A stretch of DNA of 64,000 nucleotides, taken from Haplodiscus bocki (taxonomy: Eukaryota). Made by a program: the position numbers and the translations under genes. A model generated the notes under the pieces. The model was not told the origin of the DNA, searched no databases, and saw only the letters and a program-made list of their open reading frames with translations. The DNA lies in the NCBI GenBank assembly GCA_965655095.1, contig OZ296659.1:70866001-70930000 (forward strand), given 5' to 3'. Shown here one piece after another: positions 1 to 64,000 of the stretch. Position 1 is the first letter of the stretch, and the number at the start of each line of letters is the position of its first letter.

Positions 1-2499
1 ATTCACAACCACGATTCTCCTTGTGAGATCAGTCCTAGACTAAGTGCGGACAATCAGACCTTGGCAATCTTGCTGGTCTTAACTTTGGGAAATAACTAAT
101 CGTTCTTCTCAACTGAGAGAACTCAACCAGTCCTGAACTGAGGTAGTCCAAGCTAATTGGCGGACACTTACTAAAACTTAATCCTAACTTGAATAAGACC
201 CTGTTAATCGATAAGAACATTAAGTTTAACTTTTGATTTACTTTCCCAATGATGATATTTATATAAATGGGTTTGTGTTGATAATATTCATACCCGTTTT
301 CCGGTTTTATGTCTTACCGTTATGATTTAAACTTTAACTGATTTCATTTGTTTAGATATTTCTATACGCCTAATCTTTCGATATTTTGTCTTTCTGAGTT
401 CATTGATAATTGTAAGTTACCAGTTGATATTATTTTTAAATTAATTTATCTTTTAATAATAACAAGGTTTCTTCACAATATTCACCAGATAGAAAAAGCC
501 CTTCCCTTCGAACTCACGCCTGAGACGACCTTTGTTGAAATGTAGGAAAGCAACAGTCGCAAAATTGAATTAAGAAACTTGTCCTGAATTTCGGGATAGT
601 TTTCTAGCTTGGAATAGAGTGGCTTTTGAGACTTTCCACTACTATCCCATAGCTTTCAACATCTACGAATGAAGACCCCAACAGTTTTACACTTCACATT
701 TTTTGCCAAGAAATGCAAGAGTTTTCCTTGATTTCATGGCAAGAACAGCGATCTTGGTTTTCTGGGCAAGAGGTCACAAGGTAGGTTCTGTGCAGACACC
801 AAGTAATTTCTCATCTATTTTTTCTTTCCACATATTTTTTTTCAAACAACGGATGTTCGTAACTATAAAAATAAAACTACCTAATTACTTTCCACACCAT
901 TTTCAACAAAATATTGATAACTGGTCAAAGAATGATTGACCAAAATTGTCATTTGGCAAAGCAGTACCCAATGTTAGATGGTCTGTACTGTATTTTTCAA
1001 TATGTCACACCTCCTCGAAGATGATATGCAGATTAGTTCTCTCCATAATCTGCTCCTGATATTAATCATAGCAGTAATTGCTATTACGTTACGATCTTGG
1101 ATAATCTTGAATTTTTTGCCAAGAAAAACAAGATTTTTTGCATTTTTTCCTTGATCTTGAAAAATCTTGCAAAATCTTGCGTTTTTTGTCGAGAATAATT
1201 GCCAGATCGTAGCAAGAAATGAAAAAATATCCAACAATTTATTTGCAAATAAAACCAAAATCCCAAGAAATGGGTGCTTTCGCTCACATTAATAGCAATA
1301 ACCATTCGATTACTGACATAGTAATTTACCTTAATTTTTTTCTGGCTTTGAAGCCATGTTTCTGAAAATTTCCTAATGGATCGAAGAAAGTTAGTTTTAT
1401 TGACTCAGTCATCTTCGAAGGATTCGTCAATTAGTCGCTCAAACAAAACGTTCCGTATGCATATTTGATCAAAACGGCGCTACTTTTGACACACTTTTAA
1501 TTATACATCAAATGAAGAACTTCCGAGTTTGGCTGTTCAGAAACTCCGGAAACGAAAAGGTGAACGAAATCAGTTCCTGTTGATTCAATCAAATTTTTCA
1601 ACTCTCCCATCTAATCGCCAATGGTTTGTTCAGCTCTTCACAAGTGTGAGCGATCCGAGTTAATTTTTCGAATTTTCCTGTTCCATATGACCGAACTACT
1701 ATAATGGTTATTTTTACGCGCGCAATTCAACCAATTTATTGACAACAAATTTGCTAGAATGCAAACCAATATATCACAAAGTATGAATTGACTCATAAAT
1801 TGTACTGTATTGGTTTGCATTCTAACAAAATTATCGTCAATAAATTGTTTATTATTATTTATAAAAGTAATATTTGTTAAAAAATAATTATCAACAAATG
1901 ATTGTAAATTAATTGTTAGACCTAGCAATAGAAAAACCAGTAGATGAACAAATACCCTAGTGAACGTTGCATGAAATTTTTGTTTGATTTTGTATGTTAT
2001 CTAACACTTTTTGAATGAGTTTAGATGATTCAAATAAAAATTCTGATGTATAAAATTTGTCTGTCGCGTTGATATTTTCCAAGTTCTTTTGACAAATTTT
2101 GCACTTATCGCTTTTTTAGGTTACTTCCAAAATATGAATGACAACAAAGTTTTGAAGCTTTCCAAGTTTTAAGATGCAAATTACGTTATTTTACATGTAA
2201 CAGAAGTGTTTCATATATTATCGCGCTTTTCAGCTGATGTAGTTAGAGATGAGTTGATTTTATTGTAGTCGATATCACCTATGAAAAAAATATTAGGTCA
2301 TAATATAAATCATATTAGGTCAGGATGTCAATGATGTAATAAACAATCTCTGCGAGCGTGAAAGAGTTTTTTTCTAGACCTTGGCATTTTATTGTAAATA
2401 CTCCAATTGAAAAAAAAACCGAAAGAAGATGGTCAATATCAATGAAATATCAAATATTGAACAGACAATTTTTGAAAGAGTTCTGTTGTTGGCGGAAGA

Positions 2500-5400
2500 A
2501 GCTGCACGGAGGTGTCGTCGAAAAAATTTGGTGCTTTCTAGATTCTGTGAAAATTGGGTACTTTTGACAACCCTCAACCTTTTCCATCACATTCCTGTAG
2601 GCTCTGCTTCAAAACTCTGTTAAGTCTTTTGGGTCATCCACCCCAAGTCATCGTCTTGCAGCATTAGATCCGTCCAGTTTGAAGTAAGCAGTTTTTCACC
2701 AAGGTGGTGGACAAGACTATGTAGTGACTAGATCTGGTTAGGGTACCCTCTCAATCTCCACAATGGAGCATAGCTTTGACTCACCATTTGAGAAACAAAA
2801 CGTGGAGATGCCAAACTTGTCGCAGAGACGAAAGCATAATCATTTTGGATAAAATGGGGAGAAAAAAGTGGATAGTTATTCTGATATCAGAAGATGACTT
2901 GGGTTCGTTTGTGGAACACGCGGGAAGAACTGATGTTGTAGATTCCCATCAGTTTGTCACTGTTGGGATTGCTGTTGCTCCAATTTTCAAAAAAAATGGT
3001 TTTGATGCAAGTCCTCTGCTTTAAAGTCCCGTGTCTGATGCTCCTTTTGTTAAAATTACTTTTGTAAACGTTTTTTCTCTGCTTGATTCTCTAGTTAGAG
3101 TTGCCACTGAACATCATCAAAAAGTATATTTGAGGAGTTCTTTATTAGAGGCTGAGTATCTGAGAAGTTTTGGAATTCTTCAATGGAGTCTGTTCGGCAC
3201 AGTCAGTTACCCTCAAAGTCGGACTACTCGGTGTAACTGGCTATGAGACTTGACGTTCACATGAAATCGTCCATTGTAAGAGCAGTCTGCTTTTGGTCTG
3301 TGAACGAAGCCCAAGAGAAAATGCTTCTCTGACGAGCAGCTGTTCCTGAAGCCGGTAGATTGCTTTTTCCACCAGTTCTTATGACAACATTGTTCCGGTG
3401 TACCTCAACTGAAACCTTCGAAAGAAAATCAACAATAGTTAGCGATTGAGCACTACAAAACTTGCAGTCAAAACGACGCTTTGCTGACTTCACGGCGAAA
3501 CTCTTAAAATCTTCCGCAAGACCGCCAGGACCACCGCTTGATTCCATGGTAAACGGAACAATCATTTTCTCTTTGCGACGACAAAATTCATCAAACTGGA
3601 AAAATTTTCGCTCGGCGCTCTGTAAGCTGCAACACCTGGTTTTTCCAACACTTTGGTTACGGGAGACATTTGCAGTGGTGAGCTGATTGTTACATCTAGA
3701 AAGGACTTTTGCGACCAATTAGGAACCGTAATATCTCTGGGACTCCGACGATCAAACAGATTCAGATTATCAGTTCGGACAGTTTAATAATGTTTGTAAA
3801 TTAACAGATGCGGATAACGAAACTCCACATGTTATGCCATGCAGTCTTGTCATCACCATTTGAGCAAGTGAGCGCAATATTGCTGAGTTTAACCATTAGA
3901 TTGAACCCATAGTTTGGACAACTGATACCAAAAGGAAACAATGGCAAACACATCTGTCGGCAAATTGAATTTTGAATTTCAGCAGCCCTAAAAGCACGGC
4001 CGAGCTGGATTGAAGAAGGAGATCCGAATTTCTTTGAGGCGAGGAATTTGACAGAATGTTAGCCCTGGTAGCCTGATCTCCATCAAAAGGGAAGCTTGTT
4101 TTACTTCTGAGAGATCCTGAAAAAGTGTGAGAAACTATTGTAATTTAGAAGAGTAATGGATGAGGTTCAACTGAGAAGTCTTGGAGCTGTTCTTGAAATG
4201 CTCGGGTTGCTTGATTAGAACTAAGGCTACCACTATTGATATCGTTTTTCAAAACGTTTTCAAAATTTCAAAAAGTTTCAGTACTGGAATCTAAGTAGGT
4301 CAAAATATGACAATTCTTCGAGATTCCAATGCCCCAGCCACTGAGTTTTTGGGACAAGCAAGCAAGAGACCATTATTTCAGAGGAAGCGCATGACTTTCT
4401 CTTTTCTCCATTGTCTGCCATAGAACCCATCGACGAATAGAGCTGCTTTCTAAAGCTGTCAAAAGTCCCAGCATAAAAGCTGTTACAGAGCTGTCAAAGG
4501 TCCCTTTGGTACGCTCAAAGCGGATGGTTATCTTCTTCACGCAATCCCTTTTGGAAACGAGATAACAGTTCTCAAATAATCAATGGTACTTGCTCTCAAA
4601 CTTTATTCAGCAATGAAGTTCGAATACTAAAAGGAAGGTTTTGATAGACTCATGTCTAAGTGCAAATCAAACGCTTCAGTGTGAACTGGTGCAATTGCTG
4701 GGGACTTAGGAGACTGTGCGGTTTATCTGGGTTGCCGTCCCGTGCCACTTTCATGCACCTTCGAATAATTCCGTTGAACATTACCTGGGCCTTCGGAGCT
4801 TAGATCCGTTTTGAAACACTGCTGCGATAGCTCCTGGATCTTTCTGTTCAACCAGTGCGGAAACAAATCCAATAAAAAAACCAATAATATTTTGTTTTCC
4901 TCTTCCTGTTCATGGCGGTTAGAGCAAACAGCCGGTTCTGAGAGAAATAACAGTTTGAAAAATTTTTCGACAGTAAACCGCTGGCACACATATCTGTAGG
5001 TGAAAGCCAGTATTTTAGGACAGAGGTTGCAGCAGGCACGTGGAAAATGTTTTTTGTTTGGGAATCTGAATGAGAGAATTTCTCCCGACGAGAGCAGCTC
5101 AGGAAGATTTGTCGAAACGAGACGCCTTGAAACGCCGCCGGGTCTTTCCAACTGAAGGGTTCAGTGATAAACCACCAATTGGACGTGGAAAGCAATGCAA
5201 AAATGTGTGACTGTCATGGCCTTTTGAATTTTTTGATTTTCTGGTGTTGCAAGTGTTACAAAGATATACACCGTTATCAAAGAAGACGTACGGGAAAAAC
5301 GCTGTGGGTCTGCGTTAATCAAAAATAGTGGTCCACATGATTAAGAAAACCTTATCTGACTTTGAAAGATTGGCGTCGACATTTGTCGACTAGAAAGTTG

Positions 5401-6939
5401 AGAGCTCCAACATTTTTTACGCACGCTTGGCTAGAATTCTGGAAAAGTAGCATCTCACACAGGACAACAAGATGCAGCACACTCCTGATAAAAACCCGAG
5501 AAAAAAAACGTAAGTAGATTTTTGTCCATTTGATCTGGATGTCCCTGTTGTCTATGTTTTTGCAGCTTTTCTTCTAACTCCGAGGATTTTTTTTCGTCAA
5601 ACTTGTTCCTGTGTGAGGACCCGCTACGTGTGGATTTAGCAATGGTTTGTCTTGGTTCAATCCAATAAACAAGTAGGAAGCTTTCCCAACATCGCAAAGT
5701 TTGCTAGTCAGCAAAAGGGCAATATCAACGAAAAACTGTTCATCTTAGCTTTAGTGGCGTTCTGTGGTCTTAAAAACCGCCCGGGACGAATAATTCAAGT
5801 TTTTCTCATTTCTGCTCTGCAATTTCTCTACTTTTGTTTTTTTTTCACTCCGTGCGTTTAAGCGGAAAGAAAAAAAAATCAATTAGATGAATCAGAATCA
5901 ATTCAAGTTGACTCCAGACGCTGGTAAATATTGTTCGTTTAAGTGAAAATTGAACGGAATGCTATCACGAAAGTAAACAACTCTTCTTCTTTTTGTGACG
6001 AATCAAAGAAAAATGATCATCCAAATTCATTTTTGTCATAGAATGTAGTCTGCAATCATGGAGACATTTTACCGATAACAGGGTGCTGTTACTCTGCGTA
6101 AACTTTGGGTGTTACAAGCGGCCCATCTTGCAGAGTAACCTCCTAATTGACCAATATCCGGTAAACTACTTACATATCTTTTTCGGTTTATCTGTAAACT
6201 TTTCGGTTGTCCCTTTTGTGCTAGTCAATGAGCGATGACTGAACCAACAGTTTGGAGTTGATAGCGGTGGCGAAAAACATTGGAAGAACGAAAAAAGAAA
6301 CGTTATCATTTCATTTTCCGAACTCTGAAAAATCTTTTGATGCAGCAGTGAAAACGTTTGAAATTCAAGAATGCTAAAGGTCTGAGATTCCTATGTGTTA
6401 CGAATTTTTTGCCTGAATACAATTTTGCAAAAAAAACAAAAGTTTTGATGCAACGTTCACTAGCGACAATCATTAACTGTTAAATCAACATAAGAAAACA
6501 AAGTTTCCTCGCTAAAATTTCACATGAAGCATCATAATCGGCTCATTAGCATCACGTCAACAACAACGTCTCCTTAATTTCCACAAGAGAAGCAATAATG
6601 GCCCTATCAACAAACGCCGGCCATTGGAAAAATTGATCGCAAGTATGTACGAACAATTGCGAAAAAGCAAGAAAAAAAAAGATTTTTCTTTGATGTTTTT
6701 TGCGGAAACTTTGAGAAAAATAATTCGCAGTCAACAGAAATGGGACACGGGCAATGCATTGTTGCTCCTTGATCCTGTTGAGACAACATATAGGAGTGAA
6801 TACGAAGATATAATGGTAGTGTGTACTTTTCGATTTGAGGTCACAGTGACTTATAGCGAGCAAAAGTTATGAAGTTAGGTTCACTCCAGAAACCAAAAAT
6901 CAACGTTTCTTCTTTGATGTGTTTTCAACTTGGGGAGTT
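2500..6939 (-). mobile_element. Degenerate BEL/Pao LTR-retrotransposon pol remnant (RT, RNase H, integrase, C-terminal domain)
   Basis: Minus-strand fragments occur in BEL order. NVFTAASK (~6350) resembles VVFDASAK. ADYIL..MNLDDHF/DSSQKEEEL (~6000) resembles NFYVDDLL.S..EEE. LTSKLCDVG (~5700) resembles AKLFDPLG. LELS (~5400) resembles PRLEL. NWWFI..KDPAA/VSRR (~5150) resembles W..V....NPAD.ASRG. GGLAEDFKSFAVKSAKR and ALTMDDFM (ORF 3257-3718) resemble GG.WER.V.SVK and ALTP.HFL. DGK/RVVK occurs near 2580. Many stops and frameshifts; no LTRs identified; boundaries approximate. Confidence 0.6.
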
Positions 6940-9900
6940 ATGAAAAAATGCATGATGTCAACCAGAAAAATTTCTTTTACTGCCTAAAAAACATACACAT
7001 AGAAAATTTAAACATATATCCATCCATCCGAAATCCATACAGAAATGCATTTACGAGAACGCAAAGACACTTTTTCTGGTTGACATCATACGTCTTTATA
7101 ACGCACTCCTCCTCTCCTCCCAGTTGAAAACACATCATTGAAAAAGCAATGTTTTTTATTTTTGGGAATGTAATTAAATTCAATACTTTTGCTTGGTGTA
7201 TTTCACAGTGATCTCAAAACGATATATACGCACGACTATTTCCATTCAGACTTTCATAATCGCATTTGCACAAATTTTTGTCTCACAAAAAACTTCAATG
7301 ACTAAAGTCAATTGCAAGTCTGAAAGTGAATTAAATGTATATAAACCTTGAATATCTACTCAAATTCGCCTCCTGTAGCATAGTGGTAATGTTACCGATC
7401 AAAATTAGGGCCATTGCAGTCTGAGTGTTTGGAGTTCAATTCAAATCATGTCGCATTGTCTTTGCCGATTCGGTTTTTTCATCAACAAATCGCTTCGAGA
7501 AAGCGACACGAGGTTGCTTTAGGAGAAACTCTGAGTCAATGTGCTCGAATATATTGGTTTGATAAAAGGGGAAACTAACCAGGAATGCTATGTTGGAGAC
7601 ACTTGAAGAAGTCAAAATACAATAGTCGGCCAGTGAAGTTTTTGAAAAAAGTTTTGGAAACAACTTTTGCTTCATATCAAAAATCAGCGGCAGCTACAGT
7701 TATATCGAGATAAGTGAATAGTTTTATATTTAATTGCAGCCTAACTGAATACTATAATCTGTGACAAAGGTAATAAAAATGCGGGGGAAGAAATCAAAAC
7801 CTTTTCAAAAAAAAGCAGTTGAAAAAAAAGTAAAACGCGATCTTTGTGGTTCAAATATGAATTAATTGTACTTAACAATTACGTTCAAAATTTTCCAAAA
7901 GTTTACATACAACAAGTTAGAAATCAAATTGTGGCAGTTGTAAAAATTTTTTGATGTTGTTTATTATGTAGAGCAAAACAATGATGAAAAACAAGGAGCC
8001 GAGAATTTTTATAGATCAGTATTTGTAATTGACAGAAGAATTCACTTTCTGTTTCATTTAAAAAACGGTAAAGTTACTGCAGACAAAATTTGAAAAGACT
8101 TTTCAGTTAAAATTTCTTTCTGAATGGTAGAATAAGAGATTATTACCCCCTTGGCTTAAAAATGATTAAGCTTCTGTTTTGATAGAAATTACTCATGAAA
8201 ATTTATTTGTCGTTATGAATGTTATCAGCCAATTACCTATAGCGTTTTATATAGAATATTCTAGAAGAAATGACCAACCTAAATTTAGGTCAAAAATAAT
8301 AATTGATATTATCAATGAAAGCGAGGAACTTCTTCAAACCAGCCTGACAGTGACAACCATCCCCACAGAAAAAAATGTATATGAAAAAGAATTGGAATTT
8401 GATTTGAAGAAGATCACGGGAGATGAAAACATAAAAATCATAAATAGGTGTAATAATCATTAGAAAATTGAAACTCTAAAACTTGACTTGTTGAATTTGG
8501 TTTAGATTTAGACATCCATTTCTCTAAGTCTTCCACCTGCATAACTTCTCATCACTTGATTATTTTGAATGGCCAAATCAAATTTATCATTGTCTTCTCT
8601 TAATTTCTGAAACAAAAAAGGTTCCTTAGAACATGAACCATGTAATGAAACAAGGAAAATACAAAAAAGGCTTTCTCATTTTTCCAATGAACTTTTCACC
8701 AGAGCCGGACATTACCAACACATCAAATCCAATAACCATGTTTTTGAAAGGGTCAAATATCAGCATGTGAAAGGGGTAAAAAACATATTTTCAAAAGAAA
8801 AACTATGTTTGCAAATTAAAAATGCAACTATTGTAAAACATTCTTTATAATTACTGAGCGCTGATAACATGTTACAGCTCAATTTTACTTAGAAAAGAAA
8901 ATCAACTTTATTTCAGATAAAAATTCATCCAACAAATGATGGATACGAAGACAACCACAAGAAAGGAACTTTCTTGTTGTTGCGAGAAAGACTTGCAACA
9001 AAAGTTTTTTAAAAGGCACTTCAATCCAAAAACCCATTTGAAAGATACAGGTGAAAAAAGTTAAGAGAGAAAAAAAAATTTACAGAGCACAAAGTAAAAA
9101 AATGAATCTTCGATCTGAAGTATGTCTGAAAAAAATGAAGGAGCAATGTGAAGCTTTTAAAAAGAGTCTAAGCGACAAAAACGAACAAACTTTCACAAAA
9201 ATAAACCTTAAAAAGGTTTAAAAAACACAAACAATCCAGATAGAATAGTTCGTATTTTTGGTCATCTTCATCTTTGTTTTAGGAGAAGAATTGTTAATGA
9301 ACAAAAGAAATCGTAAACAAATATTAGGAGTAATAAACAAGAATAAAAATTGGGAAAAAGCAAAAAAAATCCATCCACACCATCTTTTGGTTTGCAAAAA
9401 GAATGTAAAACAGAATCAAAATCCAATTCACGTGATTTTTTGATACCTCTCTTGAAATCAAAGCTTTAAAAAAAGAACAAAAAATCCTTGAAAACGATAT
9501 GAACTGTTTAGTTACAGAAGTATGTACAAACTATTCCATTTCAATTAGGCAAACTAATTTCAGATTTCAAGAATCTTTAAAAGTTTTTTTTGAAACAAAA
9601 TTTTACAATCTCAAGGAAGTGAATGATTTGATTTTATTAATGACTGTTTTGTAGATTTGAAAAAGAGACAAAATAACTCACTAGGAGGCATAGATGGAAT
9701 AGATACCGAACCCGAATTTACTGCGTCTGTTGGAAACAGAGAAATGAACGGAACAGATTAGGTTTATGATCGAACTTCTAGTATGAAGATTGATCTTCAG
9801 AAATATATAATGGAAAAATGTAGTGCTTGCGTTAATCTACAACAAAAATTTTATCAATTCTAAACAGTCAAAACAAAATCGTTATTCTATGTAGAATTTG

Positions 9901-9950
9901 GTGTACATAGCATTCATTACTCATGGTCGATTAAGAATTATTGATACCAT
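6940..9950 (+). mobile_element. Polinton-like fragment (block B), ending in a probable decayed pPolB N-terminal region; duplicated at 11305-14312
   Basis: NREMNGTD*VYDRTSSMKIDL..KCSACVNL..RYSM*NLVYIAF (~9735-9920) resembles the E..GSGW.F......I / SYV.LP / KYCF.WSI.A segment of Polinton polymerase N-termini. The 7200-8400 part has a diverged homologue at ~21180-22400 inside the Polinton fossil. Confidence 0.45.
7369..7479 (+). ncRNA. tRNA-derived RNA polymerase III cassette (degenerate; second copy at 11734-11845)
   Basis: TATATAAA lies ~30 bp upstream. A-box TAGCATAGTGG (7376-7386) has a pairable D-arm GCAT-AGTGGTA-ATGT. B-box GTTCAATTC is at 7434-7442 and a T6 terminator at 7474-7479. T-stem and acceptor stem do not pair, so this is not an intact tRNA. 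Confidence 0.5.
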
Positions 9951-11304
9951 GATTTTTGTTCGTCAACCCTGTTTCTGTGTGAGGACCAGCTACGTGTGGA
10001 TTTAGCAATGGTTTGTCTTGGTTCAATCCAATAAACAAGTAGGAAGCTTTCCCAACATCGCAAAGTTTGCTAGTCAGCAAAAGGGCAATATCAACGAAAA
10101 ACTGTTCATCTTGGCTTCGGTGGCGTTCTGTTGTCTTAAAAACCGCCCGGGACGAATATTTCAAGTTGTTCTCATTTCTGCTCTGCAATTTCTCTACTTT
10201 TGTTTTTTTTCACTCCGTGCGTTTTGGCGGAAAGAAAAAATTCAATTAGAAGAATCAGAATCAATTCAGGTTGACTCCAGACGCTGGTAAATTTTGTTCG
10301 TTTAAGTGAAAATTGAACGGAATGCTATCACGAAAGTAAACAACTCTTCTTCTTTTTGTGACGAATCAAAAAAAAGTTGATCATCCCAATTCATTTTCGT
10401 CATTGAATGTAGTCTGCAATCATGGAGACATTTCACCGATAACAGGGTGCTGTTACTTTGCGTAAACTTTAGGTGTTACAAGCGGCCCATCTTGGAGAGT
10501 AACCTCCTAATTGACCAGTATCCGGTAAACTACTTACAGATCTTTTTCGGTTTGTCTGTAAACATTTTGGTTGTCCCTTTTGTGCTAGTCAATGAGCGAT
10601 GACTGAACCAACAGTTTGGAGTTGATAGCGGTGGCGAAAAACATTGGAAGAACGAAAAAAGAAACGTTATCATTTCATTTTCCGAACTCTGAAAAATCTT
10701 TTGATGCAGCAGTGAAAACGTTTGAAATTCAAGAATGCTAAAGGTCTGAGATTCCTATGTGTTACGAATTTTTTGCCTGAATACAATTTTGCAAAAAAAA
10801 ACAAAAGTTTTGATGCAACGTTCACTAGCGACAATCATTAACTGTTAAATCAACATAAGAAAACAAAGTTTCCTCGCTAAAATTTCACATGAAGCATCAT
10901 AATCGGCTCATTAGCATCACGTCAACAACAACGTCTCCTTAATTTCCACAAGAGAAGCAATAATGGCCCTATCAACAAACGCCGGCCATTGGAAAAATTG
11001 ATCGCAAGTATGTACGAACAATTGCGAAAAAGCAAGAAAAAAAAAGATTTTTCTTTGATGTTTTTTGCGGAAACTTTGAGAAAAATAATTCGCAGTCAAC
11101 AGAAATGGGACACGGGCAATGCATTGTTGCTCCTTGATCCTGTTGAGACAACATATAGGAGTGAATACGAAGATATAATGGTAGTGTGTACTTTTCGATT
11201 TGAGGTCACAGTGACTTATAGCGAGCAAAAGTTATGAAGTTAGGTTCACTCCAGAAACCAAAAATCAACGTTTCTTCTTTGATGTGTTTTCAACTTGGTG
11301 AGTT
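9951..11304 (-). mobile_element. Second copy of BEL/Pao RT fragment (block A)
   Basis: Direct repeat of 5585-6939, which carries the BEL RT-like motifs. Confidence 0.6.
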
Positions 11305-14300
11305 ATGAAAAAATGCATGATGTCAACCAGAAAAATTTCTTTTACTGCCTAAAAAACATACACATAGAAAATTTAAACATATATCCATCCATCCGAAATC
11401 CATACAGAAATGCATTTACGAGAACGCAAAGACACTTTTTCTGGTTGACATCATACGTCTTTATAACCCACTCCTCCTCTCCTCCCAGTTGAAAACACAT
11501 CATTGAAAAAGCAATGATTTTTATTTTTGGGAATGTAATTAAATTCAATACTTTTGCTTGGTGTATTTCACAGTGATCTCAAAACGATATATACGCACGA
11601 CTATTTCCATTCAGACTTTCATAATCGCATTTGCACAAATTTTTGTCTCACAAAAAACTTCAATGACTAAAGTCAATTGCAATTCTGAAAGTGAATTAAA
11701 TGTATATAAACCTTGAATATCTACTCAAATTCGCCTCCTGTAGCATAGTGGTAATGTTACCGATCAAAAATAGGGCCATTGCAGTCTGAGTGTTTGGAGT
11801 TCAATTCAAATCATGTCGCATTGTCTTTGCCGATTCGGTTTTTTTCATCAACAAATCGCTTCGAGAAAGCGACACGAGGTTGCTTTAGGAGAAAATCTGA
11901 GTCATTGTGCTCGAATATATTGGTTTGATAAAGGGGGAAACTAACCAGGAATGCTATGTTGGACACACTTGAAGAAGTCAAAATACAAAAGTCGACCAGT
12001 GAAGTTTTTGAAAAAAGTTTCAGATAAGATTTTGCTTCATATGAAATTTCAGCGGCAGCTACAGTTATATCGAGATATGTGAATAATTTTATATTTAATT
12101 GAAGCCTAACTGAATAATATAAGCTGTGACAAAGGTAACAAAAATGCGGGGGAAAAAATCAAAACCTATTCAAAAAAAGCAGGTGAAAAAAGTAAAACGC
12201 GATCTTTGTGGTTCAAATATGAATTAAATGTACTTACCAATTCTATTCAAAATTTTCCAAAAGTTTACATACAACAAGTTAGAAATCAAAATGTGGCAGT
12301 TGTAAAAAATTTTTGATGTTGTTTATTTTGTAGAGCAAAACAATGATGAAAAACAAGGCGCCGAGAATTTTTATAGATCAGTATGTGTAATTGACAGAAG
12401 AATTCAATTTCTGTTTCATTTAAAAACGGTAAAGTTACTGCAGACAAAATTTGAAAAGGCTTTTCAGTTAAAATTTCTTTCTGAATGGTAGAATACGAGA
12501 TTATTACCCCCGTGGCCTAAAAATGATTAAGCTTCTGTTTTGATAGAAATTACTCATGAAAAATTATTTGTCGTTATGAATGTTATCAGCCAATTAGCTA
12601 TAGCATTCTATAGTGAATATTCTAGAAGAAATGACCAACCTAAATATAGGTCAAAAATAAAAATTGATATTATCAATGAAAGCGAGGAACTTCTTCTTAC
12701 CAGCTTGCCAGTGACAACCATCCCCACAGAAAATAATGTATATGAAAAAGAATTGAAATTTGATTTGAAGATTATCACGGGAGGTAAAAACATAAAAATC
12801 ATAAATAGGTGTAATAATCATTATAAAATTGAAACTCTAAAACTTGACTTGTTGAATTTGGTTTAGATTTAGACATCCTTTTTTCTAAGTCTTCCACCTG
12901 CATAACTTCTCATCACTTGATTATTTTGAATCGCCAAATCAAATTTATCATTGTTTTCTCTTAATTTCTGAAACAAAAAAGTTCCTTAGAACATGAACCA
13001 TGTAATAAAACAAGGAAAATACAAAAAAAGGACTTTCTCATTTTTCCAATGAACTTTTCACGAGAGCCGGACATTACCAACACATCAATTTCAAAAACCC
13101 TGTTTTTGAAAGGGTCAAATATCAACATGTGAAAGGGGTAAAAAACGTATTTTTAAAAGAAGAAACATGTTTGCAAATTAAAAATGCAACTATTGTAAAA
13201 CATTTTTTACAATCACTGAGGGCTAATAACATATTACAGCTCAATTTTACTTAGAAAAGAAAAGCAACTTTATTTCAGATAAAATTTCATCGAACAAATG
13301 ATCGATACGAAGACAACCACAAGAAAGGAACTTTCTTATTGTTGAGAGAAAGACTTACAACAAAAGTTTTTTAAAAGGCACTTCAATCCAAAAACCCATT
13401 TGAAAGATACAGGTGAAAAAAAGTTATGTGAGAAAAAAAAACTTTTACAAAGCACAAAGTAAAAAAAATGAATCTTGGATCTGAAGGGTGTCTGAAAAAA
13501 ATGAAAAAGCAATGTGAAGTTTGTAAAAACAGTCTCAGAGACAAAAACGAACAAACTTACACAAAAATAAACATTAAAAAAGGTATAAAAAACACAACCA
13601 ATCCGGATAGAATAGTTTGTACTTTTGGTCACCTTTGTTTTAGGAGAAGAAATGTTAATGAACAAAAGAAATCGTAAACAAATATTAGGAGTATTAAACA
13701 AGAATAAAAATTCGGAAAAAGCAAAAAAATTCCAGCTACACCATCTCTTGGTTTGCAAAAAGAATGTAAAACAGAATCAAAATCCAATTCACGTGATTTT
13801 TTGATACCTCTCTTGAAATCAAAACTTTAAAAAAAGAAAAAACAATCATTGAAAACGATATGAAGTGTTTAGTTACAGAAGTATGTACAAACTATTCCAT
13901 TTCAATTAGGCAAACTAAATTCAGATTTCAAGAATCTTTAAAAGTTTCTTTTTGAAACAAAAAGTTACAATTTCAAGGAAGTGAAAGATTTGATTTTATT
14001 AATGACTCGTTTGTAGACTTGAAAAGGAGACAAAATAACTCACTAGAAAGCATAGATGGAATAGATACCGAACCCGAAAATACTGCGTCTGTTGGAAACA
14101 GAGAAATGAACGGAACACATTAGGTTTATGATCGAATTTCTAGTATGAAGATTGATCTTCAGAAATATATAATAGAAAAATGTAGTGCTTGCGTTGATCT
14201 AAAACAAAAAACTTATCAATTCTCAATAGTCAAAACAAAATGGTTATTCTATGTGGAATTTGGTGTACATAACATTCATTACTCATGGTCGATTACGAAT

Positions 14301-14312
14301 TAATGATACCAT

Positions 14313-15660
14313 GATTTTTGTTCGTCAACCCTGTTTCTGTGTTAGGACCCGCTACGTGTGGATTTAGCAATGGTTTGTCCTGGTTCAATCCAATAAACAA
14401 GTAGGAAGCTTTTCCAACATCGCAAAGTTTGCTAGTCAGCAAAAGGGCAATATCAACGAAAAACTGTTCATCTTGGCTTTAGTGGCGTTCTGTGGTCTTC
14501 AAAACCGCCCGGGACAAATAATTCAAGTTGTTCTCATTTCTGCTCTGCAATTTCTCTACTTCTGTTTTTTTCACTCCGTGCGTTTTGGCGGAAAGAAAAA
14601 AATTCAATTAGATGAATCAGAATCAACTCAGGTTGACTCCAGACGCTGGTAAATAATGTTCGTTTAAGTGAAAATTGAACAAAATGCTATCACGAAAGTA
14701 AACAACTCTTCTTCTTTTTGTGACGAATCAAAAAAATTGATCATCCAAATTCATTTTTGTCATAGAATGTAGTCTGCAATCATGGAGACATTTTACCGAT
14801 AACAGGGTGCTGTTATTCTGCGTAAACTTTGGGTGTTACAAGCGGCCCATCTTGCAGAGTAACCTCCTAATTGACCAGTATCCAATAAACTCCTTACAGA
14901 AATTTTTCGGTTTGTCTGCAAACATTTCGGTTGTCCCTTTTGTGCTAGTCAATGAGCGATGACTGAACCAACAGTTTGGAAATAATAGCGGTGGTGAAAA
15001 ACATTGGAGGAACGAAAAAAGAAACGTTATCATTGCATTTTCCGAACTCTGAAAAATCTTTTGATGCTGCAGTGAAAACGTTTGAAATTCAAGAATGCTA
15101 AAGGTCTGAGATTCCTATGTTTTACGAATTTTTTGCCTGAATACAATTTCTCAAAAAAAAACAAAATTTTTGATGCAACGTTCACTGGGGACAATCATTA
15201 ACTGTTAAATCAACTTAAGAAAACGAAGTTTCCTCGCTAAAATTTCACATGAAGCCTCATAATCGGCTCATCAGCATCACGTTAACAACAACGTCTCCTT
15301 AATTTCCAAGAGAGAAGCAATAACGGCCGTATCAACAAACGCCGGCCATTGGAAAAAAATGATCGCAGGTATCTACAAAAAACTGCGAAAAAGCAGGAAA
15401 AAAAATTTTCTTTGATGTTTTTGCTGAAACTTTGAGAAAAAAAATTCGAAGTCAACAGAAATGGGACACGGGCAATGCATTGTTGCTCCCTGATACTGTT
15501 GAGACAACATATAGGAGTTATTACGAAGATATATTGGTAGTGTGTACTTTTCGATTTGAGGTCACAGTGACTTATAGCGAGCAAAAGTTATGAAGTTAGG
15601 TTTACTCCGAAAACCAAAAATCAACGTTTCTTCATTGATGTGTTTTCGACTTATGGAGTT
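14313..15660 (-). mobile_element. Third copy of BEL/Pao RT fragment (block A)
   Basis: Direct repeat of 5585-6939; lies between pPolB-like N-terminal and C-terminal remnants. Confidence 0.6.
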
Positions 15661-16720
15661 CACAGACTTTTTGGAAATCAGTATCCCACGACGTAAAAAT
15701 CTATCAAAAAAGTATTTTCTGATCAAACTTTTGGAAAAGAACACTTCTGTCCATTTAGAAACATTAAATTTCGGATTAGTTTGGGTATGGGAGCTACTGA
15801 ATTGAAAATGGTGATAGGAAATAAACATAAACTAAGAAATTAAAACAATAATGCTGAAAAGACTGAAATCAGGGCAGAATCAACGTCTGTGTTTGTTAAA
15901 ATTCTATTTAAGAATGTGAATCTGAGTTTATATGGAAAACATATGGAGAAGATAAGAAAATGAAAATAATGTATTTTTGATGCTAGTTATAGAGAAATAT
16001 GAAAGAAAACAGACTAACTTCAGTTTCCGTGGACTAAAAATTTTCGAGAGAAAAGTAGGTGTTCACCTCTTTGTCTTCGAGTAGACTAAAATAGAAATGA
16101 CATTTGATAAACCAAGTTACCCAGGATTGGAATCTCTACAAATATCAAAATTGTACAAAAATGAAGCTTACTGTGATATGTAACAACCCGTTATATATAG
16201 ATATTATGTTGTTTTCAAGAAGTTCTAATATTACTTTTCAAGAACACTAGTTGTTTTTAATAGTTGTTCACCAAAAACAAGAACAAAGGTTGGTAATTTG
16301 AAAGATTTACAAGAAAAATAGAAGTTTCACGATTTGTGCAAATCAGAGAGTTATCCTGACCTTTTTTCTAAAAGTAATGAGATTGTAGTTGATAAACCTA
16401 AAAATGGAAAACCTGAACCAACATTTATTTTTGATTTTTGTGCTTTAATGGCAAACGGAAAATCATTCAAAACTAAAAGACAGGGGAAGAATTTGAAGAA
16501 ATTACTGAAGGATCACGTAATATTGTAAGATTTGATAAAATTGTTGATTGTTCCTTCGTAGACTTACAGTAGAAGAAGAATTTTATAACAACAATTTCAT
16601 CAGAAAAAAATTTTTACAATGAAATAAGAGAAGAAGGAAAGAAAAGTTACGTAACTTTGATTTGAAAAATTTTAAAAAATGCTATTGAAAACAAACCTTG
16701 GAAAACATAGAAAAATAAAT
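15661..16720 (+). pseudogene. Protein-primed family B DNA polymerase (pPolB), C-terminal part
   Basis: FKNVNLSLYGKHME (15907-15948) matches the Kx3NxxYGK motif. FDKPSYPGLESLQISKL resembles DKPIY.GF.VL.LSK. LFSKSNEIVVDKPK..FDFCALMA (ORF 16334-16528) resembles N.KV.GKFK.E...EF..LRSK. Confidence 0.8.
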
Positions 16721-17506
16721 GAAAGGTGATAACATTTTCAAAATTGAGATTCATTCAGCTCCACCAAAAGGAAAAATGTTACCAACAAAACTGATGTGTA
16801 ATAGATAGAAGAAATATGGTGTATGGATTTATTAGATTTGAAAAACTACGGAATAGAAAAAAAAGTTTAGTGATGCAACTCAGTAATCAACGATAACTTT
16901 AGCAAGTTTGGAATTACTGTTCCACTGAAAAAAACGCACAAACAGAAAAAGACTGATCTAAAAACAATTTCAATTAGTAAAGAAAAACAAAAGGTGAAAC
17001 TGATGATAGAGAAGAGTTTGATAACTAGTTTTTTACTGATTTTTTCCACTTAATATAACTGGGACATTCAGTCGCCACACCTCAAAATGAACCTTTTTCG
17101 CCGAACGTTTTATTCGATTTATTACAGATCTACTGACAAACTTTGACTTTAAAGAACGTAATCCTAATTGGATAGATTCGATGATTTCCGTGACAAAGCA
17201 ATATATCAATTGAATGCATTCTCCAACTAATTCAACACCAATCCAAGGATCACTGAAAAAGAATGAGGAATATGTTTACAAAAAAATGAAACCAAAATAG
17301 AAAAAGGAATTGATGCGGGAAAAAACTTCACGGTAAGTTTTTTTTGTTCTCTTTCAGAAAGCAGTTTTAAAAGATAAAGTGGCCATACATTCAAAAGAGC
17401 TGTTTCCTTAAAAACATTTAGTAGAACCACTAGAGATCATCTTCGAGAGCCTGTTTTAAAAAAACGTAAAGCTAATTGGATCGACGAAAAAAATGTAGTA
17501 ACGAGG

Positions 17507-17577
<71 letters not shown>

Positions 17578-17800
17578 GATTCATTGTAATGAACAAAATA
17601 AAAACAAAAGCCAAATTCCAAATTGGGAGATTTTGTTAGAACTGCAGACAAAAGTAATTTTTTTATTTAAAGGTAAATAGTCAAAGAGGAGTCATAGTTT
17701 GTATACGGACACAGATCTTATGAATGGTACAAAAAAATTCAAAAAAGAGTTTACCAGAGAGATGAAACGAAGCATTGCTAAAGAAATTGCATATAAATAT
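16720..17800 (+). pseudogene. Polinton rve (DDE) integrase with an internal partial duplication
   Basis: IWCMDLLDLKNYG, DNFSKFGITVPLK, ETDDREEF, FAERFIRFITDLL, NWIDSMISVTKQY, STPIQGSLKKNE and GDFVRTAD are all present. A second RTTRDHLREPV..NWIDE..VTRQY block lies at ~17400-17510. Confidence 0.88.
17509..17574. repeat. (AT)33 microsatellite
   Basis: Perfect dinucleotide run read directly from the sequence. Confidence 0.98.
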
Positions 17801-18429
17801 GGAAAAAAATACAAAGGTTGTGAAAAAACTGAATTAAAATTGATTGAATAGATGTATACAATTTTTTTTGATTTTAAAGAAGCTTGTATCCATCTTTTTG
17901 ATAAATTTTTATTCATTTTTTCTTTATTGGGTTTGTTTTCATTTTTTCGGAGGAACATACATTCATCTTTTTAGTTAAAAATGAATTCAGTTTTTGGATG
18001 AACATCTACTTAGATTGTGTCGAATTTTTTTTGTCCATATCTTTTAAATGCCTTTACTCTTTATCAAATTGGCATAAACATTTCCTGTTTTAGTTTTCCT
18101 TTCGAGAGAATAAAATCTCATTTAGGAAGAGAGAAAATTGAGACAAAGGTAAAGTAATAAATGAAACTATATTATTTTTCTGAGTGTGTTTTTTCTTTGT
18201 GGTGTGAAAAAAATTGAGATATCTTTCGGGTAATTTTGTATTATTGTTTAATTTACATAAATAGTAAAAAGATACTTATCATAGAAAGTTTCTAGTTAAT
18301 ATTAATCACACAACGTTTGGGATTGCCATCAACATTACCGTTTTCTTCTCCATTTATTTTTTTATAAAAGACAGATGATATGTACATCATACAGTATAAC
18401 TACCATTTTTCCTTTCTGGTAATAATTAT

Positions 18430-18900
18430 AAACGATGTTTGGAAAAAATAAAAGTTTGAAAAATATAAACTTATAGAACCATTTCTCTTTTTAAAACAAA
18501 AAAAATTATTGAAAGGAATCGAGTTTGTAGAATGACTTATATCTCAAGTGCACTTGATAAACCGGAATTTGATGGTAAGACTATTTTGGTTTAAATTAGC
18601 GAGAAAGACTTGGTACTTATTTCAGGATGTGATTAATTAAAAATCAGTACAGAAAAAAGAATTCTAAACTTTTTATCTAATTTAAGTAGAAACACGATTC
18701 CTCATCCAAAATTTACTGGATATCGAAATGTAAATAATTTAGTTAATCTCTTTATATTTTTTGAAAACGTTAATATTGAGGCACTCAAATGTTTAGAAAA
18801 TGGAATTATTGAGGAGGGACTAATATTAAATACAATAGATAATGTCTCGATCCTTCTGATTGTCATGTGTCAAGAATCGGTGAAGATAGTATTACAAGAA
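18430..18900 (+). pseudogene. Polinton accessory hypothetical protein (FDG.TIL..IS....V.ISG family)
   Basis: MTYISSALDKPEFDGKTILV*ISEKDLVLISG..ILNFLSNLSRNTIP resembles a recurring Polinton/large-DNA-virus hypothetical ORF as I recall it; not verified. Confidence 0.4.
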
Positions 18901-19039
18901 TGGTTCACGAAAAAGTTGACTCAATCTATCAAAAAACAATGAAGAAATAGATTTGGAGATAGTTGAAGAAGATATGGATGAAGTTGAACTAAAGAATTGT
19001 ATTGGAAGTAAAGAGGTAGTAAATATTTTTATTCAAAAA

Positions 19040-19165
19040 TGAGGTACATGTATACATAATCTTTTTGTTATGCATTTCGGCAATGCTGACATCAGAGTAT
19101 TTGTGAAAATGGTTATCAAAAACAAGTGATGGGAATATAATAAAGCATGCAAAATGTACAACTTG
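19040..19165 (+). pseudogene. Degenerate C3HC4 RING finger
   Basis: YAFRQC*HQSICENGYQ from 19069 resembles F..CGH.C.C..C. A second weaker copy lies near 19200-19300. Confidence 0.5.
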
Positions 19166-20569
19166 GTTGTTCAAAAAATAATATGTTCACTTTGAAAACT
19201 GTAGGTGAAACTTGCATGAATATGAAACAAAATCTTTCAAAAAACGATACTACATTTCGGAAGATTGGCACCATACATTATCTTTTGACCACCATCGTCA
19301 AAGTCTTCTGTTTCCTGTTTTTTCTGAAACAATTATCATAATCATCTTCTGCTCCTTCGAATTCTTTATCATTGATCAAAGAATAAGAATATGTTTTCGC
19401 TCTAACAAATAATAGATTCTTTTTCCATGTGCAACTGGATTTTTAACATCATTTTTAACCAATAAACTTTTCATGTCTTCCAATCTTATCGTTGCTTACT
19501 ATAGTATCGAGAGAAAACACGTTTTTGTCTACGAAAATATATTCTTTTTTGTTGCAATTGCTATACTACAAACTTCGCCATTTTCTTTGGCAATAAATAC
19601 ATTCAAGAAAAATAAAGAGACAAGTTCTAAGATTTCATCAAAATCTGTGGCTGGGTTAGGAATTTCAAAAATCACCGCTTTCTTTTCATTAGTAAAAATA
19701 TCTACCATGGGTCTAAAATAACGGTTTTGTTTTAAAGTATAAGTTTCAAGTTTGTTCATATTTCTTATAAAACTCTCTGAAGAATTTTGTTTCCGAGATT
19801 CAAGTCTGTTCTACAATAAAAAAAGTTTTCAGTCTCGCTTACAACGTGCCAGCGAAGCTGATAGTACACGAGGTGTACATAAAAGTGTACGTGCAATTTT
19901 TTTCTCAGTTTTGTCTTTGCATAGCAAGCTGCAGGCAAGCCCGCCTGTCCACATGATATTGTACGTTCTATATGGTATAGAAAAATGTTGCGCCTAATAT
20001 AAAACGTTTTACTTCCGAGATGAACACGTCCTACTTCTGATTTGAAGTAAATGTGTAAAACTTCAGATATGATATACAATACGTATTGAATCCGGTGTAA
20101 GTTACAGAAAAAAAACATTTCTTGTGTGAAATAAAAAGTCATTTTTCTGGTGTTACAAGGAAACTGTTAAATTATTTTTTGTAATTCATATCATAGATTA
20201 ATGTTCTCTGTTCTGATATGAATGGCAAGTATTGAAACTACTCACAACTCTTCGACTCAATTAGATAAAAAGTTGAAAGTCAACAACAAGTAGGACTGTC
20301 AGCAATTTTGTTACATAATCAGGTTTAGCATCCACAGAAAAACGAAGAAATTAAAAAGCCCGCCAGCTAACACTGGCATGGTTTGGGCCTTCCCATTTGC
20401 GTAAAGAAGGCATCTAAAACGGTGAGAACATTTCTCCTCAAAAAACACTCCTTTTTCGTCACAGTTCCTAAATTTTCAATAATTAAAATTTTTCTGAACT
20501 GTTTGCCAGAGGAATGATAATTGGGGCAAGAAACACGACTTCGCGCAAAAACCAGTTGATAAACATCCG

Positions 20570-20870
20570 ACCATGAGATTGCCACGTTTAGAGATTTTGA
20601 AAATATTCACGTTTTTTGTTCAGAAAACAATTATATTTTTTCACAAATTACACAAAAATTGATCTTTTCGAGAAATATTGCTTTATCGTTGCCATTCGAC
20701 GACACTTTGGCAATCATTCGGTGAGATTAAATTGACATTCAGGAATGTGAAAAAACTTGTCGATGTGGCGTCAAAGCAAATGGCAGACTTCTTGTAAAAA
20801 AAACGTGGAGTTTGATTCATCTGATTAGATTTTTTTGCTTCATCTTTAGATAAAATGGCGCAAATAAAAT
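20570..20870 (+). repeat. Diverged copy of the dispersed repeat at 56200-56552
   Basis: Shared blocks in the same order: TTGCCAC.TTTAG.GATTTTGAAAA, GAGAAAT, CGATGTGGCGT...GCAA.TGGCA and ATGGCGCA.AATAA. Confidence 0.7.
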
Positions 20871-21179
20871 ATGTTTGAACATAAAATACTTTTTCAAGCT
20901 AGAACGAAAAAAGCATAAAATATAGAATCTAATGAAAGTGCAGCGCCACCTTTGAAGTGGAAAATGCGCAAACAATGAAATTTAACTCCCTTTGTGTAGT
21001 GAGAGAAGACATTTTTTGATAATGTAGGTCAAGTATATGGATGTGTAAGTAGATATGTGGAAAGATTTGTATTATTGGAAAGTAAACACAAAAATTCTAG
21101 TTTGTAATGCTTTTTCACTGTGCTCCACGCTATCGAAATGAAAGTTTTAATATTTGGTTCGCAAGGTCAGAAAAAGTCT

Positions 21180-22400
21180 GCTTGATCTCAAATCGAAAAT
21201 CGCTCACTAAAAAAACGCCTTTTTGTAGAAGTTTACACTCGCTCTATGCCAAACGAAAAAACACCATGTTTTTCATTGCGCCAAAAGCCTCTATAAAAGT
21301 TTGAAAACCAAAAGTAAATTGGAATAAAATTTCATGGCGCGAAGTAATGCATAAACACTATTTCAATATAAAATGGTTATTTAAGCAAAAAAGATTCAGC
21401 CATTTTTGCCTCCTTTAGCGTAGTGGTTATGTCAATGAAAAAAAATAGGCCGCGGCCGGAGTGTGTAAGGCTCACTTCTAACGAACGTTTCCTAGTCTGT
21501 GACAAATGTACTTTCTATCGGAGGAACTCTCAGTCACTCTGTTTGAATGAAACTGTTTAGAAAAGCCTCAATTTTGACAGGAGTGCTGTGTTGGGAACAC
21601 TTGAAAGAGTAAAACTGTACTAGTTTGCCGGAGAAAACTTGAAAGAACTTATTTGAAGAATAAGTCTCGTAAAAAATGAAAGCAACAGCTACAGATAATG
21701 AAAGCAATGTGAATTAGGTATATTATTTGATTAAAGCCAACCAAATTTCTGTGTTATGTGAAATAAGTACACATTTTTTGAAGGAAAAACCCTGAAAAAC
21801 GCTTTACAAATAATTTCCCATTAATTCAACTAGTTGAAAATGTAAATTGTAATATTCGCTGGTTAAATGTGAATGAATACACGTACCAGTTGTTTCAAAC
21901 ATTTCGAGCATTAACTTAAAACAGAAGAGAAAAAAATGTAAACTCAGGAAAAAATTTTAAGTAATAATTGTGGACAAAACAACAATGATGAGTTTTATGT
22001 GGCAGAAAGTTTTCGTGTATCATCAATTTTTAATTTTTAAAAATGTCAATTATAACTTTTTCCTAAAAAAATAAAAGCAACAGAGAAAAAAGATATCTTC
22101 TTATCACCTATTTTTCTGGAAGCATAATCTAAAATTATTATCTCGATGGCCTAATATTGACTCAGCTTCTGTTTCAGTAGAAACTACTAAGAAAAATTTT
22201 TTATCCTTCGGTCTAATTTTAGTCCCAAACTTGAACAAATGTGTAAAAAAAACGTTGCGCGAATTTATCTTTGTAATGTCACGATCATTGTTATAAATAT
22301 ACAAGAAATACCAAGTTAGACAAAAATTTTTTGGACCTGCTAATTTTAACAAAAAGATAGAAACAGATCTAGATGAAAATAGATGTCGTCGAAAGTGAGC
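21180..22400 (+). repeat. Old diverged homologue of block B non-coding region (7200-8400), including a decayed tRNA-like head at 21409
   Basis: CCTCCTTTAGCGTAGTGGTTATGT, AGGAGTGCTGTGTTGG.AACACTTGAA, CAGCTACAG and AGCTTCTGTTT..TAGAAA.TACT are collinear with 7369, 7580, 7691 and 8169. Confidence 0.75.
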
Positions 22401-23199
22401 AGCTTCTTCGGAGCGAATAATAAATTAAAAGCATCGTCGTTATTATTCTTTATAAAATGGAAAAATTATTACTGTAAGGAGCCACACATACAAAAAAAAA
22501 TTTTTATACATACGAAATTGATGAACTAGAAAAAGAAAAAATAAAAAAGAGAGAAGTTAATAAACTACCAGATGAAACAGGGAGGGACAATTAAATTCAA
22601 GGATTAATCGAACTTCAAAAAGTTAATGTAGGATTTTACTAAAACTTAGTTATGAAAGCAAAGAAAACAAAAATGGAAACGATAACAGTATGAAAATCGA
22701 CAGGTATTTTTCTAATATAGAAAAAATTTCAAATGCTGAAAAGAGAGCAATAAATTTGTTTTCTCCCAATAATCTTCACTTTTATCAAAAAAACTCGAAG
22801 GACAAACGAAAAAACCTGGCTTGCGTTTTTTTCCAAACATTCTTAGAAAAAAAATTAGAGAAAACGCAAAAAAAAAGATTTTATCCCATATATTTTTTAT
22901 TTTTAAAACGTGTTTTTTCACGTTTTTTGAATTTCGTTACCAAAAACAATTTTTTTGTCACTAACTTTTTTTTCATTAATTAAAGTCAAAATTAGTAAAT
23001 CATTTCTGTTTGGTTTAAAATTGAAGGACAACATTCCTCTCGAAAAAAATTGTCCTCCATTTTGAAAAATAAAGAACAGTAAAACAAATATACTTGAAAA
23101 TCAAATTGACAGTTATAATATCAACTTCAAAGAAAGAAAACTACTCTTAAAAACATATGTTTTTAATTTTTATCAAAAAAAGCTTCTATTTTTTGTTCT

Positions 23200-23410
23200 T
23201 TCTATCTTCACTTCATGAACCATAAACCAAAATCTAACTTCAATACTACAAACATAAAAAGAGGAAATGAAGTTGAAACTAATGGAACAAATTAATATCG
23301 CCAAATTAAACATTAAACAAAAAGGGAAAGAATTGGGTTATTCAGATTCGACAGTTAAAAGCTTTTGCGACCAAATACACATGAAATGTCTTTATAATAG
23401 AAATTAAGAG
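23200..23410 (+). pseudogene. Small helix-turn-helix protein of Polinton-like elements
   Basis: MKLKLMEQ..IKQKGKELGYSDSTVKSFCDQIHM shows the HTH-like pattern (IAK.LGYS.ST..R). Confidence 0.5.
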
Positions 23411-24269
23411 AGATAAGCTATCAGGTTCTTTCTGGTAACTCGTCTGGTGTTAGAAATGCAATTGTTAAAAAGGAGACGGAAACTGTTAACGAAAACATCC
23501 AACATATACTTATTAACAAAAAACAAAAGAAAAAACTGTGATGGGAGAACGAAGAATTGGTTTTTCCAGCTTCTTAAATGGAGTTAGCAATTCAACTTGT
23601 GTCAAGTGGTAAACTTATAGAGGAAGAAGTAGAACAAGCTTTGAGAAGAGTACAATTATCAATCGTTAATAACAGAAGCCAAGCAAATGAACGATTAGAA
23701 GCAAAGTTTCCTGCTACTTGTTAGAAGAAGCTAGAGCAAGACGATTTAAAAAAAAGATTAAAAACGCCATCGTTCTTATAGGACTGAATTTAGAATAGTT
23801 ATCAAAGTCACAAATAACGAAAGCTTGAGTTTCATAGGTTTTGATAACTTTCGTAGAGGTGAATTTTATCCTGAGGTGTCCGTGAAAGAGATAAACTACA
23901 AAATGAAAATTTTGACAGAGTTAATATAATTTTACATGACTTGACAGAGTAAAAGAGGAACAAACAGTTAGATCATTTTTGAAAACAACGTTGGTAAATC
24001 TAAATAGGAAATAGATGTAAAGGAGATTAAAAAATTTCGAGAAGTTGATGAAAGATTACCTGAGGCTCTAGAAGCATCTTTATTAGCAATTGTTTCAATT
24101 AACTTGCATCTAAACTTTAAAAATTTATTAAATAAGCAGCTTGAGGCTACATTAGAAAAACCTTATGATGCTGGTGTTTCTGATATTTCTCACGGAAAGG
24201 TGAAATCTTCAAGGATTATAGTGCTTTTAAAAAAACACGCAGAGGAGAATTAGAAATAGTTGATTGAGG

Positions 24270-24670
24270 GTAATATTTAAACACTTTTTTTATATAAAAA
24301 ACTCTTAAACTTCAATTAACATCGGATAAAAAAAGGGAAGAAGTACTCAAAGAATAAAATTTAATTACGTATTTTTACATGAAAAAAAAAGCAAAATCAC
24401 AACAAAAGACGGAAATGTAAATCTTCATCCAAATAAAGGCACTAACTGTTTAATCTACAAAAATAACAGTTTGGATTCCTATGGATGACTACCACCAAGT
24501 TTTTCATCATATCTTATAGTTAAAAAGAATGGAAAATTTATTTTTCCTGATATTACAAACTAGGGATAAAACATTTTTTTCCGGCTTTCTGCTTGTTTAT
24601 TTCTTACCGAGCCAAATTATTGGAGCTAGATTTCATATCTGCTTATCGTCTTCATACTGTGGTAATTTAA
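24270..24670 (+). pseudogene. Adenain-like (C5) cysteine protease
   Basis: VNLHPNKGTNCLIYKNNSLDSYG*LPP from 24417 resembles VNL....GTHWV......FDSYG..PP. The catalytic His and Cys appear to be lost. Confidence 0.78.
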
Positions 24671-24839
24671 GATTAGACGAAAAAAAATTGATTACAGTGT
24701 GCCATAGAAACATGAAAACGGATGAAATCCTTTTCCTAATGACCATACAAGAAATTAAATGTAATTCTCAATTTGAATTTTTAACTAGAAAGTCGAGAAA
24801 ATCTTTTTAAAAATATGTTCAGAAAAAATTGAAACAAAA

Positions 24840-26135
24840 TCAGATGAATAGTTGCTAATTCTTGAAAAATACTCACAAATTCAATGAACAACCAGAAATA
24901 AGACGAAAAGAATTCTAGAATATAAACTTAAAACTTCAAAGGAAACAGTTACTTTCGATACATCAATAGAATTAGAGAAAGGAAAATGGATAAAAAGTAT
25001 AGTTAATCTAGAGATATTCAATTTTGATTACATAAAACAGAATAAAAACCAATGTTTCAATTTTGCTTCTTGGTTCTTATGGCAATTGAACACTTGATTG
25101 AAGTAACAGATGGCTCTGAGAGTTTTTTCGTTTCATCGAGATTTGGTGAGAGAGATAAAGGTGGCTCGCCGAGCGAAGTCCGCTCTCCAAAGAACGGTGA
25201 GGTTGAGTAGGAAAACGATAGAAATGAATGTCAAAGCATACACAAGTTATTTGATTATAAGCTTGCAAAAATAATCGAAGGATTGGAAGATGCCCGAAAA
25301 TTACGAAGACTTCGTATACAGAACGAACTTGAGATTAAAAGAAATTTAGAAATAACGTACATTGAATATCACGAGTAAAGCTCACAATAAAGGTGAATAC
25401 CAGAATTAGCTTAATAAAGAACAGAACTTATTGAAGCCCATTCTCATATTGTAACAAACATAGCTGACAATTCAGTTTTTGAAATCAGGATTAAATTTTA
25501 CAGCGGAAACACGACAGAAAAGCAAAATCATTTTAACATTTTTTATTCTTAGAACATTAGTAATTTCCCTACATAAAACAAATATACTAACGGTTCGTTA
25601 AACTGACAAAAAGTTTTTGTATTACAACATTTGAAAAAATTTTTTAGAACGTCGTTGTATTTTCAGGAGTATCGTAAACGGAGCAAAGAAACCTTTTTCA
25701 GAAATTCAAACACCTTTGGAACCGATGTGGCACCAAGATATTGAATAGAAATTTTCAACGACTGAAAGAGTGAATTTTAATGGTTTGATGAAAACGCAAC
25801 TTTCAATACATTATCAGGAATTACTTTATATTGGAGTTATAGGCCTAATAATACTTATATACGTAATAAATTACTGAACAAATTCACGTTTACAAAGACC
25901 AATTAATCAGTCATTGTAGTCGAAGAAGTTTTGTAAGGCGCATAGTACAGCTTAAATTGTTTAAAAATGCTATAAAAAACCTCGATTTTCGGGAAAATTT
26001 TGTGAACCAGAAACAAAACAATCAAACAAAGTAAATCTACTTTGGAAACAAGTACATTCCTCTTAGGAAAATGAAAGATTGTTATAAGGGATTTGTTCTT
26101 GAAACTAAGGTTTCTACTTTAATATTTAAATTTAA
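24840..26135 (+). pseudogene. Probable minor capsid (penton-like) protein
   Basis: N-terminal ILEYKLKTSKETVTFDTSIELEKGKWIKSIVNLEIFN (F..PI.L.G.W...L..L pattern), internal CIFRSIVNGAKKP (CD.I..S.VNG...P pattern) and C-terminal FCEPET...STLETSTF. Confidence 0.62.
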
Positions 26136-26162
26136 AAAGGTTTAAGAAAATGCAATTAAAAT

Positions 26163-26559
26163 ATGTTCTTACAAAAAATTACCAGCCTTTGCATTGTTTT
26201 GTTGGTCGGCATTATTCCAGTAGAAAAAGGATTGCAGGAGATGAAACTCAAATAGGTCGAAAATATTTCGAATTGTAGTTGTGTTGAAACTATTAGAGAG
26301 ATATCATTGACTTTTGATGACAAAACTATGGCGACTGAAGGATTAGGTAATTTTCATGGATACATTGAAAAAAAGACTGTTGAATCTGCCAAAATTTAGC
26401 TTCAAATGTAATGAAAAAGCCTGGCAAAGCAACGAAAGAGGATCAAAAAATGGTAGTGCAGCTTTATTTAGAAATGCTAAAAAATCCTTACCTTCAATTC
26501 CAGATGTATTAACGTTTTGTTATACTGGTAAAGGATTATATCTGGGAAAATTCGTTTGA
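26163..26559 (+). pseudogene. Small basic Polinton protein (possible virion core or membrane-active protein)
   Basis: MFLQKITSLCIVFVGRHYS...MATEGLGNF...LPSIPDVLTFCYTGKGLYLGKFV*; frameshifted. Resembles a recurring small ORF of this element family (recalled, unverified). Confidence 0.5.
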
Positions 26560-26589
26560 AAATTTTAAAGAGCTTCTTTAGATCGAAGA

Positions 26590-27113
26590 ATGTGTGCTAC
26601 AGATTCATGTCTTTCTATCTGACTACAAACGATTGCAAATGTCGAAGAAGAGTTTGAAACGAGAGTAAGTGGTATAAAAAAATAATAACTCCATTACCAA
26701 TCTTAAGAAAAAGATTATCTTTTCCAAAATTAAAAATCGTAAATGAAAAAAGAATAATAGAAATTTTGAAATCTCATCCACTATACTCACATTGATTGAC
26801 AATTTTGTTATTTTTGCTACAACTTCCATTCGTGTAAATTTATCTGTGACTGATTTTGGGCTGATAGTAATTCAATTATCCCCCGGAAGTGCATCCGGAT
26901 TAACTTTACCTAATAAAGTCTCACATCGAAAACTTATGAAGAAACATAGCAAAAATTTCAAAAACCAATTGAGAGACTGCAACAAACAATTAACTTTTTC
27001 GCCGAAATAAATAGAAAGTGTGTACACGATGAGGTAGCGAATGGAAAAAGATATGAATTTCTAAGTGAAGTTCTTACAAAAAACGTAAACGAAGAAAAAG
27101 AGACTCTTTTTTG
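26590..27113 (+). pseudogene. Coiled-coil plus two-transmembrane Polinton protein
   Basis: Hydrophobic hairpin ILTLIDNFVIFATTSIRVNLSVTDFGLIVIQLSPGSASGLTL flanked by Lys/Asn-rich helices (ORF 26792-27010). Confidence 0.5.
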
Positions 27114-27447
27114 AAGAAAAATAGAAAGTAAAAATTTAAGTTCCTCTCTGGTAGTTTTCAAAAGAACAGAAAACCAAAATTAAACCTAGAACTTTAACCA
27201 GAATGGACCTTTCACGAAAGGAACGTGGCTCCTTGAGCCACCCTGGAAACTTTCCCGGAAGTGAACTTTTTTATCGTTTTTGAATAAGATCCTTTTATTT
27301 TGTAGTGAAGGTAAAAAAATCAGGAAGCTGATAAGTAGTATACAAACGTAAAAGTTGTGTGTGAAGAAAGAAGAATATTTCAAAAAAAGTTATTTTTCAT
27401 TGTTGTGATAATTGTCATTGGAGAAAGTGGTTACACAAAACATAGTT

Positions 27448-28021
27448 GTGACAAAACTAATTAAAAGCTTTACCAACAGAACTTTGTTTTTGGTCCTTCC
27501 TGTTTCGGTAAAACTTATATTACAATGGAGAAACTGACAAAAAACTTTCACCAGAGGTTTTCTATTTCACCAGAAATTCTGTGAAATTTAATGATGAATT
27601 TGACTCTGAAGAAGCAGTTAGACAAATAATCAAATATTGATGAAGGTGGTATTGTAGTTTTTGGTGATATGGTAGATCTTTACGTATTTTCCACAAGAAT
27701 ATGTTTTTACGTTTTAGATGTCTTTTTTCAACCCAACCGCCTTTTGGTTTACCTAAAGACAAAAACAATAGAAAATAAAATCAACAAATTTATAAAGGCA
27801 GAAAATAGAAGATTTGGTAAACCTTTACAAGGATTTTGATGAATTTGATATCAGTCATGAGGAAGTTAAGGATATTACTGGAGGAATCTGGAAAATTGAA
27901 GAATGAAATTATTTTTTTTATTTATAGATTTAAATATAAAATTGAAGGAAATTATAGCTTTGGTTGCGGAAAAACATCAGAAAAGTATTTAGAGTGTTTA
28001 GCAGAAGCAAACCTCTCTTAG
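27448..28021 (+). pseudogene. A32/FtsK-like DNA packaging ATPase
   Basis: TKLIKSFTNRTL/FGPSCFGKTY is Walker A (~27490). GIVVFGDMVD is a degenerate Walker B (~27650). LDVFFSTQPPFGLPK and EFDISHEEVK follow. Confidence 0.82.
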
Positions 28022-28079
28022 TTCAAAAATCTGAAAAAAAACTTATTTGATAGCCTTGAAAGTGATATAAAAAGATGAA

Positions 28080-29230
28080 TGAAGAAATAATGCATGAAAT
28101 TGTTGAGGGAAAAAACGAGCAGCCATTTAAAGGTTAGCACTTTCACAATTAAATGTTAAATATTTACACTTACAAGAAACATTATCAAAACAAGTTTTCC
28201 GTTATAATTCAAGAGACCTTTTTGAACAAACAATAAGGTCATTTAAAAAAGTATGTCGAAAGGTTTTGATGGAATCTACTGTTTTAACAAAGGCAGAAAG
28301 AAAATTTCAAAATTCTTCCTATGATTAGACCTGTTCTTCGCTTAGAAGAGGAGCCACCTAAAGCTATAGCTAATCCAGAGCCGAACTTATTTACCGCAAA
28401 TGCAAGAGCTCGAAAAGTGAAAGTTATTTTGAATTACAGCAAAAATGAAGAGCCACTACTTTTTCAAGACAAACAACGTAGAATAGCTAAATAGAAAAAT
28501 GAAAAAAATTCTCAATTTGCATTCAAAGACGATGGTGCAAAAGTTTCTCATAATCTTCATTAAATCATAGACTAATTGAACGATTGGAAATCAAACTGAA
28601 AAATGAAAATCAAAAAAAGACTTCCAATGAAAATAGGAGTTAGGTTATAGATATGGAACTAATTGTATAAAAACTACGAAAAAAACCCGCTAATTTGGAA
28701 AAACTTAAATTTTTTTGAAAGAAATGGTTTTTAAACGTGGTGAAAAAGGTAAGAGAATTGGCATTTTTAATGGGTACTTACTGACTCTTTGACGATTTCT
28801 TCAGAACTGTAAAAAGATGTTGGGAAATCTAATGATGTTATTGAAAGTGTTGGTGAAGTAGAAGAATAATAACAATAAGGTTAATAATAGGAAGAAGAAT
28901 AAGAAGAAGAAGAAGAAGAAGAAGAACGAAAAGAAGAAAAGGAAGAGGCTTTTAATGGTAAGTTTCTAAACATCCCCAACCAGAGGCATGATGATTGAGA
29001 CACTTTTGGTGAGTTTCATTCTAGTTCACATTCAGGCTTAAAAACTTCGCTTCCGGAAAATCTATTTGAACTATGTAGAAGTTTACAAAAAAATTTTCCA
29101 AGAAAACTAGGCTGGAAATGACACTAACAGACTGGCTGATATTTTAGTTGCTAATTTTGATAAACTGTTACAGTAGAAAGGTATTACCAAAGCTTAACAT
29201 TATAGTAGTTTATTCAAATTCGAACTAATT
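28080..29230 (+). pseudogene. Conserved Polinton hypothetical protein with Glu-rich (GAA)n linker
   Basis: C-terminal LPENLFELCRSL..QEN*AGNDTNRLADILVANFDKLLQ resembles the P.EL.DRL.LL.....AGN......EI..I...L motif. The (GAA)n tract is at ~28890-28950. Confidence 0.55.
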
Positions 29231-29231
29231 C

Positions 29232-29552
29232 AAAGGCTTAAGTTAACTGATGTTTGTATGGTTGATAGGTCAATCCATAAATGTGTTCAAAATCATTTTT
29301 CACAAATTTTAATACTTACTGGAAACACACTAAACGAGCAAGTTCTTGTTGATTTAACAAGAGAAATGTCAACAGTGTCTTCAAAAGAGAATTATATTCA
29401 ATTACACTTTCTGATAAATCCAGCGGCTGCTGATGAAAGATATCAAAAAAGTGCCAAAGTAGAATAGGTAAAAATTTGGTTAATATTGAGCCAATTGTTT
29501 CAGCTCGTGAAGTTGAATAGCCAATTAGTAGTGGCAGAGAATTAGAAAGTAT
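29232..29552 (+). pseudogene. Major capsid protein (double jelly-roll), N-terminus, cut by gap
   Basis: VDRSIHKCVQNHFS..NTLNEQVLVDLTREMSTVSSKENYIQLHF...SSGRELE resembles Polinton MCP N-termini (N..I.I.I.R.D......SY..L.F ... G..LE.I). Confidence 0.65.
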
Positions 29553-29752
29553 NNNNNNNNNNNNNNNNNNNNNNNNNNNNNNNNNNNNNNNNNNNNNNNN
29601 NNNNNNNNNNNNNNNNNNNNNNNNNNNNNNNNNNNNNNNNNNNNNNNNNNNNNNNNNNNNNNNNNNNNNNNNNNNNNNNNNNNNNNNNNNNNNNNNNNNN
29701 NNNNNNNNNNNNNNNNNNNNNNNNNNNNNNNNNNNNNNNNNNNNNNNNNNNN
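29553..29752. other. Assembly gap (200 N)
   Basis: Run of n characters. Confidence 1.
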
Positions 29753-32700
29753 ATTTTTTAAAAGTTATTTCGTGATCTCAAATGGAAATATGCACACGAC
29801 TAAAATACACAGCTATATAGGAGAGATGATAATTTCTTCAGAATTTCAGAGTGAGGTAATCTAGAACCAATAAAAGAAACTCAGTGAATGTTTTTGAAAG
29901 ATCGAATTTACTTTGGTCACACGGATATACACCTGCAATTAATTTTTCACAGTATATATAAAGAAACTACAAAAAACGTCCGCCTTCAGTTTAAAGAGTT
30001 TAGGGACTTGATTGTCAGCAGAAGCATAGCTTATGTGAGAGTTGCTATTTGTATGTTTTATACTGAACTATGATTTCTGATTTCAACGGAGCAGTTCTAA
30101 ATTTATCCTAACAAAGAAACTAAAATGCAAATTAGCAGAAAAAAAATTGAAACATAAGGAACAACCACTATCTGAAAAGCAGAATCACCGAGAGGTGACA
30201 CAACTGAAAACTGAATCAGAATCAAACAATTCAAAACCAACTAATTTTGAAACAAAGAAGGAAAGCTTAAAATATTGGAAAACATTTTCATAGAAATTAC
30301 TTGCAGGTGGTTTTGTGGACCCCCGGAAAATTTTGCTGGAATGGAATTTACGTAGTTTGCACCAACTGGTTAAAAAAGTCTCTACTTCCGGAAATTGTGA
30401 GCCAGATGAAATTGATCTAAGAAATACTTGTTCCAAATCTCAAAAAATTTTATAAATTAAAACATAAAACCCTGAGCTCCATTCAGTTTTGGTCAAGCGC
30501 TCGATAAAACAGAAATTTGGATGATAGGACTAACCAGTTTGGAAATATATAGCAGGATGAATGAAATAAATGGGAAAAAAAAGAGAAAGAAAAGTTTTTT
30601 TTTAGAAATAATTGGTTCAAAATTCTGCTTAAAGAACGAGCCAACAAACGCGGGAAAAAATTATTGGACCTGACACGAGAGACTATTTTGTATAGTAAAT
30701 CTGTATTTTGAGAATTAGGTCACCAGTGTTTTAAATCAACAATTGGCAGGCCCAAATGAAGACTTCAAAAACGCAAAAAAAACATGAGTTTATATATATT
30801 TTGGAAAAACTTTCCGCTAAGAACCAGCCGGAAAAGTCGGTAACCTTTTCTCAGCACTCAGTGTTCAAAACATATTGATTTCGTATCAGTTGCGCCAGCA
30901 TACAAACCCACTGTTTGTATATGGTACTGATAGAAATCAAAAACAACGATTCGCCTTGAAAATTTTCGTTATTTTCGCTTTGTTTTCGTTAGTAACATCT
31001 CGGTCGAAAGTCTTCGGATGCTCATGATTTTGTCTATGATCAATGGCAATCTTGTCGTTCAGGTTTGTCTCGAAAAAAATATTGCCCTAACCATTGCGCT
31101 CAGAGATATAACGTTTGAAGGACAGAAAACGCAGAGCGATGTCACAATTCAAAAGCAAAAGAAATAAAAACATAGGCGCTAACGTGCTTAGCGCAAGGCT
31201 CGTGAAAAAAGTCAAAACTTTGATTGAATCGCTGACCATTTGCTTATGCAATACCAAAGAGCATGTAGCAATTTCCGGAAAGATTAGGCAGAGAACAACT
31301 AAGAAATAACAGCGGAGGTAACTATCCTAACTTCAAACAAACATGAGCTTGAAAAGAAAAATTAGTCATCTCAAAGGTCCAGCAAAGGCCAACCGGTGTT
31401 TGGAAAAAGCCGTTTCAGGGAATCAAGGTCCCAAAAAAAGACAACCAGAGTGTTAAATAAAGAAATACGAATGTGAAAACTAAAAATTTTCCGGAAAAAC
31501 TGTGTTTTCTCCATAAATTTTTGTAAGAAAACTCGATTGAAAGACTTTTCCAAACCCAAAATCACAAGAACACTGAAGAGATTTGAGTGTGATTACGCGT
31601 AGCACACTCGATGCTGTTTTCCAGGTGATGAGAGTTGCAGTCAAATTATCGCAAAGTGCAAAGTTAATTGAAAATTGCTCTACATTTTAAAAGTACATTG
31701 TCCATGTCACCTATTTGCGACCGAGCATACCTTGAAAAGCTCGCGACGCTTTCTCCAGGCAATCCAATTGGCGTCACCAAGTCATGAGACCCATCTTGCT
31801 TTAATTGTTCTTACAGCAAGAAGATAAATTGTCTTTAGAAGTCTTAAGGAAACTAAAGTTTTTTTTTACATTTTTCGGCAATGAATCCTCGAGAAAAAAT
31901 CATTCGGAGTCGCAACTTGCATCAAAAGCCACTAGTGAACACATTGCATAATCTGTTTTGCAATTCAAATGATATGCATAACTTCGAGGATCGCTGAACG
32001 CGCTAAACTCTAGGCAATGCAGAAATTTATTTGATAACTCTGTTTTTTTTCAGAACATTTTCAGCAAATATCTGGTGGGAAATTCAGAAAAATTTCGGGC
32101 TAAAAACTGAATGCAACCAAAGTTTCATAGTTTAGAGCCTAATTAGCATTGGAATGTCATAGACGGAATATTAGGCCAGAAGAGTGTGACAAAGTAACAC
32201 TTGCCTTCCGAAAAAACATTTCCAAGCTAACTGTAAAGACAGGACTCAAAATTATACATTTTGCTCTTTAAAAAATCTGAAAATTGATTTTTTTTGGCTG
32301 ATAACTCGCGGAAAAAAACTTCGGCGGCCGAAACTTTGGAATATGATAGATCGTGAACCCGTTGTAGTGTTTATACAAAATTCCGGTAAATCTGACCATT
32401 AGGTGCCGAGAAAATTTGATTTAAAGAGATGAAACGGAAAGGGATGTCACGGACGAGAAAAAAAAACAAAGTCATTTTGACGTGTTTTTGTGCGAAGAGG
32501 CTTCGCTCCGCTCGCCTACAAAACCAAGAAGAAAAAATCAATTTTTCACACGGGTATTCAATTGAAACTTTCACGGAAAGATTGTGAGATGCTGAAAAAC
32601 AGTAGAAGTCAATAAACTTAGGTTTTTAACTAAACTTAGAATTACATTCATTGGATCTTCATAAAATTGAGGTAGACGAAGATGGTGCTCCTTGTTTTAT

Positions 32701-35700
32701 AACCACGTGATTTCAACCACATAGCATTACTGGCTTAAATTTCCCAAAAAAGTATTTGCAATAACTTGAAAGATTCTGAAAAATACATGAACTATTTAAA
32801 AAGCGGTGTTTCGGTAGGAACTTTATGAATGGAACTGAATTGACTTTATTTGAAAACATTATACTTTACAACGCGATGCAACTTGCTGTCGTCATGTGCT
32901 TGCTTGCAACTCTCTTCAACCCACAAGGTGAGTCAATTAGTTTTTCTTAGAACTCAACGAAAATTCAGAAAAGTTGGTTGAAATTGAAAATCTTACATTG
33001 AGGAGCGTTCCAAAATTGACCAATAACTTTTCTGTTGACCGGTTGTCGAGAACTTTTTTCTCCTTCATTTTTTTGAATGATTCTAAGAACAGCTCTGGCA
33101 TTATCACTTTGGAGTTTTGCAAAGACGGTCTAAGTTGCTTATTTTTTGAGGACAATTCTGAAGTTGAACTTCCATTTTTTTAGCTATAAAAATACTATTC
33201 TTCCAAATATTTATAAGTACGCAGCAAAAACAAACCCAAGATTACTAAGTTCGAAGTTTCTTAAAACGAACTGCCCAGTCTCGCTAGAGGGCAACCATTC
33301 CGAATTAAAAAGTTATTTTTCAAGCCAAAAATTAATTATAAAGATACTCGCTACAGGTAAAAATACTAGGTACCAACTGAAACGGATTGTCGTAGCGTTT
33401 CACCATGTAAAAGGCTGGCAAGATTGAATTTGTGTAATGGAAAACTTACAGCCATAACGATTCTCACTTTGAGTGACACCGCACAATTTTTCAAAAATTC
33501 GAAAATCCTTTCCTGGTATTTCTCTGACATGCTGAGCATGCAAAAGAGCAATGGATGATCATAAAGATGGGAAACTGCATACCGTTCTTTTTGTTCTTAC
33601 CCCTTTCATAACGAGAACGAGAATTAAAAGATACAACGTAAATCCTCAAAATTAGACCAGAAATTCAAACTTTAACTATTTAGTTATAATATTATCGGCA
33701 AAATCTAAAAGTTGTTTCTCTGGAAATTCCTATTTTAGCCACCGAGTGAATCTAACCGACCAGAGTCAAACAAAAAAATTGTTAGACACTAATTTTAGGT
33801 TTCTGGAGTTGGTAGGCTCAACTTAAACGTTGTGAAATGCAGTCAATCCACGAAAGTTAATCCCCACTCTTGTCAGAGCCCAGCAGGAAATCCCGGGCCT
33901 TAAAATTGCAGATGACTCAGGGAGAGGAGAATCTTCCACACTCCGGTACTGAGTCATTTGTCGCCCGAACCTTTGTACCTGAAGCTTGTCAGAGGTTTCT
34001 ATTACATTGCATTATAGCCGTGCTATGATCTTGAAATGTTCAAGCTCACATCTCACCAGTGCTGTCATGCATCTTCACAAGGCCACCATACTTTTGCATG
34101 AATCTTTACAAGACTGCCGTGATCTTACACGATCATGGAATTCAGCCAAGACCAAAGGTACTGGCAAGTAATTACAATTTCAAGGCCAATACACTCGAAA
34201 AAGTCTCTCACCACATTAAAGCCATCTTTTTCATGAAAAACCTAGAACTTGTCTTCTCTTGTTACGTCTGGCCTATTATGAGCCTGGTAAAGTTCGAAAA
34301 GCTCCACATTGAAAAAAGGCTTGTGATTACTATAAAATAAAGTACTTGAATGTTCTTGTAAACGATCTCTCTCGTTAATTAAATCTCTATTTCAATCGGT
34401 TAGAACGGCCGATGAAACCTGTTTCATTCAGGATCACAATTGAAAAATCATGCGGTAACTTTCGTGGGGAAAAGAAGTTTTTGAAACTTCTATGGAAAAT
34501 ATGGAGAATTGAAAAAAAAAACAAATCCTTCTGGTGACTGCATAGTTCTCAAGTATCTGTAGTATACCACACAGTGTGCTGTTCATCAACGTAGTGTCGC
34601 GGGCATCTGGGGGAAGAAAAAAAAGTTGATGAGTGAAATTAATACTTGGTTCTCATTTTCAGTTTCGCTTAGAGCGGCGCGTGGCTAACGCTCCGTTTGT
34701 TGCTATAGTTAACACAACGATTGCGGTGCGTCAGTCGTTTCATTAAAGAAAAACGCGAAAACTTTTTGAGATTTATTCTTTCCTATTTTCAAGGCCTTGC
34801 TAGCCTCGCGAACAAAGATGGCTTAAACTCAGTAACAAGGACTTTACGAGCGATGAAAGGGAAATAGAAAGGAACAATTCAATTACTCTACTTACAAAAA
34901 GAAATGAAAATCGTTCGAGTGAAATGAAATGCAACTGCACTGAGTCATATTGACTGTAGGAGAGGAACGGAGAAGTGTAAAGTTATAACCGTCTCGTCTC
35001 ACAAAAATGATTTAAAATATATTGAACAGATTCATACGTAAACCATCAATTCCGTTACCAAATTCATTTTCCCTTGTACATAGAACTTTTGTCCCTTTGT
35101 AAATATTCCAAACGTGCAACATCAGCATTTGAATGTCTAAAGTGATTATCGTTCCAATTTATCAAAAATGTTAAAAATGGATTTGAAAATCTTTTTGAAA
35201 ATGAAAAAGATCGTTTTGACCAAAATAAAAAAATGTTAATGTATCAATGAAATCAAGACACCATTTTTTTCCAATAGAGTGATGGGAATAACAATAGATA
35301 TGGCGAAATTTCTCAATGATAAAAAATGAAATAACAAAAACTTTCCGAAAGAAATGGAATGAAAATAGGAAACATTCAGTTTAAAAGAGAGAATATTTTT
35401 TATTCCTTTGGTAGGATGAAGAGTATTAATTTTGCTGTTCCTAGCAGTGCTTTTCATTTTTTTGGTTTTTATGACATTTTGTAATTTAGTTTCATTTTTA
35501 ATCTATATGTAATTTATCCGTCTGTCCACACTCAGGGTCTAGGTTATCGCCGTCAGCTGGTTTGGGTCTTAGGATTCCTTTTGTTTTTTCAGTGATCAAG
35601 ATATCAATATCAAGCTGTGAGTTGAACAGGATTGTTTTCATGCATTTTAGTTTTTATCATCGACTCTGGTGACAAGCGGTCTGTAGTCTACCGAGACAGG

Positions 35701-36199
35701 TCTCTTAAGGTCCCTTTATTCGAGCAGCGATCAAGATCCGAACACCGATGAAGCCGTGAATATTAAACAGGGATATTATATGAATTTAAGTCTTCAAGGA
35801 ATTTTTAGTTTCATCTACGAACAATAACCATGCTCAACAGAGGCTACTTGTTTAAGTCTCCCATTTGTTCTCTTTTTTTCCAACCTACAATGATTAATCC
35901 GGAAATTGTGGAGGCTAGGTTTTATACACGTGCAAGAACTTATTGCATCTTGTGAATTCACAAGGATTTTTTGAGCTAGCCAGAAAAATACCAGGTCTTG
36001 TGATAAAAAGATTTTTCGTGAGAAAGCCAGTTATAATTCAGGTTTGAATTATGTTACGAATGAAAAATGTTAGGAATTGACCAGAGAGCTATACCGAATC
36101 CCGTTTAACAAAACCTGCAACTAACAGATACCAACGATGGAGTTGGGTGATCTGCGTAACGGCTTTGGGATTTTCCTCCGATAAACTTGACTTGCCATG

Positions 36200-36520
36200 A
36201 ATTCCACTGGGGAATTTGCGACTGAATAAAAATGAAATTGTCTTAGATTAGTTCTCATAAACTGAAGTGAATTTCCGACTTCCACAGAAAATAGGTTTTT
36301 CTTAGAAATATTATGGAGAGTCGAAGTGGATTTGCAACTGAGACAAAGAAGGATAATGTGTTAGGAACTTTATGAAGAACTGAAGTGAATTTGTAATTAG
36401 GACGAAATCAAATTTGCCTTGGAATTTTTTTGAAGAATCGAAGTGAATTCTTGTCTAGGACAAAAAATGAAGCTGTTTTGAAAAATTTGTAAAGAATTGA
36501 AGTAGGACTTAAACGTTTGT
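36200..36520 (+). repeat. Decayed ~59-bp minisatellite, 5-6 copies
   Basis: GAAGT(G/A)(A/G)(A/G) core at 36264, 36323, 36382, 36440 and 36499 (spacing 59/59/58/59). Confidence 0.75.
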
Positions 36521-37489
36521 TTGGGAAGAGCGAAGTGGAAATAGAATTTGGACTTATAATAATTTTGTCCAGGAGAGTAAAAGTGACAAGGGAAAGTTGG
36601 ACTTAAAGTAATTTGTCCAAAAAAGTAACGAGAAGAGCAAGAGGAGAAGAGAGCAAGTCGGAATAGGAGTGAGGAGTCTAGTCCGTTCAGCAGAAAGGAA
36701 AATTATCATCGATTTGGTTGCGCAGATGGACTCCAAAATAACATCATGCTGTCATACTATGCAACCAATAAAAAATCGGCTCGTAACAAGCATGTTAGCA
36801 GCTGGAGCCATAGGAGAATGGTACTAGTTACAATTTTTTGTAAAACAAATTTGTGGAATTGTAACGGTTCAGTTATTCCACCACTTTTTAATTTTCTCTG
36901 CATTATCGTCCCTTCAAAAAGGTTAGCATTAATTAACTGTTTTGAATATAAATATTCATCGTTCAAGCTTTGAATTGAATGCAATAGTAGGTAATATTGA
37001 TTATCTTTTCGCCGAATAGCCTTCCGAAATTACAATTCTGCAACAGCAGACCTATTACAATCACTTTTAATTACGAAGTGAAGGGAGCTTCAGGTTTTGC
37101 TCCGTGTGAAGAGCTATTGCGTTAAAAAAAAACAAAAAAAAAACAGCTTGAGAGCTGCCGCTCAAACAGAAACATCCCTGCAGTTAGCAGTTTAGCTTCA
37201 ACGGTGCATCGGAATATTTCGTTGATTATACAACCCAGTGATCAGAATCATGACAGGTCGTCATCATCTTGTCGAGTGAGAAAACTGATATGGTTCAAGT
37301 TTCCAAAAGTTTTCCCATTCAGTAGGAAGAACCTTCAAGAATTTTCGAGAAAAATTAAGTTTTTGCTGTCATTTTTCAGAAATTTGGGAAATTTTAAATT
37401 TCCTTTAATACCAGAAATGCCAATTTATTGACCACTTTATGCGTTTTTTTTTCACTTCTGACTACTTTATCACAATTTAATATTCATGT

Positions 37490-37930
37490 GTTAACATCAG
37501 AGCTGATTCCGTGTAAATCAGCGTTGAACAGCGCCGATTCAGAATTGAATCTATCTGAAACAGAGCGTAGTTTTCCAGTTCTGAACAGCCCTGACTCAGA
37601 GCTGATCAGCGCAGATGTTTTTCATATTCTCTAAATCAGCGCTGAAACAGGTCAAATCTCTGAAGCAGCGCTGTTCAGCTCTGATTATTTTTAGGACTTC
37701 AAAGCGGGTTTTGAATTCAACCTCCTTTGCAACGCTAACTTACTACTAGAGTGTTCAAACTGCTCGATTAATTTGAGACTTGATTGGACCCGGATTGAGG
37801 TCTCAGAGATATTCAGATAAGCTTGAGCTGCGCTGTTTCAGTTCTGATTTAGCGCTATTCATTGATTGAAAATCTATGGACAGCACTGAAAGGCCGAACT
37901 TTTAGAGCACAAAATTAACGCTGAACATCG
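37490..37930. repeat. Cluster of CAGCGCTG/TCAGAGCTGA palindromic motifs (MITE or satellite-like repeat)
   Basis: More than ten variants of (T)CAG(C/A)GCTG(A) within ~440 bp. Confidence 0.55.
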
Positions 37931-38194
37931 ATGCCTAGCTTTCATAGTAGTTTTGCTATTTAGTTTACGAGAGTTCGGAAATTGGCAAAATGACGTCTTG
38001 TTTCGGGTGAGTTCTCTTTTTTGCTATTTTCCAGTGTTGACAATTCCAGATTAGAAGAAAAACCGGTACCTGTCTCGTATGCGGTCGGCATTAGTTCATG
38101 CCAATGTTTGTTTTTGTCACACTTTTGCCAATCAGGAAAGGTTGCAAAAACTATTGAAAAAACATTTTCAATAGTTAATTATGCACTTTGTTAG

Positions 38195-41100
38195 ATTTCT
38201 AACTTTTACGACAACTTGGAAGAACTTGGACATAATGCGGATTCCCTCATCAAGAGAAGTTGTGTTTGTGGAACCTTCCTGAATTCTTTTAGAGCGAAGT
38301 CTACCCATTGCTGTGACAGTTTCAGACCAAGTACTGTCTTTGGATTTTGTGTTCCAGGTTTGTTCAGTTTTCCCTTGCGACAAATTTTCTCAACCGAGGT
38401 CAATTGAATATCCTCGTCATATCATTGCTATCGTTTATTTTGCTGAAAATGCTATAATCAAGGACAGAGGAGAGTTTACAGAATCGCGTCAGAAAATTTT
38501 GAATTTTTTAGTTTTTTCCTGTTTTAGACTGTGATTGGAATCATTACCTGTGTGAACCCAATGATCCATGCTGGAAACAGTCCGGTTAGTGGAAAAAACT
38601 TGTTTTAATCTTGCATTCATTAAAAATTGTTTCTATGGAAATTATAATTTCAAAAGCGAAGTTCGATTGATTGTGAATTAAAATTCAAGTCTAATGGAAA
38701 CACATTTTTTTTACTTGAAAAAACTCAGAACCATGAAAATTACCCGAAAAATGATTTTAACTCTGAACTATATGATCTTTCTTGCTAATGAGAGGCAGTA
38801 GTTTCATGTAGAAAAATACTTTTATGGAAAGTAAGTAGTAGTTGTAAAGGTGTATTTGCCCCCGGGGGGGGGGGGTGTTGAGCGAGTAACCACATATGGT
38901 CATTTACTCAACCCACACAAAGCCAAAAGTTATTACGTAATTGCAAGTGGAGATACTACAATGACGTAACCGATAGGTAAATCTGGCTATTTGTTATGTA
39001 GCACACGAGTCGTAGGCCAGTTCTGAGCAATTTTGAATGTCGAAATCGAGACGCGACAACGACGTCACAATTAGATGCGACAACGACGTCACAATTAGAT
39101 CTCAGTTACAGAATCCTTCCCGATTATGGAGCTATCGCACGGTAATCCCAGCCGATAGTGACAAGACTTAATGGAAAGAATCTAAATTGTGGCAAGTCAC
39201 TACCTAAGCAATGCTCTTGACATCATCGAAGCACGACAATGGCCGGCAAAATGTGAGACCTATTTAAAGTCAAAACGGAAATTTTGTCTTCATATTTCTT
39301 AAAAAACACCAAAAAATCATCCCATCTTTTCAATCGCATGTTTTATAAGATAACCCATGGACAGCTCCTTGTCATTTTTGTTGCTGCTATGACGGCTCTC
39401 CAATCATTTCCGGCGCTGTGAGACTTGAAAGGGAAAAATTGAAACCAGCACAGAAAAGCAAAAACCTATTACAATTCGAAAAATTGAACGTAACGATTTC
39501 CTTTTATGATGTCTAATACTGCAGGTAGTTTGAACTTCTAGTTTATATTCTGCTCTGAGGAACTGTGAAGTTGCCGACAATTTTGGCACCGCAAAACTCG
39601 ATTAATAAAAAGGAGGACCCCGCAAAGAATTCGAAGTTTCTTTTACAAATTTTGAGTGTAAAATCCGATATTTTACATTAGAGAGCTCAGTATTGCTGAA
39701 CATTGGATTCTGTATTTATCAATCTGAGAAGAAATATAGTGTCCGAGCTTTCCGGCACTGTGAGATTTGATCAAAAACTTGAAAACCAGTGAGGAAAGGA
39801 AAAGAAAACTTAATGCGATTTCAAGGTTCAAAGGTAGAAAAATAAATTGTTCAAAAGTGTGCAGTATCACTGACATTTAGAACTTCCATAAAACATTGAA
39901 AAAAGGTAGAAATACCGGCACTTTGGGCCTTGTGGGACTTGAAATGGAAAATTTTGAAAGAGTGAAAACTGAAATACCCTATACTGCAGTTTCAAAAACT
40001 CAAAAAACGGAATCCATTTTAGAGTATTTAGATTTTCCATTAATTTGAACTTTGTCGACTATGCTGAAAAACTGAAGTTTTTCGACAATTATGACACTGT
40101 GAAATTGGATTGAAACGTTTGGAAAGAGGCAAAAGAATGAAATTACCTATTAGAGTTTTGACAGATTGAACGTCCGGATCTTAATTCAGAGAGTTCAAAA
40201 TTGCTGAACAGTGGAACTTCTCTTCACAAGTAGGAGAAACTAGGACAATCCGGCTGAATTCAAAACTGCACGACTTGATCAAAGAAAAGAAAAGCAAGGA
40301 AATGAAAAAAAAACCTAATTACAATTTGAAAGTTTAAACGTAGAGAAGTTATATGATAAAATTTGATATTCTCAAAAGAAAGAACCTTTTAAAAACTTTC
40401 TAAGCAATTGTAACACGTCCGACCTTTTGGGCACTGTGAAATTTAAGAAAAAACTATAAACACAACAAATATGGGGAAGACCTATTAAATTTGAAACTTT
40501 TGTAGAACGTCTTCAAAAAGCCTTTTTGCGGTGATAATAAGATCGTTCACTGAAACATATGAGGAACTGCTAAGTTTCCAAAGATTCGGAACTTTGAAAA
40601 ACGATGATTACGGCAGATTTGACGAAAAAAATCTTGCTTCAAATTGAAAGTATATGGGCAAGGGACATGATTCATAATGCTGATGTTTGAGTAGAATCAA
40701 AACATTTCAGAGAACCTGAAAACTTCCGGCACTGTGAGACTCCATGGAGATGAATAAAGCCAGCCATAATTGGACAAAAACTTTGGAATTTCAAAATTTA
40801 AACGTACTGCAGTTTATACGGTGTTTGACATTGCTAAAATCTTGAACCTTTTTGGGAAAGTTTCCAGGAGGTGTAAAATTTCGAACACCTCCTTGACTGT
40901 GCGGCTCATTTAAAAAGTTTCGTTGAGGCAAAAATTGAAACCTGTCAGAAGTTGAAAAGTCAGACGTACAGTTCTCAATTCGTAGAGCCTGAAATTTTCG
41001 GTTCATGAGAAATTTGCGGAAAAAATCTGAATTTATGATATTTTTCAAACTTTCGGCAAGAGACCTAATGAGAAAATAGAAAGACAGAAAGAAAAGGGAA

Positions 41101-44100
41101 AATCAATTTCAATTTCGGAACTTCGTGTTAGGAAATTTTCTTATTGTGTATATAATTAATGAACAAAACATTGTTGTACTGTCAATTCAAAGAAATTGTG
41201 TTAGTTCCAACTTTCTCCACAGTTTGAGATTTGATGATGTTATACGAGGCTAGCGAGAAATTGAGAGAACCAATATCACTTTGAACACTTCGTAGGGAGG
41301 CCTCTTCTTAGCGTCTAAAGGTGCTTCACTCTGAAATCATTCACGGCTTTTCAGCGGAGCGACGACTTCGGCAGTGTATATCTGGCTTGGAAAAACTGAA
41401 AGCAGCAAAAAAAGGAAAAAACTGGTGAAATTTGAAAGTTTGATTGTAAGAAAGTAACTTAACCTAGAACCAATAATTTTGCTGAGCATTAGAAAGCCTG
41501 TGAACCAGCTTATGAAACTGTAACGTTTCTAGATCTTTCGGCACTACGTGACCTGATAGAGAAATATAAAAGCGGCAAATAGGCAAGAAAACCTGTCTCA
41601 AGGTGAAAACTTCAAATTTAGCAGTTTTTTTATCTTTCTAAAACTCTACTGGAAAAAATTTCTACAAAAATTTGTCAGAAACAGTAACCAGGTCAACATT
41701 TTCACCATTGTCAGTCTTGAGTGTACAATCTGCAAGACGGAAAAGGAACTGCATGTTCGTCGGTACAAAATTGTTCTTCTGCAACTGATAAGTATTGAGA
41801 CAAGTACTTTGTTTACAGAAACGATTTTATACACCAACAGAAAAGAAACATGGAGGCGCGAAAATTTTTTCTCGGGATATGTTCAGAAAATTCAAAAACA
41901 GAAACAAATTATTGTTCTTTCTGGAAATTTTACTTGCTTTGCGAAAAAATTAGTGTGGACTCGAATCATTCAAATGTTTTCGAAAATGGAATAATGTCTG
42001 CAATTTGAAAAGGTCAGGACTATGAGAGTTGCTGGGAAAAACCTTATCCAAGACTGAAAGTAATCTTCTTCTTGTATTGGAGTTCTTCTGCTCAAATAAG
42101 TAAAATTTGCATACAAAGGTCACGACGGAATTAAGCTCTGCATGTGGAGTTGCACATTTATAGCGTCTTTGTTCATCTCTCCTACTTGTTTTCTGCTCAA
42201 AAAATCCCAGTCTAACGTAAGTTTATAATCTTTTTGACAATTTTGTCTTTTTTCGTGGAAGCGATTTTTTTTACCAAGGTAATAAATGAAAAAAACATTC
42301 TTGCTGAAAATCAAAGACAGGTTCTGCAAAACTGTTGGCCATGTAAATCTACTTCCAATTTTCTCAACGTGTGAGTGGTAGAAAGTATGAATTTTGCCCT
42401 GATTGGCTTTAAGTAGAGAAGTTTGAGCTGATGTTGACGTGAGCTTTCAAAAAAGTAGTCAATACAACTCTTCAAGTCAATCATCTGCAAGAGTCTGATC
42501 TCCAAAAAAAAACAGAAAAGGTATGGCGCAGAGAAGTTGAGGGTATAATACAGCAATTGGTATCACCAAATCTTCATGTGCAACAACAAAGAATATAATT
42601 TTTTGTTGTCATTCAATCATCGCCGGATAACTCCGGGAAAAATGTTTATACCAAATAAAAGCTTCGAGAGAAAGTTTCGTAAAAACTGATGGAATTGGTA
42701 GTAGTGCGCTTTGCTGGATCTCAACGAAGTCTCTACGACACTTTGTTAACAAATGGTTGTGTTGAAACTTGCGATCCTTGGCCGAAAGAAGTCGTTATTA
42801 ATCATAGCGAGAGGTTTTGTATAACAGCCAAATGAAAATCACTTTCACGATCGTTAAAGATTGACCCAGTTAAAGAAGTGAAAGCAAAAAGATGAATTTC
42901 TCTGCTCCTATGAACCTACGGACAATAACTAGAGAACAATCGAATGCACACAAATCGTGGTTTACGGAAACACTTGGAACAGTTGCAATCAACGAGCTGG
43001 AGTTTCTGCAAAATTTTTCCGATGGTAGATGTTTAAAGATAACAAACAAAGTCATACTTCGAATTCAAATTTCAGATTTGCAAAAATGTGAGTTGCCTTT
43101 TTCTTACTATTCCAAAAAACTGAGAACCCAGTTCCCTATTTGTGGAACTTTCTGCCAACGGAGTAGTTTGCTTTCTCTCTAGTGGCTTTATATTTTTTCT
43201 AAAAGCAAATACAACGAACTGTAATCACGCGTTTGTTGCGAACTCTTTATGATCCATATGGGATTTTTGAATGTGTAAAAAAACGATAGCACATTTCCAA
43301 TCAAAAGCATTTACTTCAAAAAATGAATCAAAACAGAAAGTAGAACCAAATCAACAATTGTTCAAATAGACCAACGCGGAGTTGCTTTCGTTAACAAAAT
43401 CCCAAATGAAAGCCTTCTTCAAGTCAACCTGAAAATGCATGGGGCTCAAATCTTACTCACCGAGCATTCTGATGCGGAATGGTTAGATGTGACAATAGTT
43501 AAATGAACAAAAGAGTTTCGTAAAAAGACTGCACTTTTTTTTAATTTTATCGAAACTACAAGTGATCGCTCATCGCATTCGTTTGAATTTGTGAAAAATA
43601 TTTTTCCAATGGTCTGATATGAATATTTTCAGCTCTGAGAGTCATTGAATTTACGCCTATGAATACACTACCTGACAGTTGTAACACAGCCCCAAAAATT
43701 TTTGCTGCCAAACCATCACTACCGATTTGATTACAAAGCAAGGACCACAAAAGATTGGGTAGGAACAATTTGAAAAAAAACAGGCGTCCCTCGAAGTTGG
43801 TCTGAAAACTTCAAATCTTGTTCCAGCTGACCACAAAATTGAATTTACTTCGATCGCAAGCTCTCCAAATCCCAAGAGGTGGTGATGAAAACGCATCCTT
43901 ACATAATCAAATCAATTAACTGCAGGATAGGTATAAGAACATCGAATAAAAAATTTAAACAATGCGAGGTGAATTGGTTACTATTCAAGAAAAAACTTCC
44001 CAAATGCAAGACTGGAGGAAATTCAATTGGTGATCAAACGGTTCCCCTCGGCAGGTTTGAAAGAGTTCCAACACTTGTATTCCGTCCACAGGACTGTGGT

Positions 44101-47100
44101 GAGTTTAAAAGAAGACATCGACACCAACGCATCAGAACAACGAAGTCTGGATAAACCAGTATGTAACTTGGAAGAAAAATGTGCGAGGAATCATTTTTTG
44201 GAAAAGAACTCAGCCGAGCAAACTATTACAAAACAAACGAACGAAACAGCGATAGTGATTGAAAGGAATAAAGGTGGGAGAGACCTAACAAAAAAAGTAG
44301 ATTTTCATTGATCATACCGCGAGAGGCCAGCGGAAATCGCAATGAGTTGGAGTTGGCCGCAGAGCAAAACATTGACAGATCGGATAGATTTTCTTGAAAA
44401 AAAGCTGTCGAATTTCAAACGAATAGAGACAAAGCAAGTCTCTTCCAACTATTTTTGCAGCGTTCGCTCAAAGAAACAAAACTTTTGGATTATGGACGCA
44501 TCGGAAAAATTATCCGGAAAATTGATGGAGTGAGTACTTTCTCAAACAATGCCAGAGTTCTTAGTAGTCAAAAACACGCAAGCAAAGTTTTAGACGAAAT
44601 TCTTCTTCGCGGTGTTTGCAGTCCCTGTTTCATACAAATCCACATGGTAATTTAGATTGTCTCAGAACTTTTCCTTGTGGGTACGATGTTGGTGATTGAG
44701 AAATCATCGCTACTTAATTAGCTTTAAGTCCAAAAAACTTTAGTGCTACTCCACTTTGACCCTTTCAGTCCTATATTGAAAAAATTGTATCAATCAAGAC
44801 GAACCAGCCGACAAATGGACACAAAAATAATTTCCGAGCAAACAAAAAAACATTTGTCTTCAAAGACCGACTCCGCAAACCAGCAATGACAGTGTAGGTC
44901 TTGACCAGTTCAAGTCACACCGGTTCGTTCAATAAATAAACCCCGTTTTTGAATGGAGCTATTTTTTGCATCAAGCAGCAAAATAGAAAGGAACACTTTC
45001 TGAAAAAATTCTGCAAAAAAACTGATTTGCAAAGAGGTTTCACTTTTAGTGGTTTCGCTTTCAGCAAACTTTTTGGTGTTGGTGTGCAGTCAGCCAATGT
45101 CAAAATGGACAGGCTCCAAATTGGAATTTACATCAGAAGAAAGTGTTTATGATTTTGTCCCACCTGTTAGACACTATGCATTTTCTCTTGACACAATGTG
45201 CGAGAAACACCAGTGGATAGTTTCTGCAATGCAAAAATTCCAGCTTCACTTGAAAGCAGAAAATTGTGAGCCCGAAGCATCGTACATGAATTTTGTTTCT
45301 CGGTTGACAACGGTCAACTCGAAGGAAATGACTTCTTCCCATTGATACATGTTGGCGTTCGCTGATTAAAACGACTTAGTTGACAATTCTACTTTACTTA
45401 CCAATCATTTTTTGAATGAACAATGTGAAATAAAAATGGTTTTTTTGCAGTTGACAAGCCTTCCCAAACAAAGAAGACTCTTTTGAACAGAAAAATATGA
45501 ACATTCATGTTTTGTAACAGATCAGTACAGCCGCACTCATTTCAAGAGGAATTCAAGCATTTCAAAATCAAATAGAAATGTAAAATTATTACACAAGCCA
45601 GCCAATCTAACTACAATACTAGACCGACATTGCTTTTTTAGAAAAAAAACATGAACTCCAGTTTCGGAAATTAAATTGAATATCAACTGCTGATCTGCGA
45701 AAGCATCAATGACAACTTGAGCTGTAGTTGAGCAATGCCAACACTTGTCTGTATACTCTTGATTATTGTTTCTCAGAAGATATCCACACTTTCCTTGTGT
45801 GCCAACAATAATGCATTCAGTATTTGAACCAAACACGTCACCAATGGCATCCACCGATAAACCAACCACAGACATCAAAAAATTTCTCTTTGATCTTTTG
45901 CTTTTCCTATTTGAAACAAGAATCCATAACCCAACATGCAAAAGATGTGTTACATGAAAGTTGCGTTTTGCGTCGATAAACAAACGAAAAAAACAATTTT
46001 GACGGGATGAAGGGCGAAACCGAAAACGTGCGGAAGATAGAAGTAGGTGAAAATCCTTCAGCAAATTCTCTAAGCTAGTAACTGGCCAAATCTGAGGTGT
46101 AGAATGAAATAATTTTGGAGACACTGAGATGCTTTAAAAACCTTTTCATCTCGAAAACTGTTCACATGATTTTTTGCTTGTATCTTTTGGCTGGGTTCAA
46201 GTGAAAAAGAAGCACGACTTGCAAGGTTTTGCCTTAGGTTGAAATTTTCTTTGGTGATTATGTGCAATACAGTTTCCCGGAAGGAATGCAATCAAAACAG
46301 AAAACTCTGTGAACCAAAACTGTCCCAATAAAAGGTTTTCGATTAAAAGTTAACTTTTTGTGTTTTTAAAGGAAAATTAATTTCATTTAAAAGACTCAGT
46401 CGAGTTTTTGTACATTTCCACGATTGTAAAGGAAGTGGTCCAACACTGAAAAACCTTTCTAAGTTTCTTAAAATCATGATAATAGGGTATTTGTGTAGTA
46501 TTTGCGTTTTTGTTCTGAAAAGAAATAGAAATATATCCCAGGGATGCAAATCTTCAAATAACCCATTTAGGGAGTAGGACAGAGGGTTAACGAACAACAG
46601 AAAAAAGGTCTTGAGGGTCAATCTTTCTGTCACACAAAGTTTCCAACTAGTTCTTTAAATGATTCACAGGTCAGAAGTCTTGATCCAAGAGAATTCTTCT
46701 CCTGACACCCAAAAACTTGCTCTTCTCGAAACCATTTGCATTTTTTCGAATTTCTTGCAGCTTGAGATTTTCTTCAGTCATGAAGTTTGATGTAAACTTA
46801 CAAACGTCCAATCAGTCGAAAGAAAGCTTCTCCGAAAAATCCTATTTTTAACTATCTCCAGGTGAATTGTCCTTGTTTACGAAAAATTCTTACAAAACAT
46901 TAATAATTTCTTGAAGAAAAAGTTAAACTAACTACAAGAAAACTTTCGGAGTTGCCTTTGCTCCAATTAACTTTGCAATTTGAAAAAGTGTGTCACCGCG
47001 AGTGGAAACTATCACTTTTTTGCTTGCTTCTGCAGTTTTTAGATGATTACAGTCATCACAATTTTATGCTACATTACCATTTGTCTCAAACTTTGAACTG

Positions 47101-50100
47101 ATCGTCGCAGCACAGTGTTGACAAACCCACTTTTGCTGAATTTTCTAAAAGTTGAAAATTTATGTACTTCCTGGTTTTTCAATGGAACCATATCGTTGAT
47201 TGCAACTGTTCTAAGAGTTTCCATTAACAACGCTTTGTATGCATTCGATTGTTCTCTAGTTTTTGTCTGCAGGTTCTTAGGAGCAGAGAAATTCATCTTT
47301 TTGCTTTCACTTCTTCAAGTGGCTCAATATTTAACGATCGTAAAGGTAATTTTCATTTGGTTGATATACAGAAATTCTCGCCAAGAATTATAACGACTTC
47401 CTTCGGCCAAGGATCACAAGTTTCAACACAACCATTTTGTAACAAAGTGCAGTGGAATTTTTGTTGAGATCCAGCAAAGTGCACTACTACCAATTCCATC
47501 AGTTTTTACGAAACTTTCTCTCGAAGCTTTTATTTGGTATAAACATTTTTCCCGGAGTTATCCGGCGATGATTGAATGACAACAAAAAATTATATTCTTT
47601 GTTGTTGCACATGAAGATTTGGTGATACCAATTGCTGTATTATACCCTCAACTTCTCTGCGCCATACCTTTTCTGTTTTTTTTTTTGGAGATCAGACTCT
47701 TGCAGATGATTGACTTGAAGAATTGTATTGACTACTTTTTTGAAAGCTCACGTCAACATCAGCTCAAACTTCTCTACTTAAAGCCAATCAGGGCAAAATT
47801 CATACTTTCTACCACTCACACGTTGAGAAAATTGGAAGTAGATTTACATGGCCAACAGTTTTGCAGAACCTGTCTTTGATTTTCAGCAAGAATGTTTTTT
47901 TCATTTATTACCTTGGTAAAAAAAATAGCTTCCACGAAAAAAGACAAAATTGTCAAAAAGATTATAAACTTACGTTAGACTGGGATTTTTTGAGCAGAAA
48001 ACAAGTAGGTGAGATGAACAAAGACGCTATAAATGTGCAACTCCACATGCAGAGCTTAATTCCGTCGTGAATTTTGTATGCAAATTTTACTTATTTTTAG
48101 CAGAAGAACTTCAATCCAAGAAGAAGATTACTTTCAGTCTTGGATAAGGTTTTTCCCAGCAACTCTCATAGTCCTGACCTTTTCAAATTGCAGACATTAT
48201 TCCATTTTCGAAAACATTTGAATGATTCGAGTCCACACTAATTTTTTCGCAAAGCAAGTAAAATTTCCAGAAAGAACAATAATTTGTTTCTGTTTTTGAA
48301 TTTTCTGAACATGTCCCGAGAAAAAAGTTTCCCGCCTTGATGTTTCTTTTCTGTTGGTGTATAAAATCGTTTCCGTAAACAAAGTACTTGTCTCAATACT
48401 TATCATTTGCAGAAGAACAATTTTGTACCGACGAACATGCAGTTCCTTTTCCGTCTTGCAGATTGTATACTCAAGACTGACAATGGTGAAAATGTTGACC
48501 TGGTTACTGTTTCTGACAAATTTTTGTAGAAATTTTTTCCAGTAGAGTCTTAGAAAGATAAAAAAACTGCTAAATTTGAAGTTTTCACCTTGAGACACGT
48601 TTTCTCCCCTCTTTGCCGCTTTTATAATTCTCTATCAGGTCACGTAGTGCCGAAAAATCTAGCAACGTTACAGTTTCATATGGTTGTTGACAGAGTGTAT
48701 AATGCTCAACAATATTAATGTTTATTTGTTAGGTTACTTGCTGGCAATCAAACTTCCAATCTGTACCAGTTTTTTGTATCTTTTTGCTGCTTTCAGTTAT
48801 TCCCAGTCAATTATACACTGCTGGAGTAGTCGTAAAAATACAACGCCGCTGAAAGAAAAGTCATAATCAAATTCAGATTGCAGCAGGTTCAGACGCTATG
48901 AAGCCGCCTTCCAACGAAGTTTTCAAAGCGAAATTGGTTCTCTCAATTTCTCGCTGGCCTCGTAAAACACCATCAAATCTCAAATTGTGGAGAAACTTGG
49001 AACTAACACAATTTCTTCGAATTGACAGTACAACAATGTTTTGTTCATTAATTATATACAAAATAAGAAAATTTCCTAACACGAAGTTCCGAAAATGAAA
49101 TTGATTTTCCCTTTTCTTTCTGTCTTTCTATTTTCTCATTAGGTCTCTTGCCGAAAGTTTGAAAAATATCATAAATTCAGATTTTTTCCGCAAATTTCTC
49201 ATGAACCAACAATTTCAGGCTCTAGAAATCGAGAACTGTACGTCTGACTTTTCAACTTCTGACAGGTTTCAATTTTTGCCTCAACGAAACTTTTTAAATG
49301 AGCCGCACAGTCAAGGAGGTGTTCGAAATTTTACACCTCCTGGAAATTTCCCCATAAAGATTCAAGATATTAGCAATGTCAAACACCGTATGAACTGCAG
49401 TACGTTTAAGTTTTGAAGTTCCAAAAGTTGTTGTCCAATTATGGCTTGCTTTATTCATCTCCATCGACTTACAGTGCCGAAAATTTCCAGGTTCTCTGAA
49501 ATGTTTTGATTCTACTCAAACATAAACACTAAGAATCATGTTCCTTGCCCATATACTTTCAATTTGAAGCAAGATTTTTTTTCGTCAAATCTGTCCCAGT
49601 CAGCGTTTTTCAAAGTTCCGAATATTTTGAAACTTAGCAGTTCCTCATATATTTCAGTGAACGTTCTTAATTATCACCGCAAATAGGTTCTTTGAAAACG
49701 TTCTACAAAAGTTTCAAATTTAATAGGTCTTCCCCATATTTGTTGTGTTTATAGTTTTTCCTTAAATTTCACAGTGCTCAAAAGGTCGGACGTGTTACAA
49801 TTGCTTAGAAAGTTTTTAAAAGGTTCTTTCTTTTGAGAATATCAAATATTATCATATAACTTCTCTACGTTTAAACTTTCAAAGTGTAATTAGTTTTTTT
49901 TCATTTCCTTGCTTTTCTTTTCTTTGATCAAGTCGTGCAGTTTTGAATTCAGCCGGAATGTCCTATTTTCTCCTACTTGTGAAGAGAAGTTCCACTGTTC
50001 AGCAATTTTGAACTCTCTGAATTAAGGTCCGGACGTTCAATCTCTCAAAACTCTAATAGGTAGTTTCATTCTTTTGCCTCTTTCCAAACGTTTCAATCAA

Positions 50101-53100
50101 AATTTCACAGTGTCATAAATGTCGAAAAATTTCACATTTTTTCAAAATTGTCGACAAAGTTCAAAATAATTGAAAATCTAAATACTATAAAATGGATTCC
50201 GTATTTTGAGTTTTAAAACTGCAGTATAGGGTATTTCAGTTTTCACTCTTTCAAATTTTTCCATTTCAAGTCCCACAAGGCCCAAAGTGCCGGTATTTCT
50301 ACCTTTTTTTCAATGTTTTATGGAAGTTCTAAATGTCAGTGATACTGCACACTTTTGAACAATTTATTTCTCTACCTTTGAACCTTGAAATCGCATTAAG
50401 TTTTCTTTTCATTTCCTCACTGGTTTTCAAGTTTTTGATCAAATATCACAGTGCCGAAAAGCTCGGACACTATAATTCTTCTCAAATTGATAAATACAGA
50501 ATACAATGCTCAGCAATACTGAGCTCTCTAATGTAAAATATCGGACTTTACACTCAAAAATTGTAAAAGAAACTTCGAATTCTTTGCGGGGTCCTCCTTT
50601 TTATTTATCGAGTTTTGCGTTGCCAAAATTGTCGGCAACTTCACAGTTCCTCAGAACAGAACATAAACTAGAAGTTCAAACTACCTGCAGTATTAGACAT
50701 TATAAAAGGAATTCGTTACGTTCAAATTTTCGAATTGTAATAGGTTTTTGCTTTTCTGTGCTGGTTTCAATTTTTCCCTTTCAAGTCTCACAGCGCCGGA
50801 AATGATTGGAGAGCCGTCATAGCAGCAACAAAAATGACAAGGAGCTGTCCATGGGTTATCTTATAAAACATGCGATTGAAAAGATGGGATGATTTTTTGG
50901 TGTTTTTTAAGAAATATGAAGACAAAATTTCCGTTTTGACTTTAAATAGGTCTCACATTTTGCCGGCCATTGTCGTGCTTCGATGATGTCAAGAGCATTG
51001 CTTAGGTAGTGACTTGCCACAATTTAGATTCTTTCCATTAAGTCTTGTCACTATCGGCTGGGATTACCGTGCGATAGCTCCATAATCGGGAAGGATTCTG
51101 TAACTGAGATCTAATTGTGACGTCGTTGTCGCATCTAATTGTGACGTCGTTGTCGCGTCTCGATTTCGACATTCAAAAATGCTCAGAACTGGCCTACGAC
51201 TCGTGTGCTACATAACAAATAGCCAGATTTACCTATCGGTTACGTCATTGTAGTATCTCCACTTGCAATTACGTAATAACTTTTGGCTTTGTGTGGGTTG
51301 AGTAAATGACCATATGTGGTTACTCGCTCAACACCCCCCCCCCCGGGGGGGGGCAAATAGACCTTTACAACTACTACTAAAGTAAAATACGTTCAAATCC
51401 AATGGGCCAGCTTTATATTTTTTTTCAAACGAAACCTTTTATCCCACCAGAAGCGTCAGAGCTCGCGTTGCCCTCCCAGGGATGAATTATAACTTTCATA
51501 CTGAGTTACTGAGACTGAGATAGGCCCAAAGGTAACAAAAAAACTTGCAAAGTTCTAATTCTGGGTCGTAGAAAGTTATTTCTGGCCCAGGAACGTACGC
51601 TTCACATAATCGTGTCACGTGCTGAATAATTATTCAATTCTCATAAACTCACGCATAATCAAACCTGCTGTCCGTTTTATCTTTGACAAAGAGCTGGTCC
51701 CAGAGCTGGAACGTACTAAGTTATCTGTGGTATAGTCAACCCGGAAAAACTTTCACGTTTCGAAGTTCAATTTTTTTTGTTGCTGATTACTCTCTCAAAA
51801 AAGATTTCTACAGCTTGACCATGGAACCAGATTATTTTCACATCTCTTTTTTGTAAAGATAATTAGAAAGTTTGTTCATTTGTTTTGAAGGCAAAGAAAG
51901 GATGGTAAACATAGACTATCTGGTTGAATTATCTTGGTACATTGATTTCTGTGACCCAGAAACGGAAATGTTCCAGTGCAAAATTGGATACTTTACTGGA
52001 CCTCAGTCTAAAGAACTGGGCGTGTTTTGCTACGACATTTGTTTACCCAGCGATGTCGCAACCGAAACAAGTTGCCAACTTCTCCGAGACCGGTTCTGCA
52101 ATGAATGCAACATGTTGAATGTGTTAAATTCAAGTAATTGGTGTGATAAAGATACTGGAAAATGTTTATGTAAAGACGGCTTTGAGTTTGGAAGGTTACC
52201 TAGTTTTTTAATTGAAAAATTACTATTTAAGAAGCAAAAAATGATTAATACGGAATAGACAATATTAATATTAAAAAGCTCCTTTGCAGTTAATTGGCAT
52301 TTCAGAGAAAAAAAGTTAGTTGAAAAAGTAGAAGTTTAGTCGCTTTTTCCAATTTTTTGTCACATAAGTTTTTATTTACATTATCTGCACCATGGACTTC
52401 TTCCGACAGTGAAATTAAATATTTTCACTATGAAAACATTGGAAAATTTCTTTTGGAAAAAATTGTTTCAATTTTTTTATCGATGGAGGATATAGCTTCG
52501 AAGCAAATATCAAATGACATCAGAACTGTCGATCGATAATTCCAATGTCATTTAACAAAAGTTAGCCGAAAGTTTACATCATTCAATGCCTTTCAGCTGT
52601 GACGTCCACTGTGCATCCAACAGAACAGGATTCGACTGTGGAAAAGACTGTGGCATTGTTTGTCAAAACAAGGATGCCTCTTGTTATGAGGGAAAATGCA
52701 TATGTCCAGCAGGAACAAAAGTACATTCCCATTCGTTAGTTATCGTGACGATCGGTGTAAAATCTTGTAACGGAAGTAAAGACTTTCTTGAACGTGCCTA
52801 CGCTCTACAAAATATGATTAACAAATTTTACTGCTTCCCACCATGTGCAATAAATTTTTGATCACAAATTCAAAAGACTGTCAAAATGGATTCCATCCCT
52901 TAAAGTACTAGATGCCTCACAGAACCTTAGGCTGCATGGAAAATTTTTACAAGATTAACAAATTGTCCGTTGCATTCAGATTTTGTTTGTTGCGTAAAAA
53001 ATGTGTAAAAGTTCCCAGTAGCAGTCAATTTTTCATGCATATAAAATTTTACATGCATCATGTAAAAACTTGTGAAAAATAACAGGCAAGTTACAAAAAC

Positions 53101-56100
53101 ATGTAAAACTTCCAAGCAAGCTCAATTAGGGCACCCTGGGAAATCCATTATTTGTTTGGCACCTCTTTTTCGCAAAGTTGCAGAAGATTCAAAACGGCGA
53201 GAGTATCACGGCAAACTTTCGTAATTGCAGTTCTTAGAACAATTTAGCATTCGCTTTTTGACGATTTTGTGTATGTACTAGAACGTGAATTCGAAGAGTT
53301 TTGACTTGCTTGCGGTAGAGTTTTTTCGATTTCTTGGCGAATTGGGCATATTAAAGTTCCCACCATATCTTTTTGTGAACTAGGTGTTGTTGTCATCAAT
53401 GGTTGTGCTGGAGTGGCTGACACCATGTTTACTGTAGCCTAGAACCCACCTTTGAGACTGGGATCCATTTCCATCAAAGCACTCAAGTCTACTGCGAGGG
53501 CCAGAGCACCATCTGGACTAGCTCGTTTGCTCCTTTGAAGTTCCCATCTGAGTTGTGCATCGTGGAGTTCTTCGATGAAATTGGTGGGAACCATTTGTTC
53601 TTCGATGAGTGGCTGTCCTCTGTAAACTATTCTGGCAAGTGTTCGTACATTTCAAAGAAACACAGCAAATGTTTGGTTTGGTTGTTGTCTAGTGGCTTAC
53701 AGTTTTGTCTTAAGAATTTCATCATTTGTGGTATACGTAGTACGGAAAACTGCTACTAACTGATCAAAGTTTTGTTGTTGTGCCACTGTGAGTGTTGTAT
53801 AGAAATGCAGGGCAATTCCTTTGAGTCTATGTGCAAAATAGTACGGTCGATTGTCAAAGTTGGCTGTTTGCCATCTTGAAAAGCTTGCTGCTGTTGTGAA
53901 TTGCTGCAAGTAATCTTCAAAGTTTCCTCCGCCGGTGAAAGCTTCCGGCATTAAATACGATGGGAGGGCTGCGGAAACTGCTCCAGTGACGACCGTTGAC
54001 GTTCTTGGTGCAGCAGGTGAGATAGGAGTGAGGGATACCAAACCGACGCTACCTGATTCCAACGTCACCACCGCCGCTAGGCAAGACTGCTCATGATCTT
54101 GGTGTTGACGAAGACATTTTGAGTCCGAAATTCCGAAACGTGCTTAAGACATTTTGAATTCAATCTTGGAGTTTAACTTAAACAAATGCGCACCGTATAA
54201 ATTTTTTCATCCAACTTCTTTGTTAAATCAGGCCAATCTTTCATTTTACATTTCTCAAGACTAGCCGTTCTGAATCTGAAAAGTTGTACCAACTTACTAC
54301 TTACCAGCCAACTGAAACTAGAAGAACAAATGATTTACGTTTTATGCTTCACAAAAAAGCAAAAATGAAAAAGAAGTCAGAATCTAACGATCCCACCTTT
54401 GTCACCACTTTTGTGACATGTGCGTATGTTCTGCTCAAGTGACGGTGGCCTACTTTTATTCTTTTCATAAAAAATTCAATTATTGCTCAGTAGAAATCAC
54501 TCTACGCCTTTTGGATTAAGAACGAAACGTCCAAAGCACAAACATGCATTAGTCGGTACTGCAGACTTTGCAAGTTCTACTTGTTTTATCGACTAAGAGA
54601 TGCTACGTTGGTACCTTGCCGCCTCTGGGCTCACGGGTTTATATCTGTCTCTGGTGGACCAGGACATAAGTGGGCTTCTACTTATTATATCCATCCGGAG
54701 TAGAACGATGTCTCTTATTTCAACGATACTGTGGAGCACTCTTTCTCATGCTCTCGATTTTTATTATGTCTATCACTAGGAGTGGTTGTTCTGAAATTCT
54801 CTTTTCTCAATTTCATGCAAACAAATTTCATTTTTCTCCTATTTTCTTTTGGATGCGCGTTTTTGATTCTCGTCACACATAAAATTTTGTTAGTAGTGAG
54901 TCTGGGATTACTCTACCACTTTTTGAATTGAAAGAGTAGTTTTGACTACTTTCTGGTTGCTGAAAAGGATTTGTTTAAAACTTGCTGTGACACACGTTGA
55001 AAAAAAAACAAATTTATGAAGTTGGTTGGATATTTCCTTTTTCGTTAAAATATTTTTAAGCATTTTTATGTTTTACAGTGAATGAAATTTTTTTATATTA
55101 ACCCTAATAGAACTCACGACATTGTGATCAAATATTGGCGTAGTTTATAACAAATTACGAATCGGAGTCAAAGTGAAGTCTTCTGGGATGATCTGTGAAT
55201 ATGAAATCTTCTAGGGTGATCTGTGGATATGAAAGTTCACTGTTTTCGGGTCGAAAAAAAGTTCAAGGTAGTTTGACGAAAGTTTACAAAATGATTTACG
55301 TAGATGTTGAATATTACAAGACGTTTTTCGTCGTTTACTGAATGGAGTTTTTATTTCGACGCATCACGTCAGATTACGATTGTTCAAAGCGGATTCTGAA
55401 GTTTGATTCACCTACTATTTTTGACAATTTGAGCAAGGCAACTGTTTTTGCGTTCTGTGCATTGACAGCTGAGGTTGGAAAGCTCCGGTGTTTCTTTACT
55501 CCGATCGTCGTGGCTGGCGTGATTGGACTATTTTTGGAAGCAACTATTTTTGGAGTAACTATCGTGAGCAAGATTGCTGGTTTGAAAGAAGCTATTTTGG
55601 AAGTAACTCTTTTTAATTTGGCCGATGCAATTTTTTAACAATTTGTAACAATAATTTTTGTAACAAGTTTTGAAAACAACAATTTTGATCGTAGCTAAAT
55701 TTGATAGGTTTTTTTATTGAAATTAACTAATTTGAGAGTAACTAAATTTGATCGAGCTGTTACAATCTGATGACGTTTGTCTATTCGTGTATTGGCTTCT
55801 TTTGTTTTGTTGTGGCGGTCATCTCCAGTACAGAAGTTGTTTCGTCAGCAGGATAATTTTAAACAGTCTGCTGAAGTGACTAATAAGGTGGTGGCGTAAT
55901 GAAATGTTGCCATCAATAGCGACGTGTCTAAATGTTTTATTAAAAGCACCAGAGGAGTTAGTTCATTTATGTAAATAAAATAAGCACGTGGTTAAATGGT
56001 TAAGAGGTGCACGTGAAATATTCAATTTATGTCTTGTTTACGTTCGTGTTTAAGTTTAACATTGTTTATTAATTCTTCAATCTCTCTTATTTGCGGTTGT

Positions 56101-59100
56101 CACAGTTCTCAAAAAAATGAAAACGTTTTTTTCTTGAAGAAAGCACTCTTTCTTCATCATATTACGTTTAAAAATTTCTAATTTTTGCCAAAAAAAACCT
56201 CATAATTAGGGCGGGAAAGACATTTTAAAGAAATAATACCATTTGATACGCTTTCTATAGCAAATTTGCCACCTTTAGCGATTTTGAAAAAAATCAACTT
56301 TTTTTCAAAAAACGCATCTTTCTTCTCAAAAAAGACCCAAACTTTGAACGTTTTGAGAAATCTTACTGTTTCAGTCGCATTCTTTGACAGACTTGCTATA
56401 TCTGGGCGTAAAAAATCACGCTCAGAAAAGTGAACAGACGAACAAACTGCCGATGTGGCGTGAACGCAATTGGCAAACATCGGCTAAGAAAAACGTTCCA
56501 TTTGAAAGGAAGATTTTGCTTTCATAATATAAATAATATGGCGCAAAATAAAATTCACGGGGCACGATACAAAAATTTTAGCATTTGCTTGAATACGAAA
56601 AATATTGAATGATGGAAATGGCATGGAAGAAGTTCTCGTTTTGAGGCTTCATAGCATCTCGCCGTTGACCAGGTCAATTCCATCTATCACACCGGCTGCC
56701 ATGTATGTTCAATGCGTGACCACCAGTTTGAAAAATTCAGGTGCTTGTTGTTCGGCATCTCCTCCATGGCCGTAGGCGGTTCATCAATCCTGGCCAACCG
56801 GTGAATATCGATAATTTTTGACAGAAAAAATTTGAATTAGTCACCTGACATCTCTGCTATTTCAATTAACTGAAGTAACTCAAGTAATTGAAATAATTTA
56901 ACTGCGCACTTCAATTGAAAAAAAATTGAAAAGAGTTGATCACATAAATGCAAACTCTTAAAATACTGAACATTTTAAAAACCATCCTTTTTAGGCTGGA
57001 TACGAAGGTTTCCGAAAATTTAGATATTCTTTTCTGAAATGGATTCACATGTTATTCCTCCTACAATTTATCTGATGTTTCTATTTGTTTTTTTGGGGTG
57101 GGGGGGGGGGTGGGAGCAGGAACAACGTCTGTGTCTGTTTCATTAATAACATTTAGAGTCATGCCATGCTCGCACTACATATTATTACACTGACATTTAA
57201 ACTTTATTCCCGCTCAACGTTTAGACGTTACTCTTTAGTTTTCATCCCGGTATAAGTTTAGACATTAGCACCACTCTTACAATCTTTCTGATGATCTTTC
57301 ATGGCGAACGGTATCATTATAAAAAATAAAGAAATATACTAATTTATGTTTATGGTGAAATACATTTTTCTGCACACCTACTAAATGACGCTTCCATTTC
57401 CCTTGAGTGGTCCATGCATGCGTATATTTTAAGGTACGCACGTTTTGCAGGCGCTTAGACAGGTTTGAAACGGTGGTCCATCAATGGCCAAGCAGGTGAA
57501 GAAATGGAGGTGGCTAGCTCTGGATCACCACTAATACACCGATGGTGCATTGGAGGGTTGGACCTGGACCATCGGTGGGATTCCACCCAGTTAATAAAAA
57601 TTATCACAAAACGTGTACTATTTTCTCCTGAGACATATTTTTAGCATATGCTTCCATGGAAGAATTTTGGTATGTTCTGCTGAATTTCATCAAATTCATT
57701 TCGAATGTCAGGGATCTGATGCTACTAAAAAACAAAAGCTGTGTTTGCCTGTCATTTTTTTCTTATAATTGAAATAAAATAAATTGAAAAAAAACTTCTT
57801 CTTCTTCTTCTTTGCGTGCCTTGTCAATAGACTTGGGCAACCAATAACGTCCGTTCGTAAATTTTCGACATCAGGCTCTCCATGGATTCTTGCTGGGTCC
57901 ATTTTTTAATTTGATCCATATACTGTATCGATGGTTTTCCTCTCTTCCGTTTTCCATTTATTTTTGCTGTTGTTATGATGTTTCCAGTTGTCCTTTTCTC
58001 ATAACGTGTCCAAAAAAAAGACACTTGTCGCTGCACAATTTTTTGAATTAATTTTCGTTTTCCAATAGTTTCTCTGAGTACCTGTTGGTTTGTCTTCTTT
58101 TCTTTCCAGCTGATCTTTTGCATTCTCCGTATGAACCACATTTCGGTCGCTTCCAGTCTTTTAATTTGTTGTTGGTTCAATATCCAATTTTCACATCCGT
58201 ACAGAAGTATAGGCATGACATAACAATTCAAAATTCGGTATCGCAAGTCAAACGGCATTTTAAGATTAGCTAGTATATTCTTCATGTCCGCAAAAGCTAT
58301 TTTCGTTTCGGCAATTCGACATTTAATATCAGTCATGTGTCCTCCATTAGTCGTTATCCAGCTTCCCAGGTATTTGAATTTTTCCACTTCTTTAAGAACT
58401 TCACCATTTAGTTTGATCTCTGTTTTCATTTTTCCATCTCCGTTTAGTACCGTGATGACCGTTTTTTTCGTATTTATCTCCATTCCAAACTTTCTACATT
58501 TCGCGTTGGTTTTTTCCAGTAGAATCTGTAGATCGTCTGCGGTATTTGCTGTTAAAACTGTATCGTCTGCGAATCGGATATTGGTTATATGGCCTCCGAT
58601 ATTGATTCCATTTTCTCTGTCTATTGCTCTCATTATCACCTCCGAATATAATGAGAATAGATCTGGCGATGCAACGCAAAAAAACCTACGTGACTTCTAT
58701 TTTGACTGTCTCCAATGTGAATGTTTTTTTTGTTCCAAATGAAAGAATGTGACTGGTTTCTTCTCATTCACCCTCATGTAGCAAATGATCTCCTGTTTTT
58801 CCTTCAGTTGACCAAAGAAAACCAAAGCCGTTTTCTACCTCGCGACGGGATTTGCAAACCATGCCCTATCGACGACCAATGTGAAGGAATGTGCGATGAA
58901 AGATGTTCGTTTGGAATTCCAATGTTTGGCGAATTCCCGTATTGTGATCCAGTGGATGGCCATTGTTTGTGCAAATCTGGGAGAGATCCTTTGAAAGATT
59001 GCAAAGACGTCTGCGCCAGTGGAACATTTTATATTCATGGCCAAACCAAAAAGTGTGAGCCTTGTGAATGCGCGAATGGAAAACTATGTGACCCAACAAC

Positions 59101-59727
59101 GGGAGTATGCAAGTGAGCTCTGATTCACATTCATTTTCCTCGTGTTTCTTTTTATTCATAAAATCATGATGAAAGGTGAATTTTGCGGACTAAACGCCCG
59201 ATGGGGATTTTAAATATGGAAATTTTGTTGTGATTTTGTGAAGAGACAATAAAAATATGTTACTGGGTATATGTTCAGTAACCAAGGCAAAACCGTTCTC
59301 ACAGAGGAAGAAAACAGCGAGTAAGCCGAAAAAGTATTTCAACTTTGTGAAAGAATTCGTTTCGATAACTCCCCAAATGTTGGTACTCGCAAAATTTGAC
59401 AGTTCACCGTTTTTGCGGTGGTCGTTTTTATAACGAAAAAAAAAGAATCTAAACTAACTAAATTTTAATTTTTTTTCCAACTAGACCTCGCAAATTTGAA
59501 ACAAATTATAACAACACTAGGTACTTTTTAAAGCTGTGGAAAATTTCTGTGTGGAGAAAAATGCAACATTTCAATGGGAGAATGCCCGCCTGGACTGTGG
59601 GGTGCTGATTGTGACAAAAATTGTAACTGTGAAGCTCCTTGGAACTGCACAAGAGATGAAGAAGACCTGGGCAGGAACTGTGTATGTAGCCCCAACGAAA
59701 ACCTTGGCCACAGTTGTCATGCAAACA
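38195..59727 (+). CDS. Multi-exon Cys-rich EGF/laminin-EGF-like repeat protein (MEGF/SREC/draper-like), partial model
   Basis: Phase-consistent GT-AG exons: 38195-38357, 38528-38584, 51891-52194, 52597-52720, 58808-59112 and 59534-59727 (intron phases 1,1,2,0,2, then 1). The spliced frame is open and includes WCDKDTGKCLCKDGF, CYEGKCICPAG, YCDPVDGHCLCKSG, LCDPTTGVC and CPPGLWGADCDKNCNC. First and last exons were not determined. Confidence 0.85.
38834..42995 (+). repeat. Left inverted arm
   Basis: Reverse complement of 47193-51378; the match ends at CAGTTGCAATCAACGA. Confidence 0.95.
39053..39100 (+). repeat. Perfect 24-bp tandem duplicate in the TIR (mirrored near 51110-51157)
   Basis: GCGACAACGACGTCACAATTAGAT occurs twice in a row. 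Confidence 0.95.
45035..45400 (+). pseudogene. Possible highly decayed rve integrase in the spacer of the inverted-arm element
   Basis: LLVVSLSA..QPMSKWTG..LDTMCE..KFQLHLKAENCEPEASYM..NDLVDNS loosely follows the spacing of L.VID..S..PLK.KTG..TD.G.E..I.......E.KAS...DLV..Y. The catalytic residues are not convincingly retained. Confidence 0.35.
47193..51378 (-). repeat. Right inverted arm
   Basis: Reverse complement of 38834-42995. Confidence 0.95.
53130..54877 (-). mobile_element. 3'-truncated Ty3/Gypsy-like LTR retrotransposon (5' LTR, PBS, gag)
   Basis: LTR at 54412-54877 is bounded by TGTGAC...GTCACA. The PBS at 54390-54407 is followed by gag-like ORF 53697-54071 (PEAFTGGGNFEDYLQQF..W..RLKGIALHFY), which continues after a frameshift as NFIEELHDAQLRWEL. 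pol is absent. Confidence 0.8.
54390..54407 (-). promoter_or_regulatory. Primer-binding site, tRNA-Leu-like
   Basis: Minus strand TGGTGACAAAGGTGGGAT starts 4 nt after the LTR end and is complementary to a tRNA 3' end of type ATCCCACC..TGTCACCA. Confidence 0.7.
56200..56552 (+). repeat. Dispersed repeat of unknown class
   Basis: Homologous to 20570-20870. Confidence 0.65.
57796..58677 (-). mobile_element. 5'-truncated RTE-like non-LTR retrotransposon (RT C-terminal half)
   Basis: CVASPDLF, IRFADDTVL, FKYLGS, YGCENW and RKRGKP..YMDQI appear in and around ORF 57824-58639. It has a (GAA)n 3' tail and a candidate TSD AAAAAAAC at 57788-57795 and 58678-58685. Confidence 0.92.
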
Positions 59728-62700
59728 GTAAGTTATTAATCCAGCGTGTTGAAAAATGAAACAGAAGACGTTAACACCACACATTTGGCAAAACAGCAAA
59801 AACAGAAAAACCATTTGCAAGATTTTAAACGCTAGTGCATCTTCTATATCTGGTACTAAATATCCTTGAATGTCACTAGGAATACCCCAGTTTGTGTGGA
59901 AAAAGGAGCAAAGGGTATCTTTTGATGAAGGAATCACTGGTGAAGAAATGTATAGCTCGAGAAGAGGAACAAATTTCAGACTGCTAAGAAAATGTTTGTA
60001 TAGATAATATTTTTCCACTAGTTTCCTGTTGTTGTGTCCAAAGCTGCCCAGCGCAGCTCATTGAGAATTTTTCCAATTTTCTAAAAATTTTCTTTTAAAT
60101 TGTGTCACTTCACGAATTAACAAACGTCTCGAACTTTTTCAAACAAACCGTGACTGAACGTTTATCCAATTGTTATACGAGGTGTTATATTTGTTGCGAC
60201 TAAGGCCATCCTCTTGTCCAAAATTTTTTCAAGAAAAAAGATGGGCAGACGAAAAAAGAAGAAAAAGTAAGTTAACTCGCAGCAAAATAGTGAGGGCAAC
60301 GGCGTTTCGTGGATGCAAAGCAACGGTTAACGGAGTACCTTAGCAACCGTAGCAACATTGCACCGTTAGCCGAACCCAAAAATATACCACTTTCTAGAGT
60401 TTGAAAATTATAATAGAAGTTGAGTTTAGAAAAATTCTTACACTCAATCTTCTTCAACAAAAAGCTTCAGTTCAGCTCACAGAATGATAGCATATAAGCA
60501 ACATAAATAAAGGTCACAGTTTTTCGACTAACAATTGTATTTTACCTGTTTCAAGACGCAAATTCATCAGTGCACTTCGGGTATAGATTTATGAAGCTGT
60601 CTACGGTCAACTGGCAGTTTACCTTACAAACTCGATGACCTCTAATGGCAAAATGCGATAGAGTACTGTCGCGCGGGGTAGTAGATTTTGGTTCAGAATT
60701 ATTGTTGACAACACTTTCTCACTTTCGTGCTGTGCGGTCGTTTTTGATTGAATAAACTCAATCTCAAAGTTGCCTTGCCGGCCCGTGTGAACAAAGTAGA
60801 GCGTGAATTCGCAAGCAAGGACTTAGTGGATGGCTAAAGAAGGTTTTAAGAGTTTGTCAAGAATTTATTCAATACAAGCAGTTATATTATCTACTTTCAA
60901 CAAATTATGTATTCAAAATACCGGGTACAAGGTAAAAATTGGTAGTGGATTTACAGGGGGACGGTACTGGTTTGAACGCTTTAAAGTTAACAGTATAAGC
61001 TAAAATAAGAACGCCAGATGTTTTACCGTTCAACAAGAATTTATTAGCACTCGAAGTTTATGCCAGAACTACCGATAGTATGATTTCAAATTAAAAATCG
61101 AAGATAATATTGTTGCACGCGCTTTTATTGATACGAAAATAAAGTGTGCCAATAAATGCAGCTCCAATATTAATCAAAAGGTAAAAACTTTTCTGACCAT
61201 GTAGGAGCTGAGTTGCTTTTGAGCACCACCTATTTACCGTTTTGTGTTGTTTTGTTTTATGTTGCAATAGGACGGAAAAAATATACATTCGCTTTGTTCC
61301 AGCAGTCTTTTCTATATGTACTTATCAAAGTCAGCTTTCGCCGAAACTAGATAATCCAAGTAACGAATCAACCTAGCGATTTCTCGTAGGCCTACTCATA
61401 GTTGTCAACCCATAGAATCAAATCTAGGGATTTTGTTGACCACTGGCTCAGTCTCAATCAAAGGTTGGGGTCAGTAACTCAGACTCGGCAATCCGCTTCA
61501 TAGCGTAGCAACCGAGCGATTTCTCTTTTTTTCAGGTGAATACAATCGTATAACCAATGAAACTGATTCTGATTGAGGACTGGAATTTTAAGTGATTTTA
61601 TCTAAGACTCAGCATCATTGCACTTTTGGCAGGACAACCGAGCGAGTTTTTTTCTTTTTCGGGAATTTTCTTGATTGCTCTCATTCACAGAATTTTTATT
61701 CAGAACCATCTCCGTTGCACTTTTTCAGAAACTATTTAACAACGGACCCGATCTTAGAAAATCTAAGTTTCATCTAGAGGGTTGTAATCTTCTAGAGTTA
61801 GTTATTTTAGATATTAACGATTTGTTTTAATCAAAATACTTAGTACTGGGTTGTAGTTGGTGAGTCCTTACGATTGCGATTTTCTTTTTATAATTTTGGA
61901 ATTTTCCAAGTTTCTTTGGATAGTTGCTTTTGTCCCAAAATATGAGGAGGTTCCAAAATTGAAACAAAACAAACTCTTTTGCGGAAGTTCCAAAGATTTG
62001 AAGATCTCTAGGTTCTAAGCAAAGAGATAAGAATTTCTAAGTTTTTCTGTTTTCTTTGGTGCTAGTTGACAGTAGGCGAGTTATGATTTCTGCAGTTGAT
62101 GGTTGGCCCCTCAGTTTTTCTGAGTTCTCGTACTTTTCAGGGCTATGACCAAGTGCGGCAAGCCCTACGCCAAAGAGTACCAAATATCGAAAGCTCTGCG
62201 CCAAGGATCACCAAAACTGGTGATCCTGTGAAAAAAGTCAAAACATGAATTTTTAGGAGTTAAGGTGTGCTGTTCGTGAAGCAATTTGATTTAGCTCCGA
62301 AAACGGGGGTGGGGTAGCAAAGAGAAAATCTTCGTTGTTATTCGTACTAAGCATGTCAACTAAATTTGGAAGTTTCAAAATGTGCATTTATAACTTTGTT
62401 ATCGCTTCCCAACAACCATTCCTTCGAACGGTAACTAACTAATATTATCTTCTATTCGACGGAAAGTATCTTTTGATGTTTTCCATTATGTCATTTTCTA
62501 AATTTAGCACTAGCACTGTTTAGCGTCATGTTTAACGCGACATTACCTCTAAAGTTCGGACTACGTTATCACAGTTTAAGGATATTTAGCGTTGTTTTTC
62601 CCAATATATAGGTGACATTACCGCATCATCGTAGCGAAAAACCGCCAATCTTCAATTTTCTCCAAAAATCTGCAACGATAAGGACGCATCAACGAATTTT

Positions 62701-64000
62701 GAAATGATTGCGGTAGTATGGGGTGAAACGAGGTTGATCTTGGAAAAATACCGGCGCCTAAGTGAAAAAGAAACCACATTTTGAAGGACTTTGAATGATT
62801 CATGTGAGAGGTTTCTGATTTTGTTTCGCAGCGTGAACATCGTATATAAATCGGGAAATTTAATCATCAGAAATTGAGAAAGAAACGAATGATTAAAACT
62901 GGTAGAAACTCATTCTTTCGTTCCTTAAATGTTCAGTAATTTTTTTTCTTCTTGAAATTCATTCGGAATTATTATTCCAATCTATATTTTACCACGAGAA
63001 AATGCATTGAGAAGTGTAAGGAAAAAAGGTAAATCAACAGATATATAACAGCTAGGCGACTATGTAACTAATAAGATGTCCAAAACTATGTTAATTATTC
63101 AAAATGTTTTATTGTTTGAACACATGTGAAATTTTTACGAGCAGATTTTTACTTTGAATCAAAAATTAAAACACCCACAAATCATGACATCGTTTTATTT
63201 GTATGTCATGGTTGAGTGTAAAAGTTGGTACAATTAGATTGTATCACATGTGGTTTCATTTTCTTCCAACCATTAAACTTTCAATTCAAATTTAGCAACC
63301 TTCGATTACTATTGACAGAAAAATACGGCCCGCGTGCTACTCGTGTATGGAGATTCATGCAGCAAAAGTCTCAATTCCTGGTATCTGGCAAGAAAATAAT
63401 TTCAATTCCTGAATGAAAATTAGGTCATACAATCAAAACATTTAGCAATTTTATGGTCATAACAATTCTCATAATAACAATGAATTATAGGGGGCCATAA
63501 TGTCAAAATGAAAAACTCTTTCATTTTCTCGGCAAATAACACTTATTGTTCTGAAATTAATACCAATTCCCTGGGAACCGTTGTCATACTCTTAAAAATT
63601 TGCGCCTAAGGAGTACATTAAGGAGAGTCCATCTGATGAATCGTCATCCGGAGCGAAAGTAATACCACCGAAGTCGCAAAGAAGTTTTCAGCTATGATTT
63701 CCCCAAATCTTCCCAAAAACATCTCAAAAAGAATAAAACAAAGAACCTCAGCTTTTTCAACCATTTTCAGAAATCAAGTCTGTTCAATTACTGCATAAAT
63801 TATAAAATACAGTGAGAGATTCTGCACAATAAAAAGTATTCACTATATGCAAAAGGGTACATGGCAGAAGATTTTCCAATGTGAGATAGCTTTATCCTTA
63901 ATTTTTTTACCCATCGTCTTTTGAAAAAAAATTATGAAAATACCTCTTTTTAGTACCTATAAGGAAAAATTCTACCTATCCCGGGTCGAAATAATGGCCG

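What the first reader, a model, noticed from the sequence alone, without database searches (positions are those of the whole stretch)
38828..51384. Giant fold-back, gene-less element with Polinton ends and a fresh 6-bp TSD
Seen: a 12,545-bp unit bounded by AGTAGTAGT...ACTACTACT, with a perfect AAAGTA duplication and three near-equal thirds (arm ~4.16 kb, spacer ~4.2 kb, arm ~4.19 kb). It has no intact gene. Known: a 6-bp TSD with AG..CT/(AGT)n termini is the signature of Polinton/Maverick elements, whose TIRs are usually hundreds of bp to about 1 kb. Inference: the interior is decayed almost beyond recognition while the ends and TSD are pristine. This suggests a cis-acting parasite copied and integrated in trans by an autonomous Polinton's pPolB and integrase, comparable to a MITE or a copy-back defective viral genome but 12.5 kb long. 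Its length might also be held near a packageable size.
Basis: partly seen in the sequence, partly recalled or inferred. Interest (0 to 1): 0.88.

Follow-up and report, generated by a model that had tools for sequence, protein, structure and literature searches.

The report
Gene-less fold-back parasite of Mavericks
A 12.5-kb mobile element with no genes and two 4.2-kb mirror-image arms carries the end signature of Maverick/Polinton virus-like transposons, belongs to a multi-copy family in a genome crowded with Mavericks, and most likely moves using their enzymes.

Summary
Window 38834-51378 is a 12,545-bp unit with (AGT)3/(ACT)3 ends and a perfect AAAGTA duplication. Its arms are 4,162 and 4,186 bp (95% identical) around a 4,197-bp middle, and it has no recognisable gene. 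An independent long-read contig carries the same structure at 99.9% identity.

It is not a singleton. The same ENA assembly holds two more complete copies:
- 14,748 bp, flanks matching 4/6;
- 19,379 bp, TSD AACGAC 6/6.

There are also three partial copies. All are 65-75% identical to the window copy, gene-less, and have (AGT)2-3 ends.

Arms within one copy are 87-97% alike, against about 70% between copies, so the arms evolve in concert.

That genome also holds over 1,700 homologues each of a Maverick integrase and a 450-aa Maverick gene. One intact-looking Maverick and one decayed Maverick nested in a family member share the end architecture, but not the subterminal sequence.

It is wrong that the interior is a decayed Polinton: it is family-specific non-coding DNA. 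The insertion is not "fresh", and the equal thirds come from a deletion in the left arm. Polymerase use, any fold-back intermediate and packaging remain inferred.

The parts
38828..38833 (.). Left target-site duplication, AAAGTA
   Evidence: It is identical to 51379-51384.
38834..51378 (.). The whole fold-back element, 12,545 bp
   Evidence: The same unit sits in an independent contig.
38834..38842 (+). Terminal (AGT)3 repeat. The mirror copy (ACT)3 lies at 51370-51378.
   Evidence: All family ends start with (AGT)2-3 or a one-base variant.
38859..38875 (.). Subterminal C5G12 homopolymer run. The mirror run, C11G9, lies at 51334-51353.
   Evidence: A G run at this distance from the end is present in all family ends and in both Maverick ends.
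38877..38912 (.). Subterminal imperfect palindrome around CCACATATGG. The mirror copy lies at 51297-51332.
   Evidence: It is among the best-kept stretches across the family. As a single strand it is not unusually stable, so it is more likely a duplex binding site than a hairpin.
38933..38940 (.). Perfect 8-bp palindrome TTACGTAA. The mirror copy lies at 51269-51276.
   Evidence: It is kept in 7 of 9 family ends. Reading it as a bZIP-type host factor site rests on my own knowledge and was not tested.
39049..39100 (.). 24-bp tandem repeat, 2.2 copies. The mirror copy lies at 51109-51160.
38834..42995 (+). Left arm, 4,162 bp
42996..47192 (.). Middle, 4,197 bp, in three stretches: about 0.7 kb partly without any homologue (43034-43290); the family's centre (about 43700-44550); and about 2.6 kb (about 44550-47192) that forms the inner part of both arms in other copies
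47193..51378 (-). Right arm, 4,186 bp
45537..46133 (-). 198-codon open frame. It is a pseudo-ORF, and it served as the probe that found the family.
   Evidence: 0 of 300 shuffles reach this length; 12 database 'proteins', all ORFs called with TGA read as Trp on contigs of one assembly. There is no Pfam or PDB relative and no codon periodicity.
51379..51384 (.). Right target-site duplication, AAAGTA

Best explanation
The element is one member of a family of large (12.5-19.4 kb), gene-less, long-inverted-repeat ('fold-back') elements. They are non-autonomous dependants of the Maverick/Polinton virus-like transposons that crowd the same genome.

Shown:
- It has Maverick-type (AGT)n ends and a 6-bp target duplication.
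- It has relatives at other loci with other duplications.
- It encodes nothing recognisable.
- Resident Mavericks have the same end build.
- The two arms of each copy stay far more alike than different copies do.

Inferred:
- Integration is done in trans by a Maverick rve integrase, which would give the 6-bp duplication.
- Copying starts by protein priming at the triplet repeat, with the jump-back proposed for Mavericks.
- The arms are kept alike because a single strand of the element folds on itself. This is the 'racket' of the published Polinton model, here almost all handle. Mismatches would then be corrected, or one arm would be re-made from the other by a copy-back switch. Either would also explain why the inner arm boundary differs from copy to copy.
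For: Ends and TSD:
- Searches show the window ends and duplication.
- The published signature is 5'-(AGT)2//(ACT)2-3' with perfect 6-bp TSDs, and the repeat is read as serving jump-back priming (PMC8097293). A 1-3-bp terminal repeat and a racket-like single-stranded intermediate are described in PMC4196379.

Family:
- L008 is 14,748 bp; its flanks match 4/6.
- L009 is 19,379 bp; its TSD AACGAC matches 6/6.
- L002, L003/L004 and L007 are partial copies.

No genes: and no Pfam family was on record for any gene called on the family copies.

Concerted arms: identity within a copy is 97.4, 86.6 and 96.5%, against 69-75% between copies. Mismatches between the arms are patchy.

Variable inner arm boundaries: 4.2, 6.3, at least 6.4 and 7.5 kb.

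Resident Mavericks:
- L005 has an rve integrase (38.4 bits against a cut-off of 32.6), a Pox_A32-like ATPase (22.6 bits, just under the 22.8 cut-off; E = 8e-5) and tightly packed genes. It ends ...ACTACT with a nearby homopolymer run and palindrome.
- The database holds 1,849 integrase and 1,759 '450-aa gene' homologues, nearly all from ENA records. Each of the nine that I looked up lies in this one assembly. Some 90% clusters have 530, 336, 307 and 248 members.
- A decayed Maverick with the same kind of end is inserted in the centre of family member L003/L004.
- The end alignment shows AGTAGTA, a G run and TTGA shared by family and Maverick ends.
Against: - No Maverick was found whose subterminal sequence matches the family beyond the first 7-8 nt and the general build. 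The helper is therefore not identified.
- The protein-primed polymerase of the resident Mavericks was not verified. The 1,451-aa gene of L005 runs off the locus, has no Pfam family on record, and its first 218 aa show only a C2H2 finger.
- The capsid nature of the 450-aa protein could not be shown (model pLDDT 37).
- Arm similarity could be kept by ordinary gene conversion in the chromosome, without any fold-back intermediate.
- No empty site and no extrachromosomal form was seen.
- The host organism is unknown.
Confidence: 0.68

Rival explanations
1. It is a non-autonomous fold-back element of an unrelated cut-and-paste DNA transposon family that also makes 6-bp duplications, for example an IS3EU-like or other DDE family. 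On this view its likeness to Maverick ends is coincidence.
For: No helper with matching subterminal sequence was found. Long-TIR non-autonomous elements are known in cut-and-paste families, such as Galileo and Foldback (PMC3573991, listed).
Against: The first 7-8 nt, the distance to a G run and the following TTGA are shared with two Maverick ends from the same genome. The (AGT)2 end with a 6-bp TSD is the commonest published end signature of vertebrate Mavericks. No other transposase turned up in about 190 kb of fetched loci. Only integrase, ATPase and retroelement domains were seen.
Confidence: 0.12
2. The element is Maverick-dependent for integration, but its arms are kept alike only by ordinary intrachromosomal gene conversion between inverted repeats after an old burst of insertions. 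No fold-back or copy-back replication step is involved.
For: Arm mismatches are patchy: stretches of 0-1% sit beside stretches of 16-23%, as conversion tracts would leave. The sampled copies form a star-like set, all about 70-75% alike.
Against: Two of three complete copies keep a perfect 6-bp duplication, and the window keeps 18 identical terminal bases. That is somewhat unlikely if each copy had aged by about 15% in place (my estimate is about 0.15 per copy for a perfect TSD). Inner arm boundaries differ between copies, and conversion alone does not produce that.
Confidence: 0.15
3. It is an autonomous Maverick that decayed where it sits, as the reader proposed for the interior.
For: Its size falls just under the lower bound reported for intact vertebrate Mavericks, 12.7-24.6 kb.
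Against: No protein relic was found. There is no DNA similarity to resident Mavericks, although a decayed Maverick in L004 is still 72-84% identical to L005. The interior is shared with other gene-less copies, and there is no codon periodicity.
Confidence: 0.03
4. It is an assembly artefact or a host-made palindromic duplication.
For: Long inverted duplications can arise from chimeric long reads.
Against: The arms are 95% rather than 100% identical and are separated by 4.2 kb. The duplication sits exactly at the repeat ends. A second contig at 57x coverage has the same structure. Relatives lie at other loci.
Confidence: 0.02

Closest known systems
Maverick/Polinton virus-like transposons (vertebrate Mavericks, PMC8097293; general model as summarised in PMC4196379)
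   Same: The (AGT)n/(ACT)n end motif, the 6-bp target duplication, terminal inverted repeats, and a size in the 12-20 kb range. Many Mavericks live in the same genome.
   Different: It has no polymerase, integrase, ATPase, protease or capsid gene. Its inverted repeats are 4.2 kb here and up to about 7.5 kb in relatives, against 46-1,447 bp in intact vertebrate Mavericks. Its interior is unrelated to Maverick DNA.
Butterfly polintons with about 2-kb gene-bearing TIRs (bioRxiv 10.1101/2025.02.07.637071)
   Same: The terminal inverted repeats are far longer than usual for the group.
   Different: Those repeats carry hexon and adenain genes and the elements are autonomous-looking. Here the repeats are non-coding and make up two thirds or more of the element.
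Foldback and Galileo-type long-TIR elements of Drosophila (PMC3573991)
   Same: They are non-autonomous elements dominated by long inverted arms, with variable structure between copies.
   Different: By my own knowledge those make 7-9-bp duplications and have arms built of tandem sub-repeats. Here the duplication is 6 bp, and the tandem-repeat scan found only a 24-bp unit of 2.2 copies.
Copy-back defective genomes and panhandle repair of protein-primed linear replicons (adenovirus type; my own knowledge)
   Same: One end is an inverted copy of the other, with a breakpoint that differs between lineages. The ends carry a short tandem repeat suited to jump-back priming.
   Different: Here the thing is integrated in a chromosome with a target duplication. 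No free linear form has been seen, and no gene of the helper remains.
MITEs
   Same: They are gene-less, bounded by inverted repeats, and presumably moved in trans.
   Different: This element is 15 to 100 times longer. Every sampled lineage has stayed above 12 kb, although my sampling was biased towards long copies.
Transpovirons and Tlr1 elements (PMC5499653)
   Same: They are linear-replicon relatives of Polintons with terminal inverted repeats that depend on another element or virus.
   Different: Those still encode proteins (helicase, Zn-ribbon and others). This family encodes nothing recognisable.

Membership tests
Polinton/Maverick (autonomous) | [quoted passage not shown] | tested here: not met
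   No Pfam hit in 46 ORFs of at least 45 aa. There is no similarity to resident Mavericks.
Polinton/Maverick (autonomous) | Encodes a retrovirus-like (rve) integrase | tested here: not met
   Searches find no rve hit in the window element. rve was readily found in L003, L004 and L005 with the same tool.
Polinton/Maverick (autonomous) | 6-bp target-site duplication | tested here: met
   The window has AAAGTA 6/6. L009 has AACGAC 6/6 and L008 matches 4/6.
Polinton/Maverick (autonomous) | 5'-AG...CT-3' ends with a short terminal tandem repeat, (AGT)2 or (AG)3 | tested here: met
   (AGT)3/(ACT)3 in the window; the motif as published.
Polinton/Maverick (autonomous) | Terminal inverted repeats of about 0.05-1.5 kb | tested here: not met
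   Inverted repeats are present but measure 4.2 kb, about three times the reported maximum of 1,447 bp.
Non-autonomous derivative of a Maverick | Several copies at different loci with different duplications of the helper's length | tested here: met
   Three complete and three partial copies on different contigs.
Non-autonomous derivative of a Maverick | An autonomous element in the same genome shares its termini | tested here: inconclusive
   The resident Maverick ends (L005, and the nested one in L004) share AGTAGTA, the G-run spacing and TTGA, but not the subterminal sequence. Only two Maverick ends, out of well over a thousand copies, were seen.
Non-autonomous derivative of a Maverick | Interior derived from the helper by deletion | tested here: not met
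   blastn of the element against L005 finds nothing. The interior is family-specific.
Foldback / MuDR-like fold-back elements | Duplication of about 9 bp and arms made of tandem sub-repeats (my own knowledge) | tested here: not met
   The duplication is 6 bp. The tandem-repeat scan finds only a 24-bp unit of 2.2 copies.
MITE | Small size (under about 1 kb) | tested here: not met
   The element is 12,545 bp.
Copy-back defective genome of a protein-primed replicon | One arm is an inverted copy of the other, with a lineage-specific breakpoint | tested here: met
   Arm lengths are 4.2, 6.3, at least 6.4 and 7.5 kb in different copies. Arms cluster by copy.
Copy-back defective genome of a protein-primed replicon | Exists as a free linear molecule with a terminal protein | not testable with these tools
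   Only assembled contigs were available.

The most novel reading that the evidence does not exclude
The family is a true satellite of Mavericks, not only a hitch-hiker on their integrase. On this reading it is a non-coding genome that Maverick machinery replicates from its (AGT)n ends through a self-paired hairpin-like single strand. It would be kept at 12-19 kb because it is packaged in Maverick capsids and so spreads between cells or hosts. The concerted arms would then be the first evolutionary footprint of the fold-back ('racket') intermediate that has only been postulated for Polintons.
Probability: 0.15. Interest if true: 0.9.

Novelty: new variant of a known kind. Interest (0 to 1): 0.66.

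Why it matters
How Polintons/Mavericks copy and move is known only from models. Those models propose protein priming at short terminal repeats, a racket-shaped single strand, and integration with a 6-bp duplication.

A gene-less family that keeps only the cis-acting parts marks which sequences matter. These are the triplet repeat, a G run about 25 nt in, and a palindrome that is a candidate binding site.

The concerted arms give a sequence-level read-out of intramolecular pairing. The family also shows that very large non-coding parasites of virus-like elements exist, and that homology-based annotation misses them.

I found no description of such elements in the held literature. Curated repeat libraries may hold non-autonomous Polintons that I could not consult.

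Tried and rejected
**Gene and RNA searches on the window element**
- Pfam on 46 element ORFs found nothing; the best hits had E = 0.018-0.07.
- Rfam and tRNA scans found nothing.
- A homologue search with a 99-aa ORF from the terminal kilobase found nothing.
- A PDB sequence search with the 195-aa ORF found nothing.

**Looking for the organism, an empty site or other copies**
- An exact look-up of the flanking reverse-transcriptase ORF, meant to identify the organism, found nothing on record.
- A search for an empty-site paralogue of the flanks inside the window found none.
- A search for a nested transposon inside the middle found no convincing repeats.
- Cluster names for two integrase relatives also held by NCBI came back empty, so the host stays unknown. 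CpG observed/expected of 0.89 argues against a vertebrate.
- The last look-ups returned only fragments of the family (L006, L011).

**Is TGA a sense codon in this organism?**
- I considered this because the database 'proteins' read through TGA and open frames get long under that reading.
- I rejected it as evidence of coding. The read-through comes from the metagenome gene caller, and no codon periodicity exists.

**Structure tests**
- Hairpin stability of the terminal 127 nt as single-stranded DNA is no better than shuffles (z = -0.76).
- The AlphaFold model of the Maverick 450-aa protein, from a shallow alignment, had mean pLDDT 37. It was too poor for a fold search, so none was run.
- PDB sequence searches with three L005 proteins gave nothing useful.

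**Papers**
- The original Polinton paper is not held.


Full report
**1. The observation**

- The left junction reads AAAGTA|AGTAGTAGTTGTAAAGGT. The right junction reads ACCTTTACAACTACTACT|AAAGTA.
- The element spans 38834-51378, 12,545 bp.
- The arms are 38834-42995 and 47193-51378. blastn gives 94.25% over 4,191 columns; excluding gaps, identity is 95.0%.
- Arm similarity ends abruptly at 42995/47193.
- The 4,197-bp middle is unrelated to the arms.
- A six-base direct repeat at exactly the outer edges of a 4-kb inverted repeat has a chance probability of about 4e-4 at this composition.

The arms are not pristine.
- They carry 207 mismatches and 15 gap events.
- The mismatches are strongly clumped, with an index of dispersion of 6.1 per 100 bp.
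- The outer 600 bp are nearly identical, while some inner stretches differ by about 20%.

**2. Is it real?**

The 195-aa ORF in the middle matched a database entry exactly. That entry led to contig ctg82022 (57x coverage) of the long-read ENA assembly ERZ26859043.
- This contig holds the complete element with both flanks.
- It matches the window at 99.9%: 13 mismatches and 5 gap openings in 20.3 kb, scattered over the flanks and the element.
- So the structure is present in a second sequence of the same locus. It is not a fold-back assembly artefact.

**3. Is it gene-less?**

- Forty-six ORFs of at least 45 aa from the left arm and the middle have no Pfam relative.
- Rfam and tRNA scans are empty.
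- The 198-codon open frame at 45537-46133 (minus strand) is longer than in any of 300 shuffles.
- An exhaustive protein search with that frame found 12 'proteins'. All are ORFs that a metagenome gene caller predicted with TGA read as tryptophan, on non-coding relatives of this same DNA.
- I aligned the element to five relatives that are 30-35% diverged. No 300-nt stretch shows a three-base periodicity of substitutions. The largest ratio between codon phases is 1.45, with 1,300-2,450 comparisons per stretch.
- As a control, the same test on Maverick genes, with only 300 comparisons per stretch, gives phase ratios of 5-10 in several stretches.
- I conclude that the element, open frame included, is non-coding. 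The long open frame remains a minor unexplained point.

**4. It is a family**

The pseudo-ORF hits gave access to other contigs of the same assembly.

Complete copies:
- L008:2792-17539 is 14,748 bp. Its arms are about 6.3 kb and its centre about 1.9 kb. Its flanks, GATTCT and TATTCC, match 4/6.
- L009:330-19708 is 19,379 bp. Its right arm is about 7.5 kb, and its left arm is enlarged by about six tandem copies of a roughly 700-bp unit. Its centre is about 0.9 kb, and its duplication AACGAC matches 6/6.

Partial copies:
- L002 is cut by the contig end.
- L007 has an arm of at least 6.4 kb and is also cut by the contig end.
- L003/L004 are described in section 7.
- L006 and L011 hold only fragments.

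Shared features:
- All copies are 63-79% identical to the window copy over essentially its whole length, except about 43034-43290. The terminal 200 bp are the best kept, at 78%.
- None has a Pfam family on record for any called gene.
- All ends begin with (AGT)2-3 or a one-base variant. A G run follows about 25 nt in, then an imperfect palindrome centred on CCATATATGG, then a TTACGTAA palindrome.

**5. The 'thirds' are incidental**

In L008, L009 and L007, the stretch matching window positions about 44550-47192 is part of both arms. In the window copy it is present only on the right. The left arm lacks its inner 2-2.6 kb, and about 0.7 kb of partly unmatched sequence sits there instead. The family plan is therefore a near-palindrome with a small centre. 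The window copy is an internally deleted version.

**6. Concerted arms**

- Over the terminal 1.4 kb, the two arms of one copy are 97.4% identical in the window, 86.6% in L008 and 96.5% in L009. Arms of different copies are 69-75% identical.
- Since all lineages share the fold-back plan, the arms have been kept alike while the lineages drifted apart.
- One explanation is that one arm is re-made from, or corrected against, the other when the element is copied. That fits a self-paired single strand or a copy-back switch, and it would explain the differing inner boundaries.
- The other explanation is gene conversion between the arms in the chromosome. That fits the patchy mismatch pattern.
- I cannot separate these two. 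The intact duplications in two of three copies lean slightly towards regeneration at copying.

**7. Mavericks in the same genome**

In L003 and L004 (two contigs, 95% identical over 13.7 kb), the family member's centre is interrupted by another element.
- The interruption lies at a site matching window position about 44740.
- The inserted element's end reads ...CTACTCTACTACT followed by AGGTAC.
- This inserted element carries an rve integrase. It is 72-84% identical to L005.

L005 looks intact.
- It has sixteen tightly packed ORFs open under the standard code.
- These include an rve integrase (312 aa; 38.4 bits against a cut-off of 32.6) and a Pox_A32-like packaging ATPase (314 aa; 22.6 bits, just under the 22.8 cut-off; E = 8e-5).
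- After the integrase come ORFs of 267, 136, 450 and 131 aa. In number and position these match the integrase, minor capsid, PW, major capsid, protease module published for vertebrate Mavericks.
- Its end reads ...CTCTTACTACT followed by AACCTA, with a C run and a palindrome just inside.

The copy nested in L003/L004 is decayed. Thirteen of the 16 L005 genes compared in L004 contain in-frame stops. Eight need more than one reading frame. The 450-aa gene is only about 56% covered (counts only).

The genome's Maverick load is very large.
- There are 1,849 integrase homologues and 1,759 homologues of the 450-aa gene at E <= 1e-5.
- Some 90%-identity clusters have 530, 336, 307 and 248 members, and many of the members are full length.
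- Nearly all of these come from ENA records.

**8. What links the family to the Mavericks, and what does not**

Links:
- The first seven or eight bases, AGTAGTA(G/A).
- The spacing to a G run and the TTGA that follows it.
- A palindrome next to that.
- The 6-bp duplication, which is the published Maverick length.

Not linked:
- The subterminal sequences themselves differ.
- The family has no other DNA similarity to L005.

So the helper, if it still exists, was not among the two Maverick ends I saw.

I also could not verify the Mavericks' polymerase. The 1,451-aa gene of L005 runs off the locus, and its first 218 aa show only a C2H2 finger. Nor could I verify the capsid fold, because the AlphaFold model had pLDDT 37.

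**9. Mechanism**

*Shown:* Maverick-type ends, a 6-bp duplication, several insertions, no genes, concerted arms, and co-resident Mavericks.

*Inferred from the published model (PMC8097293; PMC4196379):*
- A Maverick integrase inserts the element.
- A protein-primed polymerase starts at the triplet repeat and jumps back.
- The displaced or excised single strand pairs its arms.

In this family that paired form would be a stem of 4 to 7.5 kb with a loop of 1-4 kb. The conserved duplex palindromes near the ends may be binding sites for element or host proteins. TTACGTAA resembles a bZIP site by my own knowledge, which I did not test. As single strands they are not unusually stable.

**10. Comparison and novelty**

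- Reported Maverick inverted repeats reach 1.4 kb in vertebrates. In butterflies they reach about 2 kb, and there they carry genes.
- The held literature mentions non-autonomous Polintons only in passing, with reference to Tlr1.
- I found no description of gene-less, multi-kilobase fold-back dependants.
- I rate this a new variant of a known kind.

**11. Limits and conduct**

- The host is unknown. GC is 34.5% and CpG observed/expected is 0.89, so it is unlikely to be a vertebrate.
- The copies were found with an interior probe, so short derivatives would have been missed.
- Searches were look-ups of integrase relatives made to learn their gene context. They returned parts of Maverick-like elements (L004, L005). 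If the host is an animal, these look-ups may touch the bar on fetching such elements, and I flag them for that reason.
- Once L005 looked intact, I did not fetch its remaining part.
- While reading, I looked at where one in-frame stop of the L003 integrase falls relative to the Pfam core, and I wrote out its neighbouring residues in my working. I give no such place here.
- Consensus lines printed by the alignment tools were not used.

Noticed in passing
window 5585-15660: A tandem array with a period of about 4,362 bp. There are three copies of some segments and two of others, 76-100% identical.
   Followed up: no
window 57824-58639 (minus strand) and neighbouring ORFs: A reverse-transcriptase fragment (RVT_1, E = 1.2e-10). 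One of the 12 flanking ORFs scanned has a weak Retrotrans_gag hit (E = 5.5e-4). So retroelement remains lie downstream of the element.
   Followed up: partly
window 29553-29752: A run of 200 N, outside the finding. I left it as it is.
   Followed up: no
L003:2218-16609 and L004:7350-20996: Two contigs carry the same composite, a fold-back family member with a decayed Maverick nested in its centre, at 95% identity over 13.7 kb. The composite was therefore copied after the nesting, either as a unit or by segmental duplication. The flanks needed to decide between these were not available.
   Followed up: partly
L005:1-14683: An intact-looking Maverick-like element: 16 ORFs open under the standard code, including an rve integrase and an A32-like ATPase, plus a 1,451-aa gene running off the locus. 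Its relatives number in the thousands in this one assembly, with clusters of up to 530 near-identical members. This is an unusually heavy and apparently recent Maverick load.
   Followed up: partly
P0001-P0012 and the genes called on L002-L011: The public protein collection holds many 'proteins' from this assembly that are ORFs called on eukaryotic non-coding DNA with TGA read as Trp. They are not genes, but they work as handles for finding repeat copies.
   Followed up: yes
window 38834-51378: If only TAA and TAG count as stops, the element's longest open frames are 382, 317 and 291 codons, against 229 +/- 40 in shuffles. With no codon periodicity, I take this to be a composition effect, but I did not explain it.
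   Followed up: partly
L009:2282-6436: The left arm of this copy holds about six tandem copies of a roughly 700-bp unit that is present once in the right arm. This makes the arms unequal in length.
   Followed up: no
L002:290-1810: A tandem array with a period of about 370 bp lies upstream of the family member.
   Followed up: no
L005:14440-14560: The Maverick's subterminal region holds two tandem units of about 45 bp containing ATTACGTCA-type motifs. This parallels the TTACGTAA palindrome and the 24-bp repeats near the ends of the fold-back family.
   Followed up: no
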